Of a DNA stretch of 64,000 nucleotides, positions 1 to 64,000 are shown one piece after another (positions within the stretch are counted from its first letter, which is position 1; every line of letters begins with the position of its first letter). The position numbers and the translations under genes are program-made. The stretch comes from an uncultured Oscillospiraceae bacterium (GTDB lineage: Bacteria; Bacillota; Clostridia; Oscillospirales; Oscillospiraceae). The notes under the pieces were generated by a model that was not told the origin of the DNA, ran no database searches, and saw only the letters and a list, made by a program, of their open reading frames with translations. The stretch spans positions 9,006 to 73,005 of the forward strand of contig CANQBC010000005.1 of NCBI GenBank assembly GCA_947589225.1, in the 5' to 3' direction.

Positions 1-221
1 GAGAGATCCACCCGGCAGACCCCGTTCCCAATATCGATAAAAAGCGGCATGCCGGAAGGATCACACCCGTTAATCTCCTGTCGCAGCCGTTCAAGGGCTA
101 AATCCGGATTGGAGATTAGATGTCCGCCGCCAAACTCATTTTGATAGATGAGCTTTACCGCGTCCCGGATTTGAAAGCCGGCGCGCTGTTTTTCACACTG
201 GAGAATGTCGGAAAGCTCCAT
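1..221 (-). CDS. Hypothetical protein, 5' part only (gene runs off the window start)
   Basis: ATG at 219-221 (minus strand) opens the reading frame MELSDILQCEKQRAGFQIRDAVKLIYQNEFGGGHLI..., which stays open to position 1. It sits 2 nt downstream of the stop of the 224-445 gene, so the two look like an operon. I do not recognise the family. Confidence 0.45.
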   Translation of the reverse strand, partial: MELSDILQCEKQRAGFQIRDAVKLIYQNEFGGGHLISNPDLALERLRQEINGCDPSGMPLFIDIGNGVCRVDL

Positions 222-223
222 TC

Positions 224-445
224 TCACCACTCCCGCTTTATCTCGTCCTCGCGGACGCCGTAGGTTTCGCGGAACTCCCTCAGATCGCGGCCGGTGCGTA
301 TCAGCATCACCTCGGTGAACTTTCCGCTGACCGTGTCCTTGAAACCCGCCACCTGCTCGCCGGTGCAGATACTGGCGCGGATAACGGGGATCTTCCCGGT
401 CCTGTCGAAGGCCGGCGCCCCGGTCCGTTTCTTTTTGAACAGCAT
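224..445 (-). CDS. Small conserved hypothetical protein (73 aa)
   Basis: ORF-track protein MLFKKKRTGAPAFDRTGKIPVIRASICTGEQVAGFKD.... It is tightly packed between the helicase gene and the next gene on the same strand. No recognisable catalytic motif. Confidence 0.45.
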   Translation of the reverse strand: MLFKKKRTGAPAFDRTGKIPVIRASICTGEQVAGFKDTVSGKFTEVMLIRTGRDLREFRETYGVREDEIKREW

Positions 446-458
446 GGAAAGACCCCCC

Positions 459-2681
459 TTATTTCTTCCTCCCGCGCCTCACTGGCGCGGGTTTTCTTGT
501 CCGCCGGTAGCACTCGTCGCACAGACGGCCCTTCTGGTAAAGACCCAGGGACTTTCCGCAGATGGCGCAGAAGCGGATGTTGCTCTTCAGGCGCGTGAGC
601 AGGATCTCATTGATCTCCTCGGCCACGTCCTCCCGGGTCTCGTAGAGCTTGTCCTCATCCACCTGAAGGTCAAATGCCTTGGAGAAAGAGAAATAGAGGT
701 CAAGCTTCTTATAATAAAGCTCCAGCTCGGGCAGCGTCGGCTCTTCCGACCCCAGGCCCGGCTGCTCAATGGGTATGCCCTGCTGGTATTTGCGGAGAAG
801 CTCGAAGAAAAGCTCCCGCAGGCCCTCCGCAGTCTCGTCAAAGGGGATATTGGCCGCCCGCAGCTCCAGCTCCTTGGGGAAGGTAAAGCCCTGCTCCCGC
901 ATTTTTGAGATGATGGAAATATACCGGGAGATGTCCAGCTTCACATAGGGCTCCACAGTAGGCAGCTTGTTCCACTCCGTCAAAACCTCAAGCAGATCGA
1001 AATCTACCTGTAATACAAGCTCGGAAAAGCCCACCACCGCCTTCTCAATGGGCGGTACCGCGGCGGCAAGGCCAGCCTTTATGAAGGACAGGTTTTGGGT
1101 GGCGCCCACATAGCCTTTGTTGTACATCCCGAAGCGTCCGGCGCGGCCCGCGATCTGGCGGATCTCCTCCGGCCGCAGCTCCCGCCGCTCCGTCCCGTCA
1201 AATTTCTCCGTCTCCATGAAGATAATGCGCCGAATGGGGAGGTTGAGCCCCATGCCGATGGCGTCGGTGGAGACGACGTATTTCATGTCCCCGTTCAGAA
1301 ACCCCTCCATCTGCCGCCGGCGGGTGGAGTAGGGGAGGGCGCCGTAGATGATGGCAGGCTCCTTCCCGTGGGCTCTGAGCTCCTCCGCCACGCTGAGCAC
1401 GCCCACCTTGGAGAAGGTAATAAGCGCGTCCCCGGGCTGGATCCTGTCGGGGGAGATGGCGGAACGCATCGGGATGAGCGGCACCCGCCGCTCATGCCTC
1501 ACCACGTCGTAGGTGTCGCCGCAGCTTGTGATGAGGCGGATCAGGATATTTTCAGCCTCCGGAGCGGCGCACAGGTGTACCTCCGGGGAGAGCACGCCCA
1601 AGATCGCCCTTGTCCAGGCGTAGCCGCGCTGGGAGTCGGAGATCATCTGGCACTCGTCAATGACGGCCACGTCAAAATACCGCTTCAGATCCAGTTTTTC
1701 CGCCGTGGCGGCCACGTGGGTGTCCCCGGGACGGCTGTCCTCCTCCTCGCCGGTGGCCAGGGAGCAGTCCACGCGCGCGTCAAGAAGCGTCTCCTGCGCC
1801 TCCAGGGCCAGGAGCCTGAGCGGGCCGAGATATACGCCTGTGGGCGATTCCATGAGCCGCACAAGCCCCGCGTAGGTCTTGCCCGTGTTTGTCCCGCCCA
1901 GGTGGAGTATGAAGTGACGGCGCATGGCGCGGGCTTCCGGGTATTCGTCCTTGGGGTTGAGCGCCACGAGAAGCGAGAGGCTTGTGCGTATGGCCCGGGG
2001 CACGTACCACACCGACCAGACCTTTGAAAGCCCGTCCTTGAACAAAAGGCCCAGGGGAAAATCGGGAGAGCGAAGAAGGTCAAAAAGACTGTCGCTGTTC
2101 TCGATCCCGTGAAGCTCCTCGATCATCTGCTCGGATAGAGCGCGCAATATGTGTGGGTAGCGCTCAACGGCCAGGGTGCACCTAGGCTCCGACATGTTCT
2201 GGCGAATGTATGTTCCAGCCCGGATAAAACCCATGAGCGCGGAGTAAACGCTGTTACCCGGCCTGCCGTTTTCCAACGCCAGAAACTCGCCCAAATACGA
2301 GTGTATCTGCGCCCTGGAGCGGAATTGCGCGTCCGCCGCGGAGCCCAGCCGTGCCATGACCGCCCTGTGGTAGAGGCCGGCCAGCAGGGAGGGGGCGGAC
2401 TCATCCCATTCCACGCTGTGGAAGGATCCGTCCACAAGCTCCCGGAGGGACGCCGCCTCGGCCCTGTCCGCAATGGGAGAGATATCCGCCGCGACAGTAC
2501 GGCCCTCGGCAAAGGCGACGGTCGTTTCGGCGGACATGACGGTACTCCTTCTCCAGGTACGAACCCTGTGTCCGTCCCGCGTCCAGACAAGCCGCGGTTC
2601 CGGTAAAAGCTCCTTTATAAGTTCATTGGTCCATCCACGGCTTCTCAGCGTCGATATTGTCCAGGTCTTACCGCCGCTCAT
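459..2681 (-). CDS. SUV3-like superfamily-2 ATP-dependent helicase with a C-terminal CxxC...CxxC zinc ribbon
   Basis: Walker A motif GGTNTGKTY, DExx box VIDECQM and helicase C motifs (TDAIGMGLNLP, AGRAGR). C-terminal CAICGKSLGLYQKGRLCDEC. AGGAGG RBS upstream of the ATG at 2681. Confidence 0.7.
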   Translation of the reverse strand: MSGGKTWTISTLRSRGWTNELIKELLPEPRLVWTRDGHRVRTWRRSTVMSAETTVAFAEGRTVAADISPIADRAEAASLRELVDGSFHSVEWDESAPSLLAGLYHRAVMARLGSAADAQFRSRAQIHSYLGEFLALENGRPGNSVYSALMGFIRAGTYIRQNMSEPRCTLAVERYPHILRALSEQMIEELHGIENSDSLFDLLRSPDFPLGLLFKDGLSKVWSVWYVPRAIRTSLSLLVALNPKDEYPEARAMRRHFILHLGGTNTGKTYAGLVRLMESPTGVYLGPLRLLALEAQETLLDARVDCSLATGEEEDSRPGDTHVAATAEKLDLKRYFDVAVIDECQMISDSQRGYAWTRAILGVLSPEVHLCAAPEAENILIRLITSCGDTYDVVRHERRVPLIPMRSAISPDRIQPGDALITFSKVGVLSVAEELRAHGKEPAIIYGALPYSTRRRQMEGFLNGDMKYVVSTDAIGMGLNLPIRRIIFMETEKFDGTERRELRPEEIRQIAGRAGRFGMYNKGYVGATQNLSFIKAGLAAAVPPIEKAVVGFSELVLQVDFDLLEVLTEWNKLPTVEPYVKLDISRYISIISKMREQGFTFPKELELRAANIPFDETAEGLRELFFELLRKYQQGIPIEQPGLGSEEPTLPELELYYKKLDLYFSFSKAFDLQVDEDKLYETREDVAEEINEILLTRLKSNIRFCAICGKSLGLYQKGRLCDECYRRTRKPAPVRRGRKK

Positions 2682-2822
2682 CCGGCTTCCTCCTTTCCCG
2701 AAACGATAAAGATATAAGATATAATTTAAGGGCGGGTGCAGCCTGCCCTTAAAAACTTAAAATAATCAGCGATACTCATTGAAAAGAAGAGACAAGTCAG
2801 CCATAATTAACACAAAAAAAGC

Positions 2823-3596
2823 TTACTCACAAATTCTGACGGATTCCACCGAAAGGCAGCTGCCGGTCAAGGGGTCAATGTCAAAAAGCGCCCCCTCGAT
2901 TTTGCACGGGCCTTCGGCCTGAAAGTAGGGGGTGCGGATCGGTGAGCCCAAGAACCGGGAGACGGACTGCTCGGGTTTGACGCCGAGAATGGACTGCTCC
3001 GGCCCCGTCATGCCAAGATCTGTGATGAATCCGGTGCCCTTTGGCAGGATCCGTCCGTCGGAGGTCTGTACGTGGGTGTGCGTACCCCAAAGGGCTGTGA
3101 TGCGCCCGTCCAGGTGCCACGCCAAGGCCGCCTTTTCGCTGGTGGCCTCGGCGTGGAAGTCCACAAGGACGATCTTTGCCGTCAGCTTCGCAAGGATCCG
3201 TTCCGCCTCATAGAAGGGATTGTCAGGCCCGAAGTCCATCCCACAGCGTCCAATGAGGTTTATGACCGCGACCTTCCCAAAGGGTGTGTCAAACTCGCCC
3301 CATCCCATGCCGGGGGAGAGGGGGGACAGATTGGCGGGACGAAGGATGTTCCGCCTGTCGTCCAGATACCGAAGGATATTCTTTTTTTGAAAGGCGTGGT
3401 TTCCCAAGGTGATCACGTCCGCCCCGGCGGCGAAAAGGGACTCAGCCTGGTTCGGCTCAATCCCCACAACGGCGGCGTTCTCGCCGTTCACCACGCAAAA
3501 GTCCACAGCCTTGAGCTTTCGGAAGCCCCACAGCTTTTTTTGCAGATAGGAGACGGCGTTCTCCCCCACCACGTCGCCGATACAAAGTATATTCAC
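2823..3596 (-). CDS. ymdB: YmdB-family metallophosphoesterase (2',3'-cyclic-nucleotide phosphodiesterase)
   Basis: N-terminus MNILCIGDVVG, plus GENAA, TLGNHAF and DFHAEATSEK motifs typical of the TIGR00282/YmdB family. Confidence 0.8.
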   Translation of the reverse strand: MNILCIGDVVGENAVSYLQKKLWGFRKLKAVDFCVVNGENAAVVGIEPNQAESLFAAGADVITLGNHAFQKKNILRYLDDRRNILRPANLSPLSPGMGWGEFDTPFGKVAVINLIGRCGMDFGPDNPFYEAERILAKLTAKIVLVDFHAEATSEKAALAWHLDGRITALWGTHTHVQTSDGRILPKGTGFITDLGMTGPEQSILGVKPEQSVSRFLGSPIRTPYFQAEGPCKIEGALFDIDPLTGSCLSVESVRICE

Positions 3597-4498
3597 AGGC
3601 TGTTACCCACGGAAATGCGCACGGCCCGGTGGTGGTTCACGATGTCAACGTTTCGGTAAATGCCACCGTCCTCGCCGTCCCGCGTCCACTGCACCTCGTC
3701 GTCGAAGGCAAAGCTGATACGGCCGGTGTGAAGGAGCGTCACGTTGTCGGAATTGAAGTTGCGCTTGAGAATATTGCCGAGCGTCACGTTCAGCTCCGCC
3801 AGGTTCCGGGGCTTTCTGATGAGCAGGACTTCAAATAGCCCGTCGTCCAGGGAGACGTTCTCCTCGTCAAATTTGACGATGCCGCCGGCCACGGTCAAGG
3901 TGTTTGTGACAAACCCAAACAGTATGTCGCCCTCGATATACCCGCCGTCGTAGTGAATGCGGGTGTGGTGGGTGGTTATATCGGTCAGCTGCCCCAGGGC
4001 CTCAACAAGATACGCCAGATACCCCCAGGTGTTTTTTGCCGCCTGTGGAGTGGTAAAGGGCACGTTGGTAAAAGTGCCAAATGCCGCCACGTAGCCGAAA
4101 TAATCCCGCCCAAGCTGACCTACGTCAAGAAGCCTGCGCTCGGAGTAGGAGCTGAGATTCTCAATGGCGTCTTTGGGCGTCTTGGGTATGCTCAGGGAAG
4201 TGGCCATGTCGTTTGTGGTGCCCAGGGGAATATAGCTTATTTCCGGGCGGCTTTCAGGCTCCAACCGCATAAGGCCGGAGATGACCTCGTTGAGGGTCCC
4301 GTCGCCGCCGGTGCAGACGACCCTCTTGAGTCCGGCACCGTACTTTTCGGCAAAATCCGAGGCGTCGCCGCGCTTTTCGGTGACGCAAACGCGCACGCTC
4401 TCGCCGCCCGCGCAGAGCGTCGAGAGTATGTCCATCAAGATATTCCGAACCCGGCCCTTGCCAGATACGGGGTTTACGATGAGGAGGGTGCTGTCCAT
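3593..4498 (-). CDS. Diacylglycerol-kinase-family lipid kinase (YegS/BmrU type)
   Basis: LIVNPVSGKG near the N-terminus and the GGDGTLNEV motif. 4-nt overlap with ymdB. Confidence 0.8.
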   Translation of the reverse strand: MDSTLLIVNPVSGKGRVRNILMDILSTLCAGGESVRVCVTEKRGDASDFAEKYGAGLKRVVCTGGDGTLNEVISGLMRLEPESRPEISYIPLGTTNDMATSLSIPKTPKDAIENLSSYSERRLLDVGQLGRDYFGYVAAFGTFTNVPFTTPQAAKNTWGYLAYLVEALGQLTDITTHHTRIHYDGGYIEGDILFGFVTNTLTVAGGIVKFDEENVSLDDGLFEVLLIRKPRNLAELNVTLGNILKRNFNSDNVTLLHTGRISFAFDDEVQWTRDGEDGGIYRNVDIVNHHRAVRISVGNSL

Positions 4499-4645
4499 AA
4501 AATGTACCTCTCACTGTGAGCCGGCCATGCGTCCGGCCCCTGTGCCGTCGTTGTGGGATCCGGGGCGGCCCGCCACATGATATTGGCTCACCCGCTGGCT
4601 CTGCTTCTCACGCCACACGGTCAATGACCGTGCGGCTGTTGTAAG

Positions 4646-5821
4646 TCATTTGGCGTCGATCACCCTGACACGAACCACACCGTTAATGGCCTTTACCGCG
4701 TCGGCCAGGGACGCATCGGGCTGTTCGCCCAGCTCCAGCATCGTGTAGCTTATCTTGCTGCCCTTCAGGGAGGAGTTGACCATATTCTCAATGTTCAGAC
4801 CCGCGCCGGACACGGCGCCGGTTATTTTGGCTATCATGGAGGGCACGTTTCTGTGAAATACGCAGAGACGCGCCAGACGCGAGGGAGACATGACGGCCTT
4901 ACCAAAATTGACGGAATTATTGATGTTGCCGTTCTCAATATAATCTTTGGCCTCCTGCGCCGCCATGACAGCGCAGTTTTCCTCGCTCTCCCAGGTGGTG
5001 CCGCCCAAATGGGGGGTCATCACCACGTTCTTTGTGCCGATGAGGGTGTTGGTGGGGAAGTCCGTAACGAAGCGCGCCACCTTGCCGGTGTTCAGCGCGG
5101 CGCGGATGGCTTCTTCGTTGACTACCTGCTGGCGCGCGTAGTTGATGATGCGTACCCCGTCTTTCATTTTGGCAAGGAACCCGGCGTCAACCATGTCCCG
5201 TGTCTCGTCGGTGAGAGGGACGTGCAGGGTGATAAAGTCGCAGTCCGCGAGATCCTCAAGACGGTCGACCCTGACCACCTTGTTGGAGATGGCCCAGGCG
5301 GCGTCCACGGAGAGGTAGGGATCGTAGCCGTACACGTCCATGCCAAGGTGCTGGCAGATGTTGGATACCCTGCGGCCCACGTTGCCCATACCGATGACGC
5401 CGATCTTTTTGCCCATGTACTCGGGGCCTGCAAACTGCTTTTTGACCTTCTCCATGACCACGGAGACGTCGCGCTCTTTTGTATCGAAATTGAGAACCCA
5501 CTGGATGGCGCCGAGAATGTCGCGGCAGGCCATACCCAGGGCCATAAGAAAAATCTCCTTGACGCCGTTGGCGTTGCCTCCGGGGGTGTTGAAAACCACG
5601 ACGCCCTTTTCGGCAAGCTTGTCGAGAGGGATGGTGTTCACGCCGATGCCGGCCCGGGCAACACACAGAAGCCTGTCGCCGAACTCGTAGTCCAGAAGCG
5701 AGGAGGCACGGACAAAAATGACCTCCGGGTTTTCAAGATCCTCGCCGATCTCGTAGCGGGAGGGATCCAGAATGGCCTTGCAGGCGGGGGAGATGTTGTT
5801 GATCGTCTTAATCTTTACCAT
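4646..5821 (-). CDS. serA: D-3-phosphoglycerate dehydrogenase with C-terminal ACT domain
   Basis: 2-hydroxyacid dehydrogenase NAD-binding motif GVIGMGNVGRRV and catalytic-region motifs (NTPGGNA, TPHLGG). Lies immediately downstream of serC. Confidence 0.8.
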   Translation of the reverse strand: MVKIKTINNISPACKAILDPSRYEIGEDLENPEVIFVRASSLLDYEFGDRLLCVARAGIGVNTIPLDKLAEKGVVVFNTPGGNANGVKEIFLMALGMACRDILGAIQWVLNFDTKERDVSVVMEKVKKQFAGPEYMGKKIGVIGMGNVGRRVSNICQHLGMDVYGYDPYLSVDAAWAISNKVVRVDRLEDLADCDFITLHVPLTDETRDMVDAGFLAKMKDGVRIINYARQQVVNEEAIRAALNTGKVARFVTDFPTNTLIGTKNVVMTPHLGGTTWESEENCAVMAAQEAKDYIENGNINNSVNFGKAVMSPSRLARLCVFHRNVPSMIAKITGAVSGAGLNIENMVNSSLKGSKISYTMLELGEQPDASLADAVKAINGVVRVRVIDAK

Positions 5822-5839
5822 TATATCTTACCTCTAAAA

Positions 5840-6928
5840 TCAGATTTTATTATTCAATTCAAACCGGCCCATGAAATCCACAAGCCTCCGGACACCCTCC
5901 ACAGGCATGGCGTTATAGAGGGAGGCGCGCATACCGCCCACGATGCGGTGACCCGCCAGGGAGACAAGCCCGTTCGCGGCGGCTTCCCTGACAAATTTCG
6001 CGTCAAGGTCGGCATTGCCTGTGCGGAAGGTGACGTTCATTTTGGAGCGCGCGCTCTTTTCCGCGCACCCGGTGAAGAGCTTTGAGTTATCCAGAAAGTC
6101 GTATAGGAGGCCGGATCGAAGATCCCGAAGCTGCTCCATCCCCGTAAGGCCGCCCATCTCCTTTACCCATTTGAGAACGAGCCCCAGCATGTAGATGTTG
6201 TAGGTGGGGGGCGTGTTGTACATGGAGTCCTTTTCAATCGTGGTCTTGTAGCTGAGGATCGTGGGCGTGCAGGGAAGTTCGCGGCCGGCAAGGTGTTTGT
6301 CGACGATGACCGCCGCCATGCCCGCGGGGGCCATGTTTTTCTGAACGCCGGCGTAGATGAGACCGTGACCGGCGATGTCTACGGGTTTTGAGAGAAGGTT
6401 GGAGCTCATGTCCGCCACCACCGGGCAGTCCGCCCGCGGCGTGTAGTCCCACTCGGTGCCGTAGATGGTGTTGTTGGCGCAGTAGTGGAAATAGGAGGCG
6501 CCGGCGCTCAGGTCAAGCTCGGACTGGCGCGGGATGACCGTGTGCTTTTTCTCCGTCGTATCGGCGGCGATGTGTACCTCGCCGTATTTTTTTGCCTCCT
6601 TTGCGGCAAGAGACGAGAAGTTGCCGGTCACGGCGTAGTCGGCCTTTCCCGTGGCGCCCATGAGGTTCATGGCCACGGCGGCGAACTGGCCCGTGGCGCC
6701 GCCCTGCATAAACAGGATCTCGTGGCTCTCCGGCACGGACAGGATCTCGCGCATAAGGGCCTTTGTCTCGTCAAAGATCTCCTGATACGCCTTGGAACGG
6801 TGGCTCATCTCCATGACGGACATACCGGAGAGGTTATAGTTTGTCAGCTCCGACGCCGCCTTTTCCAGTACCGGGAGCGGCAGCATGGAGGGGCCGGCGG
6901 AGAAGTTGTAGATTCGCTCTTTACCCAT
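5840..6928 (-). CDS. serC: Phosphoserine aminotransferase
   Basis: N-terminus RIYNFSAGPSMLP, MEMSHRSK and a QKN..PAG region, all typical of SerC. Adjacent to serA. Confidence 0.85.
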   Translation of the reverse strand: MGKERIYNFSAGPSMLPLPVLEKAASELTNYNLSGMSVMEMSHRSKAYQEIFDETKALMREILSVPESHEILFMQGGATGQFAAVAMNLMGATGKADYAVTGNFSSLAAKEAKKYGEVHIAADTTEKKHTVIPRQSELDLSAGASYFHYCANNTIYGTEWDYTPRADCPVVADMSSNLLSKPVDIAGHGLIYAGVQKNMAPAGMAAVIVDKHLAGRELPCTPTILSYKTTIEKDSMYNTPPTYNIYMLGLVLKWVKEMGGLTGMEQLRDLRSGLLYDFLDNSKLFTGCAEKSARSKMNVTFRTGNADLDAKFVREAAANGLVSLAGHRIVGGMRASLYNAMPVEGVRRLVDFMGRFELNNKI

Positions 6929-6990
6929 ATTTACGTTCCTTTCGGAGAATTATCTTTAATCAGATAAATTATACATTTTTCTTATTTATT

Positions 6991-8280
6991 TTACAAGAGG
7001 ACATTTCCCCAAAGCGCCCCGTTGGAAACGCCGGTGATTTGTACATTTACCACAGCGTTATGCAGGTTTTCTCCATTTGCGAAAACCGGGGCGTAATTTC
7101 CCGCGTGGCCCGTCCAGACGCCGGAGGTTTCCGTCTCAAAAAGGACGGAGGGAGTTTTACCGATTTGAGAGGCCAGGAATTCCTCCCGCATCCGCCGCGC
7201 TATGGCAGCCGCTCTGTGGGCGCGCTCTTCCTTGACGGCGCGGGGAAGCTGTTCCATCTTTGCCGCCGCCGTTCCGGGGCGGACGGAATAGGGGAATACG
7301 TGCATGGAGGAAAACCGGCATTTTTCGATAAAGGCCAGGGCCTCTCCGAAATCCTCCTCCGTCTCCCCGGGAAAACCCGTGATGAGGTCGGCGGTGAGGC
7401 CGCAGTTATCAAAATACTTCCGCAACTGCGTCACCGATTCCAAAAAACGGGCGGTGTCGTATTTGCGCCTCATGGCGGCGAGGATCCTGTCGCAGCCGCT
7501 TTGCAGGGACAGGTGGAAGTGGGGACAGAGGTTCGGGAGCGCGGAAAGCTCCCGGCAGAAGTCCTCTGTGACCACCCTGGGTTCAAGGGATCCCAGGCGT
7601 ATCCGGCATCCGGGCGCGGCGAGGGCGACGGCCTTGACCGCGTCGACAAGCGTGGGCTTTCCGGGGAGATCCGAGCCGTAGGAGGCGATCTCGATGCCGG
7701 TGAGGACGATCTCCCTATACCCGGCCTTTGCCAGCGCCCCGGCCTCGGCGGCGCATTTGTCAAGCGCCAGGGAGCGCACGCGGCCCCTTGTATACGGTAT
7801 GATGCAATAGGAGCAGAAGTTTACGCACCCGTCCTCGATCTTTAAAAGCGCCCTTGTGCGGCCCTCGGGGCTTCCGGCGGGCAGGAGCTCAAAGGCGCGC
7901 CGGTCAAATGGGTCGTCCACGTTCGTGACGCGGCACCGGGAAGAGAGGGCCTTTTCGACCTCCTCCACTAAGCCGGCCTTGCCGCCGCTTCCGTAGACGA
8001 TGTCCCCAAGCGCGGACGCGCCCTCAGGATCTGCCTGACTCCAGCAGCCGCAGACCGCGACCACCGCGCCGGGGTTGAGCTCCTTCAGGTGCCGCACGGC
8101 CTGACGGGATTTGCGCCCCGCCTCTCCCGTGACGGCACAGGTGTTGACGACGATGGCATCAAGGCCCGTCTCCTCCGCCGTGACCTCATGCCCCCGCGCG
8201 GCGAACATGGTCTCCATGGCGGCGGACTCGAACTGATTGACCTTACAGCCCATGGTGTGAATGTGAATCCTCATAAACAT
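6991..8280 (-). CDS. mtaB: tRNA threonylcarbamoyladenosine methylthiotransferase (radical SAM, MiaB-like)
   Basis: N-terminal TMGCKVNQFES, radical-SAM CSYCIIPYTRG and a C-terminal TRAM-like region. The start may be the second ATG (MRIHIHT). Confidence 0.8.
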   Translation of the reverse strand: MFMRIHIHTMGCKVNQFESAAMETMFAARGHEVTAEETGLDAIVVNTCAVTGEAGRKSRQAVRHLKELNPGAVVAVCGCWSQADPEGASALGDIVYGSGGKAGLVEEVEKALSSRCRVTNVDDPFDRRAFELLPAGSPEGRTRALLKIEDGCVNFCSYCIIPYTRGRVRSLALDKCAAEAGALAKAGYREIVLTGIEIASYGSDLPGKPTLVDAVKAVALAAPGCRIRLGSLEPRVVTEDFCRELSALPNLCPHFHLSLQSGCDRILAAMRRKYDTARFLESVTQLRKYFDNCGLTADLITGFPGETEEDFGEALAFIEKCRFSSMHVFPYSVRPGTAAAKMEQLPRAVKEERAHRAAAIARRMREEFLASQIGKTPSVLFETETSGVWTGHAGNYAPVFANGENLHNAVVNVQITGVSNGALWGNVLL

Positions 8281-8364
8281 CTTGTCCTATCGGTTTTTTC
8301 GTTGTATAATACCGTATGTTCAGACATTATAGCCCATGAAGTGGCTAAAATCAAGGTGATTTCC

Positions 8365-9504
8365 GTGACAGTCTATTTCGATAACGCCGCCACCACCAAG
8401 CCCTGCCCGGAGGCGGTGGAGGCGGTGGCCGGGGCGATGACCCGGGACTTCGGCAACCCCTCCTCCGGCCACGCCGCCGGGAGACGCGCCGCCGGGGCGT
8501 TGAGAGCCGCCCGCGAGGCCGTCGCCGCCGTCCTGAGGTGCGAGCCGGGAGAGATCGTATTTACCTCCGGCGGCACGGAGGCGGACAATATGGCTCTCCG
8601 GGGCGCGGCGTATTTACAGCGCCATAAGCGCCGCCACATCATCACAAGCGAGGCCGAGCACGACGCGGTGCGTAAAACGGCGCGGGACCTCGCCCGCCAG
8701 GGGTACGAGGTCACCTTCCTAAAGCCGGACAGCACCGGGGCCGTGAGCGTAGACCGGGTTCTGGACGCCCTCCGGGAGGACACGGGACTTCTCTCCCTCA
8801 TGCTGGTCAACAACGAGACGGGCGCCGTGACGGACGTGGCCGCGATCGCGGCGGCGGTGAAGCGGGCAGATCCCGATGTGATCGTCCACTCCGACTGCGT
8901 CCAGGCACTTTTAAAGGTTCCCTTCACACCGAAGGGACTTGGCGCGGATCTGGTCACCGTCTCCTCCCACAAGATCCACGGCCCCAAGGGCGCCGGCGCG
9001 CTCTATATAAAAAAGGGCCTGCGTCTGCCCGGCCTTCTCACCGGCGGTGGACAGGAGAACGGCGTCCGCCCCGGCACGGAGCCTATGCCCGCCATTCTGG
9101 GCTTTGCCGCCGCGGCGAGGGCCGGGATGACGACCTTCCCGGATGACATGAAACGGATGGTTGACATAAAAAAATATCTTATGGACAATCTGGCCCGTGA
9201 GATCCCCGGCGTCCGGTTTATAGGGGAGAGCCGCGCTCCGCATATTCTGAGCGTCTCCCTGCCGGGGTATAAGAGCGAGGTGCTCATGAACCTCTTAGAC
9301 GCCCGGGGCATCTGCCTTTCCAAGTCCTCCGCCTGCAAAAAGGGCGCGCGCAGTCACGTCCTGGAGGCCATGGGCGAGAGCGCGGAGGTCATTGACGGCG
9401 CCATCCGCGTGAGCCTTTCCCGGTACTCCACCGTGGAGGAGGCGGATATCCTCGTCCGTGAGCTCGGAGCCGCGTCGGAGACATTGAGGGTGAAAATAAA
9501 ATGA
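8365..9504 (+). CDS. Class V aminotransferase / cysteine desulfurase (NifS-like)
   Basis: YFDNAATTKP N-terminus, and SSHKIHGPKG with the PLP lysine. The track ORF starts at 8089, but that would overlap mtaB. A GTG at 8365 is preceded by AAGGTGA, and GTGs at 8341 or 8356 are also possible. Confidence 0.75.
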   Translation: MTVYFDNAATTKPCPEAVEAVAGAMTRDFGNPSSGHAAGRRAAGALRAAREAVAAVLRCEPGEIVFTSGGTEADNMALRGAAYLQRHKRRHIITSEAEHDAVRKTARDLARQGYEVTFLKPDSTGAVSVDRVLDALREDTGLLSLMLVNNETGAVTDVAAIAAAVKRADPDVIVHSDCVQALLKVPFTPKGLGADLVTVSSHKIHGPKGAGALYIKKGLRLPGLLTGGGQENGVRPGTEPMPAILGFAAAARAGMTTFPDDMKRMVDIKKYLMDNLAREIPGVRFIGESRAPHILSVSLPGYKSEVLMNLLDARGICLSKSSACKKGARSHVLEAMGESAEVIDGAIRVSLSRYSTVEEADILVRELGAASETLRVKIK

Positions 9505-9866
9505 CGGGAGATATATACCGCGAATTGAAAACGGCCTTCGAGAGAGAACGACCCCGTAAAAGCCGCGGCGATGGCGGCGTATATGAGGAACCAGTTTGTT
9601 TTTTTAGGGTATCCCCACCGCCTGAGCGGAGGGCGGTCTATAAGGACTATCTCCGGAACCAGCGTAAAACCAGGCGCGTGGACTGGGAGCTCCTAAACCG
9701 GTGCTGGCGGGACGAGCACCGGGAATTCCAGTATTTTGTTGTCGATCACCTCTTTGAAATGCGGAAGGCCCTGACCTTTGAGGACATGCCAGCCTTGAGC
9801 AATACGCCCGGACAAATTGATACCATGGAAAAGCCCGGTGTCACCGAGGCGGGAAAGTACCTGTAG
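9501..9866 (+). pseudogene. Decayed DNA alkylation repair (AlkD-like HEAT-repeat) gene: frameshifted and 3'-truncated
   Basis: The family signature is split across two frames. The +1 frame reads NDPVKAAAMAAYMRNQFVFLG (9549-9611). The frame continuing from the ATG reads PPPERRAVYKDYL...DWELLNRCWRDEHREFQYFVVDHL. The switch back happens at a T7 run at 9599-9605. Only ~120 of the expected ~220+ codons are present. Confidence 0.55.
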
Positions 9867-9952
9867 TCTTTCCACTTTGCGGTTGCATTTTCCGGCGGTT
9901 TGGGATATAATGCGAGTCAACCCAGTGAATCGATAGGGAGTATGGTGAAAAG

Positions 9953-17547: not shown

Positions 17548-19560
17548 GTGAAAGAAACAGATACGCGTTTTGACCCTGAGGAGATAGATACCTCGGGCAT
17601 CACCCTTGACGACATTATAATGGAAGTCCACGCCGAAAACGGGATCAGGCCAAAAACCGCGCCCAATCAGGATCTCTCCGCGCTTTTGGGGAAATTTGGC
17701 GCAACGTCTGACGCTCCCTCTGTGACGCCCGTGCCCGCAAGGAGGCAGGAAAAGGCGGCGTCCGAGGGTGAAGTGTCCACCGGTGGAGCAAAGGCCGACC
17801 TTGAAAGCGGGGAACAGGATCCATCCGAGGGCTTTGACATCAGGGAATTTGAGCCTGACCTCGATGAGGACGACTACCCCGACCCCGCGGAAGGGAAACG
17901 CGGGGATGAAGAATACGAGGAATATGAGGACGAAGATGACGGCTCTTACGGTCGCTCGTCAGGCGGGGGTATTTTTTCCCGTGAGGTCATGATCCTTCTG
18001 TTTTCATCGCTGACCGCGCTGCTGCTCATCGGTATAGCCGTGGTTCCGGATCTTTTAGATCCATTTTGGAGCATCCTTGTGATCACGGGGATCGTCATTG
18101 AATGTGTTCCGCCGGTTATATGGACGTATCTTTATTTTAAGGACAAAGGACGCTCTCTGGCTCCTGCCATGATGCTTTTGGCAGCGGCTTTTAGTGCTAT
18201 TGCCGCGGAACTTGTGGAGGTTGGCGTGGCGCTTGCCATATTTAACGTTTGCTTCCTCTTCTTTGACAGGTTCTCCCGACAGAAGATAGGCGCTGCGCTT
18301 GACCGGCTATACGAGAAACGGGACGGCATGGATCCCGCGCGGGATATGCGTATGGACAGTTGTATCAAGGATCTTGAAAGCGGCCGGGTAAAATCGGTTG
18401 TAACGCTCCGTCGGCTCGAGCTTTTGACGCTTGCGGGCATGCTGGCGCTGTCTGTTTTGTTTACGCTTATACCGGCGCTTTTTGACCATATGAACTTCAT
18501 GAAGTGGGCGGCCCGCGCCTCCGTTATCATGGTGGTCTGCGTCTTTGGCGGAGAGCTTGGGGCGCTCATGTCCACCTTGAACGCCGTAGAGTCCGTATTT
18601 GACAACGGTCTGTGGATCGGCGGCACCGGAGTTATCGACGCCGCGGCTGATGTGACGAGCGTACTTTTTAACAAATCCGGCACGCTCACCGACGGGGAAT
18701 ATAAGGTGATCAACATCGATCCCGTAAGACTGAGCGAGGATCAGCTTTTGTATCTTGCCGTCTACGCCGGAGCATATTCAGAGCATCCCCTGAACAGGGC
18801 GCTTCGTGAATACACCGGCATCACACCGGACAAGTCCCGAATCGGCCGTCAGCGTATTGAACCCGGCTACGGAAGTCTTGTTCAACTTGAGGACGATATG
18901 ATAATCGGGATCGGAAACATCGACTTCATGGAGAAGCTGGGTGTGAAGGGCGATCTCTATGTGGCGGGAGAGACCTGCGTTTTTGTGAGCGTGGGACGGG
19001 TATGCGTTGGACGGATCGATTTCGCGGACACCATAAGGCCCGACGCCGTGACGGTGGTGCATGACCTTCGCAGGGCGGGCGTTGCCAACGTGGCCGTCAT
19101 GACCGGCGATAACGCCCTGTCCGCTACCAACACGGGCCGCAGGGTGGGTATCAGTGAGGTCTACTCAGATTGCAGACCCGGCGACAAGCTTGAAAGGCTC
19201 CAGTACATTCTCGACACGCAGGAGAAGGGCGACAGGACATGCTTCGTCACCAGCGCCGGCTCCGAGAGGGAGCTTCTGGAGATCTCCAATCTCAGTGTGA
19301 CGCTGGGGGTGGGCAATGACGCCACAGCCGCGTTCCCGGATGTGATCATCTCCAATAAGGAGCTGTCGCGGCTTCCCAAGCTCATGCGAATATCCCGTGA
19401 GGTGAGGCGGAATTTGACGTCCACGTTCTTTGCTTCCACAGCCGTACGAATTCTCGTCGTTATCCTCGGCATGACGGGAGTTTTGACCCTCTGGCTCGCC
19501 ACACTGATCATGATGCTGCTCCTGACGCTTGGATTCCTGAATTCCAACGTGAAGGCGTGA
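17548..19560 (+). CDS. P-type-ATPase-like membrane protein with degenerate catalytic motifs and an acidic N-terminal extension
   Basis: FNKSGTLTDG replaces the DKTGTLT phosphorylation motif. A typical MTGDNALSA...PGDKLERL (TGD region) is present. TSAGSERE sits where GDGxND is expected. No CPC/CPx metal motif was seen in the TM helices. The first ~140 residues are highly acidic (D/E-rich). Confidence 0.6.
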   Translation: MKETDTRFDPEEIDTSGITLDDIIMEVHAENGIRPKTAPNQDLSALLGKFGATSDAPSVTPVPARRQEKAASEGEVSTGGAKADLESGEQDPSEGFDIREFEPDLDEDDYPDPAEGKRGDEEYEEYEDEDDGSYGRSSGGGIFSREVMILLFSSLTALLLIGIAVVPDLLDPFWSILVITGIVIECVPPVIWTYLYFKDKGRSLAPAMMLLAAAFSAIAAELVEVGVALAIFNVCFLFFDRFSRQKIGAALDRLYEKRDGMDPARDMRMDSCIKDLESGRVKSVVTLRRLELLTLAGMLALSVLFTLIPALFDHMNFMKWAARASVIMVVCVFGGELGALMSTLNAVESVFDNGLWIGGTGVIDAAADVTSVLFNKSGTLTDGEYKVINIDPVRLSEDQLLYLAVYAGAYSEHPLNRALREYTGITPDKSRIGRQRIEPGYGSLVQLEDDMIIGIGNIDFMEKLGVKGDLYVAGETCVFVSVGRVCVGRIDFADTIRPDAVTVVHDLRRAGVANVAVMTGDNALSATNTGRRVGISEVYSDCRPGDKLERLQYILDTQEKGDRTCFVTSAGSERELLEISNLSVTLGVGNDATAAFPDVIISNKELSRLPKLMRISREVRRNLTSTFFASTAVRILVVILGMTGVLTLWLATLIMMLLLTLGFLNSNVKA

Positions 19561-19720
19561 GGAATACAACGCCGGTCAGGGAGGATCTTTCCGCCCTTGT
19601 CGCGCCATAAAATTTCCTTCGGCCCGCGCATAAACACGCGGCGGGGTAGAGGAGGGAAAAAGAAAGTCTCGGGTGGATGATGCGGCGTATTTCCAATTCC
19701 ATTTAACTGAAGCTTAATAA

Positions 19721-19765
19721 GAGAATGAGGATCTCAAATTTGGAAAATTTGAGATCCTCATTCTC
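19721..19765. terminator. Perfect 20-bp inverted repeat (bidirectional terminator candidate) between the ATPase-like gene and rnpB
   Basis: GAGAATGAGGATCTCAAATT - TGGAA - AATTTGAGATCCTCATTCTC. A second 11-bp hairpin, GGAGAAAAAGG/CCTTTTTCTCC, lies at 19781-19807, next to the 3' end of rnpB. Confidence 0.6.
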
Positions 19766-19812
19766 GCTTATATATATTTCGGAGAAAAAGGGCAAGCCTT
19801 TTTCTCCGGGCC

Positions 19813-20270
19813 GGTGACCGGGCCTGTAAGCCGGGTTCTGTCGTGGACAGCCATTAATCTAGACGTTCCGTTGCCGGAACGTTCAAGCCGTTTGGGGGAC
19901 GGACGGGCCGCCCTTTGTGTCCCCGTAGTTGCTCCGGATAGAGTTTACAGCGGCCGCGTGTCTCCACGCGCCGGGTGCGCTCTTACCGCACCTTTCCACC
20001 ATCTCCTCGCAGAAACCGCGTTACCTCGGACTCCCTGTCGGTCGTCCTCAGGCGCGGGTTTCGCTCGTCGATCCCCCACACGACCCGCTGACGCTGGGCT
20101 CGCGCGGGGACCCCGAATTTGAAACCGCTTTAGCGTTTTCGCGGGGAAGTCTATTTCTGTTGCACTTGTCCGAGGGTCGCCCCTGGCGGGTGTTACCCGT
20201 TATCCTTGCCCTGTGGAGCCCGGACTTTCCTCACGCGCATATGCGCCCGCGGCTGTCCGGCCCGGTCACC
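19813..20270 (-). ncRNA. rnpB: RNase P RNA (ribozyme subunit)
   Basis: The minus strand contains the universal GAGGAAAGTCCGGGCTCCACAGGGCA (P4 region) near the 5' end and ACAGAACCCGGCTTACAG near the 3' end. The P1 helix GGTGACCGGGCC / GGCCCGGTCACC closes the molecule. A TTGACA lies upstream (complement of 20301-20306). Confidence 0.85.
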
Positions 20271-20744
20271 GATGATTATGGTATTACATTTTCTCGGAAT
20301 TGTCAAGGGTGACATTTCATCGGCCCTTCCGCCTTATGCGCGCACGCTCCCTGAGTTCCCATGCGGATCAATGCGACGACTTTTCCACGATCTTTAATGG
20401 GACTTTACCAATAAAAAGGCTGCGGCAGTATCGTTGCAGCCTTTTCATACGGTAAACCACAGCCTGCGATCATTGAGTAGCAGCCATATCTCGGCTGCCA
20501 ATGAATGTGATGCGGCATATAGGGAAGTCGCTTACAGAATAGGATTGCAGGACGGTATAAAGCTTGCATCGGAGATACAGAGAATTAAACAGATGCTTAC
20601 CGGGGAAAGACATTTTCAGACGGAAAATGCCTTTTCCCGTATATGTGAAGTGAATGGGGAAAGTTAATGAAAATGCGGTAGAAAAAAGGGCGTGATTGTG
20701 GTAGAATATGAATGAAACAAATCGGAATTTGTGAGGAAGAAGTA

Positions 20745-21245
20745 ATGACAATAAAATATAGAAAAGCAGAGCCAAATGATATTGAAGAAATATGCAGTAT
20801 AGTTCATGATGCTGTACATGTTATGGAGCGAGATAATATTTTACAATGGGATGATTTATATCCTGCGAAAGGAGATTTTCAGGAAGATATTAAGAAAAGT
20901 CAACTTTATGTTGGGTTAGTAAATGGTCAAATAGCGATTATGTATACCTTAAATCAAGAATGTGATAAAGCATATGAAAACGGCAAATGGAAATATAAGG
21001 ATGAGCCTTTTTATATCGTACATAGGCTTTGTGTGAATCCGACTTTTCAAAATAAAGGAATTGCTAAATCTACACTATTATATATTGAAAAGCAATTAAA
21101 GGAAATAGACATTCATGTAATTCGCTTAGATGTATTCTCTAATAACCCGTTTGCATTAAGACTGTATAATTCTTTGGGTTATTCGAAAGTTGGTCATGCT
21201 GATTGGCGAAAAGGAAAATTCTTTTTGATGGAAAAGTGTTTTTAG
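20745..21245 (+). CDS. GNAT-family N-acetyltransferase, in an AT-rich islet
   Basis: Acetyl-CoA motif A HRLCVNPTFQNKGIAKSTL. The start at MTIKYRK follows GAGGAAG. Base composition is strikingly AT-rich compared with both flanks. Confidence 0.75.
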   Translation: MTIKYRKAEPNDIEEICSIVHDAVHVMERDNILQWDDLYPAKGDFQEDIKKSQLYVGLVNGQIAIMYTLNQECDKAYENGKWKYKDEPFYIVHRLCVNPTFQNKGIAKSTLLYIEKQLKEIDIHVIRLDVFSNNPFALRLYNSLGYSKVGHADWRKGKFFLMEKCF

Positions 21246-21527
21246 CTATAAATTCCCGTTTGTCAAACTAACGTCTTGCACAGTTACAATTAAAGCAGAA
21301 ATATATCGTCAAAGCGTATAGAGTAACATCTATGCGCTTTTGTATTATAGACATTTACAGCGTCAGCGCAGAAAGGAGAGAGGACTCATTTGCGGAGATT
21401 AAAACGAATACGGGCAGTCTGTTAGGCGGCATTTTCCATAAAACGGAGACGCATTGCAAGTATAATATATTTGCAAAATGCGCCGTCCGGTAGTATAATA
21501 GTGATATCTTTTTTTGAGGAGCTTGAT

Positions 21528-22898
21528 ATGACACTATCTCAATATATCGATTCTTTAAAGGGCAAACGCGTGACCGTTCTGGGGCTGGGCGTCAGCAACA
21601 GGCCGCTGGTGAAGCTTTTGCTGGACGCCGGCATCGACCTTACCGTTCGGGACGCGGCTTCCACGGAGCAGCTGGGTGGAATTGTGACTGAGCTTCTTGA
21701 GCACGGTTGCAAGATCGTCACAGGGGAGGACTACCTCAAGGACATCAAGGCGGACGTTATCTTCCGTTCGCCAGGCATCATGCCTCACGAGCCGGGAATT
21801 GTTGAGGCGGTGAAAGAAGGCGCCGTGCTCACCAGCGAGATGGAGGCGTTTTTTGAGGTATGCCCCTGCAAGATCATCGCCGTCACCGGTTCAGACGGCA
21901 AGACGACCACTACCACGGTCATTTCCGAGATGCTGAAGGCGGATGGGAAAACTGTACATGTGGGCGGGAACATCGGCACTCCGCTTCTTGACAAAGCGGA
22001 CTCCATGAAGCCGGAGGACGTAGCGGTGCTGGAGCTTTCGTCCTTCCAACTGATGACGATGAAAAAGTCCCCGGACATGGCGCTGGTGACAAACGTCGCG
22101 CCAAACCACCTTGACAAGCACAAGGACATGGACGAGTACGTCGACGCGAAGCGGAACATATTTCAGAATATTCCTCACCCCGGGGTCGTGGCATTGAACG
22201 CCGACAACGACATGACCCGTTCCTTCGCCGACGCGGCGGGGGAGGACGTGCGGTTTTTCTCAAGGCGGGACGTTGTAGAAAACGGCGCTTATCTTGAGAA
22301 CGGCACGCTCTTCGTCTCCAGGGACGGGAAGGCGGAGGCAGTCCTGCCGGCGGAGAAAATATTTATTCCGGGCGAACACAACGTGGAGAATTACCTGGGG
22401 GCTTTCGCGCTTTTGTATGGCGAGGTGTCCCTCGGATCCATGGCTCGCACCGCGGAGACGTTCCGGGGCGTGGAGCACCGCATCGAGCTTGTGCGGGAGC
22501 TGAGGGGCGTCAAATATTACAACGATTCCATAGCGTCCAGCCCGTCACGGACGCGGGCGGGACTTCGTGCCTTTGATCAGAAGGTCATCCTTATTGCCGG
22601 CGGCAAGGACAAAGGCGTGCCGTTTGATCCGCTGGGGGAGGATATAAAGGAGCATGTGAAGATTCTGGTGCTCACGGGGCTCGCGGCGGACAAAATTGAA
22701 AAAGCGGCAAAGGACGCCGGGTTTGAGGGGCCGATCATCAAAAAAGAGGACTTTAAGGACGCGGTTCTGGCCGCCAGCGCCGAGGCCGGGGAGGGGGATG
22801 TGGTGATACTTTCACCCGCCTGCACCTCCTTTGACCGATTCAAAAACTTTGCCGAGCGCGGCAACCGCTTCAAAGAGATTGTTATGGGGATCGAGTGA
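21528..22898 (+). CDS. murD: UDP-N-acetylmuramoyl-L-alanine--D-glutamate ligase
   Basis: VLGLGVSNRPL Rossmann-like N-terminus and the Mur ligase P-loop VTGSDGKTTTT. GAGGA RBS before the ATG at 21528. Confidence 0.9.
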   Translation: MTLSQYIDSLKGKRVTVLGLGVSNRPLVKLLLDAGIDLTVRDAASTEQLGGIVTELLEHGCKIVTGEDYLKDIKADVIFRSPGIMPHEPGIVEAVKEGAVLTSEMEAFFEVCPCKIIAVTGSDGKTTTTTVISEMLKADGKTVHVGGNIGTPLLDKADSMKPEDVAVLELSSFQLMTMKKSPDMALVTNVAPNHLDKHKDMDEYVDAKRNIFQNIPHPGVVALNADNDMTRSFADAAGEDVRFFSRRDVVENGAYLENGTLFVSRDGKAEAVLPAEKIFIPGEHNVENYLGAFALLYGEVSLGSMARTAETFRGVEHRIELVRELRGVKYYNDSIASSPSRTRAGLRAFDQKVILIAGGKDKGVPFDPLGEDIKEHVKILVLTGLAADKIEKAAKDAGFEGPIIKKEDFKDAVLAASAEAGEGDVVILSPACTSFDRFKNFAERGNRFKEIVMGIE

Positions 22899-24136
22899 TG
22901 GATCAGTTATTTGAGCTTTCAAAGAGGGCCGAGGCGGACTGCGCGGAGGTCTTTAAAAGGATTGACGCGGTTTCGGAGATAAACACCGGAAAAGTGCTAA
23001 GGGCGTTCCAGAAACACCGGGTCAGCGCGCCAATGTTTGCCGAAACCACCGGATATGGCTATGACGACCTGGGCCGGGACACGTTGGAAACGATCTGGGC
23101 CGAGGTGTTCGGCGCGGAGGCGGCGCTAGTCAGGCAGAATTATGTAAACGGAACCCACGCCATTGCGTCGGCGATGTACGCCTGTCTCCGGCCGGGGGAC
23201 ACGCTTCTGGCGGCCACCGGCGCACCCTACGATACGCTTCAAAGCGTCATAGGCATCACCGGGAACTATCCGGGAAACATGGGGCAGTATGGGATAAGCT
23301 ACGCGCAGGTGGATCTCAAGTCCGACGGGACACCGGATATCGAGGGCATTAAAAAGGCCGCGGCGGACAAATCCGTCAAGGTCGTTGAGGTGCAGCGCTC
23401 CTCAGGATATGCCACACGTCCCGCGCTTTCGGTTGACATAATCGAAAGGATATGCGATGCCGTACATTATGTAAACTCTGGTGCCGCGGTCGTGGTGGAC
23501 AACTGCTACGGGGAATTTACGGAGATCAGGGAGCCTTGCGACGTGGGGGCTGACCTTATCGCTGGATCCCTTATCAAGAATCCCGGCGGGGGGCTTGCGC
23601 CGACGGGGGGGTATGTGGCCGGACGGCGGGATCTGGTAGAAGCCGCGGCCATGCGTCTGACAGTCCCCGGCATTGGCGGTGAGTGCGGCTGCTCGCCCTT
23701 TGGGTCGAGGCTTTTCTATCAGGGACTTTTCACCGCGCCCCACGTGACAGCCCAGGCGCTGAAAACGGCGGTGTTTGCCGCGCGGATGACGGAGCTGATG
23801 GGATACGCCTCCAGGCCGGCTTTTGACGCGCCCCGGAGCGATATTATTCAGTCCATTGATCTTGGCAAGCCGGAGCTTCTTGTCAAGTTCTGCAAGGGCA
23901 TCCAGTTTGGCTCGCCGGTGGATTCATACGTCACTCCGGAGCCCTGGGATATGCCGGGGTACGAGGACAAGGTCATTATGGCCGCCGGTACTTTCGTGCA
24001 GGGCGCTTCCATTGAGCTTTCCTGCGACGGGCCCATGCGGGAGCCGTACACGGCCTATATGCAGGGCGGAATAACCTATGAGGCCGGCAAGCTGGGCGTT
24101 TTGAGCGCCCTTGAGAGTCTTACAGAAAAAATGTAG
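22895..24136 (+). CDS. PLP-dependent Cys/Met-metabolism-fold protein (YnbB / aluminium-resistance family)
   Basis: The N-terminal pattern (...INTGKVLRAFQKHRVS...TGYGYDDLGRD) and the size match the YnbB-like family. 4-nt overlap with murD. Confidence 0.65.
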   Translation: MMDQLFELSKRAEADCAEVFKRIDAVSEINTGKVLRAFQKHRVSAPMFAETTGYGYDDLGRDTLETIWAEVFGAEAALVRQNYVNGTHAIASAMYACLRPGDTLLAATGAPYDTLQSVIGITGNYPGNMGQYGISYAQVDLKSDGTPDIEGIKKAAADKSVKVVEVQRSSGYATRPALSVDIIERICDAVHYVNSGAAVVVDNCYGEFTEIREPCDVGADLIAGSLIKNPGGGLAPTGGYVAGRRDLVEAAAMRLTVPGIGGECGCSPFGSRLFYQGLFTAPHVTAQALKTAVFAARMTELMGYASRPAFDAPRSDIIQSIDLGKPELLVKFCKGIQFGSPVDSYVTPEPWDMPGYEDKVIMAAGTFVQGASIELSCDGPMREPYTAYMQGGITYEAGKLGVLSALESLTEKM

Positions 24137-24181
24137 GATTTTTGTGCGCTCGCGCATATAATCCACCGGGGGTGGGTATAT

Positions 24182-24826
24182 ATGCGGAGGATCAGGAGGA
24201 TCGTCTGGAGCCTGAGGAGAAAGAGGTTTGGCATCGGGCTCGTGATCTTAGGCGCGGGAGTGCTGGTTATTACGCTTCTGCTGACAGTGAAGCTGACGCC
24301 CACAGTGACGGAGCTGGCTCTGGCCACGGCTACGGACGATATCACCATTATCGTCAACGACGTGGTGTCGGATATACTGAATGAGGGAGAGCTGGACTAC
24401 GAAAACCTTGTTACCTTGGAGCGTGACGCTTCCGGCTCGGTGACAGCGCTTATCGCCAATTCCGCCAATATAAACGCCTTGAAGGCCAGGATCACAAACG
24501 CGGTGGTGGAGAGGTTTGCGGATACGGATATCACACATGTCACCGTGCCGCTGGGGAATCTCATCGGCGGGACGCTTCTCTCGGGCAAGGGGCCAAGGGT
24601 GAAGCTGGACATACTGTCGGTGACAAATGTGGTGACCAGTTTTCGGAATGAATTTACCTCAGCCGGGATAAATCAGACAAGACACAGGATAATAATGGAT
24701 GTGGAAGTCTCGCTCGAGGTGCTTTTGGGGCCCGACAGTGGGACGGACGCGGTGCTCACCGAGGTGATCGTGGCCGAGACGGTGATAGTCGGCTCTGTTC
24801 CGTCAGCTTACGCGTCGCTGCAATGA
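24182..24826 (+). CDS. yunB: Sporulation protein YunB-like
   Basis: Basic N-terminus plus a single TM helix, then a ~180-aa domain ending ...NQTRHRIIMDVEVSLEVL.... Size and architecture fit YunB. The assignment is from memory of the family only. Confidence 0.5.
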   Translation: MRRIRRIVWSLRRKRFGIGLVILGAGVLVITLLLTVKLTPTVTELALATATDDITIIVNDVVSDILNEGELDYENLVTLERDASGSVTALIANSANINALKARITNAVVERFADTDITHVTVPLGNLIGGTLLSGKGPRVKLDILSVTNVVTSFRNEFTSAGINQTRHRIIMDVEVSLEVLLGPDSGTDAVLTEVIVAETVIVGSVPSAYASLQ

Positions 24827-26812
<1,986 letters not shown>

Positions 26813-26850
26813 AAGAACTTGGCACCACACAGCACTTTTGAGGTATTTCA

Positions 26851-29166
26851 ATGAAAAAAAGCGTTTTTTCCATAATTATCACAGCAATACTGGCCGTAAC
26901 GTTCATTCCCTCCTCCTGCGCTGCCCAGGGTGGAACCGGAGATGCGCTCTATGAGAACACCTGGGAGCTGATGGATGGATTTTATTACACGAATACCATC
27001 TCCAACAATTCCTCCGGCAAGCGGGTCGAGACCTTCTCCGTGGAGACCACGCCAGACAGCCCGGTGTATCCGATTGTTATGGCGGAGGACAAGATATATT
27101 CCACAATGACGATCGACAAGATGGTGGAGTATGCCCAAAGCATTGGGCTCAACGTCCACGCGGCCATAAACGCCGATTTCTTCTACACCTCCATGAGCAT
27201 GCCTCTTGGCGGCGTCATCCAGGAGGGGGAATACATAACCGACATGAACGATGAGAATATGCTGGCTTTCGGCGATGAAGGGGCATTTTTCGTAAGCGGG
27301 CCCAAGGTGGAGATGACGCTTGAAAACCATGGCGGCGGAGAGTACACCGATGGGCAGTCGGGCGAGACACACTCTAACAAGGGGGTCAACGTGCGCGTCA
27401 CTCACTACAACAAGATGCGCACCCAGACAGGAGGGATGTTCCTCTACACAAGCGCGTATCATGAAAGCTCCACCCAAACGAATCTTCCCGGATGGGCGGT
27501 GATTTTTAAAATCCTTGAGGGGACTGTAACCGTGTCCGGCGAGGTTCGTTTACAGGTGGAGGAGGTCATACCGGACGGCCGGAACTTCAAGCTGGATGAG
27601 CAGCACATGGTACTGACAGCGCAAAGCACAAGCGTCTATCCCGAGGGGTACAAGAGCTTCAGCGTAGGCGACGAGGTCACGCTGAAAACGGTTTGCTCAG
27701 ATAAAAAACTTATAGACGCCAAATGGGGCACCGGGTGCGGCGACGCCATTGTGATGGACGGTGCGGTCACAAAAAAGGACAGTTGGGATAAGGATCTTAC
27801 AAGCATCCATCCCAGGACGGCGCTGGGGATCAAGCCGGACGGCTCCGTCATTGCCTACGTTGTGGACGGACGGCAGAGCGCCTATTCAAACGGAGCGCTT
27901 CTGGAGGAGATCGCCGCGGATATGTTAGCCCGCGGGTGCGTAACTGTTGTGAATCTGGACGGCGGGGCGTCGTCGGTCATGAGCGTCAGGATGCCGGGGC
28001 AGAAGCTGAGCTCCATTGTCAACCGGCCTTCCAACGGCGCGCCGAGAAGCTGTTCCTCCTACATACTTTTTGTATCGGACACCGAAACCGACGGAGATGC
28101 CGCCAGGCTGAATGTTTCCCAGGACGGGGCGTTTGTGCTGGCCAGATCTGAGCTCCCCCTGGAGTTTACCGCCACGGACGGCGGCGGTATGCCCGCCAAG
28201 GTTCCGGAGGACATTGTCGTTACGGCTAAGCTTGGCACCTTTGCGGACGGGGTCTACACCGCCGGGGACGAGGGCGGAGTTGACGTTCTGTCTCTTTGGT
28301 CGCCGTCGTTGGGTATTGGCGGCGAGTGCCGGATCCATGTTTTGACCGAGGTGGATTCCATATCTGTCACCGATGCCGGGACGGGCAAGGCCCCCGGGCT
28401 TACGGGGCTTGAGGATGGGGACAGCATTAAGCTGAATGTCTCCGCCCTGAGGCTTACACGGTCCGTCGCGGTCACGCAAGCGCTTGTGGAGTATTCGCTC
28501 ACCGAGGGGATTGGGACTGTCACAGACGGTGTTTTGACGGTGACTGAAGGGGATGTGTATGAGGGGACGCTCACCGCGGCCCTCGGAGGAAAGACGGTGG
28601 AGATCCCCGTGACGCGCCATAAACCCACGGGATTCCCCGACACGAAGGGGCATTGGGCGGACGCGGATATAGCACTGCTGCGGGACAGCGGCGTTGTCGG
28701 AGGCTACGGGGACGGAAACTTCTATCCGGAAAACCCCATGACCAGGGCGGAGTTTGTAACGATGTTATGGAAAGCCCTTGACCAGCCGAAAGTGGGATCT
28801 GCGTGTACCTTTAACGATGTCGCCCCGGGCAGTTGGTACTACGATCAGATCGCCTGGGCTCAAGCCGTCGGCATTACCAATGGCTCAGGAGATGGGGGAT
28901 TTTCACCTGACGGTTTTTTGACCCGCGAGCAGGGATTTACCATGATCTACCGGCTCCTGTCCACCATGCGCATGGAGCTACCGGAGCCCGACAGGACTGT
29001 GCTTGAGGCGTTTGCCGACGCCGGAGACGTGTCGGATTACGCCGCGGACGGCATATCCAGTCTTGTAAAGTACGGGTTGGTAAACGGGATGGGAAATATG
29101 CTTTCCCCGCAGGGTACGCTCAAAAGGGCGCAAATGGCTGCTCTTTTGGTCAGGGCACTTTTCTGA
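26851..29166 (+). CDS. Secreted phosphodiester glycosidase-family (DUF2233-like) protein with C-terminal SLH cell-wall anchor repeats
   Basis: N-terminal signal peptide, a central NLDGGASS motif, and three SLH-like repeats at the C-terminus (FPDTKGHWADADI..., FNDVAPGSWYYDQIAWA..., FADAGDVSDYAADGISSL...). Confidence 0.65.
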   Translation: MKKSVFSIIITAILAVTFIPSSCAAQGGTGDALYENTWELMDGFYYTNTISNNSSGKRVETFSVETTPDSPVYPIVMAEDKIYSTMTIDKMVEYAQSIGLNVHAAINADFFYTSMSMPLGGVIQEGEYITDMNDENMLAFGDEGAFFVSGPKVEMTLENHGGGEYTDGQSGETHSNKGVNVRVTHYNKMRTQTGGMFLYTSAYHESSTQTNLPGWAVIFKILEGTVTVSGEVRLQVEEVIPDGRNFKLDEQHMVLTAQSTSVYPEGYKSFSVGDEVTLKTVCSDKKLIDAKWGTGCGDAIVMDGAVTKKDSWDKDLTSIHPRTALGIKPDGSVIAYVVDGRQSAYSNGALLEEIAADMLARGCVTVVNLDGGASSVMSVRMPGQKLSSIVNRPSNGAPRSCSSYILFVSDTETDGDAARLNVSQDGAFVLARSELPLEFTATDGGGMPAKVPEDIVVTAKLGTFADGVYTAGDEGGVDVLSLWSPSLGIGGECRIHVLTEVDSISVTDAGTGKAPGLTGLEDGDSIKLNVSALRLTRSVAVTQALVEYSLTEGIGTVTDGVLTVTEGDVYEGTLTAALGGKTVEIPVTRHKPTGFPDTKGHWADADIALLRDSGVVGGYGDGNFYPENPMTRAEFVTMLWKALDQPKVGSACTFNDVAPGSWYYDQIAWAQAVGITNGSGDGGFSPDGFLTREQGFTMIYRLLSTMRMELPEPDRTVLEAFADAGDVSDYAADGISSLVKYGLVNGMGNMLSPQGTLKRAQMAALLVRALF

Positions 29167-29176
29167 ATAAAAAATC

Positions 29177-29200
29177 GACGGCGCGGTTTTCCGCGCCGTC
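29177..29200. terminator. Bidirectional terminator between the SLH protein gene and the cotJC fragment
   Basis: GACGGCGCGG-TTTT-CCGCGCCGTC. It is flanked by an A run on the plus strand, which reads as a T run on the minus strand. Confidence 0.6.
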
Positions 29201-29227
29201 ATTATCGATCCAGAGGCTTTTTACCGG

Positions 29228-29738
29228 TCACTTGTCAAAGGACGGGTTCATATAGTAGACGTTCTTCTGATCCATTTTGTCGAGAGTACGGCCCAGGGCC
29301 TCGCCGAAGCGCTGGAAATGGACGACTTCACGTTCACGCAGGAACTTCATGACGTTGTTGACATCCGGGTCGTCGGAGAGGCGCAGGATGTTGTCGTAGG
29401 TGGTGCGCGCCTTTTGCTCGGCGCCCATGTCCTCGGTGAGATCGGTAATGGTGTCGCCCTTGACGCCGATGGTGGCGGCTGTCCAGGGGGTACCGGAGGC
29501 AAATTGGGGGTAGATCCCGGCGGTATGATCCACGAAATAGGTGTCAAAGCCGGCCTTCTTGATTTCCTCGGGCGTCATGTCCCGGGTAAGCTGATGGACC
29601 ACTGCGGCTACCATCTCAAAGTGCCCAAGCTCCTCAACGCCGATGTCGGTGAGTAGACCGCGAAGCTCCGGGTAGGGCATGGAGTAGCGCTGGCTCAGAT
29701 AGCGCAGCGAAGCGGCAAGCTCTCCGTCAGGGCCACCT
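29228..29738 (-). pseudogene. cotJC: CotJC-type manganese-catalase-family gene lacking its first ~28 codons (interrupted by prophage insertion)
   Basis: The in-frame translation upstream of the track ORF reads ...SGGPDGELAASLRYLSQRYSMPYPELRGLLTDIGVEELGHFEM.... This matches the CotJC/Mn-catalase core from the conserved GG(P/A)DGELAA onward. Homology stops at about 29738, there is no start codon or RBS, and the integrase stop codon lies 25 nt away. Confidence 0.8.
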
Positions 29739-29763
29739 GATACCGTCAGACTATTATCATCGG

Positions 29764-31242
29764 CTATAAAAATAGTCGGTAGCTTATGGAGAGGGTCATT
29801 GTGGAGCGGTTGAAGGTGATGGTCTCGGCGATATTGCGGAGGGCGGTATTCTTTTCATCCAGGGGGGCGTCGGGGGAGGTGAGCGTATTATAGGCATCCC
29901 GTATTCTCTCCGACAGGGCGGCGGCAAGGAGGGCGGGAGAGGACTCTGTTTTTTCAGCGTTCGCAATCTCCTCTGTAAGGTCCTCCGCCTGACTGTCAAG
30001 CTCTGATTTAAAGTGCGTGAACTGGTCAAGGCCGATGGCGCCGGAAAGGTAAGCGTCCATCAGACGGGCGCTTCTCTTCTCTGTGTCGGCCAGAGAGGCG
30101 CGCAGACGGGCAAGCTCGCTGGCGCGTGCCGGGCTCTGGGGGGAGACGGTGAAGCTCAGGGGAACGGCGGACGACATATCCTCCCGAAGCTTTTCTATCA
30201 GCGCGTCGTGTAGAAGATCCACGCGGATATGCTGGGAGCTCCTGCACCGGCCGCGCATATAGTTGTTGCACTTGAAATATCGGGGCTTTACAAATATCAA
30301 CGTAGACCCGCACTCGGAGCACCGGACAAGGCCGGATAGCCAGTCCTTCAGCTCGTAGGTGGGGCGGGCCTTATAGCCCCACACAGCCTTGATCTCTGCG
30401 ATCCTCTTCTGCGCGGCCTCGAATACCTCCTCGGAGACAATGGGCTCATGAGAGGCGTCGGCCACGATGGTGTCCGGGTTTTCAAAGTTCCGCCTGGCTC
30501 TGCCTGTGGGCGTCCAACGGAGCTTTCCCACATACACGGGGTTGCGCAGCATATATTCAACCGTCCGGTTCTCAAAGGGGTTTCCCCGGTGGGTACGGAT
30601 CCCCTGGGCGTTGAGCCATTTGGCGATGGGGTAAAATCCCTCGCCGCCGTTGAAGCGGTCGAAGATCTCCCGGACAAGCCGCGCCTCCTCCGGAATAATC
30701 TCAAGGGTCGATTTCCGGCCGGGTTCCATATGGACCCGGTAGCCGAAGGGGGGCGTGGACTGGAGCTCCCCGCGCTCGGCTTTGACCTTCATTGTGCGCT
30801 TGACCTCCTGACTGAGGCGGATGGAATAGAATTCGTCAAACCACTCGATGATCCGCTCGATGAGGGAGGCGAAGGGGCCGCCGGGGAGGGGTTCGGACAC
30901 GGAGATCACGTCCACGCCGCACTGCTTGCGCAGCAGGGCCTTATAGACAATGCTCTCCTCCTGGTTTCGGGCGAAGCGCGAGAACTTCCACAGCAGTATG
31001 ACGTCGAAGGGAGCGGGGTTCTCCTTGGCGGCGCCGATCATCCTCTGAAAGGCGGGGCGGTTTTCGCTGCGCTTGCCGGATATGCCCTCGTCCATGAAGA
31101 TGAGGTCGTCGGGCAGGAGGATATTGTTAGCCGCGGCGTACTTGCGGATCTCAATGAGCTGGCTTTCCGGGGACTGATCCGCCTGTTCGTCGGTGGACAC
31201 GCGGATATACGCGGCGGCGGTGCGGAGGAGGGATGGGGGCAT
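29764..31242 (-). CDS. Large serine recombinase (phage integrase)
   Basis: N-terminal resolvase catalytic domain (AAAYIRVSTDEQ), recombinase domain, zinc ribbon (CSECGSTLIFVKPRYFKCNNYMRGRC) and a C-terminal coiled coil. Confidence 0.9.
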   Translation of the reverse strand: MPPSLLRTAAAYIRVSTDEQADQSPESQLIEIRKYAAANNILLPDDLIFMDEGISGKRSENRPAFQRMIGAAKENPAPFDVILLWKFSRFARNQEESIVYKALLRKQCGVDVISVSEPLPGGPFASLIERIIEWFDEFYSIRLSQEVKRTMKVKAERGELQSTPPFGYRVHMEPGRKSTLEIIPEEARLVREIFDRFNGGEGFYPIAKWLNAQGIRTHRGNPFENRTVEYMLRNPVYVGKLRWTPTGRARRNFENPDTIVADASHEPIVSEEVFEAAQKRIAEIKAVWGYKARPTYELKDWLSGLVRCSECGSTLIFVKPRYFKCNNYMRGRCRSSQHIRVDLLHDALIEKLREDMSSAVPLSFTVSPQSPARASELARLRASLADTEKRSARLMDAYLSGAIGLDQFTHFKSELDSQAEDLTEEIANAEKTESSPALLAAALSERIRDAYNTLTSPDAPLDEKNTALRNIAETITFNRSTMTLSISYRLFL

Positions 31243-31310
31243 GGGGGAGGACTCCTTTCTGTAAATTCATTGGCCGTGCCAGTGGTGGTAATTATGGCAG
31301 GGACGGTGTT

Positions 31311-31820
31311 TTAGCTTTCGTTATTATAATTTAATTCAAGAACAATGCCTTCGCTTTCCTTGTCACTAAGCCCATATTCTTCTGCGTCACTTACCCGGCA
31401 ATGAAAACGGTATGGTGAATCAAATGAGAGCGTGGGATATTCGATTGGAACATAACTTCCGCTCTCGTAGTATTTATAACTGTCAACGACCTTGCCGCCT
31501 TCAAAATTATCGCTTCTGTAATAATATTCCGATATTGCTACCAACAATGTACCGTTACTTACAGACTTAGCCTCACACACGATGTATTCCGCCCCCCTTG
31601 CAGGGTGAAGACTATCTGAAATTACATACTTAGGCTCACAATACGTAATGTCTATATAAACTTTATCAGATTTCTCTGAATCTGAGCTGTATGCTACTTC
31701 TACGTTATTCTTTTCGTTGAACTCCAATGGGAGGAGAAGAACAAGTAATAAAATTGTAACTATAGCAAACCCCCACAGTAAAACCCAGGGAAAATCTTTT
31801 TCTCGGACTCTAATAGCCAT
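31311..31820 (-). CDS. Membrane-anchored protein (N-terminal TM helix + ~130-aa external domain); last gene of the AT-rich cassette
   Basis: Start chosen at MAIRVREKDFPWVLLWGFAIVTILLLVLLLP. The longer 225-aa track ORF would overlap the upstream gene. AT-rich. No recognisable family. Confidence 0.5.
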   Translation of the reverse strand: MAIRVREKDFPWVLLWGFAIVTILLLVLLLPLEFNEKNNVEVAYSSDSEKSDKVYIDITYCEPKYVISDSLHPARGAEYIVCEAKSVSNGTLLVAISEYYYRSDNFEGGKVVDSYKYYESGSYVPIEYPTLSFDSPYRFHCRVSDAEEYGLSDKESEGIVLELNYNNES

Positions 31821-31840
31821 ACCTGAATGCCTTCTTTCTT

Positions 31841-32125
31841 TTATCGTTTTGTACGGTGCCGGAGGATCATATACCATGCTGCCAGGACGGCTGGGTAAGC
31901 GATAAGATAGATGATACAGTGAAGGTCGAAAGGTTCGACTTTGCCGAACAGCAGGAAGCACAGTACAAAGACCCACAGCACGGTACACAGGGACAGCAGC
32001 GTCTCTGTGACTGTGGGCCTGTTATATGGGTCTTCACACCACTTCCGCTTGTAGTCCTCCCGGTATAAAAACCGCAGGATTATCTGACCGATAAAACGGA
32101 AGGGGCCGGGAAAAGAATTACTCAT
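31841..32125 (-). CDS. Small membrane protein (2 predicted TM helices)
   Basis: 94-aa ORF with hydrophobic segments LLSLCTVLWVFVLCFLLF and IIYLIAYPAVLAAWYMIL. Same strand and tightly spaced with its neighbours. Confidence 0.45.
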   Translation of the reverse strand: MSNSFPGPFRFIGQIILRFLYREDYKRKWCEDPYNRPTVTETLLSLCTVLWVFVLCFLLFGKVEPFDLHCIIYLIAYPAVLAAWYMILRHRTKR

Positions 32126-32132
32126 GGGCGGG

Positions 32133-32330
32133 TCACTTTCCGTCGAAATCTCCGCGAGTGGTTTTACGAATCAAGTAAACAAACGGAGCGTATAAAAGAA
32201 CTGTCAACAAAGCACCAAGGCTGATGTGAGCGAACATACTTAAGGAAACTGTAATTGCAGATGGTATAAAAAGCCACAGAATAATAAGACCGATTCTTTT
32301 TACAATACGCATATTGGGAATCTCCTTCAA
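32133..32330 (-). CDS. Small membrane protein (2 predicted TM helices)
   Basis: 65-aa ORF (IGLIILWLFIPSAITVSL, LGALLTVLLYAPFVYLI). Its start codon directly abuts the stop of the upstream gene. Confidence 0.45.
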   Translation of the reverse strand: MKEIPNMRIVKRIGLIILWLFIPSAITVSLSMFAHISLGALLTVLLYAPFVYLIRKTTRGDFDGK

Positions 32331-32885
32331 TTATTTCTTTTTCATAGAAAAAGCGGTAAACAAGGCGCCGGGTATAAAAACGATACCTATTGCCGTAGCA
32401 AAAAAGAAAAGCGCACCAATTATACCGAAAACAATTGAAACGGCGGTAGACTTAGAGAGAATCGCAGCCAAGTTGAAGAGAAACCCGTCAGGTGAGATTT
32501 TCCCGTGTAATATGAAAAAGAACACAGGAACCAATATAATCATAATCAGTGAGGCTGCGGAGCGATTATCTGAGTTTCCGTAAGCTGCATAGTCTTTTTT
32601 TTCTTGTGCTTTTTGCTTTGCCTTATATGAGTTTGCGGCCACACCTGAACAGGCCCATATACCGAGAAGAATTGTTACAAGAATTTGGACAAACGTGCTC
32701 TTTCCTGCCAGAAAAGGAGTGACGCTATAAGCGAGAATGGCGGAAGAAACGGAGTGAATGAACAGGTATGCAAAGACACTTTTCAAATGCCTGATAAGTA
32801 CTTGAAAAACTGAAACAATTATTTTATATACAAAGTCAAAAGCGACAAAAATCAAAATGCAATGAAAAAAAGCCAAGTTGTGCAC
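32331..32885 (-). CDS. Polytopic membrane protein (about 5-6 TM helices); first gene of the AT-rich cassette
   Basis: 184-aa ORF that is hydrophobic throughout, with one basic loop (KAKQKAQEKKD). The start is either the GTG at 32885 or, more likely, the TTG at 32876, which lies 8 nt after AAAGGAAG. Confidence 0.5.
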   Translation of the reverse strand: MHNLAFFHCILIFVAFDFVYKIIVSVFQVLIRHLKSVFAYLFIHSVSSAILAYSVTPFLAGKSTFVQILVTILLGIWACSGVAANSYKAKQKAQEKKDYAAYGNSDNRSAASLIMIILVPVFFFILHGKISPDGFLFNLAAILSKSTAVSIVFGIIGALFFFATAIGIVFIPGALFTAFSMKKK

Positions 32886-32988
32886 TTCCTTTCGCCCGGA
32901 GTATCACTGCTCCGGATTTATTTTTTTATATATTTCGTTATGTCGATGACTTTGGGGCCGGAAAGGAAAAATGAATTATTTACTGAAT

Positions 32989-33513
32989 TTACCCTACTTG
33001 CTTAGACTCCGGGCGCTTTAGGAACTGGGCGTCGCTGGCAATTTTCGTTAGCTCATACATAGCCGCGCCTTGCCCAGCCTCATTCAGAAGCATAAAAAGA
33101 TTGTAGAGCTTATTGAAATTTACCATTTCTGAGTCTTTTGGAAGCGATTCTTCAAGGCGTTTCTCATATCCGGCAAAACTTGGAACACCCTCCTTGAGGA
33201 GAATATAAATCTTCTCAAGGAGCGAGGCGTTGAAGAAATCATTATACATATCAATGTGCCATTCACTGTCGCCTGTGGCAAGTTTAACTTTAGAGCTAAA
33301 GCCAAACTCTCCCATAATATCATCGACATTATAAATATCACAAAGGGCAATAAACGTATTGACGCGGGGAGTGGAGACGCCGGATTCGTAGCCGTAAAGT
33401 GTTTTCGTGCTAATGTCTATACCGCGATTCTTCAGTTTTTCAACAACTTCTTCAGAAGACAGGCCGGAACTTGTACGCAGATTCCGCAAGATCCCAGCCG
33501 GTAAATCGTTCAT
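32989..33513 (-). CDS. XRE-family HTH repressor (CI-like) with C-terminal domain
   Basis: HTH region LRTSSGLSSEEVVEKLKNRGIDISTKTLYGYESG. The ATG at 33513 lies 8 nt after AGGAGG. It is divergent from a Cro-like gene. Confidence 0.75.
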   Translation of the reverse strand: MNDLPAGILRNLRTSSGLSSEEVVEKLKNRGIDISTKTLYGYESGVSTPRVNTFIALCDIYNVDDIMGEFGFSSKVKLATGDSEWHIDMYNDFFNASLLEKIYILLKEGVPSFAGYEKRLEESLPKDSEMVNFNKLYNLFMLLNEAGQGAAMYELTKIASDAQFLKRPESKQVG

Positions 33514-33541
33514 TATATTACCTCCTAACGTTAATAACTTA

Positions 33542-33570
33542 ATTGTAAAACGAGGTTTTTTGAAAGTCAA
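33542..33570 (-). promoter_or_regulatory. Candidate repressor promoter (minus strand)
   Basis: On the minus strand: TTGACT (complement of 33565-33570), 17 nt spacer, TACAAT (complement of 33542-33547). Confidence 0.5.
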
Positions 33571-33601
33571 TAAATTTTTCTTAAAAATAAAGAAAAAAGT
33601 A

Positions 33602-33651
33602 TTGACTTTCTTAGAAACTAAGATTATAATTTGCTTATCTTAGAAACTAAG
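33602..33651 (+). promoter_or_regulatory. Early (Cro-side) promoter with two identical palindromic operators
   Basis: TTGACT (33602-33607), 17 nt spacer, TATAAT (33625-33630). The operator TCTTAG-AAA-CTAAGA occurs at 33609-33623 (inside the spacer) and at 33638-33652 (just downstream of the -10). A degenerate copy CTTAAAAATAAAG lies at 33580-33592, between the two -35 boxes. Confidence 0.6.
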
Positions 33652-33669
33652 AAAAGAGGCGATTAAAAA

Positions 33670-33870
33670 GTGAGCGTAGAAAAAAGGATTGCAGACGAGA
33701 TAAAAAAATCTGGCATGACCGTTGCGGCCATCTGCCGAATGACCGGCATTAAACCGGGGGCGCTTTATCCTGCTGTAACAGGAAAGCGCGAGCTTCGCGC
33801 AGATGAGTTCCTGGCGTTATGCCAGATTTTACGTCTTGACCCGCGGGATGTCGCGGACAAAAGCGCGTGA
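33670..33870 (+). CDS. Cro-like small HTH protein
   Basis: 66 aa with a GTG start after AGAGG. HTH region MTVAAICRMTGIKPGALYPAVTGKR. It is the first gene of the rightward operon. Confidence 0.6.
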   Translation: MSVEKRIADEIKKSGMTVAAICRMTGIKPGALYPAVTGKRELRADEFLALCQILRLDPRDVADKSA

Positions 33871-33886
33871 GAGGGGCGTGAGCGGG

Positions 33887-34096
33887 ATGGAACGGGTCTA
33901 TACGATTAAACAGGCAAGGCTCCTTGCGGGGCTGACGCAGGAAAAAACGGCGGCTGAAATGGGAATATCTCGTGACCGCTACATGAAGCTGGAGAAAAAC
34001 CCGGAGCTTGTGACAGTTGGACAGGCGCGGGAGATAAGCAGGATCACCGGCATACCGTTTGAACAGATCTCTTTTGAATATAGAGAGAGGAGGTGA
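33887..34096 (+). CDS. XRE-family HTH protein
   Basis: IKQARLLAGLTQEKTAAEMGISRDRYMKLEKNP is a classic HTH_3 pattern. The start was refined to the ATG at 33887. Confidence 0.6.
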   Translation: MERVYTIKQARLLAGLTQEKTAAEMGISRDRYMKLEKNPELVTVGQAREISRITGIPFEQISFEYRERR

Positions 34097-34101
34097 GCCG
34101 G

Positions 34102-34248
34102 GTGAATCCAGAGCAGGTCAAACACGTGGTTGAAATCCTTATCAAGGCCATGGAGCGGGCGGTCGAGAAAAAGGACGCGACCCCGATAGAGGCGGAAGCT
34201 CTATGCAGGATCGCATCGGTTTTGATTGAGTTCACCAAGATCGTTTAG
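34102..34248 (+). CDS. Small hypothetical protein (48 aa), not in the ORF track
   Basis: A GTG at 34102 follows GGAGGTGA. It reads VNPEQVKHVVEILIKAMERAVEKKDATPIEAEALCRIASVLIEFTKIV. Coding status is uncertain. Confidence 0.3.
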   Translation: MNPEQVKHVVEILIKAMERAVEKKDATPIEAEALCRIASVLIEFTKIV

Positions 34249-34421
34249 CCTTCGGTTTTGTGAACATCCTCGGCGATTTCGAGGATTTTGTTGTAGACAG
34301 CCTCAAAGAATTCGGCCACATTTTCTGCACACATCCAAGGCGCAGCGTTTTCTGTACTGGACATAGCAGCTATTGTGATTTCTTTTGCGGCATCTATCGC
34401 ATATTGCTTGGGTCGATTCAT
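34245..34421 (-). CDS. Small hypothetical protein (58 aa) on the opposite strand
   Basis: The start at MNRPKQYAIDAAKEITIAAMSS is preceded by GGAGAGGAGGTGAGGAA. The longer track ORF is rejected. Confidence 0.4.
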   Translation of the reverse strand: MNRPKQYAIDAAKEITIAAMSSTENAAPWMCAENVAEFFEAVYNKILEIAEDVHKTEG

Positions 34422-34535
34422 TTCCTCACCTCCTCTCCAAAATAACTTGGAGGACGGGGACGAAAAAGCAAGGGGTAGTACGGGACGATTGCATTGTACC
34501 ACAAAATGCGTAAATTTTCAACAAATAGTTTGGAA

Positions 34536-34751
34536 ATGAGCGGGATGACCTTTAGTGAATTATTGGATGTGCTGGCGGTCAACAACCTACGGGCGGGAGC
34601 TTACCGCAAAGGCAAACCAAACCCAACGGATACTCGCTATATCTATTTGGAAATCACGGGATTCGGGAAGGTTGGCGATTGCCAGGTTCAGGAGATATAC
34701 GAAGGCAGGAACGGGACGAGTATTCGGCTGCTCGGAAAGGAAAGCGCGTGA
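34536..34751 (+). CDS. Hypothetical phage protein
   Basis: ORF-track 34494-34751. The start is uncertain (MSGMTFSELL or MTFSELL). Confidence 0.3.
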   Translation: MSGMTFSELLDVLAVNNLRAGAYRKGKPNPTDTRYIYLEITGFGKVGDCQVQEIYEGRNGTSIRLLGKESA

Positions 34752-34803
34752 GAGGGATAGGACAAACCGGGGCGGAAATAGACTTCATCGGGAGGCGGTA
34801 TTT

Positions 34804-35028
34804 ATGAAAAAACAACAGAAGATCACGGTGAAGTCGTATGTCCATTACCGGGGGGAGATGGTGGAATTTTGTGAGCTCCCCCCGGAGGTGAAGCAGCAGG
34901 CGGCCACAGCGCTTGCGCTTAAATACTTCAACACCCTCTTTGCCGGGAAGGCCGTTTTCACCGTGGCGGAGGGGGCGGAAGCGGAAAAGGCGGCGCGGCC
35001 GGGCTGCGCTGGGCCGGAGGCCGTCTGA
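34804..35028 (+). CDS. Hypothetical phage protein (74 aa)
   Basis: The ATG at 34804 opens MKKQQKITVKSYVHYRGEMVEFCELPPEVK.... This is the internal start of track ORF 34555-35028. Confidence 0.4.
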   Translation: MKKQQKITVKSYVHYRGEMVEFCELPPEVKQQAATALALKYFNTLFAGKAVFTVAEGAEAEKAARPGCAGPEAV

Positions 35029-35054
35029 GAGAACACAAAAGGAGGCGGATTTTT

Positions 35055-35396
35055 TTGTACAAAAGAATGAAATGGGACAAGGTGTCCAGAACGGACAGGG
35101 CGCGGCGCCGGCGGACAAGGCGGCGGGCGCTTACCGCGGTGAAGTGGGCTGTTGTGCTGTCCTGCGCCGCGGCCTTCGCCGGGTATCTCGCCCGGCTGTC
35201 CGGGGGTGTGTTTACGGGGCAGGACACGCTGGTCATATTTGCGGACGCGGTGATCCTCTACCGGCTTCTGGAGAGGGCCGCCGTCTGGACGGGTGACGCC
35301 CTGCGGGAGATCATCAGGGCAAGGACGCGGGAGAAGGTGATGGCCAGACGGTTCGCCTCGGCGGGGCGGCTGTCTGAAAGGAGGGAGAGCGCTTGA
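35055..35396 (+). CDS. Hypothetical protein with an Arg-rich N-terminus and one TM helix
   Basis: RRRRTRRRALTAVKWAVVLSCAAAFAGYLA. Same strand, with overlapping stop and start with the next gene. Confidence 0.4.
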   Translation: MYKRMKWDKVSRTDRARRRRTRRRALTAVKWAVVLSCAAAFAGYLARLSGGVFTGQDTLVIFADAVILYRLLERAAVWTGDALREIIRARTREKVMARRFASAGRLSERRESA

Positions 35397-35593
35397 GCGG
35401 GGAGAAGCACAGCCAGGACTTTGAGCGGTACAAAAAGGGACTTACATATTATGCGAAGGACCTGAAAAACAGGATCTATCTCCTCTACCGGGCCGCGTTG
35501 GACGCGGCCCATCACGACGATTTCACCCCGGCGGAGCTGGAAGGACTGGCAAAAATCGCCTTTCCGGAACGGGAGGGGAGCGGCGATGGGTGA
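35393..35593 (+). CDS. Hypothetical phage protein (TTG start)
   Basis: ORF track. Overlaps both neighbours by a few nt, which is typical phage packing. Confidence 0.35.
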   Translation: MSGEKHSQDFERYKKGLTYYAKDLKNRIYLLYRAALDAAHHDDFTPAELEGLAKIAFPEREGSGDG

Positions 35594-35831
35594 TCCGAAC
35601 TGCGCCAGATGCCGGCTCGCCCGCAGGGGCGAGGCGATCCGGGGACGGGTGACGTACAGGTGCTTTGACCCGGAAGGGCGGCTCACGGATCCGTCGACCG
35701 GACAGCCGGGCAGGCCAACGACGGGGCGCGTCGTGGCGTCGCCCATGCCGAGGGAAGTTGCCGAAAGGCTGGGGATCGAGGCCCCGGCGTGGTGCCCTCG
35801 TCGTCGCGGAGAGGAGGGGAGCGGAGCGTGA
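35586..35831 (+). CDS. Hypothetical small Cys-containing protein
   Basis: CARCRL...YRC...WCP, a possible zinc-binding arrangement. Confidence 0.35.
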   Translation: MGDPNCARCRLARRGEAIRGRVTYRCFDPEGRLTDPSTGQPGRPTTGRVVASPMPREVAERLGIEAPAWCPRRRGEEGSGA

Positions 35832-35968
35832 AAAGGCGTGACTTAAGAGAAGGCGGTATGTTCGCGGCGATCGGCGTGGTGTTGTACGTCGCCGTGGGGC
35901 TGGCGCTGAGGGCGATGGGGGTGTGAGGGGGCGGCGAGGGGAAGGCTAACAGAAAGGGAAGGTCAAAA

Positions 35969-36358
35969 ATGTCAAAACCTTATGATTATCCCGGAGGATT
36001 TCTGCTGACAAAGAAGAAGGCAGAGGCTCTGGCGATACAGGAATTCGGGACGGCCCGAGGGCTGGAGCAGGAAGTTGGGATGGGGAAAGGGTTTTTCCTC
36101 ATGCGAATCGGGAAGCTGGTGGTAAGGTTCAAGCCGGATGTGATTTTCAACAGTGGAAGGATACGGGTAGATGTTGAAATGTGGAACACATCGGGCTTCC
36201 TCTGCAAGTTTTATGACCGTGAAACGCTGGAGGAAGACTTTGATGTTCTTCAACGGTATCTCGGGCAGCGAGAGCGGGAGCTCCTGAAGGACTGGGTAGA
36301 CACCTCCAGCGCGGAGTATTGCCACAGGGAGATCGACATTCTCAACGAAGGGAGGTGA
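35969..36358 (+). CDS. Hypothetical phage protein (129 aa)
   Basis: Clean ORF with the ATG shortly after GGAAGG. No recognisable family. Confidence 0.45.
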   Translation: MSKPYDYPGGFLLTKKKAEALAIQEFGTARGLEQEVGMGKGFFLMRIGKLVVRFKPDVIFNSGRIRVDVEMWNTSGFLCKFYDRETLEEDFDVLQRYLGQRERELLKDWVDTSSAEYCHREIDILNEGR

Positions 36359-36363
36359 AGGAT

Positions 36364-36738
36364 GTGAAAGAGGAATTTGAGGCGAAGAGCGTGATGGAGA
36401 TGTCTGGCGGGGCTATTCTGGAGCGGGTCAACGTGGAGATGGCGCGGGTGGTGGAGAATATTCTTGACCCCAACGCCAAGGCGGACGCCAAGAGGAAGAT
36501 CACGGTCACTCTGGAGCTGACGCCCAGCGCGGACCGGAAGAACATCACCGTCAAGACCACGGCCAAGAGCACGCTGGTACCCACGGACGCGGTGACAACG
36601 AGCCTCTTCATCGCCGGGAAGCCCCTGTCCGGGGAGATGGCGATATATGAGGCGGTGCCCCAGGTGCCGGGGCAAATCGGCATGGACGGGGCGGAGCAGA
36701 GCAAACCGAAAATTTTAAAGATCCCCTACGCGGGGTAA
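36364..36738 (+). CDS. Phage protein of the family often annotated 'replication terminator protein'
   Basis: A GTG at 36364 lies 8 nt after GGAGG. The pattern ...SGGAILERVNVEMARVVENILDPNAKADAKRKITVTLELTP... resembles that family as I remember it, but this is unverified. Confidence 0.4.
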   Translation: MKEEFEAKSVMEMSGGAILERVNVEMARVVENILDPNAKADAKRKITVTLELTPSADRKNITVKTTAKSTLVPTDAVTTSLFIAGKPLSGEMAIYEAVPQVPGQIGMDGAEQSKPKILKIPYAG

Positions 36739-36750
36739 GGAGGAAAAGAT

Positions 36751-37467
36751 ATGCTGAAAGAATTTGCCGAGTACCTTCAGAAGATGAAGGAGAACAAGAC
36801 ATATGAGATCGGGGGCCGCACATACTCAGATAACCCCCTTGTAGAGATCGAAGCGCCGGTGGACAGGCCGAAGGAGCTGGAGATAAACGGCCTTGACAGC
36901 TGCGTGGCGCTTATCCAGCGGGAGATCGGTAAGATAAGGAGCCTCCCGGTGTATGTCCGGGTGGTGAGCCCGCGTCTGGTCGAGGTGTTCACGGAGTGGG
37001 ACGAAAGATTTGAGCGGGACAGGCTGTACCGCGTCAGCTGTGATGCGCCGCAGTTTCTGCCGGGGTGGATGGACTACGAGTCGGCCATTATCAAACTGCG
37101 GAGCGGCTTTGTGGTGAACGAGGGGATCGATTACCTGCTGGACCTGCTGGGCTCCATCAAGCGGGATGACGGCGTGAATACGGAGGACAACGGCGTCTCC
37201 CAGATCGTCACCGCAACACAGGGGGTGAGCCTCAAGAGCTTTGTCGGCGTGAAGCCCCGTGTGGCGCTGGCACCCTACCGGACTTTCACCGAGGTCATGC
37301 AGCCGGTCAGCGAATTCCTGCTTCGACTGGACAACGACGGCCGGGTGGGTCTCTTCGAGGCGGACGGCGGGTTCTGGCGGTTGGAGGCAAAGAAGAATAT
37401 CGCTGATTACTTCGCCGGACAGCTCCAAAAGGAAATCAGTGACGGGGCCGTCGTGGTGATGGTATAA
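36751..37467 (+). CDS. Hypothetical phage protein (238 aa)
   Basis: Clean ORF after AGGAGGAAAAG. No recognisable family. Confidence 0.5.
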   Translation: MLKEFAEYLQKMKENKTYEIGGRTYSDNPLVEIEAPVDRPKELEINGLDSCVALIQREIGKIRSLPVYVRVVSPRLVEVFTEWDERFERDRLYRVSCDAPQFLPGWMDYESAIIKLRSGFVVNEGIDYLLDLLGSIKRDDGVNTEDNGVSQIVTATQGVSLKSFVGVKPRVALAPYRTFTEVMQPVSEFLLRLDNDGRVGLFEADGGFWRLEAKKNIADYFAGQLQKEISDGAVVVMV

Positions 37468-37583
37468 AAAATAGCCGCCGCGGCGGGAACCGTGGCGGCA
37501 AGGCGCTGGGGATATTGAATTGACACTTCTATTTTACCACTTTCCCGGCGCTTGTCAAGAAATACAATGAAAGGATGAAAAAA

Positions 37584-37949
37584 ATGACAGCGATAGAGCG
37601 GATAAATGCCGAGATGCAGAAAAAACCTGACGACAGGTACACGGAGATCGTGGGGCAGTACGTCATAGACAGGTGCGCCGCGCCTGAGGAAGAGAAGAAG
37701 GTCACGGAAGATAAGACGCTGAAGGGGGCGATGGAAGCCGTCTACGGGTTGGCCCAGAAAAAGAAGCAGGGGAATATGGCGGTACTCACGCCCGCAGATG
37801 TCTTTGGAGAGGTGGACAAATACTTTGGATTTACCACCGACGAGGCGGCCCAGTGGAAAGCTGTGGGACTGACGGCGCCGGCGGAGGAAGGGAAGTCGTC
37901 GGGTCACGGGACAACGAGGATGGCCCTGGATCTGGATAATTTGTGGTGA
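37584..37949 (+). CDS. PcfK-like protein
   Basis: About 120 aa, with the pattern ...YVIDRCA....KTLKGAMEAVYGLAQKKKQGNMAVLTPADVFGEVDKYFG. It lies immediately upstream of a PcfJ-like gene, which is the pairing seen on pCF10. The start was refined to the ATG 8 nt after AAAGGA. Confidence 0.5.
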   Translation: MTAIERINAEMQKKPDDRYTEIVGQYVIDRCAAPEEEKKVTEDKTLKGAMEAVYGLAQKKKQGNMAVLTPADVFGEVDKYFGFTTDEAAQWKAVGLTAPAEEGKSSGHGTTRMALDLDNLW

Positions 37950-37954
37950 GCGGG

Positions 37955-39943
37955 ATGAGGATACCGAAGGAGATCAGGCGGATGGCATGGCCAGAAAAGC
38001 CGGAAAAAATCCAGAACCGGGAAAGTATCAAGTTTTATGTAGCGGCGGAGATCATCAGCGCAGACGGAGCGGAATGGCTCATTGTGACCTTTGTCCCCAG
38101 TAAAGAGGGGCGGTGCGCATTTCGTTACGTCCTGTCAAAGGAGCGGGGATGGGCGGTGCTGCTGAACGCTGAAGGGACAGGCCCCCGGACAACGCCTCTC
38201 AGAGAAATGCTTCATGCCGAATGGTGCTGGCCGGACTATGGCTGGTTCCATGTGAAAGCAAAAAATCAGGATAAAGAGTCAATAGCCCGGTGGCTTGGGC
38301 TGAAATCTGTGAAAGCCGAGAAAAAGGAAGATCATTATTTGCTCGCGTTGGACGCATGGATGAGAGAGGACGCGGAAAAACGGCGGGAGGCACGGCGCAA
38401 AGCAAATGGCGAGATCGAGGACGGCGAGGAATACCTCTGTCCCGAGGAGTTCCCGGAGGGGATCGTGAACTATATACGCCGTACCGTACTGCCGGAGGAC
38501 GCCACGCTTCTGTATAAAAAGGGCGGCGTTCGGGGGCTCTGCTATATATGCGGGCATGAGGTCAGGGCTAAGCCGGGACAGAAATTCCGCAAGGGAGAAC
38601 AGGTCAAATGCCCGCATTGCGGAAGCACAGTCACCGCCGCGCTGGCCTACGGGGCGGGCTTCAGATCAGATTACGTGGAGAACATCGCCTCGATCTCAAA
38701 AGGCAAGGATGGAGAGACAGTCTTTGTGAGGCTTTGGCACCTCCGGCGGGACTATACAGCGAAGTGGGAGAACATTCCGGGACAGCTTCAGGAGATCACC
38801 AGATGGGCCATTCGCGGCAACAAGGTCGCCAAGTGGGAGCATGAACACAAATTTAACTGGGGAATGGCCTGCTACCGAGAGAGACTGAGAGGCTGGGAAA
38901 AGGTAGATACCCTGACTGAAATACTCGATTACACATACTATTTTTACCTCCCCTCTGACTGGAGGAGCGTTTTTGCCGGAACAGGGCTCCGGTATTGCGA
39001 GCCGGAACAATACCTCAGTCAGGAGAGACAGAGGACGACCGGCACGCTGAACCCCATTCGCTTTCTTTTGGACTGGGCACGGTATCCGGCCATTGAGCTC
39101 TTTTGGAAGGCGGGATACAGGGAGCTTGTGAACGGGCGGATGAGAAGCCACTGCTACACGAAAGAGGCCAATAGCAGTATCAACTGGCGCCGCAGGAGCA
39201 TAGGTGACGCCGTTCGGTTCCCGAAGAGGTACCTGAAGCTGATACCGCCTGAAGAGTGGTCCCTTACAAAGGCTGGATACATTGTGGACGTGATATCCAA
39301 GCTCGGGGAGCTGCCGGACAAAAACGCGCAGACAATTTTGCAAAGGGGCATAAGTGCGGAGTGCGTCAAGGACGCCGCGCAGCACTCTTCCCTGACAAAG
39401 GTTCTGAACTACCTGAAGCGGTGGGATCAGTTTATGTTCCGGGACTATATAAGCGAATGCCTGAAGCTCAAGCTTGATCTTAATGACCGGGCTGTGCTGT
39501 TTCCGAAAAACCTCCAGTCTGCCCATGAACGCACATCGGCTATGGTGGAATATGAGAATAATCCCAAACAATGGGATAATTTTGTGAAGCGCGCGAAAAA
39601 ACTGAAAAAATATGCGTGGAATATGGGTGGACTTATGATCCGCGCGGCGGAATATCCGACCGAATTAAAGGTCGAGGGGGCGGCGCTCGGGCACTGTGTT
39701 GCCGGATACGCGAAGGACGTGGCAAACGGAAAGACATCCATATTCTTTGTACGGCGCACTGCAGAGCCGGACAGGCCGTATTTTACTCTGGAATACAAAA
39801 ACGGCAGAGTCGCCCAGTGCAGGACAAACAGCAATGTAAGCTACGAGAGCTTCCCGGAGGTCAAGGCGTTTGTAGAAGCGTGGTGCGAATGGCTCGGGAA
39901 GTCCTTCAGGAACGGTTTAGCGGCCGGTGCACCGGCGGCGTGA
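37955..39943 (+). CDS. PcfJ-like protein with an internal zinc ribbon
   Basis: The C-terminal LKVEGAALGHCVAGYAKDVANGKTSIFFVRRTAEPDRPYFTLEYKNGRVAQCRTNSN matches the PcfJ signature (EG..L.HCV..Y). An upstream zinc ribbon reads CYICGHEV...CPHCGS. Confidence 0.6.
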   Translation: MRIPKEIRRMAWPEKPEKIQNRESIKFYVAAEIISADGAEWLIVTFVPSKEGRCAFRYVLSKERGWAVLLNAEGTGPRTTPLREMLHAEWCWPDYGWFHVKAKNQDKESIARWLGLKSVKAEKKEDHYLLALDAWMREDAEKRREARRKANGEIEDGEEYLCPEEFPEGIVNYIRRTVLPEDATLLYKKGGVRGLCYICGHEVRAKPGQKFRKGEQVKCPHCGSTVTAALAYGAGFRSDYVENIASISKGKDGETVFVRLWHLRRDYTAKWENIPGQLQEITRWAIRGNKVAKWEHEHKFNWGMACYRERLRGWEKVDTLTEILDYTYYFYLPSDWRSVFAGTGLRYCEPEQYLSQERQRTTGTLNPIRFLLDWARYPAIELFWKAGYRELVNGRMRSHCYTKEANSSINWRRRSIGDAVRFPKRYLKLIPPEEWSLTKAGYIVDVISKLGELPDKNAQTILQRGISAECVKDAAQHSSLTKVLNYLKRWDQFMFRDYISECLKLKLDLNDRAVLFPKNLQSAHERTSAMVEYENNPKQWDNFVKRAKKLKKYAWNMGGLMIRAAEYPTELKVEGAALGHCVAGYAKDVANGKTSIFFVRRTAEPDRPYFTLEYKNGRVAQCRTNSNVSYESFPEVKAFVEAWCEWLGKSFRNGLAAGAPAA

Positions 39944-39956
39944 AAGGAAGGTACAT

Positions 39957-40979
39957 ATGGAAAACAGTTTATCCACAACGGGGAGAGCAGGCGTCATTGA
40001 ACGCACACCGAACATGATCGCGGCGGAGATCCGGGCGTTGACGGGGCAGGTTCTGTCCGCGTTTCTCGAGATCGGGCGGCGGTTTGAGGAGGCGAAGGAG
40101 CTGCTTCCCCACGGGGAGTTCGGCGCCTGGGTCAGGGATCAGACAGGCTACTCCATGTCCACCGCCAACAACTGTATGAGGCTGTTCCGGGAGTACGGCG
40201 CGGATCAGGGGAGCCTTTTCGGGGCGTCGGCAAATTCCCAAACGATTGGGAATTTGGGGTACGCCAAGGCTCTGGCGCTCCTGGAGGTGCCGGCTGAGGA
40301 GCGGGAGGAATTCGCCCGGGACGTGGGAGCGGAGGATCTGTCCGTCCGGGAGCTGCGAGAGGCGATCCGGGAGCGGGACGAGAAGCTTGAGGAGGCCCAA
40401 AATACCGCCGAAGGGTATAGACAGAAGCTCCAATACAGCGAACAGACCGTTTCAAAAAAGAATGACGAATTGGCCCAGGCGGAGACGGAGCTGGAGAATC
40501 TGCGCGGACAATTGGAGGAACTGATGAACGCGCCGAAAGAGGTTGCCGTTCAGACTGTGGTTGACGAGGAGGCCGTCAAAAAGGCCGCCCAGGAGGCGCG
40601 GGCGGAGGCAGAGGCCGAGCTTCGGGCAAAAATTGAAAAGGCCGAAAAGGCGCGGGACAAGGCTTTGAAAGAAAAAAACGAAGCCGAGAAAAAGCTGGAA
40701 GCGGCAAAACTGGACAGGGACAGCGCCGAGTCTACGGCCAAAAAAGCCCAGGAGATTGCCAACCAGCAGCTTGCGGAGCTTCGGAAAAAGCTTGCTTTAG
40801 CCGACTCGCCGGAGAAAGTAAGCTTTCGGTTTTGGTTTGAACAGGGCCAGGCGTGTATCAACAATATGTTTGAGTGCATCGATAAGCTTCGGAATGCCGA
40901 AAAATCGGAGGACGCAGAAAAGCTTGCCGGTGCGCTGAGGGTATTCCTGGACAAAGCGAAGGAGGCGGTGGAAGTATGA
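39957..40979 (+). CDS. DUF3102-domain protein with a long C-terminal coiled coil
   Basis: IAAEIRALTGQVLSAFLEIGRRFEEAKELLPHGEFGAWVRDQTGYSMSTANNCMRLFREYG matches the DUF3102 pattern. The C-terminal half is E/K/A-rich. Confidence 0.6.
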   Translation: MENSLSTTGRAGVIERTPNMIAAEIRALTGQVLSAFLEIGRRFEEAKELLPHGEFGAWVRDQTGYSMSTANNCMRLFREYGADQGSLFGASANSQTIGNLGYAKALALLEVPAEEREEFARDVGAEDLSVRELREAIRERDEKLEEAQNTAEGYRQKLQYSEQTVSKKNDELAQAETELENLRGQLEELMNAPKEVAVQTVVDEEAVKKAAQEARAEAEAELRAKIEKAEKARDKALKEKNEAEKKLEAAKLDRDSAESTAKKAQEIANQQLAELRKKLALADSPEKVSFRFWFEQGQACINNMFECIDKLRNAEKSEDAEKLAGALRVFLDKAKEAVEV

Positions 40980-40984
40980 CCAGA

Positions 40985-41007
40985 AAAAAAGCCGCCCTTT
41001 TGGGCGG
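40985..41007 (-). terminator. Terminator for the small leftward gene pair
   Basis: The minus strand reads GCCGCCC-AAAA-GGGCGGC followed by TTTTTTT. Confidence 0.55.
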
Positions 41008-41016
41008 CCGGGGCCG

Positions 41017-41321
41017 TCACTTCTCCGTAATGGGTTTGGCCTTCTCTTTTGTACTCTTGGCTTTGCCCTGAAGCTCGGGGACCGGAGGAACCTCATTCCT
41101 CGGTTTGATATGCGTCCATTCCGGACGTTTCATACCCTTCTTCGCCACGGCGATCACCTCCGGAACGGTGTATCGCCGGATTCCCGGTGGGGAACGGCCC
41201 GGAGATCCTCAAGGTCGGCGGCGGGGATGTCGTTCTCAATGTTGTCGCGGGCAAGGTCATTGTCAATAACGGGATAAATTCCCGGCTGAATGGGGATTTC
41301 AAGATCCTTCCGTTTGTTCAT
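41017..41321 (-). pseudogene. Small leftward gene apparently split by a -1 frameshift
   Basis: MNKRKDLEIPIQPGIYPVIDNDLARDNIENDIPAADLEDLRAVPHRESGDTPFRR stops at 41154-41156. Another frame continues as EVIAVAKKGMKRPEWTHIKPRNEVPPVPELQGKAKSTKEKAKPITEK, ending at the 41017-41019 stop. The junction sits at TTCCGG (about 41160). Confidence 0.3.
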
Positions 41322-41340
41322 AAAAACACCTCTAACTGTG

Positions 41341-41514
41341 TCAGCCGTCGCCGCGGGTAAGATTTTGCGCGTAGTCCTTCAGACTCGCAAAGGAGTTGAC
41401 ACCGTCCGCCCGCGTGCTGATCTGATCCCTGACATAATCAGGGAGCGTGTCAAAATATTGCTTCGCCTTCGGCTCGCTCCGAAGCAGAGCAAATAAGTCG
41501 GGATAAGTTTTCAT
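41341..41514 (-). CDS. Small hypothetical protein (57 aa), not in the ORF track
   Basis: MKTYPDLFALLRSEPKAKQYFDTLPDYVRDQISTRADGVNSFASLKDYAQNLTRGDG. AGGAGG lies 8 nt upstream of the ATG at 41514. Confidence 0.4.
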   Translation of the reverse strand: MKTYPDLFALLRSEPKAKQYFDTLPDYVRDQISTRADGVNSFASLKDYAQNLTRGDG

Positions 41515-41669
41515 AGTCATTACCTCCTGTCGGTTCTATGGCTTACAGGTAGTATTTGAGCTGTCGCATCGTAATATGCGCCGAGTAGATAACTGACGAT
41601 TAAAATAAACGATTGAAAGGAGAGGCGGGAGCATGGGAATGAAGCGTTCCCGCCAAAGGAGGACGGGGT

Positions 41670-41861
41670 ATGTTGAAAGACGATGAGGACTTTCACAAAA
41701 AGCTTATGGATGGACGCTGCAAGGGGTGCGAGTACGGCCGTGGTGTTACTGCGGCGGGGTGGTCGTTTCTCGGGTGCTATCATGAGCCTTACAAAGGAAA
41801 GTGGGTAACGGAAATCAAGGACTGTCCGATGGGAGATGGGAAAGGAGACGTGAGAAGATGA
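41670..41861 (+). CDS. Small Cys-rich hypothetical protein
   Basis: CKGCEYG...GCYH...CPMG. ATGA stop/start overlap with the next gene. Confidence 0.4.
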   Translation: MLKDDEDFHKKLMDGRCKGCEYGRGVTAAGWSFLGCYHEPYKGKWVTEIKDCPMGDGKGDVRR

Positions 41862-42667
41862 GGATCCTTCCTATTTTGTTCAACACCGCTATGGTTCGGG
41901 CGCTCCTGGAGGAGCGGAAGTCGGCGACGCGGCGGGTGATCAAGCCGCAGCCGCCCATAGATTTTCGATACCCCCAAGCGGACGATCCCAAAAGCTGGTG
42001 GTGGACGGACAAAGATGGCGACGATGACATGATGGGATGGTGGCCGTCGTATGATAATGGCCTAATTCCGCCGTGTGAACCCGGAGATATTTTGTACGTC
42101 CGAGAGACGTGGTGTAACGTCAACAAGCCCGAATATGAGCCGGAATATTACTATTTCGCAGATACCAAGTACGTTGAGGACTACGATCCGCACGAGTGGA
42201 CATGGCGGCCCTCCATCCATATGCCGAAGGAGGCCGCGAGGATTTTCCTCCGGGTCAAAAGTGTGAGAGCGGAAAAGTTGCAGGAAAGCTTCTTCGCACC
42301 CATAAGCCCGATTTTTGAACTTCTGGCGGAGGGGATGGACATAGGCAACGACTGCCGCGATTGCATCGAAACATACGGAAATCCGTGTTGTGTCGATACT
42401 TTTGACGAAGATGGCTCCAACTTATACGGCGGGGACTGCGGGATACTTGACGAAGTCCGAGGAGAGTATTCCGATCTCTGGAACCGCCTCTATGCCAAGC
42501 CGATGCCCGTAAGGGAACACGGCAAGGTGGTCAGGTACGAAAGCTACCCGTGGGAGGATATCCGGGAAACAAAGACATACCGGGGCCTGCCCTGGCTCGT
42601 CATAGGCAACCCGTGGGTGTGGGTCATTGAGTTTGAGCGGGCGGGCAAGCCAGAGGATGAATTTTGA
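41858..42667 (+). CDS. Phage protein with an ASCH-like N-terminal motif
   Basis: MRILPILFNTAMVRALLEERKSATRRVIKPQP is the recurrent ILF.T.MV.A.L.G.K..TRR motif of ASCH-like phage proteins. AAAGGAGA RBS. The 41801 start in the track is rejected. Confidence 0.5.
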   Translation: MRILPILFNTAMVRALLEERKSATRRVIKPQPPIDFRYPQADDPKSWWWTDKDGDDDMMGWWPSYDNGLIPPCEPGDILYVRETWCNVNKPEYEPEYYYFADTKYVEDYDPHEWTWRPSIHMPKEAARIFLRVKSVRAEKLQESFFAPISPIFELLAEGMDIGNDCRDCIETYGNPCCVDTFDEDGSNLYGGDCGILDEVRGEYSDLWNRLYAKPMPVREHGKVVRYESYPWEDIRETKTYRGLPWLVIGNPWVWVIEFERAGKPEDEF

Positions 42668-42704
42668 GCCGCAGGGGCAGATGGTGATGTTTTGAGGTGT
42701 AAAA

Positions 42705-43139
42705 ATGAAACGTGAGATACTTTTTCGCGGGAAGCGGTTGGACAACGGCGAATGGGTATATGGAGCTATCATTTGTCAAGATGATCGGTACTTCATCAAT
42801 CCCCAAACTGACGGAATTGTTTATTGCAGTTCCGTAAAAGGCAAGTGGATTTTCGGCGACTATCTGGAGGTGGACCCCGCTACCGTCGGGCAGTACACAG
42901 GGATGACGGACAAGAACGGGAAGAAGATATTTGAGGGAGATGTAATAAAGGGACTTAGATACCACGATTATGGAAAATCGGGGGAGTATCAAGACGATGT
43001 TCGTATTGCCAAGTGGAGGGAAAAAGATGCTGGTTTTTACCCGTTTACCATGTTTGATGGATACACATATAATTTAAAACATTATGCGGTTATCGGCAAT
43101 ATCTACGACAACCCGGAGCTTTTGGAGGGGGAAAAATGA
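42705..43139 (+). CDS. YopX-family phage protein
   Basis: FRGKRLDNGEWVYG...VGQYTGMTDKNGKKIFEGD...GNIYDNPELLE are hallmarks of YopX. Confidence 0.75.
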   Translation: MKREILFRGKRLDNGEWVYGAIICQDDRYFINPQTDGIVYCSSVKGKWIFGDYLEVDPATVGQYTGMTDKNGKKIFEGDVIKGLRYHDYGKSGEYQDDVRIAKWREKDAGFYPFTMFDGYTYNLKHYAVIGNIYDNPELLEGEK

Positions 43140-44035
43140 AATACAAAGACCCAAAGACGGGGGAAGTGTTTGAATACACCAGAGACGCAATCAACGCTTA
43201 TTGTGGCAAGGAGTGTGATGATTGCCCCATCTCCATAGAAAACAATCAAAAACATCTCTTTTGCTTTGAATACGTTTCCAAGTTTCCGACCGAGGCCGCC
43301 CGACTGATGGGCTACGAGGTCATCGAGGATTCGTCAACCGAAATTGACGAAACACCAACCGATTCGACAACTACACTTGACGATACACAAACTGTAAGCG
43401 GTGACAGACCAACTGAGGAGGACAATAACATGGACAGACAGGACAAGCCCTTGAGCGAGTGGACGCTGGGGGAGGCAGTAGAATTTTGCCATAGAGAGGG
43501 TAGCTTTTGTACACAAGGTAAATTAGAATGCCCGTTTTTCCGCACCGTATGCCACGAACGGGTTGCCGACTGGGGCCTGCAAAAAGGGGTGAGGCCCCGT
43601 TCGGTCGAGCCGGAGGCCCCGAAAGCGAACACGGCGGACAAGCCCCGCCTGGCTGAGGTGCTGGGGGTGGAAGTGGGAGAGCGGTTCCGCGTTGGAGATG
43701 TTGGCTGTGATTTTTGGATTGAGGCGGACGGGTGGCCGCGCTCCGAATTGTTCGACAGGAACGCATCCGCAAAATGGGTCGTAAATGCTATCAACCACCC
43801 GGAGAGCATCATCCGTCTCCCGCTCCTCACGGAGCCAGAAATCGCCATCATGCGGGCGATGGGGGCAAAGTGGGTGAGCCGGGACAAAAACGGGACTTGT
43901 GCCAACCTGTGGGAGAGCGAGCCACATCTAACTGCGGATGGATACGCAAAAGCAAAAATGATAGCAAACGTATTTAGGGGGCGTTTCCCCAGCGTGAAGC
44001 CGGGGGACTGCTTTTGCGCGGAGGGGGATTGGTAA
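43136..44035 (+). CDS. Hypothetical phage protein (299 aa)
   Basis: Clean ORF overlapping the yopX stop. Cys cluster CGKECDDCP near the N-terminus. Confidence 0.45.
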   Translation: MKYKDPKTGEVFEYTRDAINAYCGKECDDCPISIENNQKHLFCFEYVSKFPTEAARLMGYEVIEDSSTEIDETPTDSTTTLDDTQTVSGDRPTEEDNNMDRQDKPLSEWTLGEAVEFCHREGSFCTQGKLECPFFRTVCHERVADWGLQKGVRPRSVEPEAPKANTADKPRLAEVLGVEVGERFRVGDVGCDFWIEADGWPRSELFDRNASAKWVVNAINHPESIIRLPLLTEPEIAIMRAMGAKWVSRDKNGTCANLWESEPHLTADGYAKAKMIANVFRGRFPSVKPGDCFCAEGDW

Positions 44036-44086
44036 CAATTCAGAAAAGGGGGCGGGAGGGTCTGGAGCCCTCCCCTACAGGGCGTA

Positions 44087-44368
44087 ATGAACATCTATTT
44101 AGAATCGGACAAGCCTTTGGAGGAATGGGGCAGATTTTTAGTCGAGACGATACATGAGCTTGATGGATTTAAGGTCAGGGGAGTGGCCGTTGTCGCTCTG
44201 CTCAGGCAGGACACAGACGAGGACTTTCAAGCTGTTACCGCATATCAAAACATGGCTTTGCAGGATAAACAGGAGGCGGTTTCCCTCATAGAGGCAGACG
44301 TAACTAAACAAATCCTCAAAGCCAATTTAAGAGATATGCTGGATGAATTGGAGGGCGAGGGCGGTTGA
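44087..44368 (+). CDS. Hypothetical phage protein (93 aa)
   Basis: ORF track. Followed by a strong hairpin. Confidence 0.4.
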   Translation: MNIYLESDKPLEEWGRFLVETIHELDGFKVRGVAVVALLRQDTDEDFQAVTAYQNMALQDKQEAVSLIEADVTKQILKANLRDMLDELEGEGG

Positions 44369-44377
44369 TCGCCGCCC

Positions 44378-44420
44378 CGTTCTCACGGGGGCCGGAACCT
44401 ATCCGGCCCCCGTGAGAACG
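44378..44420 (+). terminator. Strong 18-bp stem-loop ending the early operon
   Basis: CGTTCTCACGGGGGCCGG - AACCTAT - CCGGCCCCCGTGAGAACG. No T run follows. A TATAAT lies directly downstream at 44428-44433. Confidence 0.5.
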
Positions 44421-44561
44421 CTATACATTATAATATATAAGGGAGCCCCGCGCGATCGTCCGTTTGCGTGGGGAGGGAACGACCTCGCGCGCGTTCTTTG
44501 TTGGACTTGGTAAAGGCAGGGTTTAGGCCCATTTGATATTTTTCGAGGGGGAGGGGCGGCT

Positions 44562-45371
44562 TTGTACGAGACGGTATGGTACACGCGCAAAATAATTTGC
44601 CGCAATGGGATAGAGGAGCGGACGAAATATCCTGTCCGGCTGGAACCGGGGCAGAGGCCCAAGCGGGCGGCGGTGAGGACAGGGCGGAGCCTGGACGCCG
44701 CCGAGAAGCAATGTGCCCGCCTGCTCAACAACAACTTCACCGCCCACGAGGATCTCCACCTGGGCTTTGAGTACAGTGAGGCGGGGCTTGAGAGGCTTCG
44801 GGAGCGGGCGGGGAAGCTCCTGGAGAAATTCCCGGACATGGAGGAGCGGGACAGAATCTTTCTGGCCGCCCAGATCGAGGCGTCCAACTGGGCCAGAAGG
44901 GTGCAGAGGGAAATCGGCGGAGCGGGATCCTTCCGCTACGTGATAGTCACCTCCGACATGGACGGGGAGACGGGAGCGCCCGCGAGGATCCATCACCACA
45001 TTGTGATCGCCGGGGAGCTCCGGGACGTGGCGGCGCGGAAGTGGAAGAAGATGGGGTTTGTCAAGGAGCTGGAGCTTTACACGGTGAACATGGATTTCTC
45101 GGCTCTGGCAACGTATCTCATGCGGCAGGTCCGATACATACCAAACGTTAAGCGGTACACGCCCAGCCGGTGTCTCCAGCAGCCGGTCATGGAGGAGCCT
45201 GTGCGGGTGACGCGGTTTGCGGAGAGTGAGATGCGCCCTCCTGCGGGGTGCATTGTGCTGGCGCGGTCCAACTATGTGCGCGGGGCGGCTCAGTATATCC
45301 GCTACTACCGGCCCCCGGAGCGACGGAAGAAGGGGCCGGCGGCCGACAAAGCTGAAAGGAGAGCGATGTGA
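44562..45371 (+). CDS. Hypothetical protein with a HUH/relaxase-like histidine motif
   Basis: TTG start after GAGGGGGAGGGG. SDMDGETGAPARIHHHIVIAG (the HHH is encoded at 44991-44999) resembles the (H)xD...HxHuuu metal-binding motif of HUH endonucleases and relaxases. Tyr residues lie near the N-terminus (YETVWYTRK) and at ATYLMRQVRY. Confidence 0.35.
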   Translation: MYETVWYTRKIICRNGIEERTKYPVRLEPGQRPKRAAVRTGRSLDAAEKQCARLLNNNFTAHEDLHLGFEYSEAGLERLRERAGKLLEKFPDMEERDRIFLAAQIEASNWARRVQREIGGAGSFRYVIVTSDMDGETGAPARIHHHIVIAGELRDVAARKWKKMGFVKELELYTVNMDFSALATYLMRQVRYIPNVKRYTPSRCLQQPVMEEPVRVTRFAESEMRPPAGCIVLARSNYVRGAAQYIRYYRPPERRKKGPAADKAERRAM

Positions 45372-45649
45372 CGGTGTTTCGGTTTAAGCGGGGGATCAGG
45401 GTCGGATATGTAAGGCAGGGGTATATTTATTTTTGCTCCCTCCTGTACAAGACCTTGCCGAAGGGCAAGAAGAAAATCATTGACGACCTCTGCCGGGAGT
45501 GCGGGGGAGAATATTGGGAGGCGCTCCGGGAGTTTGTCACAACGGAGAACGTCAATGCGGAGGCGATCGCGCTGAAGTATTTTATCTCCGAGTCCACGCT
45601 TTACAGGGCGGTGCGCAAATATTACGAGAGCTTCCCAAGGACGCTGTAG
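45368..45649 (+). CDS. Small HTH protein, candidate late-gene regulator
   Basis: The C-terminal ISESTLYRAVRKYY is HTH-like. It occupies the last gene position before terS, where RinA/ArpU-type activators usually sit. Confidence 0.4.
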   Translation: MTVFRFKRGIRVGYVRQGYIYFCSLLYKTLPKGKKKIIDDLCRECGGEYWEALREFVTTENVNAEAIALKYFISESTLYRAVRKYYESFPRTL

Positions 45650-45742
45650 AGCAGGGGGATTTTTACACCCGAAACGGGCGCGCATATGCGCGCGTCAATT
45701 AAAGGCGGCGGGGGATCTGCATACCGCACCGCCTTTAATTGA

Positions 45743-45767
45743 CGCGCCTTTTTTTGGCGCGTTTTTT
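45743..45767 (+). terminator. Intrinsic terminator upstream of the packaging operon
   Basis: CGCGCC-TTTTTTT-GGCGCG followed by TTTTTT. Confidence 0.5.
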
Positions 45768-45863
45768 GCCATTTTCCGGGCTTGAAAAGTTGACAGTACA
45801 AAACACGTTTTCCCCTGTATAATAGACAAAACGAAAAAATTATGTTAAGGGGAGGGGAGCCAT

Positions 45864-46463
45864 TTGTCGAAGAAGCAGACGACGGAGGGCGCGGTGGGGC
45901 GGCCCCGAAAATACGCAAGCCCGGCGGCGCTCCGCAAGGCTGTGGAGCGGTATTTTGCGTCCATCAGCCGCACGGCGGCTGTTGTGGACGACAACGGATT
46001 CCCTGTATTCAACGACGCCGGGGATCATGTCATGCGTCTGGAGTACGTTGTTCCGCCGTCCATGTCGGCGCTGATGCTCTATCTTGGGATCTCGAAAAAG
46101 ACCTGGAGCAACTACGCCAATTCGGAGATCGAGGGGTACGCCTGGGTATGCGACAGAGCCAAGGCGCGGATCGAGGCGTATCTTGAAGAACAGCTTCTCG
46201 TGCGCAAGAAGGGGATCCAGGGCGTGATCTTCAATCTCTCGTCGAATTTCGCCTGGAAGGAGAGGCGGGAGGTGGAGGTCGGCAGCGAGACCAGGAAAGC
46301 GTTGGCGGCAACCGCCGGGATGACCATGGAGGAGAAGCTGGAGCTGATAAAGGCCGCAGCCTTAGAAGCGGCGGCGGATGAGGATCCTGCCGGGCGCGGC
46401 GGGGAAGAGGGCTTCCGCGACGGCGCGGCGGAGGCGGCAGAGGATGGAACGAGCGAAGCTTGA
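45864..46463 (+). CDS. terS: Terminase small subunit
   Basis: The N-terminal GRPRKYASPAALRKAVERYF pattern and position immediately upstream of terL. TTG start. Confidence 0.65.
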   Translation: MSKKQTTEGAVGRPRKYASPAALRKAVERYFASISRTAAVVDDNGFPVFNDAGDHVMRLEYVVPPSMSALMLYLGISKKTWSNYANSEIEGYAWVCDRAKARIEAYLEEQLLVRKKGIQGVIFNLSSNFAWKERREVEVGSETRKALAATAGMTMEEKLELIKAAALEAAADEDPAGRGGEEGFRDGAAEAAEDGTSEA

Positions 46464-47955
46464 GGCGGCCGCCGAGGCGGCAATTTGGTACAAGAATCTG
46501 CGCGAAACCAACAACGAGGCTTTTTTGCCGCTCTTTTTTGACAGACACAAGATCATTGTTCTCAAGGGGGGCGGTGGATCCGGGAAATCCATCTTTGCGG
46601 GGCGGTTCGTCCTGGAGCGGGTGACCAGCGAGCCGGGACACCGATGGCTGGTGGTTCGCAAGGTAGCAAAGACGCTTCGGGAGTCCTGCTGGGCGCAGCT
46701 CCGGGGGCAGCTTTCGGAGCACTACGCCGGGAGCGGGTATCAGGTCAACAAGTCGGACATGTCCATAACCTTTCCGAACAAGTCGGTGATCCTCTTTGCG
46801 GGCCTTGACGACGTGGAGAAGCTCAAGTCCATCTACAACATCACGGGCATCTGGATCGAAGAGGCCAGCGAGATCTTAGAGTCGGACTACAATCAGCTCA
46901 CCATCAGGCTTAGAGGCGCTACGAGATACCGCAAGCAGATCCTTTTGAGCTTCAATCCCGTGTCCATCACCCACTGGCTTAAAAGGCGCTTTTTTGACCA
47001 TCACGAGCCAAACAGCCGGGTACATGAGAGCACCTACAGGGACAATCGGTTCCTCCCGGAGGAGGACAGGAGAACCCTGGAGAACTTCAGGAACACGGAT
47101 GAATATTACTACATGGTCTACGCCCTGGGAATGTGGGGCGTCACGGGAAAGACGGTCTTTAACAGCAAGGCCGTAACGGCGCGGCTCCTGGAGAATATCA
47201 AGCCCGTGCGGCGCGGCTATTTTATCTACACAGACACGGGCGTCAAGCTTACGGATATACGCTGGGTGGACGATGAGCAGGGATTTATCCTCATCTACGC
47301 CGAGGCGGAGAGCGGGATCCCATACGTCATTGGCGGGGACACCGCCGGGGACGGATCCGACGCCTTTGCCGGTCAAGTGCTGGACAACAGGACGGGACGC
47401 CAGGTATGCGCCATGAAGCTCCAGACGGACGAAGATCTATACGCAAAGCAGCTTTACTGTCTTGGGCTTATGTACAACACGGCGCTCATCGGGGTGGAGG
47501 TAAACTTCTCCACCTACCCCATCCGGGAGCTGGAACGGCTCAGGTACCCCAAGCAGTACGTCCGGGAGGCGGAGGACAGCTACACCCACGAGCTCAGGCA
47601 CTCCTTCGGCTGGCGGACAATGCAGAATAACAGGCAGATGATCATCGCCAATCTCATCAAGGCGATCCGGGAGGACGTAACGTGCGTCTCGGACAAGTGG
47701 ACGCTGGAGGAGATGCTGACATTCGTGCGAAACCCGGACACCTTCCGCCCGGAGGCGGAGCCGGGGGCGCACGACGACATGGTGATGGCGCTGGCTATCG
47801 CCCACGCCATCCGGGAGCAGCAAAGCGCGGTGATGGCTCTGCCGCCGGAGAGCGGGACGGCCAAGTGGACACCGGACATGTGGGAGGACTACCGGAACGC
47901 GAATCCGGAGATGAGAAAGTATCTGATCTCAATCTGGGGATCCCCGCGCAATTAA
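46444..47955 (+). CDS. terL: Terminase large subunit (PBSX/XtmB-like)
   Basis: Walker A LKGGGGSGKS, Walker B-like IWIEEA, and nuclease-domain acidic residues (GGDTAGDGSD, HDDMVMA). The start was refined to MERAKLEAAA, overlapping terS by 20 nt. Confidence 0.85.
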   Translation: MERAKLEAAAEAAIWYKNLRETNNEAFLPLFFDRHKIIVLKGGGGSGKSIFAGRFVLERVTSEPGHRWLVVRKVAKTLRESCWAQLRGQLSEHYAGSGYQVNKSDMSITFPNKSVILFAGLDDVEKLKSIYNITGIWIEEASEILESDYNQLTIRLRGATRYRKQILLSFNPVSITHWLKRRFFDHHEPNSRVHESTYRDNRFLPEEDRRTLENFRNTDEYYYMVYALGMWGVTGKTVFNSKAVTARLLENIKPVRRGYFIYTDTGVKLTDIRWVDDEQGFILIYAEAESGIPYVIGGDTAGDGSDAFAGQVLDNRTGRQVCAMKLQTDEDLYAKQLYCLGLMYNTALIGVEVNFSTYPIRELERLRYPKQYVREAEDSYTHELRHSFGWRTMQNNRQMIIANLIKAIREDVTCVSDKWTLEEMLTFVRNPDTFRPEAEPGAHDDMVMALAIAHAIREQQSAVMALPPESGTAKWTPDMWEDYRNANPEMRKYLISIWGSPRN

Positions 47956-47962
47956 TGGAGGT

Positions 47963-50008
47963 TTGCGTATGCATCAAACGGACAAGAAAAAGCTGGAATA
48001 CTGGCAGGGACGTCTGAGCGCGGACGAGGCGGCGTATGCCGGGGAGCTGTCAAAGATGGACGGGCGGGAAGCGCTCTATTTGGGATCCCGCGATATCAAG
48101 CCCATATCCAGAGAGGACGTTCCGGACAAGGCGCCGCACGTCCGGAACGTGGTTCTTGAGCTTATTGAGGCACAGGTCAGCTCCTCCATTCCCCAGCCCA
48201 AGGTGACGGCGCGGCGCCGTGAGGATGAGAGGCTGGCGCGGCTCATTGAGGACATGCTCCGAAACGAGCTTGACCGAATGAACTTTGAGGAGATCAACGA
48301 CCAGCAGGAGCGTACCGTCCCCATCCAGGGGGGCGGGGCGTACCTTGTGGAATGGGACTCCACGCAGCGAACGCACACCACGGCCGGCGAGGTATCCGTC
48401 CAGATCCTCCACCCCAAGCAGGTCATCCCCCAGGCGGGGGTATGCTCCGGTGTGGAGGACATGGATCACATCATTCTCAAGCTCCCTCAGACCAAAGGGT
48501 ATATCAAGCGCCGCTACGGGGTGGACGTCTCGGAGGAGAGCGAGTCGGAGCCGGGTGCCCGCGGCACGGAGGAGTCCACGGCGGAGGACATGGTTACGCA
48601 GTATGTGGCCTATTACCGCAACGACAAGGGCGGGATCGGGCTTTATAGCTGGGTCAACGACACGCAGCTTGAGGATCTTGAGGATTATCAGACGCGGCGG
48701 CTTAGGCACTGTGCCAAATGCGGGGCGCGGGAGCAGGAGCCGCTCACGGCGACAATGGCGCCGCCGACCGTTTACGGGGAATATCCGTGGCCGGGCCGGG
48801 ACGGCTTATCCCGCGATGCCAACGACAGCCGGGAGATCGGAAAACTCAACCATACCAACGTCTGCCCGTTTTGCGGGGGGACGAAGTGGGAGGAGCGGGA
48901 GGAGGATTTTGAGGAGCTTACGGAGGACGTAAGGTGCTCGGACGGCAGTGTCATTTCGGCGCTGGAGCAGGCGATCGGGTCGGACGGTACGCCAATTTTG
49001 GTTCGGACGCGCCTGCCCTACTATAAGCCCGATATTTTCCCTGTGGTGATCCAGAAAAACATCTCCGTCTTTGGGCATTTTTTGGGCGGCTCGGACGTAG
49101 ACGCCATTGAGAGCCAGCAGAACACGGTCAACCGTCTGGAGACAAAGATGCTGGACAAGCTCCTCACCGCCGGCAGCTACATGAGCCTGCCTGTGGACGC
49201 CACCATTGAGCGCAACGCCGGGGAAATGAAGCTCATTCGCCTCGCCAACCTCCAGGACAAGCAGTTCATTGAAGTCTACGACATGGAGGGGAACGTGAGC
49301 CAGGATCTGGCGATGCTGGATCACACCTATGAGGAGATGCGGCAGGTGATTGGAGTCACGGACTCCTTTCAGGGGCGCCGGGACACCACGGCCACCTCCG
49401 GCACGGCGAAGCAGTTTGCGGCGGCCCAGACGGCGGGGCGGCTGGAATCCAAGCGGGTCATGAAAAACGCGGCCTTCCAGCGGCTCTACGAGACGATCTT
49501 CAAGCTGAAGCTGGCCTATGCCGACGAGCCGCGGCCGATCGCGAAATACAACGCGGACGGGGAGCGGGAGTACGAACAGTTTAACCGCTATGACTTCCTT
49601 GCGAAGGACGCGGCGGGGGAGTGGTTCTGGAACGATCAGTTCATTTTTTCCGTGGATGACACGTCCGCGACGCTGGCCTCCAACCGGGAGGCCATGTGGG
49701 AGGAAGCGCGCCTCAATCTGCAAACAGGCGCGTTCGGGCCGCTGGACGACCTGCAGACCATGTTGTTTTTCTGGACAAAGATGGAGATGCTTCACTATCC
49801 GGGGGCCGCCGAGACGAAGGAGCTTTTTAAGCGGCGGATCAAATCCCAGCAGGAGGCGGCGGCTCAGCAGCAGGAGGCTCAGGCGAAGATCGTGGCCATG
49901 CAGGCGCAGATGCAGGCGGGACAGGCATCAGACCCGGCCGCAAGCCCAGCAAAGCGGGCCGGCATTGTACCCGGCTCCGGTGGGGGGACGGGGGTGGCCG
50001 GCATGTGA
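47963..50008 (+). CDS. Portal protein (assigned by position and size), with an inserted CxxC...CxxC zinc ribbon
   Basis: A 681-aa ORF directly after terL with an acidic, Q/A-rich C-terminal tail. CAKCGA (from 48710) and CPFCGG (to 48874) form a zinc-ribbon-like insertion. Confidence 0.6.
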   Translation: MRMHQTDKKKLEYWQGRLSADEAAYAGELSKMDGREALYLGSRDIKPISREDVPDKAPHVRNVVLELIEAQVSSSIPQPKVTARRREDERLARLIEDMLRNELDRMNFEEINDQQERTVPIQGGGAYLVEWDSTQRTHTTAGEVSVQILHPKQVIPQAGVCSGVEDMDHIILKLPQTKGYIKRRYGVDVSEESESEPGARGTEESTAEDMVTQYVAYYRNDKGGIGLYSWVNDTQLEDLEDYQTRRLRHCAKCGAREQEPLTATMAPPTVYGEYPWPGRDGLSRDANDSREIGKLNHTNVCPFCGGTKWEEREEDFEELTEDVRCSDGSVISALEQAIGSDGTPILVRTRLPYYKPDIFPVVIQKNISVFGHFLGGSDVDAIESQQNTVNRLETKMLDKLLTAGSYMSLPVDATIERNAGEMKLIRLANLQDKQFIEVYDMEGNVSQDLAMLDHTYEEMRQVIGVTDSFQGRRDTTATSGTAKQFAAAQTAGRLESKRVMKNAAFQRLYETIFKLKLAYADEPRPIAKYNADGEREYEQFNRYDFLAKDAAGEWFWNDQFIFSVDDTSATLASNREAMWEEARLNLQTGAFGPLDDLQTMLFFWTKMEMLHYPGAAETKELFKRRIKSQQEAAAQQQEAQAKIVAMQAQMQAGQASDPAASPAKRAGIVPGSGGGTGVAGM

Positions 50009-50058
50009 CAAGCAGAATCACGAGCAAGAACGACGCCAAAAGGAAAGGGGGGAAAGAG

Positions 50059-50199
50059 ATGGCTGACAACAGCAGGAGCGGCTACGCCGGGAAGATCAAG
50101 AATACCGGCACTCAGATCGTCGAAGCGGTCTACAAGGCCGAGAAATCCGGCGGCAAATCGACCGTGAAGACCGGAACGGATCTTCGGAGCGGAAAGTAA
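50059..50199 (+). CDS. Small hypothetical virion-module protein (46 aa)
   Basis: The internal ATG (MADNSRSGYAGKIKNTG...) follows a purine-rich RBS. Confidence 0.3.
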   Translation: MADNSRSGYAGKIKNTGTQIVEAVYKAEKSGGKSTVKTGTDLRSGK

Positions 50200-50319
50200 G
50201 GGCCCCCGCGCGATAAAAGATCGCGTGGGGAGAGGAGGAGCGAAGCCGGCGAGTGAGTGTCCGCGCTTGCGCGGATACGAGGATCGCGGCTTCCGCGACG
50301 ACGAAGAGGAGGAATTTTT

Positions 50320-51240
50320 ATGGACGAAAACGACTACAACGAGCTTTTCGGGCTGAAGCCGAAGGGCGGCGGGGAGAACACGGAGCCTGAAGAGGGTCAG
50401 GCGGCCCCCGCTGAGCGGGGTTCGGCGATGAGCGGTGGAGAACCCTCGGCCAACGAGCCCGGCCCCGGCGAAACTGGCGGCTCTCGCGATGACGAGGGAA
50501 CGGAGAGCGGGTCATCCGAGGGCGGTAAGGATGGGAGAAAGCCGGAGCAGAAAGACAAGCTGACGGCTCGACACACCGATGAGAAACGACGGGCCGTGGC
50601 GGACGACGAGACGTATCTGGACGGCGCGATCCGGTCTCTGGGCATTGTGGATCCCTACACCAACAAGCCCATTACCACCAGGGCGCAGTACGACGCCTAC
50701 AACGAGCGGGCGTACAAGGAGAGGCGCCAGAGGATCCTGGACAGATCCGGCATGACGGAGGAGGAGCTGGACGAGTTTATTGCGGCCCTCCCGGAGGTCA
50801 GAAAAGCCAGGGAGGACAGCGGCAGGGCCGAAGCGCTTATCCGCCGGGAGAGGGAGCGGGAGGCCAGGGCCAGGGTGGACGCGGAGGTCGCCAAGATCGC
50901 CGCCATGGATCCCTCGGTCAAGTCCATTGCCGACCTCACCACCGGGGAGAATTACGACAAGCTCCTGAGCTACGTCAAAAGGGGCTATGAGCTTTCGGAC
51001 GCCTGGACCCTCGCCAATTTTGGCCGGCTCCGGGAAATGGCTCAGGCGTCGGCCAGACAGGCGGCGCACAACTCTCAGGAGGGCCGCGCCGGCATGGAAC
51101 GTTCCCGCCAAAGGGGCCAGGGCGACAACAGCGTCCCCGTCCCCAAGGACGTGAAGGAACTCTATCAGACGCTCAATCCGGGGGCGTCCGACGAGGAGAT
51201 CAGGAAGTACTACAACGATTACATGAAGGGAAGGAAGTAA
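50320..51240 (+). CDS. Scaffolding protein (assigned by position and composition)
   Basis: Acidic, low-complexity N-terminus and charged helical regions (RREREREARARVDAE). It lies between portal and capsid. The start was refined to MDENDYNELF. Confidence 0.5.
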   Translation: MDENDYNELFGLKPKGGGENTEPEEGQAAPAERGSAMSGGEPSANEPGPGETGGSRDDEGTESGSSEGGKDGRKPEQKDKLTARHTDEKRRAVADDETYLDGAIRSLGIVDPYTNKPITTRAQYDAYNERAYKERRQRILDRSGMTEEELDEFIAALPEVRKAREDSGRAEALIRREREREARARVDAEVAKIAAMDPSVKSIADLTTGENYDKLLSYVKRGYELSDAWTLANFGRLREMAQASARQAAHNSQEGRAGMERSRQRGQGDNSVPVPKDVKELYQTLNPGASDEEIRKYYNDYMKGRK

Positions 51241-51243
51241 AAT

Positions 51244-51660
51244 ATGGGATTCTACATTCACACGGTGGACGACGGACGGAATCCGCCCCACGAATACCAC
51301 CCGGCGGGGGCGGAGCTGACCCCGAAAGCGGGTATGGCGCTGAAGCTGGAGAGCGGGAAGCTCGCCAAGGCCACCGGCGCCGACGAGGTGAAGTACGTCA
51401 GCATGTGCGAGCGGGAGGCCGCCTGCGACGACGGGGAGCGCATCCCTGTGATCCGGGCTGGGAGCGACATCATCTTCGAGACCACCTGTGAGGGCGCGCC
51501 GTCCTCCGTCAACGTGGGCGACAAGGTTCAGCTGCATACGGACGGGCTTCAGGTGACGGCCACCGCGGGAGGCTGCGCGGAGGTCGTGTACAAGGACAGC
51601 GACGAGGACGGCGCCATGGTGCGCGTCCGGTTCGGGGCTGCGGACGCGGCCGCGGAGTAA
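51244..51660 (+). CDS. Hypothetical head protein (possible decoration or protease-like)
   Basis: 138-aa ORF between the scaffold and the major capsid gene. Confidence 0.4.
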   Translation: MGFYIHTVDDGRNPPHEYHPAGAELTPKAGMALKLESGKLAKATGADEVKYVSMCEREAACDDGERIPVIRAGSDIIFETTCEGAPSSVNVGDKVQLHTDGLQVTATAGGCAEVVYKDSDEDGAMVRVRFGAADAAAE

Positions 51661-51722
51661 ACCCTGTGAAGCTCCCTTCCCGTTTTGCGGCAAGGGAGCC
51701 AATATGGAAAGGAGATTAATTT

Positions 51723-52733
51723 ATGGCAGGAATCACTTTTGCTGAGGGCAGCGGCCTTCAGGACAGCATTTACGGGAAGAGCCAGGGACCTATCCGTATG
51801 TTCATCGAGAAGCGGGGTGAGGCCTTTGAGGCTCAGAGCATGGTGAATAAGCTCTTCACCGTGGCGCCGAGCAAGCATTTTTCCGAGGGACACAGATCCA
51901 TGACCGCTATGCACGGCTTTATGCCCGTGGGCGAGAACGGGGAATATCCCGCCGACTCCATGCAGGAGAGCTTCCAGAAGGACTTCAAGCATACCGTCTG
52001 GAAGGACAGCTTTGCCATCTCCCGTGAGATGGTCGACGACGCGGTGACGATGAACCTGAAACAGAAGCCGGAGGCGTTTGTGGCGGGCTACTACCGCCGC
52101 CGGGAGCAGTTCGCCGCGGCCCTCTACGCCGGGGCGGTCAACCAGAAGGAGAAGGTCGAGTTCTACGGCGAGGACTTTGACGTGACGGGGGCGGACAAGA
52201 AGATCCTCTTCGCCAAGGATCATCCCAGCTTCACCGACAAGAAAGTCACCCAGTCCAACTGCTTTGAGGACGCCTTCTCCAACGACGCGCTGATGGCCAT
52301 GGAGAGCGCGATGCAGGATTTCCGGGACGACAACGGGAACGTACTGACGGTCACGCCCAGCACCATCGTCATACCCAACGACTACAAGCTCAAGAAGGAG
52401 GTCTTTGCGGCCATTGGCGCGGACAAGGACCCCGCAACCGCCAACAACGGCTTCAACTACACCTACGGGCGCTGGACGGTGATAATCTCCCAGTACCTCA
52501 ACCAGTACGTCGAAAAGGGCGTGACGCCGTGGATCCTGCTGGATCCCGAGTACAGCGCCGCCTACGGCGGGGCCATGTGGTTCGACCGCATAAGCCTTGA
52601 GGTCCGCAGCGAGATCGCATCCAACGACGCCAACGTCTGGAAGGGTTACGCCCGGTTCAGCGCCGGCTTTGCCGACTGGCGCTTCGCGGCTGTGGGCGGC
52701 GTCTCCGGCGGCACAAAGCTTCTTACCGCCTGA
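51723..52733 (+). CDS. Major capsid protein (assigned by position and size)
   Basis: 336-aa ORF after the scaffold with a strong RBS (GGAAAGGAG). No catalytic motifs. Confidence 0.55.
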   Translation: MAGITFAEGSGLQDSIYGKSQGPIRMFIEKRGEAFEAQSMVNKLFTVAPSKHFSEGHRSMTAMHGFMPVGENGEYPADSMQESFQKDFKHTVWKDSFAISREMVDDAVTMNLKQKPEAFVAGYYRRREQFAAALYAGAVNQKEKVEFYGEDFDVTGADKKILFAKDHPSFTDKKVTQSNCFEDAFSNDALMAMESAMQDFRDDNGNVLTVTPSTIVIPNDYKLKKEVFAAIGADKDPATANNGFNYTYGRWTVIISQYLNQYVEKGVTPWILLDPEYSAAYGGAMWFDRISLEVRSEIASNDANVWKGYARFSAGFADWRFAAVGGVSGGTKLLTA

Positions 52734-52770
52734 AAGGAGGAGCGGGGGCGGAGACTTCCGCGACAACGCG

Positions 52771-53127
52771 ATGACTGTAAATCAGGTGATCCAGCGGGTC
52801 AACAGGGTCAAACCCAACGACTTCAAATTCGTGGACAAGGCGCGGTGGCTCAGCGAGGTTGAGGGCATGATCCAGACGGAGGTCATGCTGATGGCTCCGG
52901 TGGAGGTGATCACCTATGGGAGCGGGAGCGGGAAGTGTGAGCTTCTCGTTCCGCCGCCCTGGGACAAGCTCTATGAGTCGTACCTCATCGCCAGGATCGA
53001 CTTTGCCAACGGCGAATACGACAGGTATCAAAACACGCACGCCTTATTTAACCAGCATTTGGAGGAGTTTACACGATGGTTCGCGGACACGTACAGACCG
53101 GCGGACGGGAGTTACATGGGGTTGTAA
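52771..53127 (+). CDS. Hypothetical head-completion or connector-like protein
   Basis: The ATG at 52771 opens MTVNQVIQRVNRVKPNDFKF.... The 52597 start in the track is rejected. Confidence 0.4.
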   Translation: MTVNQVIQRVNRVKPNDFKFVDKARWLSEVEGMIQTEVMLMAPVEVITYGSGSGKCELLVPPPWDKLYESYLIARIDFANGEYDRYQNTHALFNQHLEEFTRWFADTYRPADGSYMGL

Positions 53128-53166
53128 AGGGCCATTGCCCTTGGATCCTATAAGGAGGGTCGTTCT

Positions 53167-56100
53167 ATGGACGGAAGAAGCTATCAGATGGGGCCGAGAA
53201 AATGGCCCGGATATTTCATTACGGCTTATGGGATCGCGGTGAAGCATGGGTTTGTGGGCTCCGAAGAGGAATGGCTTGAGAGTCTGCGCGGCCCCATGGG
53301 CGAACGGGTCGTATTCCGCTATGAGGAGGAGATCGATCAGCTTCAGTGGAAATATGAGCTGGAGGAAGAGAGCGCGTGGCGTGAGCTTATTGACCTTGAG
53401 GCCCTGCGAGGCTCCATTGTGCAGAGTACAGTGGAGGAGGTCGAGAAATACCGGGAGCAGGCAAAGGATTTCAAAGACGCTGCGGAAAAGAGCGCCGGTA
53501 TGGCAGGTGACGCGGCTGAGGCGGCGGAGAGTTCAAAGCAGAACGCCGCCGGCAGCGCCTCTGCGGCGCTCAACGCCCGGAGCGGGGCTGAGGAGGCCCG
53601 GAAAGAGGCTGAGAGCGCCAGGGACGCGGCGGCGGGCTCCGCCACGGCGGCGGACAGGAGCGCGGCGGACGCCTCAAGATCCGCGCGGGAGGCGGCGGAA
53701 AGCCTTGCCCAGCTCAATAATCAGGTGGAGCTTGCCGAGGCCGCAAGAGCGGGAGCCGAGGCGGCGCGGGACGAAGCCAAAGCGTCGGAAGAGGCGGCAG
53801 GGCAGAGCAAGGACGCGGCTCTGGAGGCTCAGACGGCTGCGGCGGGATCTCGGGCGGCGGCAAAGGCCAGCGAGGACGCGGCGGCGCAATCGGCGGAAGG
53901 GGCTGAGACAGCAAAGAATGACGCCGTTGCCGCTCGGGCGGCCGCAGAGAGGGCGAGAGACGAGGCACATGGCTCTGCCACGGCGGCATTTGAAAACGCG
54001 ACAGCGGCGTCTGAGAGCGCCGAGGCGGCGGAGAGATCCCGCCAGTCCATTGAGGACATGACGGTCAGCGCTGAGACGCTGGAACCCGGGGCAGACGCCG
54101 CTGTCACAAAGTCAACGGGAGAGGATGGTGTTACCCACCTGAAATTCGGACTCCCGCGAGGCGAGAAGGGCGAAAAAGGCGACCCAGGCCGTGACGGCAC
54201 GGGCGCCGGCGACATGCTGGCCTCTGTGTACGATCCGGACGGTGACGGCAGGATCACATCCGCCGAAAGGGCCGATACCGCCGGAAACGCGGAGAATCTG
54301 GGCGGAAAAAAACCGGAGGACTATATGCTTTCCTCCGAGAAGGGCGCCAACGGCGGCGTGGCGACACTTGGGGAAGACGGAAAGATACCGGCCTCCCAGC
54401 TGCCCGTGATGGACTATATACCCACCTCCGAGAAGGGCTCACCCGATGGCGTGGCGACGCTGGGGGAAGATGGCAAGGTACCGGCCTCCCAGCTGCCCGA
54501 GATGGACTATATACCCACCTCCGAGAAGGGCGCCAACGGCGGTGTGGCGACGCTGGGGGAAGATGGCAAGGTACCGGCCTCCCAGCTCCCCGAGATGGAC
54601 TATATACCCACCTCCGAGAAGGGCTCACCCGATGGCGTGGCGACGCTGGGGGAGAACGGGAAGGTACCGGCCTCCCAGCTCCCCATTGTTTCCCTTGACA
54701 AGGGCGGCACCGGGGCGGGGGACGCTCCGGCGGCGGTGGCGAACCTCATCAGCGCCCTGGAGAGCCTGGAGGACGGGGGCCTCGCCGTCGATGACCTGGT
54801 GGGCCTGCTGGACGCAGACGCCCAGGCGGGAAAGTCGGTCACGCTCCAGACGCTGGCGACGTACCTGGGATCCATCTTCGGATTTCCAAACGCCGGGTTT
54901 GAGGCCATGGATCTGAAAATAATTAAGCAGCCGGATAAGAGAGTGTACAAAGTAGGAGATCCATTTGATCCAACGGGGATGGAGGCGGAGGTGACGTATA
55001 AAAACGGCATAACCGCCATTGTAAAGACGGGGCTGACTTTTGACCCGCCGGGAGGGCTGACGCTGGACGACACGGAGGTCACAGTGAGCTTTAAGGCCGG
55101 GCCAAAGGTGAGCGCGAAGCAGCTGATCATTGTCTCGGCCGAGGACGACGTTGTTGTGGGCGTGATGTGGGATACAAATAATCAATCTACGGCGCTGACG
55201 AGACTTTCGTATGACAATGACCCGAACCATTATTCGACTGTTGGAAGGATCGCGGAGCCTCAAGCCGCCGTGGGAGACGGAGCGGGTTCCAGCCCGTTTG
55301 ATTGTATCGCCCCGTGGAACGGCATGGAGAAATACCGGCTAGTCGATGATAACAACACTCTCAAAATTATTAGACGCGGAGATCTGAGTTACGACGAAAA
55401 CCAAGCAGAGATCATGGTATGGGTGCCGGAGTTCTACTACAAGACGATATATGACGAAACCGGCGGAAAGTGGTATTGGTATATCTCACCAAAAGAGAGG
55501 GGCGGGTTCAGCAAGCATCCCGGAAGTGGAAGATTCGTGGCGAGATTCACCGCGACTGGTGTTGATGCAACATCTCGTAGGGGTTTTGCCTCCCATGACA
55601 CGCCTAGGAACTTTCGTGACCATGCAAAAAACAGATCGGGTATATGGAGGAAAAGCTGGTATGTATGGGATTTCGCCCTGTGGAGCGCCATAAATATGTT
55701 GCTGCTTGTGGAGTATGCTGACTGGGACAGTCAAAAAGTCATCGGCGCGGGTAATTCAAACTCTGAGAAATCCAGCGAACAAGACCCCGGAAAAACACGA
55801 GACATGACATACCATACCGGCAGCGTTGGGAATCGATCCAGCGGAACGTTCGCTATCCAGTACAGGAACATTGAAAATCTGTGGGGCAACGCTAATCAAT
55901 TTGTGGACGGAGTTCGCATTGACGCCACGCCAGATCCAGATGATGCAGGCAGCATAGTAGGTGTATATGTGTGCTTAGACCCGGAGAAATACGCCGCCGA
56001 CGGCACGAGCGGATACACCTTTACCGGTCAGTCGTGGGATAATAATGCATTTAACAAAACGGGTTGGATAAGCAGGCTTTTTTATTCGCCCGTCGCGGAC

Positions 56101-56325
56101 TGGTCATTTTTGCCGGATGTGACCGGTACCGGCGGAAGCGGCTCCACTTATATCCCGGATTTTTATGATTTTGGCCAGACAAATAGCTTCGTCGTCGGCG
56201 GTTCTCTGGCGGCCTTATTTAATACCGCCGGAGCGTGGCGTTGCTATTATACATATGGCAACGATAGAGGAGGTACCGCGAGAGCCATGTTTATTCCGCA
56301 AAGCCCGGATCAGATCCCGACGTGA
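53167..56325 (+). CDS. Composite tail fibre / receptor-binding protein (1052 aa)
   Basis: Domain order:
- Ala/Ser/Glu-rich coiled-coil repeats (about 53470-54060)
- a collagen-like GEKGEKGDPGRDGTGAGD stretch (54160-54213)
- four tandem fibre repeats (KG..GVATLGEDGKVPASQLP)
- an Ig-like domain (IIKQPDKRVYKVGDPFDPTGMEAEVTYKNG)
- a ~400-aa C-terminal domain. Confidence 0.75.
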   Translation: MDGRSYQMGPRKWPGYFITAYGIAVKHGFVGSEEEWLESLRGPMGERVVFRYEEEIDQLQWKYELEEESAWRELIDLEALRGSIVQSTVEEVEKYREQAKDFKDAAEKSAGMAGDAAEAAESSKQNAAGSASAALNARSGAEEARKEAESARDAAAGSATAADRSAADASRSAREAAESLAQLNNQVELAEAARAGAEAARDEAKASEEAAGQSKDAALEAQTAAAGSRAAAKASEDAAAQSAEGAETAKNDAVAARAAAERARDEAHGSATAAFENATAASESAEAAERSRQSIEDMTVSAETLEPGADAAVTKSTGEDGVTHLKFGLPRGEKGEKGDPGRDGTGAGDMLASVYDPDGDGRITSAERADTAGNAENLGGKKPEDYMLSSEKGANGGVATLGEDGKIPASQLPVMDYIPTSEKGSPDGVATLGEDGKVPASQLPEMDYIPTSEKGANGGVATLGEDGKVPASQLPEMDYIPTSEKGSPDGVATLGENGKVPASQLPIVSLDKGGTGAGDAPAAVANLISALESLEDGGLAVDDLVGLLDADAQAGKSVTLQTLATYLGSIFGFPNAGFEAMDLKIIKQPDKRVYKVGDPFDPTGMEAEVTYKNGITAIVKTGLTFDPPGGLTLDDTEVTVSFKAGPKVSAKQLIIVSAEDDVVVGVMWDTNNQSTALTRLSYDNDPNHYSTVGRIAEPQAAVGDGAGSSPFDCIAPWNGMEKYRLVDDNNTLKIIRRGDLSYDENQAEIMVWVPEFYYKTIYDETGGKWYWYISPKERGGFSKHPGSGRFVARFTATGVDATSRRGFASHDTPRNFRDHAKNRSGIWRKSWYVWDFALWSAINMLLLVEYADWDSQKVIGAGNSNSEKSSEQDPGKTRDMTYHTGSVGNRSSGTFAIQYRNIENLWGNANQFVDGVRIDATPDPDDAGSIVGVYVCLDPEKYAADGTSGYTFTGQSWDNNAFNKTGWISRLFYSPVADWSFLPDVTGTGGSGSTYIPDFYDFGQTNSFVVGGSLAALFNTAGAWRCYYTYGNDRGGTARAMFIPQSPDQIPT
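54334..54684 (+). repeat. 3.8 tandem copies of a 93-nt (31-aa) coding repeat inside the fibre gene
   Basis: Units start at 54334, 54427, 54520 and 54613: SEKG(ANG/SPD)GVATLGEDGK(I/V)PASQLP(V/E)MDYIPT. Copies 2 and 4, and copies 1 and 3, alternate between the ANGG and SPDG variants. Confidence 0.85.
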
Positions 56326-56356
56326 GCGGAAATATCACAAAGAGAGGTTATGAGAC

Positions 56357-56713
56357 ATGAAGGTAATAGGAGACGCCCGCCCGACGGAACGATTTACACT
56401 GGAGGATCAGCCGAAGCGCCCCGGTTATGTGCTTGCGCGGTTTTATTGCGACCCGGAGCCGTTTGAGGAGACGATAGGCGGCGGCACGTACAGTGGGTGG
56501 AAATACGATGAATACCATCTGGAGCTGCCAAAGAGCGACAGCCTGCCTGAGGCCATCGAGGCAGACTATGACAATTACCTCAAAGAGGCGATGGAGCAAG
56601 AGCCCGCACCGGAGCCTGAGCCGGAGCCGGAGCCGGAACCCGAGCCCACCCCGGAGAACGCCGTTTGGGAGGCTATGGCCGCCGCGTACAAGGAAGGAGT
56701 GAATGAAGCATGA
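56357..56713 (+). CDS. Hypothetical protein with a (Glu-Pro)n linker
   Basis: PAPEPEPEPEPEPEPTPE is encoded by an imperfect GAGCCG hexanucleotide repeat at 56600-56656. Confidence 0.45.
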   Translation: MKVIGDARPTERFTLEDQPKRPGYVLARFYCDPEPFEETIGGGTYSGWKYDEYHLELPKSDSLPEAIEADYDNYLKEAMEQEPAPEPEPEPEPEPEPTPENAVWEAMAAAYKEGVNEA

Positions 56714-57174
56714 CAGCAAAGGACACAGTGCTCAACATCATGCGGGCCCAGGGCCGGGCCGACGCCCTGGTTCTGCGCAGCCGTGCCGGTCAGATGGACG
56801 GCACCGCCCTCATCCGGGAGGAGGACAAGATCCCGGCCTTTGACCCCTCCAAGGATTACACGAGCTGGCCCATCGGCGCCCCGGTGACCGACGGCGGCCA
56901 GGTCTGGACCCTGCTCCAGCCCTACAACGCCGCCTACTACCCCCAGCGCCCGGTGGAGCTGCGGAGTCTGTGGGGCCTTGCGCACACCCGCGATCCCGCC
57001 CGCGCCAAGCCATGGGTCGCCCCCCTGGGCACCAGCGGGGTGTATAGCGCCGGGGAGTGCTGCACCGACCCGGAGTCAGAGGATCCGGCGGCGGTGTGGC
57101 GGAGCAGGGTGGATAACAACGCGTTTTCACCCAGTCAGTATGAGGCAAATTGGGAGAAAGTTGAGGTGGACTGA
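56710..57174 (+). CDS. Hypothetical protein (possible carbohydrate-binding C-terminus)
   Basis: The C-terminal VYSAGECCTDPESEDPAAVWRSRVDNNAFSPSQYEANWEKV loosely resembles CBM5/12-type Trp/Tyr motifs. Confidence 0.4.
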   Translation: MTAKDTVLNIMRAQGRADALVLRSRAGQMDGTALIREEDKIPAFDPSKDYTSWPIGAPVTDGGQVWTLLQPYNAAYYPQRPVELRSLWGLAHTRDPARAKPWVAPLGTSGVYSAGECCTDPESEDPAAVWRSRVDNNAFSPSQYEANWEKVEVD

Positions 57175-57178
57175 CACA

Positions 57179-57406
57179 ATGGACTGGACAAGCATTGTGG
57201 TGGCGGTGGTCACCGGGGGGCTGGCGTTTCTGGGCGTGCTGGTGGCGAACCGCAAGACCGGGGCGCTTATCGCCTACCGCCTTGAGCAGCTGGAGGCGAA
57301 GGTGGACAAGCACAACCACTTCGCCGAGAGGATGCCTGTGGTGGAGGAGCAGATCAAGGTTGCCAATCACCGCATAGAGGATCTTGAAAAGAAGGTGGAC
57401 GTATGA
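57179..57406 (+). CDS. Holin-like protein (N-terminal TM helix + coiled coil)
   Basis: MDWTSIVVAVVTGGLAFLGVLVA followed by RLEQLEAKVDKHNHFAERMPVVEEQIKVANHRIEDLEKK. It sits immediately upstream of, and overlaps, the endolysin gene. Confidence 0.5.
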   Translation: MDWTSIVVAVVTGGLAFLGVLVANRKTGALIAYRLEQLEAKVDKHNHFAERMPVVEEQIKVANHRIEDLEKKVDV

Positions 57407-58080
57407 GCTGGGTCGACGAGGTTCTGGCAATTGCCAGAGGGGAGGTCGGGACCACGGAATGGCCATCCGGGAGCAACAAGGTTAAGTACAACACCTGGTA
57501 CTACGGCCGGGAGGTCTCGGGGGCCGCGTACCCATGGTGCATGGCCTTTGTGCAGTGGGTGTTCAACGCGGCGGGACACGCCCTGCCCTTTAAGACGGCG
57601 TCGTGCTCGGCGCTGCTCAATTGGTACAAGTCCTACAAGCCGGGGTGCGTGGTGGACAAGCCCGTGCGCGGCGCCATTGCAATTTATACCTTCGGGCACA
57701 CGGGCGTCGTGGACGCTGTAAATGCGGACTGGAGCTTTTACGCCATCGAGGGCAACACGGCGGCCAGCGAGGCGGGCAGCCAGAGTAACGGCGGCGGCGT
57801 CTTTGAGAAGAGGCGCAGCGCGGGGCTTGTCACCGCGTACATCATTCCATTTGACTTCGGAAAGGAGGAGGACGACATGACGGGCGAGGAGATCGTCAGG
57901 AAGATCAACGAGTACACGTCGACGCTCAAGGTGCCGGACTGGGCGAAGAGAGAGCTTCAGGAGGCCGTGGAGCTGGGTATCACCGACGGGTCGAACCCCA
58001 CGGGGCTTATACCCCGGTACCAGGCGGCCATCATGGCAGAGCGGGCGGCGCTGGCCGCCGTGAAGGAGATGCAGAAATGA
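57403..58080 (+). CDS. CHAP-domain peptidoglycan hydrolase (endolysin)
   Basis: The catalytic Cys is in YPWCMAFVQW and the His in FGHTGVVDAV...EGNT. The C-terminal region resembles a wall-binding module (VPDWAKRELQEAVELGITDG). Confidence 0.8.
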   Translation: MSWVDEVLAIARGEVGTTEWPSGSNKVKYNTWYYGREVSGAAYPWCMAFVQWVFNAAGHALPFKTASCSALLNWYKSYKPGCVVDKPVRGAIAIYTFGHTGVVDAVNADWSFYAIEGNTAASEAGSQSNGGGVFEKRRSAGLVTAYIIPFDFGKEEDDMTGEEIVRKINEYTSTLKVPDWAKRELQEAVELGITDGSNPTGLIPRYQAAIMAERAALAAVKEMQK

Positions 58081-58418
58081 GGGGAAAACATGAGGCGAAG
58101 AAAACGCCAAAGATGTCCTTTGCGAACGTGGTTATCGCAGTTTGCGTGGTGGTGGCGCTACTGGTCACGTTAGCTGTGGTCTGGGAGTATCACCGCCTCA
58201 TGACGGTGATGCCGTCCAGCGTCATATCGGCGCTGTTCGCCTTTTGGGGCGGGGAGCTGCTGATCGTGGCGCTGCGGCAGGTCTTTGGCAGCGATGTACT
58301 TAAGAGGGACAAGCCCACGGACGCCGCGAACCCTCAGTCGCCTACGGCGACAGATCCCTTCCCGCAAAGCGGCGAAGATAATTCAAATCTTGATGAAATT
58401 TTTGGAGGGAACATATGA
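58077..58418 (+). CDS. Membrane protein (2 TM helices) in the lysis cassette
   Basis: VVIAVCVVVALLVTLAVVW and VISALFAFWGGELLIVAL. Overlaps both neighbours by 4 nt. Confidence 0.45.
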   Translation: MRGKHEAKKTPKMSFANVVIAVCVVVALLVTLAVVWEYHRLMTVMPSSVISALFAFWGGELLIVALRQVFGSDVLKRDKPTDAANPQSPTATDPFPQSGEDNSNLDEIFGGNI

Positions 58419-58612
58419 ACATCACGGAAGTGCTGATCAAGGTTATCAACCGGCTCTTTACGGTCAAGAGCATCGTCACCGTCATTCTGACGGTGGTGTT
58501 CGCGGTGCTGGTGACGCGCCCCGGCGGCGACGTGCCGCCCATCTTCACCACCATTTTCACAAGCGTCATCTCGTTTTATTTCGGCATCCAGTCGGCGAAG
58601 AAGGAAGAGTAG
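58415..58612 (+). CDS. Small 2-TM holin-like protein
   Basis: 65 aa, with two hydrophobic helices and a charged C-terminus (SAKKEE). Confidence 0.5.
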   Translation: MNITEVLIKVINRLFTVKSIVTVILTVVFAVLVTRPGGDVPPIFTTIFTSVISFYFGIQSAKKEE

Positions 58613-58695
58613 ACACGCCGCGATCAAAACGACGTCTTTCCGCGCCCTCCTTATAGGGAGGGCGCGGAAACAAAATCACCTCGGAGATAAGGGGA

Positions 58696-59622
58696 GTGAG
58701 GAACGTGCCCGGAAACATGCTTGACGTGGATACATCCTTCCCGGATATAAGGGGAAAGGATCAGGATCGTATAAATCAGGAGATGCTGGATCATCTCTAT
58801 ATGCTTCAGGAGCAGCTGAGATATACGCTGGCGAACTTGGGACAGGAAAATTTCAACGACGCTTCCTTTCGGGATATTCAGGAGATCATCCGAAAACCCG
58901 TATACGCGCGGATTGAGAACGACGAAGGGAAGCTTTTGGAGCTGTCCACCCAGGCGGAGGGGCTCATAGTCAGGGCAAAGGATCTGGAGGGAAACCTCTC
59001 AACGCTGTCTCAGACCGTCTACGGGATGAGGCTTGAGGTGTCCAACTCCGGGAGCAGATCCACTATTTCGCTCACCGCCAACGGGACGGAGATCAGCTCA
59101 GCGAACATCGTGATAACGGGATTTGTGACCTTCTCATCCCTGTCGGGCTCCGGCACCACCACCATAAACGGAGATAATATCGTGACGGGCACCATACGGG
59201 CCATAGACATTGAGGGCTGTAATTTTACAACGATCCTCAAAGCGGACGGCACGATCTCCGGACGGATGAATTTTTGCTATTTAAATGAAAACAATCTGGC
59301 GGGGGGAATGCGGCTGGATAACCAGGGCGCCGGAACCTCTTATGAGGGGAAATACAGACTGTATCTCTATACCGCTGAAACCGCGGGACAGGCATTCAAT
59401 CTGAAAATAGAGAGCGCCGCGAGGCTTTCCATGGAGGCCGTGGGCTACATGTATATCAGCGGCGATTCCACCGTGGCGATCGAGTCCGCCAGGGATCTTC
59501 GGCTCGGCGGCGACGTGTATATAAACGGAGAGCCGCTTTCCGACGCGATCTCAGGCGCCATGAGCGAGACGATCTCCGCATTAAACGCCAGGATCTCGGC
59601 GCTGGAAAATTCAAATGGCTAA
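58696..59622 (+). CDS. Hypothetical virion structural protein
   Basis: 308-aa ORF. A Ser/Thr/Gly-rich beta-like region (ITGFVTFSSLSGSGTTTINGDNIVTGTIRA) is typical of tail or fibre-associated proteins. Confidence 0.45.
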   Translation: MRNVPGNMLDVDTSFPDIRGKDQDRINQEMLDHLYMLQEQLRYTLANLGQENFNDASFRDIQEIIRKPVYARIENDEGKLLELSTQAEGLIVRAKDLEGNLSTLSQTVYGMRLEVSNSGSRSTISLTANGTEISSANIVITGFVTFSSLSGSGTTTINGDNIVTGTIRAIDIEGCNFTTILKADGTISGRMNFCYLNENNLAGGMRLDNQGAGTSYEGKYRLYLYTAETAGQAFNLKIESAARLSMEAVGYMYISGDSTVAIESARDLRLGGDVYINGEPLSDAISGAMSETISALNARISALENSNG

Positions 59623-59652
59623 TTATGCGCGAAGCGCAGGGGGGATCAACAT

Positions 59653-60033
59653 ATGAATCTTTTGGAGGCTGTTAACGCCTATATGGCGGTGAATACGCTT
59701 ATGGAACGGGAGATGGACTTTGATTCGGCATATAAGCTGGCGGGGCTGAAGCGCGAGCTTGAGCCCCACGCGATGTTTTACGCCGGGGAGGAGAACAAGC
59801 TCGTACAAAAATACGCGAAAAAGAATGAGCGCGGAGAGCCGGTCTTTACAAAGCCGGGAGTCTTTGCCTTTGCCGACGGCGCCAAATCGGTTGAGTTTGA
59901 ACGTGCGCGCGGCGAGCTGGGGGCCGTTGAGATCAGCGAGGAGATACACCGAATCTGCGTAAAACGCCCCGAGCGTATCACGCCCGCCGCCGTTGAGGCG
60001 CTTTATGATCTTGTGACTTTCGAGGAGGCGTAA
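59653..60033 (+). CDS. Hypothetical phage protein (126 aa)
   Basis: Clean ORF from the ORF track. No recognisable family. Confidence 0.4.
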   Translation: MNLLEAVNAYMAVNTLMEREMDFDSAYKLAGLKRELEPHAMFYAGEENKLVQKYAKKNERGEPVFTKPGVFAFADGAKSVEFERARGELGAVEISEEIHRICVKRPERITPAAVEALYDLVTFEEA

Positions 60034-60035
60034 TT

Positions 60036-61640
60036 ATGCGGGTGGATCTGCCGGATATGGTGACAGCTGACAGAATAACGAAGAGAGGGGTCACGGCTTT
60101 TGGGGGCTACAACCACAACCTCTACGCGGGGGACGGGGAGCTCTGGGACATGGAGAACCTGACAAGCGATCTGGCACCTCTGCTCTCGCCCAGGAAGCCC
60201 CGGCATCTTGTCCGTACCCTTTCCCGCCCAAACGGGATATTTGCCTCTGACGGCCTTTATTTTGTGGATGGGACGGACTTCTATGCCGGAGATGCGATAG
60301 CGGGGGCGGTGACGGATTCCCGCAAACAGTTCGCCGCTATGGGGGCGTATATCCTCATCATGCCGGACAAGGCGTATTACAACAGGCTCACCGGGGAATT
60401 TGGCCGCATCGAGGAGACGTGGACAGGGAGCGGGAAGCTCCAGGACGGCACGATCTACGGGGAGGAGGCAAAGGCCAACACGATCTTTTCCGAGGGGGCT
60501 GACTGGGGCTCGCGTTTTTCCGTGGGGGACGCGGTGACAATCTCCGGGTGCGGGGGGCACGCAGAGAACAACATCACCATAGTCATCCGGGAAATCGACG
60601 GGGACTTCCTGCGGTTTTATGAGAACAGCTTCACTATCGGCGAGAGCGGAGACCAGGAGGCGGCGCTCACCATATCCCGCACCATGCCGGATATGGATTT
60701 TGTGTTTTCCAATGAAAACCGGCTTTGGGGCTGCAAGGGGGATGAAATATACGCCTCCAAGCTGGGAGACCCCTTCAATTGGAATGTCTTTGACGGGATC
60801 AGCACGGACAGCTTCGCGGCGTCCGTGGGATCCGCCGGGGACTTCACGGCGGGGTGCTCCTACAAGGGCTACCCCTGTTTTTTCAAGGAAGAGAGCATTT
60901 ACAAGGTCTACGGGGACAAACCCTCCAATTTCCAGGTGATGGGGTCGGCGTCTCTCGGCGTGGAGGAGGGGAGCGGGAGAAGCCCGGCCATCGCCGGGGA
61001 GACGCTTTTCTATTTGAGCCGGACGGGGATCGTAACATACTCAGGCGGCATGCCGGCGTCGATCCACGGCGCTTTCGGGCAGGATCGCTACCGAGAGGCG
61101 GTGGGCGGCTCGGACGGCGTTAAATACTACGTGAGCATGAAGGACGCCGCAGGCGTCTGGCAGTTGTTCGTCTATGACACCGGGAAGGGAATGTGGCACC
61201 GGGAGGACGCAAGAGAGATATTGGGCTTTGCCTGGGACGGCGAGCTCTATATGCTGGACGTGGAGGGCCGTATATGGCTCTGGGGTTCGGCGCGAACCGT
61301 GCCCGAGGGAGCGGAGGAGGAAAAGCCGCTGCGTTCCATGGCGGAGTTCGGGGACTTCACGGACGGGGATCCCAACGTCAAGGGGATCGGGAAAATCCAG
61401 CTGCGCATCTGGCTGGGCGCCGGGGCAAAGGTGAAGATCCTCATTCAATATGACTCTGACGGGGTATGGCGCGAGGTGAGGACGCTCAAGGCTACGGCGA
61501 AAAGGAGCTTCTATCTGCCTGTCATACCGAGGAGGGCCGATCACCTGAGGCTCCGATTGGAGGGTGAGGGGCAATGGCGGCTCTATTCGCTTGTCCGGGA
61601 AGCGTACTCCGGGAGCGAAATACATTTTCCGAGAAAGTAA
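60036..61640 (+). CDS. Hypothetical large virion protein (534 aa)
   Basis: Clean ORF. Repeated Gly/Trp/Tyr beta-strand-like segments suggest a propeller or beta-rich fold. Confidence 0.45.
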   Translation: MRVDLPDMVTADRITKRGVTAFGGYNHNLYAGDGELWDMENLTSDLAPLLSPRKPRHLVRTLSRPNGIFASDGLYFVDGTDFYAGDAIAGAVTDSRKQFAAMGAYILIMPDKAYYNRLTGEFGRIEETWTGSGKLQDGTIYGEEAKANTIFSEGADWGSRFSVGDAVTISGCGGHAENNITIVIREIDGDFLRFYENSFTIGESGDQEAALTISRTMPDMDFVFSNENRLWGCKGDEIYASKLGDPFNWNVFDGISTDSFAASVGSAGDFTAGCSYKGYPCFFKEESIYKVYGDKPSNFQVMGSASLGVEEGSGRSPAIAGETLFYLSRTGIVTYSGGMPASIHGAFGQDRYREAVGGSDGVKYYVSMKDAAGVWQLFVYDTGKGMWHREDAREILGFAWDGELYMLDVEGRIWLWGSARTVPEGAEEEKPLRSMAEFGDFTDGDPNVKGIGKIQLRIWLGAGAKVKILIQYDSDGVWREVRTLKATAKRSFYLPVIPRRADHLRLRLEGEGQWRLYSLVREAYSGSEIHFPRK

Positions 61641-61694
61641 GACGGGAAAAGAAAATAACAAACGTTTGGGAATTTGAAGAAAAGGAGAACAAAT

Positions 61695-63170
61695 ATGGCG
61701 GGAAAAAGCGTTTACTCATGGGAGGATTTTATTAAGGAGCTGGACGGCTCGGGATTCAGAGGACAATTTTCGGATGCTGATATGAAGCTGGCGCAGGCAA
61801 ACCCCGACGTGGGTATGAGTCTGCTCAATTACAAAAGGCAGTATGCCGGCGCGGCGACAGATGAGGAGCGGAAGAAGTATAACGACGCCGCCAACGCCCT
61901 GCGATCCAGCTACGGAGGCTATACGGGCGGGGTGACAGGCGGAAACTACGCGAAGGATCCGCTGGCGCCCAGGGATTTCTCATACGATGAAGCGCCCACC
62001 TATCAAAGCCGCTATGACGGGAGGATCCAGGAGCTTTTGGACGCCTTGACAAACCGGGAGAATTTCAGCTACGACGCGGAGCGGGATCCCCTTTACGCCC
62101 AATACCGCAAGCAGTATCTCCGGGAGGGGAAAAGGGCCTCCGAGGACACCATGGGGCAGGCGGCGGCCATGAGCGGCGGACTGCCGACATCCTACGCCGC
62201 CACGGCGGCGGGTCAGGCCCAAAACTACTACAACGCGCAGCTGACGGACAAGATCCCGGAGCTGGAGCAGCTGGCCTATCAGAAGTACCTGGACGATTTT
62301 GACATGGACAGGACGAAGCTCTCAGCGGTACAAAGCGCGGAACAGTCAGACTATCAGAAATACCTTGATTCGCTTTCGCAGTACAATACCGACCGGGATT
62401 TTGCTTATGGGCAATTCTCCGATGAGCTTGCCCGTCAGAGGTACGATCGGGAGACGGAGTATTCAAGGGGACAGGACGCCAGGGCCAACGCCCTTGAGGA
62501 CGCGCTTCTCGGAGCCCAGTACGGGGACTATTCAAAGCTTCGTCAGCTGGGGTACGACACGACCGGGTATCAGGCCAATGAAGAGAGGCAGAGGGCGCTG
62601 GAGGAGGCCCAACTCCGGGCGCAGTACGGGGACTTCTCCGGACTCCGGGATCTGGGGGTGGACACCTCGGCGTATGAGGCCAAGCTTGCCGCGGCAAACG
62701 CGCCGAGGACGGTTTACAGGAGCTCACCGAGCGGCGGGGACGAGGCCGAGGAGGAGAGCGAGCCGCCCCTTGGGACAAACGGCTGGTTTGATTATATCAT
62801 CGCCGCGTCAGGAGAGACCGGGCAGAGCGCGGAGGATTTCCTGCGCTCCCACAAAAGTGAGCTGGGGCTTACGGAGAGCAATATCAAAACGTATGCCGAG
62901 AGGATTGAGGCATACAGGACGGAGTCGGAGAGCGCTCAGAAGAGGGATCAAGCCGCGTCCTTTGACGTACCGGGCGGGAACTCGGGCCCGAAGCCTGAGA
63001 CGGGAAAGAACCTTTCATACGACGATATTCTCACCGAGGCTTACAACATCAAGTACAGGACGGGCAGCTCAGGCGCGGTCAGGGCATATCTGAATCACTT
63101 TGACGAAAGCCAGCTGAGCGATGAGGATCTGAGGCAGATCTTGAATATTCTCGGAGTTACCAACAAATAA
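61695..63170 (+). CDS. Hypothetical large virion protein with internal repeats
   Basis: The ATG at 61695 follows AAGGAGA. It contains DPLYAQYRKQYLREGKRASEDTMGQAAAMSGGLPTSYA and a duplicated QYGD(Y/F)S.LR.LG.DT..Y motif. Confidence 0.45.
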   Translation: MAGKSVYSWEDFIKELDGSGFRGQFSDADMKLAQANPDVGMSLLNYKRQYAGAATDEERKKYNDAANALRSSYGGYTGGVTGGNYAKDPLAPRDFSYDEAPTYQSRYDGRIQELLDALTNRENFSYDAERDPLYAQYRKQYLREGKRASEDTMGQAAAMSGGLPTSYAATAAGQAQNYYNAQLTDKIPELEQLAYQKYLDDFDMDRTKLSAVQSAEQSDYQKYLDSLSQYNTDRDFAYGQFSDELARQRYDRETEYSRGQDARANALEDALLGAQYGDYSKLRQLGYDTTGYQANEERQRALEEAQLRAQYGDFSGLRDLGVDTSAYEAKLAAANAPRTVYRSSPSGGDEAEEESEPPLGTNGWFDYIIAASGETGQSAEDFLRSHKSELGLTESNIKTYAERIEAYRTESESAQKRDQAASFDVPGGNSGPKPETGKNLSYDDILTEAYNIKYRTGSSGAVRAYLNHFDESQLSDEDLRQILNILGVTNK

Positions 63171-63187
63171 AGACGGGGGGCTAAATT

Positions 63188-64000
63188 ATGGGAAGGTGTG
63201 AAGATCTTCTTAAAAAAATGGGACAGGGGAACGGCGGATCGGAGCAGAACAAGGCTCCGACCGCACCTGCATCAAGCGTAAACGTAAGCGGGGGTACCTC
63301 CGGAAGCTACGGGAGGGTAGAGCGGATCCTTGAGAGTATGCCAAAGCCCTATGTCTCCTACGCGGATTTCGGGCAGCAGCTCCTTGACCGGGTAAACGTG
63401 ACGGGGGAGCGGGCGAAAAAGCTTGTAAAGCTCCTCGACAACGCGCCGGCGGCCATCGCGTTGCGGGACCAAACGCTCAGGAGAACCGAGGCCGAAGCCG
63501 ACAGCATCTTCAAATCGGGAGCCTGGAAAACAAACCCCCTTGTCTCCGATATGCTCATGGAGGTCTACAACCGGCGCTCCTTCAGCATTGCAAAAGTGGA
63601 GCAGATGAAGGCCGCGTATGGGAAGCTTCAGGAGGACGCAAACAGGGCTGTCCAGGAGAACAGGGCGGCAATAGAGGACTACAACGGCTTTTACGGGCTT
63701 ACGCAGGACAACCCGACGGCGGATCAGTTCCGGGTGGGGTCAGGCGCGGCCTGGGACACCTGGCGCGGCTCCGTTAGAAAGGCGGAGGACATCAAGCCGG
63801 AGCTTGCAAAAGCGCAGCAGATGGCCGAGACGGCCCGTAAGCTCGCCCAGGCGGCCCAGAGCGACGTTATGTCGGCTGAGGGCATGGTGACGGCCCACGG
63901 CGAAAACAGCGGCCTTGAAGAGCGCCGGAGTGCCTACAGCAGGACGCAGGAAGCGGCGGAGGAAGCGGAGAAGAAGGTCAAGCTGCTTCAGGAGGAGCTT
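63188..64000 (+). CDS. Hypothetical large phage protein, 5' part only (open to the window end; not in the ORF track)
   Basis: The ATG at 63188 (MGRCEDLLKKMGQGNGG...) opens a frame that remains open for 271 codons to position 64000. The helical A/E/K/Q-rich composition resembles internal-virion or tape-measure-type proteins. Confidence 0.5.
   Translation, partial: MGRCEDLLKKMGQGNGGSEQNKAPTAPASSVNVSGGTSGSYGRVERILESMPKPYVSYADFGQQLLDRVNVTGERAKKLVKLLDNAPAAIALRDQTLRRTEAEADSIFKSGAWKTNPLVSDMLMEVYNRRSFSIAKVEQMKAAYGKLQEDANRAVQENRAAIEDYNGFYGLTQDNPTADQFRVGSGAAWDTWRGSVRKAEDIKPELAKAQQMAETARKLAQAAQSDVMSAEGMVTAHGENSGLEERRSAYSRTQEAAEEAEKKVKLLQEEL

What the first reader, a model, noticed from the sequence alone, without database searches (positions are those of the whole stretch)
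29228..29766. Prophage with a large serine integrase is inserted inside a cotJC-type (spore-coat Mn-catalase) gene
**Seen in the sequence**
- The minus-strand frame upstream of the annotated Met reads ADDNSLTV-SGGPDGELAASLRYLSQRYS-MPYPELRGLLTDIGVEELGH....
- Homology to the CotJC/Mn-catalase family therefore begins abruptly at the conserved GG(P/A)DGELAA block, ending at about nt 29738.
- The ~28 N-terminal codons, the start codon and the RBS are all absent.
- The stop codon of a large serine recombinase lies only 25 nt away (29764-29766).

**Established knowledge**
- Serine-recombinase elements split sporulation genes and excise in the mother cell to rebuild them. Examples are skin in sigK and SPbeta in spsM of Bacillus subtilis, and skinCd in Clostridioides difficile.

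**Inference**
- This ~35+ kb phage may act as a comparable intervening element or regulatory switch for cotJC.
- I do not recall cotJC being a described target for such elements.
- yunB elsewhere in the window supports a sporulating host.
Basis: partly seen in the sequence, partly recalled or inferred. Interest (0 to 1): 0.75.

Follow-up and report, generated by a model that had tools for sequence, protein, structure and literature searches.

The report
Prophage splits spore-coat catalase gene cotJC
A 43-kb temperate phage has used its large serine integrase to insert into codons 30-32 of the spore-coat manganese-catalase gene cotJC of a gut Oscillospiraceae bacterium; cutting the phage out on the computer rebuilds an intact 198-residue gene, making this a new example of a known kind of event rather than a new mechanism.

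Summary
Window 29228-29737 (minus strand) is the 3' part of cotJC, codons 30-198. It is preceded by 26 nt of phage DNA and the stop codon of an intact 492-aa large serine recombinase (LSR).

The 5' part is not in the window. I found it on a contig of the same strain (100% identical overlap). It lies 43,395 bp away, directly after a fused cotJA-cotJB gene and 27 nt from the last phage gene.

- Both junctions share a 9-bp core, GGTGGCCCT.
- The reconstructed attP has perfect 15-bp inverted arms around a central GG.
- In-silico excision gives a 198-aa ORF, 194/198 identical to intact orthologues.
- Prophage-free relatives carry the intact 198-aa gene.

The same codon is hit repeatedly in other species by other phages. 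Their LSRs are 100, 77, 58 and 47% identical to this one. An unrelated LSR hits a second site near codon 136.

Whether excision is tied to sporulation, as for skin and SPbeta, is untested. I found no sporulation-type promoter. The best RDF candidate sits in the early lytic operon.

cotJC is already named in the literature as a target, so this is a new member of a known kind.

The parts
29228..29737 (-). cotJC 3' fragment: codons 30-198 plus the stop codon of a 198-codon CotJC/Mn-catalase gene. The only remaining in-frame start is the ATG at 29680, giving a 150-aa ORF that would lack Glu35.
   Evidence: Pfam PF05067 E=9.5e-40 from profile position 28. 96-98% aa identity to intact 198-aa relatives. 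Nucleotide homology to intact genes begins at 29737.
29729..29737 (-). 9-bp common core GGTGGCCCT (read on the minus strand), present at both prophage junctions. The inferred crossover dinucleotide is the GG at 29734-29733.
   Evidence: Comparison of the window junction with the distal junction on same-strain contig L045. The centre of symmetry of the reconstructed attP falls on this GG.
29738..29763 (-). Phage (P) arm of the attachment site, CCGATGATAATAGTCTGACGGTATCA. The 15-nt inverted-repeat arm GATAATAGTCTGACG lies at 29758-29744.
   Evidence: Its perfect inverted partner CGTCAGACTATTATC sits at the distal junction. The arm motif GATAATAG(Y)CTG is conserved in related lysogens.
29764..31242 (-). 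Large serine recombinase (phage integrase), 492 aa, apparently intact.
   Evidence: Resolvase, Recombinase and Zn_ribbon_recom domains. N-terminal YIRVSTDEQ motif read in the ORF translation. Homologues of 77%, 58% and 47% identity lie next to the same cotJC break.
31311..32876 (-). Low-GC (40-48%) accessory genes between the repressor and the integrase, with ORFs at 31311-31820, 32133-32312 and 32331-32876. Function unknown.
   Evidence: Composition. No Pfam, PHROG or PADLOC hit. A lysogen with the identical integrase has a different gene here, an Mrr_cat gene in L002.
32989..33513 (-). CI-like HTH repressor.
   Evidence: HTH_31/HTH_3. Divergent sigma70-like promoters at 33542-33630.
33670..34096 (+). 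Two Cro-like HTH genes at the start of the early operon.
   Evidence: HTH_26 and HTH_3 on the called genes. Promoter TTGACT-17-TATAAT at 33602-33630.
34804..35028 (+). 74-aa orphan protein. It is a candidate recombination directionality factor (hypothesis only).
   Evidence: It is the only early-region ORF conserved in two otherwise different phages that carry the same LSR family: L014 65% identity, L063 43%. No family hit.
35055..45371 (+). Early and replication region, including PcfJ-like, DUF3102 and replication-initiation proteins.
   Evidence: Pfam on called genes. PHROG hits, e.g. phrog_3584 replication initiation for 44562-45371.
46378..63170 (+). Virion and lysis module: terminase large subunit 46378-47955, portal 47963-50008, major head 51723-52733, tail protein 53167-56325, CHAP endolysin 57403-58080, internal virion protein 60036-61640, and a 491-aa protein at 61695-63170.
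   Evidence: PHROG hits. Pfam on called genes.
63188..64000 (+). Start of a 3302-aa giant phage gene (weak PBECR5 hit). It is the last phage gene. On the same-strain contig its stop lies 27 nt from the distal att core, at window-equivalent position about 73,160.
24182..29166 (+). Host flank: yunB (24182-24826), ligA (24839-26812) and an NAGPA/SLH cell-wall protein (26851-29166), convergent with cotJC.
   Evidence: Pfam. The same synteny is seen at empty sites in related species.
29176..29201 (-). Intrinsic-terminator-like hairpin after the cotJC stop codon.
   Evidence: 11-pair stem (9 GC) followed by a T run.

Best explanation
**What it is (shown)**
- A 43.4-kb temperate, probably short-tailed phage is integrated in cotJC of a spore-forming Oscillospiraceae host.
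- Its LSR recombined a phage attP with a host attB lying in codons 30-32 (GGT GGC CCT = Gly-Gly-Pro).
- attP has 15-bp perfect inverted arms, a 20-bp spacer and a central GG.
- The gene is now split in two.
  - Codons 1-32 stay behind the cotJ promoter and the fused cotJA-cotJB gene, at the far end of the prophage.
  - Codons 30-198 lie in the window beside the integrase.
- No full-length CotJC can be made from the lysogen chromosome. The only possible product of the 3' part is 150 aa, which would lack the N-terminal helix and Glu35.
- attL x attR recombination would rebuild a perfect 198-codon gene.

**How it most likely works (inferred)**
- The phage family targets this site because the sequence is strongly conserved across hosts and the gene is dispensable for growth.
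- The integrase is probably made constitutively from the lysogeny operon. This rests on gene order only.
- Excision is probably controlled by an RDF expressed from the early lytic operon. The 74-aa ORF at 34804-35028 is my candidate.
- On this reading cotJC is off in lysogens and returns only when the prophage is induced or lost.
- Sporulation-timed excision in the mother cell is the main alternative. It cannot be decided from sequence.
For: **Same-strain continuation**
- L007 is 100% identical to window 51695-64000, and L045 is 100% identical to L007 over 9,950 nt.
- The distal junction reads cotJAB, then ATG..SQYGGP, then the phage arm, 125 nt from the cotJAB stop to the giant-gene stop.

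**Attachment sites and excision**
- 9-bp shared core, 15-bp perfect inverted repeat, 43,395 bp core to core, and a restored 198-aa ORF 194/198 identical to P0004.
- I predicted the distal arm from the symmetry of the window arm. A pattern built on that prediction retrieved a real cotJC 5' junction in another genome, L019.
- L013 has both junctions on one contig. It gives the same central GG and a 14-bp perfect inverted repeat, and excision restores the frame.

**Empty sites**
- Intact 198-aa genes are present in L003-L006, L040 and L041-L044.

**The element is a phage with an intact integrase**
- LSR domains are complete.
- Terminase, portal, head, tail, endolysin and internal virion proteins are present.
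- There is a CI/Cro-like switch with divergent promoters.

**Recurrence at the same codon**
- L014: different prophage, LSR 77% identical.
- JGI contigs: LSR 58% identical.
- L002: identical LSR with a different neighbouring gene.

**Evidence that does not favour a sporulation switch**
- No sigmaE/sigmaK-type promoter match in a sensible position.
- The RDF candidate sits in the early lytic operon.
- A decayed element with a 282-aa truncated LSR sits in the same site in L013.
Against: - Per the papers read here, the sporulation-gene-splitting elements that were examined (sigK, spsM, spoVFB, spoVR, gerE, yabG) excise during sporulation or with growth phase. By analogy, sporulation-coupled excision has a substantial prior.
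- Both cotJC fragments are undamaged. The first 29 codons match an intact orthologue 29/29, and there are no frameshifts or stops. This fits continued use of the gene, though it also fits a recent insertion.
- The promoter scan used Bacillus/Clostridioides consensus patterns. Those of Oscillospiraceae are unknown, so the negative result is weak.
- The RDF is not identified with any confidence.
- No attP or attB form of this strain was found in the collections searched. Excision activity itself is therefore not demonstrated.
Confidence: 0.55

Rival explanations
1. **Developmental switch, like SPbeta-spsM or skin-sigK.** The prophage is excised by the LSR plus an RDF specifically in the mother cell during sporulation. 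This rebuilds cotJC in time for coat assembly, while the forespore keeps the prophage. Excision on SOS induction serves the lytic cycle separately.
For: - In B. subtilis, cotJ is a mother-cell (sigmaE) operon. This is established knowledge and was not tested here.
- All structural requirements are met: an LSR at one end, precise restoration of the ORF, and intact fragments.
- The host carries sporulation genes, yunB and cotJA/B.
- The papers read here report the same pattern for sigK, spsM, spoVFB, spoVR, gerE and yabG.
- LSRs ranging from 100% down to 47% identity keep the same target codon. This suggests long-term, stable use of the site.
Against: - No sporulation-type promoter was found in the 34 kb of phage in the window.
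- The only conserved RDF candidate lies in the early lytic operon.
- Per PMC11222575, mutating the two C. difficile CotJC homologues cotCB and cotD reduced catalase activity but caused no other significant coat defect. Selection for timed excision would therefore be weaker than for sigK.
- L013 shows a decayed, probably immobile element in the same site.
Confidence: 0.35
2. **Locked or defective prophage.** The element can no longer excise, so cotJC is a permanent pseudogene in this strain.
For: - No excised form (attB protein product or attP) of this strain was found in any collection.
- All five assemblies with the same cotJAB protein show the same neighbouring genes, i.e. the lysogen arrangement.
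- L013 shows that such decay happens at this site.
Against: - The LSR is full length with all three domains.
- The att arms are perfect.
- A complete virion and lysis gene set and a CI/Cro switch are present.
- Both gene fragments are intact.
- An identical LSR occurs in a phage with a different neighbouring gene (L002). This suggests recent mobility.
Confidence: 0.08
3. **No insertion.** The short gene is the natural form in this lineage, or the junction is an assembly chimera.
For: None beyond the bare fact that a 150-aa ORF with its own ATG exists.
Against: - Related prophage-free genomes have 198-aa genes.
- The missing 5' part is found at the other phage end.
- The same junction was assembled independently in several ENA and Logan samples.
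Confidence: 0.01

Closest known systems
SPbeta prophage in spsM of Bacillus subtilis (SprA integrase, SprB RDF)
   Same: - An active temperate phage with an LSR splits a mother-cell sporulation gene.
- The integrase sits next to one att site.
- Precise excision restores the ORF (PMC4191935 and PMC5499854).
   Different: - The target gene (cotJC), the host class (Clostridia, Oscillospiraceae) and the phage type all differ.
- The best phage-database LSR match is only 40.7% identical, and Bacillus phage LSRs are about 25%.
- No RDF gene lies beside int.
- Sporulation-specific excision is not shown here.
skin elements in sigK (B. subtilis SpoIVCA/Skr; C. difficile CD1231/CD1234)
   Same: An LSR-bearing element inside a mother-cell gene, reconstituted by excision (PMC5025042 and PMC6957869).
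   Different: - skin is a defective prophage and sigK is essential for sporulation.
- Here the phage looks complete, and the target is a coat enzyme that is probably dispensable.
vfbin (spoVFB), vrin (spoVR), gin (gerE) and yin (yabG, C. botulinum) intervening elements
   Same: The same class: a mobile element with its own recombinase inside a sporulation gene.
   Different: - Those were shown experimentally to excise; this one was not.
- gin is not a prophage.
- The yin paper describes yin as unique to one strain. The cotJC site is used repeatedly across species.
cotJC listed as an integration target by Abe et al. 2013 (Mol Microbiol 90:415), as cited by Kohm et al.
   Same: [quoted passage not shown]
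   Different: - I could not read Abe 2013, so the species, site and recombinase type there are unknown to me.
- I found no paper describing att sites, reconstitution or Oscillospiraceae hosts for cotJC.
phi027 prophage next to the CotJC-like Mn-catalase gene CDR20291_1465 in C. difficile R20291
   Same: A prophage adjacent to a CotJC homologue in a clostridial spore former (PMC11222575).
   Different: The paper describes the gene as adjacent to the prophage, not split by it. I did not examine whether the att site lies inside it.

Membership tests
Large serine recombinase (phage-type serine integrase) | N-terminal resolvase catalytic domain with the serine nucleophile | tested here: met
   PF00239 E=5e-26, residues 9-159. 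The motif AAYIRVSTDEQ is read in the translation.
Large serine recombinase (phage-type serine integrase) | C-terminal Recombinase domain plus zinc-ribbon domain | tested here: met
   PF07508 E=9e-27 (residues 184-283) and PF13408 E=8e-10 (residues 301-353).
Large serine recombinase (phage-type serine integrase) | Short attP and attB sites with imperfect dyad symmetry around a central crossover dinucleotide; the product sites are hybrids | tested here: met
   - attP has 15-bp perfect inverted arms, a 20-bp spacer and a central GG.
- attB is weakly symmetric.
- attL and attR are hybrids sharing a 9-bp core.
- The same centre is seen in L013.
Large serine recombinase (phage-type serine integrase) | Catalyses attP x attB without host factors; attL x attR needs an RDF | not testable with these tools
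   This needs in vitro or in vivo recombination assays. There is only a weak RDF candidate at 34804-35028.
Sporulation-gene intervening element / phage regulatory switch (skin, SPbeta, vfbin, vrin, gin, yin) | The element interrupts the coding sequence of a sporulation gene expressed in the mother cell | tested here: met
   The interruption lies within codons 30-32 of a CotJC homologue that sits in a cotJA/B-cotJC operon. Mother-cell expression is inferred from the B. subtilis cotJ operon, not tested in this host.
Sporulation-gene intervening element / phage regulatory switch (skin, SPbeta, vfbin, vrin, gin, yin) | The element carries its own site-specific recombinase | tested here: met
   The LSR stop codon lies 26 nt from the core.
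Sporulation-gene intervening element / phage regulatory switch (skin, SPbeta, vfbin, vrin, gin, yin) | Precise excision reconstitutes an intact, in-frame gene | tested here: met
   In-silico excision gives a 597-nt ORF of 198 aa, 194/198 identical to an intact orthologue. It aligns from residue 1 with solved Mn catalases.
Sporulation-gene intervening element / phage regulatory switch (skin, SPbeta, vfbin, vrin, gin, yin) | Excision is triggered during sporulation in the mother cell (recombinase or RDF under sigmaE/sigmaK control) | tested here: inconclusive
   The consensus scan gave no sigmaK or strict sigmaE match. It gave 3 loose sigmaE matches, all antisense inside genes, against 0.8 expected. 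The consensus for this family of hosts is unknown, so an experiment is needed.
Sporulation-gene intervening element / phage regulatory switch (skin, SPbeta, vfbin, vrin, gin, yin) | The element is retained in the forespore genome and inherited | not testable with these tools
   This requires cell-type-specific DNA analysis.
CotJC / manganese catalase (PF05067) | Mn_catalase fold over the full length, including the N-terminal helix | tested here: met
   This holds for the reconstituted protein only. It aligns at residues 1-181 to Anabaena Alr3090 (6j42, E=5e-26) and residues 1-177 to L. plantarum catalase (1jku). The window fragment alone starts at profile position 28.
CotJC / manganese catalase (PF05067) | Encoded downstream of cotJA and cotJB | tested here: met
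   A fused CotJA+CotJB gene (153 aa) ends one base before the cotJC ATG on L045, and sits equally close upstream at the empty sites.
CotJC / manganese catalase (PF05067) | Catalase activity and spore-coat location | not testable with these tools
   This needs biochemistry and spore fractionation.

The most novel reading that the evidence does not exclude
cotJC of gut Oscillospiraceae may be a dedicated landing pad for a diversified family of serine-integrase phages, and excision may be timed to sporulation.

- LSRs from 100% down to 47% identity all cut the same GG in codons 30-32. An unrelated LSR uses a second site near codon 136.
- If excision is sporulation-timed, lysogens would make catalase-armed spores while passing the prophage on through the forespore.
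- That would be the first phage regulatory switch of this kind in non-model gut commensal Clostridia.
- It would also supply a set of natural LSR/attP/attB variants with known specificity.
- The flipped-polarity junction in L064-L066 and the in-place inversion of the cotJ operon between sister species could mean that these integrases also reshape the locus.
Probability: 0.3. Interest if true: 0.6.

Novelty: new member of a known kind. Interest (0 to 1): 0.4.

Why it matters
- **Extends a known phenomenon.** Phages splitting mother-cell sporulation genes are well studied in Bacillus and Clostridioides. This case extends the pattern to a coat enzyme gene in uncultured or poorly studied gut Oscillospiraceae, where sporulation governs transmission between hosts.
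- **Directly testable.** attB, attP, the core and the integrase are fully defined, together with several natural variants of the same specificity. Junction PCR, or searching raw reads for the attB and attP strings, would test excision.
- **Possible tool.** The integrase and its sites could be tried as an orthogonal serine-integrase system.
- **Annotation value.** The many 140-172-aa 'manganese catalase' proteins in databases are prophage-split fragments, not genuine short genes.
- **Limit.** This is not a new mechanism, and cotJC has already been named as a target in the literature.

Tried and rejected
**Looking for the distal end**
1. A 5' cotJC fragment inside the window: none. The best non-self tblastn hit has E=0.003 inside the terminase gene and is chance.
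2. Walking past the window end:
   - An exact look-up of the 498-aa TTG-start ORF failed. The ATG-start version worked.
   - The giant-protein N-terminus found nothing in the protein search, which cost one search.
   - A viral-contig search with its C-terminus found no relatives.
   - What worked: ids returned by the listing of cluster members are accepted by the look-up of encoding contigs. A shared longest-contig length (177,864) linked the giant protein to CotJAB P0246.

**Looking for an empty site or excised forms**
3. An empty site in the same species: not found.
   - Exact-protein look-ups of the host neighbour returned only lysogens.
   - The closest intact genes come from other species, with 84-87% nt identity in cotJC and about 70-73% in the flanks.
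   - The reconstituted 198-aa protein is not in the 15-billion-protein collection.
4. attP of the free phage in IMG/VR: two patterns gave 0 hits. One 19-nt arm pattern gave an unrelated chance hit, L015.

**Other leads**
5. The best phage-database LSR match, Bajarodcaudo virus 3 (40.7% identity): the inverted repeat next to its integrase shows no resemblance to the cotJC site, so I dropped it.
6. An inversion hypothesis, to explain why cotJC 3' is convergent with the NAGPA gene while L003 has it co-directional. I rejected this for the window: L041 and L014 show that the convergent order is native to this part of the clade. L003 has the operon inverted.
7. Sporulation-promoter pattern scan: nothing usable.
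8. PADLOC, Pfam and PHROG searches on the low-GC genes next to int: no hits.
9. Abe et al. 2013 could not be read.
Full report
**1. The observation**

The minus strand of window 29228-29763 reads ADDNSLTV-SGGPDGELAASLRYLSQRYS-MPYPELRGLL..., as reported.
- Pfam Mn_catalase matches at E=9.5e-40, but only from profile position 28 onward.
- The nearest database relatives are nearly all 198 aa. They start MFSYTKSLQYPVKIRNTNPALAKFIISQY and continue with GGPDGELAAS.
- Nucleotide similarity to intact genes begins exactly at 29737.
- The first in-frame start after the break is the ATG at 29680, giving a 150-aa ORF.
- The ORF ending 26 nt away (29764-31242, minus strand) is a 492-aa large serine recombinase with Resolvase, Recombinase and Zn-ribbon domains.
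- tblastn finds no cotJC 5' fragment in the window.

**2. The element is a prophage that runs past the window**
- Beyond the integrase lie three unassigned low-GC genes and a CI-like repressor. Divergent sigma70-like promoters and Cro-like genes follow.
- Next come early and replication genes, then the virion and lysis genes: terminase, portal, major head, tail protein, CHAP endolysin and an internal virion protein.
- At 63188 a giant gene starts. On same-strain contigs it encodes 3302 aa.

**3. Finding the other end**
- The window is 100% identical to ENA contigs of the same strain: L001 matches window 19764-41242 and L007 matches window 51695-64000.
- The giant protein (P0300) and a CotJA-CotJB fusion protein (P0246) share a longest-contig length of 177,864.
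- Looking up P0246 returned L045, from the same contig as L007, with a 9,950-nt overlap at 100%.
- On L045 the cotJAB gene is followed one base later by ATG TTC TCT ... AGT CAA TAT GGT GGC CCT. That is MFSYTKSLQYPVKIRNTNPALAKFIISQYGGP.
- Phage sequence then follows (TACCTCGTCAGACTATTATCC...), and the stop of the giant gene lies 27 nt from the core.

**4. Attachment sites and in-silico excision**
- 5' junction: ...AAGTCAATAT GGTGGCCCT TACCTCGTCAGACTATTATC...
- 3' junction (window, minus strand): ...GATAATAGTCTGACGGTATCA GGTGGCCCT GACGGAGAGC...
- The shared core is 9 bp, at window 29737-29729.
- The reconstructed attP has perfect 15-bp inverted arms (GATAATAGTCTGACG / CGTCAGACTATTATC) separated by 20 bp. 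The centre of that spacer is the GG of GGT-GG-CCC. This is the architecture expected of a serine-integrase site.
- The prophage measures 43,395 bp from core to core.
- Joining the two host halves gives a 597-nt ORF of 198 aa. It is 194/198 identical to intact P0004.
- The rebuilt protein aligns from residue 1 with solved Mn catalases (6j42, 1jku).
- A 150-aa product from the internal ATG would lack the N-terminal helix and Glu35. In L. plantarum catalase, Glu35 is a manganese ligand. That point is established knowledge and I did not verify it here.

**5. Independent support and recurrence**
- **A prediction that held.** Before I had L045, I predicted the distal arm from the symmetry of the window arm. 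A pattern search of GTDB genomes built on that prediction found a genuine cotJAB-cotJC5'-phage junction in an uncultured Oscillospiraceae MAG, L019...SQYGG|CCTGATACCATTAAACTATAAT.
- **L013 (another species).** Both junctions lie on one contig around a 4.3-kb remnant. Its attP is CTTTTTGCGGTACGGT-GG-TCCGTACCGCAAAAAAG, a 14-bp perfect inverted repeat with the same central GG. Excision restores the frame. The recombinase there is truncated to 282 aa, so the element is probably immobile.
- **L014.** A different prophage (RelB/YoeB, Bro/ANT genes) carries an LSR 77% identical at the same codon, with the same host synteny.
- **Four JGI metagenome contigs.** These carry an LSR 58% identical with the same junction.
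- **L002.** The LSR is 100% identical but has a different neighbouring gene.
- **L046.** An unrelated 517-aa LSR (25% identity) breaks cotJC at a second site, after TEDMGA near codon 136.
- **Database fragments.** Many 140-172-aa 'Mn catalase' entries are such fragments.
- **Empty sites.** Intact 198-aa genes occur in several related species. I found no empty site in the window's own species.

**6. Mechanism**

Shown:
- The gene is split at a defined core by a serine-integrase phage.
- Site-specific excision would restore it exactly.

Inferred:
- The integrase lies at the end of the lysogeny operon, so it is probably made constitutively.
- Excision needs an RDF. The only small early-region ORF conserved among different phages with this LSR family is 34804-35028 (74 aa; 65% and 43% identity in L014 and L063). 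It has no family assignment. It lies in the early lytic operon, which points to excision on induction.

Open:
- A scan for sigmaE/sigmaK-type promoters found nothing usable. The host consensus is unknown, so this is a weak negative.
- I put about 0.55 on passive use of cotJC as a conserved, dispensable attB, with restoration only on induction or curing.
- I put about 0.35 on sporulation-timed excision as in SPbeta or skin.

**7. Comparison with known systems**

The class is well established:

| Element | Split gene |
|---|---|
| skin | sigK |
| SPbeta | spsM |
| vfbin | spoVFB |
| vrin | spoVR |
| gin | gerE |
| yin | yabG |

- The structural criteria for this class are met here. The defining behaviour, excision during sporulation, is untested.
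- Kohm et al. cite Abe et al. [quoted passage not shown] The target is therefore not new.
- I found no paper giving att sites, reconstitution or Oscillospiraceae hosts for cotJC.
- The LSR has no close relative among sequenced phages. The best match is 40.7% identical.

**8. Verdict**

The feature is real, the structural interpretation is correct, and the functional claim is unproven. It is a new member of a known kind. Interest is moderate at 0.4: the att sites are cleanly resolved, the hotspot recurs across species, and there are two unexplained orientation variants, but the mechanism is familiar and the target has already been named.

Noticed in passing
L064-L066 (ENA ERZ27249555, ERZ27249059, ERZ27249546), junction near L066:4806-4930: A related phage (giant gene 89-93% nt identical) abuts the cotJC 3' fragment with its giant-gene end, not its integrase end, at the same codon. 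cotJC 3' is there followed by the Mrp antiporter operon. This is exactly the position where the window strain has cotJC 5' and cotJAB. Both the phage polarity relative to cotJC and the operon orientation relative to Mrp are therefore flipped. A possible explanation is an attP with a reversed central dinucleotide, but this remains unexplained.
   Followed up: partly
L003 versus L041: The cotJAB-cotJC operon is inverted in place between sister species, relative to the conserved ligA-NAGPA-oxidoreductase block. Whether this is linked to the integrase hotspot is unknown.
   Followed up: no
L046:10001-12006 (ENA ERZ27249088 NODE_7): There is a second insertion site in cotJC, after TEDMGA near codon 136. 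It is used by an element with an unrelated 517-aa serine recombinase (DUF4368; 25% identity to the window LSR).
   Followed up: partly
L013:5683-10519 (GCA_054295165.1): A 4.3-kb remnant sits in the same cotJC site. It carries an NAGPA/SLH gene, a 282-aa truncated LSR and a SpoU methylase. It is probably an immobilised element that leaves cotJC permanently split.
   Followed up: partly
window 63188-64000 and onward (L007:11494-21402): A 3302-aa giant phage protein (weak PBECR5 nuclease-domain hit) is the last gene before attP. The related phage in L064 has two giant genes (1827 aa with PBECR3, and 2826 aa). These resemble the 'polyvalent' virion proteins of phages, a comparison from my own knowledge.
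   Followed up: no
window 34804-35028 (+): A 74-aa orphan protein is conserved in otherwise different phages that share this LSR family (L014:922-1251, L063:3190-3387). It is a candidate recombination directionality factor and has no Pfam or PHROG family.
   Followed up: partly
window 31311-32876 (-): A low-GC island (40-48% against about 58%) of three unassigned genes lies between the repressor and the integrase. A phage with the identical integrase (L002) has an Mrr-type restriction gene in this position instead. This looks like a swappable accessory or moron slot.
   Followed up: partly
window 54318-54684: A 93-nt tandem repeat (3.9 copies, 87% matches) lies inside the 1052-aa tail protein gene. 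It encodes repeated ...GEDGK(I/V)PAS... units.
   Followed up: no
window 19811-20268 (-) and 16191-16264 (+): RNase P RNA class A (231 bits) and tRNA-Gln(CTG). The RNase P gene explains a patch of 88-96% identity to genomes that are otherwise about 73% identical.
   Followed up: yes
L003:5537-5998, L045:10001-10462: In this clade cotJA and cotJB are fused into a single gene of about 153 codons, with both Pfam domains in one product.
   Followed up: no

Follow-up and report, generated by a model that had tools for sequence, protein, structure and literature searches.

The repressor-to-integrase interval

The window, a 64,000-nucleotide stretch of DNA from an uncultured Oscillospiraceae bacterium, carries a genuine prophage with genes for terminase, portal, and major head and tail proteins. 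The prophage insertion interrupts a spore-coat gene of the host. The phage repressor (R) is the first gene of a leftward lysogeny operon, four small genes (A to D) lie downstream on the same strand, and the integrase gene follows D. The features, listed by coordinate, are:

29764-31242, minus strand: large serine integrase, 492 aa, the last gene of the leftward operon
31264-32947, minus strand: block read as recently exchanged, comprising the hairpin and genes A-B-C-D, from a blastn mismatch map against contig L003
31311-31820, minus strand: gene D, 169 aa, one N-terminal transmembrane (TM) helix followed by a beta-rich domain
31841-32125, minus strand: gene C, 94 aa, two TM helices
32133-32312, minus strand: gene B, ATG start, 59 aa, two TM helices
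32331-32885, minus strand: gene A, GTG start, 184 aa, ~5 TM helices (181 aa from a TTG at 32876 in public calls)
32896-32915, plus strand: GC-rich hairpin CCGGAG...CTCCGG, with a T-tract only on the plus strand (terminator scan)
32989-33513, minus strand: repressor R, 174 aa, XRE-family helix-turn-helix (HTH), C-terminal domain without an assigned family
33542-33654, no strand: genetic switch with divergent promoter-like sites and with operator-like palindromes that are repeated TTAGAAACTAAGA

R was identified by Pfam (HTH_31, 3.5e-7; HTH_3, 1.5e-5) and by a PHROG match annotated as transcriptional regulator/repressor. The integrase has the Pfam domains Resolvase, Recombinase and Zn_ribbon_recom, along with a PHROG integrase match (5e-109). 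A preliminary description of this DNA reported four co-directional, tightly packed genes for membrane proteins, and the ORF list and hydropathy analysis confirm this. The gaps are 18 nt (A-B), 7 nt (B-C) and 20 nt (C-D), with 68 nt between D and the integrase start, and hydropathy gives TM counts of ~5 for A, two each for B and C, and one (N-terminal) for D. The membrane layouts given earlier for A, C and D hold, but B is better taken as the 59-aa ATG gene (ribosome binding site (RBS) GAAGGAG, 8 nt upstream) than as a 65-aa TTG form that abuts the stop codon of A. Gene A lacks an ATG start and its RBS is poorly spaced. Both A and B are called by public gene callers, and C was missed by gene callers in three public copies of the region. 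A 225-aa GTG ORF was rejected as gene D because it overlaps C.

Genes A to D have no match in Pfam, PHROGs, PADLOC or NCBIfam at E <= 0.05, in agreement with the earlier statement that no family motif was recognizable in them, and none to the PADLOC-DB 2.0 defence HMMs even at E <= 1. The region (blastn) and genes A, C and D (tblastn) were unmatched in 50,697 phage records. An Rfam scan of 30800-34300 identified no RNA family.

The switch includes promoter-like sites on the minus strand at 33570-33542 (for R) and on the plus strand at 33602-33630 (for cro-like genes), with scan scores of 10/12 and 11/12, and a repeat search found the repeats D4, I4 and I9. The preliminary description placed the four genes directly downstream of the repressor, on its strand and with no convincing terminator between, and this is upheld. 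The weak hairpin that it noted at 32896-32915 is present, but was rejected as a terminator for transcripts running from R into A because the T-tract is antisense to the cassette. In the related locus L006, the counterpart hairpin (in the L006 sequence 979-1110) serves as the terminator of a convergent D gene. A scan of 31000-34200 revealed no terminator-like site in the gap from D to the integrase. A promoter of the cassette's own between R and A was also considered and rejected: the hairpin is preceded by a conserved TTGACA/TCGACA, for which inspection by eye found no acceptable -10. The only promoter-scan match for the cassette (32848-32821) falls inside gene A. A to D, having no upstream terminator, are most likely co-transcribed with the repressor in the lysogen.

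Composition, exchange and distribution of the four genes

An AT-rich tract extends from 31300 to ~33700 (GC 0.33-0.45 vs 0.55-0.65 outside) and therefore takes in the repressor and the switch region. Third-position GC (GC3) is 0.38 in A, 0.35 in B and 0.36 in D, compared with 0.78 in the integrase and 0.66-0.85 in the other prophage genes checked. Gene C, with GC3 of 0.62 and overall GC of 0.50, is not AT-rich. Thus, A, B and D are compositionally foreign, but C lacks the atypical composition expected of a moron. The cassette had been described as conspicuously AT-rich, which is correct for three of its four genes, and the tract also covers the repressor and switch. Homologues of C follow the GC3 of their own phage backbone, whereas those of D are AT-rich in every case.

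Only four mismatches separate the window from contig L003 over 31264-32915 (~1.65 kb), with four more over 32916-32947, and identity steps sharply at both borders of this block. On the flanks, the L003 integrase is ~91% identical to that of the window and its repressor is unrelated to R. The comparison indicates that the whole A-D block has recently moved as one piece between phages. This joint travel, seen once, could conceivably reflect a functional link inside this lineage. Gene A differs from its L003 copy at three positions, all non-synonymous, a count too small to be read as constraint or its absence. The earlier suggestion of a recently acquired moron gains from this exchange and from the atypical composition of A, B and D, and loses from the composition of C. 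The preliminary description had named a lack of co-occurrence outside this phage as an outcome that would refute it, and this outcome essentially applies, as co-occurrence of all four genes is limited to this near-identical recent transfer.

Gene C belongs to a conserved, unnamed family in the lysogeny operons of Oscillospiraceae prophages, has homologues of 38-73% identity, and is under purifying selection (dN/dS 0.21-0.33). The N-terminal segment of the protein is basic, contains the conserved motif NSFPG..(R)FIG..LR.IY..Y..RW..D, and precedes two TM helices separated by a short conserved loop (VEPG..H) and a C-terminus that is also basic; the predicted topology is N-in/C-in. The family is HMM-searchable from alignment A5. 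No C was identified in viral contigs, and the C profile found nothing significant among PDB sequences. Family members always occur in the repressor-to-integrase interval, with partners that are variable or absent.

The contexts of C and D homologues are given below, where > denotes genes on a common strand and < a gene on the other strand.

L006 / L007: repressor > inverted D, followed by C (same strand as the repressor)
L009: S24-repressor > 211-aa single-pass protein > C > tyrosine integrase
L012: C > <toxin-antitoxin remnant > serine integrase > cotJC
L014 / L015: repressor > 122-aa single-pass protein > C; ToxN next in L015
L017: repressor > 167 aa > 303 aa > ToxN > C > <GNAT-like toxin, <antitoxin > tyrosine integrase
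L018: repressor > HEXXH (ImmA-like) protein > C > tyrosine integrase
L019: repressor > 227 aa > NYN > C > tyrosine integrase
L020: CI-type repressor > D-like gene, followed by <SocA_Panacea
L021: module containing a D-like gene, repressor, Peptidase_M78, SIR2_2 and integrase

In at least six of these prophage contexts (L009, L012, L014, L017-L019), C is present but A, B and D are not. It is found with serine and tyrosine integrases alike and with unrelated repressors, and so is not linked to any single type of recombination or immunity system. The equivalent slots in related prophages carry ToxN, NYN, SIR2_2 and SocA_Panacea (all identified using Pfam), and a GNAT-like toxin/antitoxin pair that was read from the sequence and has no Pfam match. 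Repeats of the C 5' end (exact 52-nt and near-exact 37-nt) flank the cargo in L017 and L019. A degenerate remnant of the C 5' end downstream of R in the window was not significant in blastn-short and was discarded, as was the derivation of B from a duplicated C 5' end (a 26-nt repeat at 77%, judged to be at chance level).

Some of these layouts are familiar. In ICEBs1 and phage phi105, immR-immA-int places a repressor, a metalloprotease anti-repressor and an integrase in a one-strand unit. This operon is resembled by L018 (repressor > HEXXH protein > C > integrase) and L021 (repressor > Peptidase_M78 > SIR2 > integrase). The window also has R to the integrase on one strand, with cargo between, but its repressor lacks an ImmA partner and four membrane-protein genes are inserted.

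Gene D encodes a TM anchor at residues ~12-31 and then a 137-aa, acidic (pI 4.4), Tyr-rich ectodomain, and is under purifying selection (pN 0.21-0.34 vs pS 0.75-0.79). With a 15-sequence alignment, AlphaFold2 modelled the ectodomain as a beta-barrel at pLDDT 86 (43 with a three-sequence input). Foldseek searches of PDB and BFVD with this model gave no match at E <= 0.001; the leading PDB matches, and some of those in BFVD, are OB-folds (RPA32, Teb1, POT1, IF1), and are weak (E of at least 0.03-0.06, target-normalised TM-score of at most 0.5). The modelled ectodomain thus appears weakly OB-fold-like. The D family is HMM-searchable from alignment A3. No D was found in JGI metagenomes (using alignment A1), and the D profile found nothing significant among PDB sequences.

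Distant D homologues have lipoprotein signal peptides with lipobox cysteines. In bacterial chromosomes the domain occurs in lipoproteins, in one to three tandem copies, and constitutes a rare unnamed domain family. As these lipoproteins have ordinary chromosomal neighborhoods (including sites beside surface-protein and polysaccharide genes), the D domain is not phage-specific. We predict that the D ectodomain is extracytoplasmic because its relatives are lipoproteins, and the positive-inside rule applied to the flanks of the D anchor agrees. The L006 repressor is 88% identical to R; D is inverted relative to C in L006, so the two genes do not share a transcript there. In L008, the partial ORF that precedes D is C-like by eye, but was set aside because it was unconfirmed by HMM.

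Genes A and B are without relatives in the collections searched. A search for A (a basic protein, pI 9.8) among 5.8 billion protein clusters recovered only itself, and no relatives were identified in phage records, viral contigs or the other retrieved loci; A is thus an ORFan. Relatives of B were absent from viral contigs, JGI metagenome contigs and the retrieved loci. Taken together, the four genes are probably an independently assorting mosaic, not a four-part unit.

Candidate roles and alternatives

We propose that the interval is the accessory ("moron") slot of a leftward lysogeny operon, running from repressor to integrase, in a temperate phage that is integrated in a spore-forming, Oscillospiraceae-like gut bacterium. 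The slot would contain four separate small envelope-protein genes that differ in origin and age. C would be the resident of the slot, kept in many related prophages and having backbone-like codon usage. D would be AT-rich cargo encoding a membrane-anchored, outward-facing, acidic OB-like beta-barrel, and A (polytopic) and B (two TM) would be AT-rich ORFan cargo. The most likely function would be to guard the lysogen at its envelope against incoming phages, with each protein acting singly. An exclusion or defence role is a reasonable proposal given the position in the lysogeny module, the foreign composition of three of the four genes, the block exchange and the defence and toxin cargo of related slots. 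Thus, the role suggested in the preliminary description is retained, since related slots carry ToxN, SIR2, NYN and toxin-antitoxin genes, but its single module is not, given the independent assortment. We infer both the expression and the phage-exclusion activity of A to D, and consider D and C to be candidate superinfection-exclusion proteins. It is plausible, if somewhat short of probable, that C, D or both serve in phage exclusion or defence; the explanation as a whole, in which the mosaic and the exclusion role are blended, is narrowly favored.

None of the four proteins resembles a characterized exclusion or defence protein in the family libraries or, for D, in the Foldseek searches. The closest analogy for D is provided by Ltp of the S. 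thermophilus phage TP-J34, a lysogeny-module, prophage-expressed and surface-tethered exclusion protein that is regarded as a moron (PMC3952083). Ltp/Sie2009 and D are alike in lysogeny-module location, orientation with the repressor, small size, a membrane anchor at the outer face and a negatively charged exposed domain, as well as in moron character and in having relatives dispersed among bacterial genomes (PMC3952083). However, two helical repeat domains form the active part of Ltp, in contrast to the modelled beta-barrel of D with its weak OB-like matches, and D is anchored by a TM helix rather than by lipid. No homology to Ltp or Sie2009 was detected in sequence (Pfam, PHROG, NCBIfam) or fold (Foldseek of D vs PDB and BFVD), and an exclusion role for D would be by analogy. 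By the same logic, the charged domain of D, displayed on the outside of the membrane, could disturb the tail tip or the DNA-entry step.

AbiP and PdpSau, abortive-infection proteins encoded by prophages or plasmids, also consist of an N-terminal TM helix and an OB-fold (PMC10127798), an order of parts like that of D with its weakly OB-like domain. In these proteins, a basic OB domain lies in the cytoplasm and binds nucleic acid, whereas the D domain has an acidic pI and a predicted extracytoplasmic location, and pdpSau lies in a lysis module, unlike D in its lysogeny module. Membership of D in this group was rejected on the ectodomain pI, its predicted external location and the lack of a PADLOC match.

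For C, Imm of phage T4, a small inner-membrane protein with two TM helices that prevents DNA injection, may be instructive. C is similar to Imm and to class II holins in being a small two-TM hairpin (94 aa, predicted N-in/C-in, with a basic C-terminus). However, it has no significant similarity to either, and its gene belongs to a lysogeny operon rather than to a lysis cassette or the early region of a lytic phage. We know of no counterpart in Imm or holins to the conserved 40-residue cytoplasmic N-terminal segment of C. The protein could be a small inner-membrane blocker (Imm-like logic) or a holin-like effector.

The latter option leads to an alternative in which the proteins are abortive-infection effectors rather than entry blockers, with A forming a RexB-like channel, or C a holin-like pore, that would depolarize the membrane after infection is sensed. 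In the lambda cI-rexA-rexB operon, the polytopic membrane protein RexB is transcribed together with the repressor, and A is likewise polytopic and located immediately after the repressor, on the same strand and with no terminator between. Neighboring slots hold abortive-infection-type cargo such as ToxN, and in a Pfam scan of all C-family members the sole match, in three close C relatives (but not in the window's own C), is to Phage_holin_2 (PF23778) over nearly their full length, at 13.5-14.5 bits (E 0.04-0.09). These scores are far under the cut-off of 32 bits, and we rejected C as a phage holin on this basis (14.5 bits at best) and on the location of its gene in a lysogeny operon. There is no RexA-like soluble partner that could act as a cytoplasmic sensor, A is an ORFan, and neither PADLOC nor PHROGs yielded a Rex-type or other match (although PADLOC may lack Rex models). 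The D domain, predicted to face outwards, is better suited to exclusion than to intracellular sensing. We therefore regard abortive infection as unlikely.

The genes could instead be lysogenic-conversion or lysogeny-maintenance factors involved, for example, in envelope remodelling, colonization or spore-surface traits, with C modulating induction or integration. C is constant in the repressor-to-integrase operon and has the codon usage of the backbone, like a core gene, and it could on these grounds have a housekeeping lysogeny role instead of one in defence. The D domain is also a chromosomal lipoprotein domain near surface-protein and polysaccharide genes, and the interrupted spore-coat gene is consistent with such traits. 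However, C is combined with either integrase type and with unrelated repressors, the gene company is dominated by defence and toxin cargo, and Pfam detected no known conversion family such as GtrA in the cassette genes. We consider this reading improbable also.

It is more doubtful still that A and B are non-functional, being ORFs that are in decay or arose by chance in the AT-rich foreign DNA carried along with C and D. The lack of homologues in the searched collections, the start region of A and the non-synonymous nature of its three substitutions relative to L003 are as expected for such ORFs. However, we estimate a chance of ~6e-6 for a 184-codon open frame in DNA of ~40% GC (at ~6% stops per codon). 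Both genes have clean TM-helix patterns and are called by public gene callers, and B has a canonical RBS and an ATG.

Least probable is the four-component system put forward in the preliminary description, in which A to D are subunits of one membrane complex for exclusion or abortive infection that works only as a set: the co-directional genes with short gaps, the transfer of the entire block into the second phage background of L003 and the adjacency of C and D in at most two more diverged lineages (clear in L006/L007, with only the doubtful C-like ORF in L008) fit it, but diverged C and D assort independently (C without the other three genes, D-like genes without C in L020 and L021, D inverted in L006), A and B have no homologues in the searches, and the codon composition of C is sharply unlike that of A, B and D.

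Within the preferred reading of a mosaic slot with envelope-level exclusion, a more specific scenario seems to us somewhat unlikely but worth stating. C would be a new two-TM family fixed in the Oscillospiraceae phage operon, its RBS and first codons would serve as a recombination anchor for swapped cargo (ToxN, NYN, perhaps A-B), and C and/or D would be new exclusion proteins.

Significance for Oscillospiraceae prophages

The Oscillospiraceae are an abundant and poorly cultured group of gut bacteria, and to our knowledge no superinfection-exclusion proteins have been described from them. At present, the value of the locus is as a typical uncharacterized lysogeny-module gene set that provides two HMM-searchable families and a corrected picture of how such a slot is built up. 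If it is true that C or D blocks phage entry, these would be, as far as we know, the first exclusion proteins for the Oscillospiraceae, and two unnamed families would be added. The repeat-bracketed cargo beside C would point to a hot spot in these prophages where new defence genes could predictably be sought.

Anatomy of the cassette and apparent insertion site of the prophage

The minus strand of the window encodes, from 33513 to 29764, six genes in the order R, A, B, C, D and integrase, followed by a truncated gene.

32989-33513, minus strand: repressor R, XRE family, 174 aa
32331-32885, minus strand: gene A, 184 aa from GTG (public gene callers give 181 aa from TTG 32876)
32133-32312, minus strand: gene B, 59 aa from ATG, ribosome-binding site GAAGGAG
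31841-32125, minus strand: gene C, 94 aa
31311-31820, minus strand: gene D, 169 aa
29764-31242, minus strand: large serine integrase, 492 aa
29228-29760, minus strand: cotJC-like Mn-catalase gene beside the integrase, N-terminally truncated

Hydropathy places about five TM segments in A, two each in B and C, and one, N-terminal, in D. The reading frames, hydropathy and gene order confirm the four-gene membrane cassette of the preliminary description, in which B was correctly seen as a two-TM reading frame but is better read as 59 aa. As that description also held, the four proteins lack a recognizable family (zero matches in Pfam, PHROGs, PADLOC and NCBIfam); an Rfam search of the locus identified no RNA family. 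Divergent promoter-like sites and operator-like palindromes (33542-33654) face two plus-strand cro-like HTH genes. Genes for terminase, portal, major head, tail and internal virion proteins were found downstream, and thus this is a real prophage.

GC content falls to 0.33-0.45 over ~31300 to 33700, vs 0.55-0.65 on both flanks. The reported AT-richness is therefore real, but the tract also spans the repressor and switch region, and C itself is not AT-rich. No terminator-like site for leftward transcription was found in a scan from R to the integrase start. The hairpin at 32896-32915, earlier taken as a weak separator of R and A, exists, but its T-tract lies on the other strand, and so it is unable to terminate repressor transcripts. 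A conserved element including this hairpin (32896-32947; ~1010-1045 in contig L006; ~1030-1080 in contig L003) directly follows three repressors that are different or diverged. Its parts are TTGACA/TCGACA, a run rich in A, and a CCGGAG hairpin with a T-tract on the anti-repressor strand. In L006 the element is the terminator of a convergent D gene; the window has no convergent gene left here. Plus-strand promoter-like sites occur inside the AT-rich cassette (32435-32462 and 32512-32540), and the window element could either be a relic or serve to stop antisense transcripts that start there.

The Pfam match of the cotJC-like gene begins at profile position 55, and its reading frame (..GGPDGELAASLRYLSQRY..) extends to ~29737, just past the stop codon of the integrase at 29764. 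In contig L012, an integrase of 77% identity likewise adjoins a truncated Mn_catalase gene. Thus, the prophage appears to have inserted within a spore-coat gene; the remaining half of cotJC was not detected elsewhere in the window. This arrangement resembles the intervening elements of sporulation genes, for which serine recombinases carry out the excision (PMC4191935, PMC5595907).

Distribution and mosaicism

Exact look-ups recovered the same locus in several assemblies. Window positions 31264-32915 (the hairpin plus A, B, C and D) differ from L003 at just four positions, although the L003 repressor is unrelated to R and the integrase N-terminus is only ~91% identical at the DNA level. This implies recent exchange between two phages, and the L003 copy, judged by its sequence, demonstrates that the block is mobile. 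It does not inform on functional coupling, because both copies are practically identical.

The C family, built from homology searches (alignments A4 and A5), was recovered from rabbit-gut Oscillospiraceae metagenome-assembled genomes (MAGs) and related assemblies. All members lie in the repressor-to-integrase interval on the same strand, usually last before the integrase or parted from it only by opposite-strand cargo.

Gene layouts around C in compared contigs (">" shared strand, "<" opposite strand)
L009: S24-repressor > 211-aa single-pass protein > C > tyrosine integrase
L014 and L015: repressor > 122-aa single-pass protein > C (ToxN next in L015)
L017: repressor > 167 aa > 303 aa > ToxN > C > <GNAT-like toxin, <antitoxin > tyrosine integrase
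L018: repressor > HEXXH (ImmA-like) protein > C > tyrosine integrase
L019: repressor > 227 aa > NYN-domain protein > C > tyrosine integrase
L012: C > <toxin-antitoxin remnant > serine integrase (77% identical to that of the window) > cotJC

No homologues of A, B or D were identified in these loci. L006 and L007 encode a repressor 88% identical to R, followed directly by D (65%) in inverted orientation and then by C (48%) on the repressor's strand. In L020 a D-like gene (48%) lies behind a CI-type repressor, with a SocA_Panacea gene nearby and C absent; in L021 another shares a lysogeny region with a repressor, Peptidase_M78, SIR2_2 and an integrase. The codon usage of C (GC 0.50, GC3 0.62) and its homologues matches that of their own phage backbones (GC3 0.59-0.90), while A, B, D and every D homologue are AT-rich (GC3 0.35-0.41). 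Diverged homologues and composition agree on independent assortment, and on this evidence the cassette is a mosaic. Co-occurrence of the four genes beyond this phage is essentially limited to the near-identical L003 block, and this separate assortment contradicts the proposal that A-D form a true four-part complex.

The variable genes directly upstream of C (L009 4698-5333, L014 831-1199, L017 4160-5071, L019 4257-4940) mostly encode single-pass membrane proteins with unassigned Tyr/Ser/Asp-rich external domains, similar in architecture to D yet non-homologous to it. Membrane-anchored surface proteins thus seem to be favoured in this slot.

Coding status and protein families

Non-synonymous changes are far below synonymous ones in comparisons with diverged homologues, for C (dN/dS 0.21-0.33) and for D (pN 0.21-0.34 vs pS 0.75-0.79); by this measure both are real genes. 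Gene callers left C unannotated in three public copies of the window's own locus. A and B are ORFans that encode basic membrane proteins. A matches only itself in a set of 5.8 billion protein clusters, and a tblastn search with A gave no match in 50,697 phage records. No A or B relatives were detected in viral and metagenome contig scans or by phmmer across all fetched loci. We considered that A and B might be non-functional; the TM patterns are clean in both, and the start of B is canonical.

C begins with a conserved basic segment (NSFPG..FIG..LR.IY..Y..RW..D), followed by two TM helices separated by a short conserved loop (VEPG..H), and a basic tail, a layout that implies an N-in/C-in topology. 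A weak match to Pfam Phage_holin_2 (14 bits, cut-off 32 bits), seen in three closely related members of the family, is a lead, not a finding. In the Oscillospiraceae MAG prophages L017 and L019, direct repeats flank the cargo gene that immediately precedes C on both sides: ToxN by 5093-5144 and 5989-6040 (52 nt, 100% identity), and the NYN-domain gene by 5005-5041 and 5989-6025 (37 nt, 97%). The repeats comprise the ribosome-binding site and first codons of C, with a truncated C' reading frame left upstream. This suggests that the C 5' end is an anchor for recombination by which defence cargo is swapped.

Only 20 D relatives emerged when 1.84 billion representative proteins were searched with a profile. 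Close relatives are prophage-borne and TM-anchored; distant ones are lipoproteins (lipobox cysteines, one to three tandem domain copies) or zinc-ribbon/SHOCT-TM-domain proteins, and two lipoprotein forms sit in ordinary chromosomal neighbourhoods. Given the lipoprotein relatives and the positive-inside rule, the acidic (pI 4.4), tyrosine-rich D domain is predicted to lie outside the membrane. The AlphaFold2 model (15-sequence alignment) is beta-rich and confident (pLDDT 86, pTM 0.71). Foldseek returned no significant match; the top PDB and some BFVD matches are OB-fold proteins, at E >= 0.03 and target-normalised TM <= 0.5. In one protein from the profile search, P0013 (3347 aa), the C-terminal part of the D domain is matched 13 times; the domain, or a sub-motif of it, thus also occurs repeated in tandem within a giant, presumably surface, protein. 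Downstream of a D homologue, the reading frame at L008 848-1225 resembles by eye a Mob/Pre-type relaxase motif (..HNARRYKRG..) in its N-terminal half and weakly matches an SLH domain in its C-terminal half, possibly a mobile-element/host SLH gene junction or an assembly chimera.

Membership in Ltp/Sie2009, RexAB and holins failed on sequence or fold, and in AbiP/PdpSau also on topology. T4 Imm, compared only via library scans, gave no match. Pfam, PHROG and NCBIfam hold no models of C or D, neither matched the 50,697 sequenced phage records, and C did not match IMG/VR contigs.

Proposed role in the lysogen

The gene layout matches immR-immA-int-type operons, which L018 and L021 reproduce literally. 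Given this layout and the lack of a leftward terminator-like site, we infer that in the lysogen A-D are co-transcribed with the repressor. The equivalent slot in related phages carries ToxN, NYN, SIR2, Panacea and toxin-antitoxin cargo. Membrane-tethered, outward-facing proteins of the lysogeny module, such as the lactococcal Sie2009 proteins, are the classic Gram-positive form of superinfection exclusion. Another such protein is Ltp (PMC3952083). From this cargo and precedent, envelope-level protection is the likeliest role. The exclusion or defence function proposed earlier is thus reasonable, but for separate proteins rather than a four-component unit, since homologues assort independently: each would on its own guard the lysogen against incoming phages at the envelope. 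D, with its exposed charged domain, would be the best exclusion candidate, and C the second, as a small hairpin blocker or holin-like effector.

Conversion or lysogeny-maintenance functions are a possible alternative, given the fixed position and backbone-like composition of C. RexB-like or holin-like abortive-infection effectors are possible, but a sensor partner is absent and the similarity is not significant.

Accessory lysogeny-module membrane proteins are a known kind of candidate exclusion factor; families C and D are not known. It is a possibility that the C 5' end serves as a cargo-swapping anchor, and that C and D represent new exclusion families for the Oscillospiraceae.
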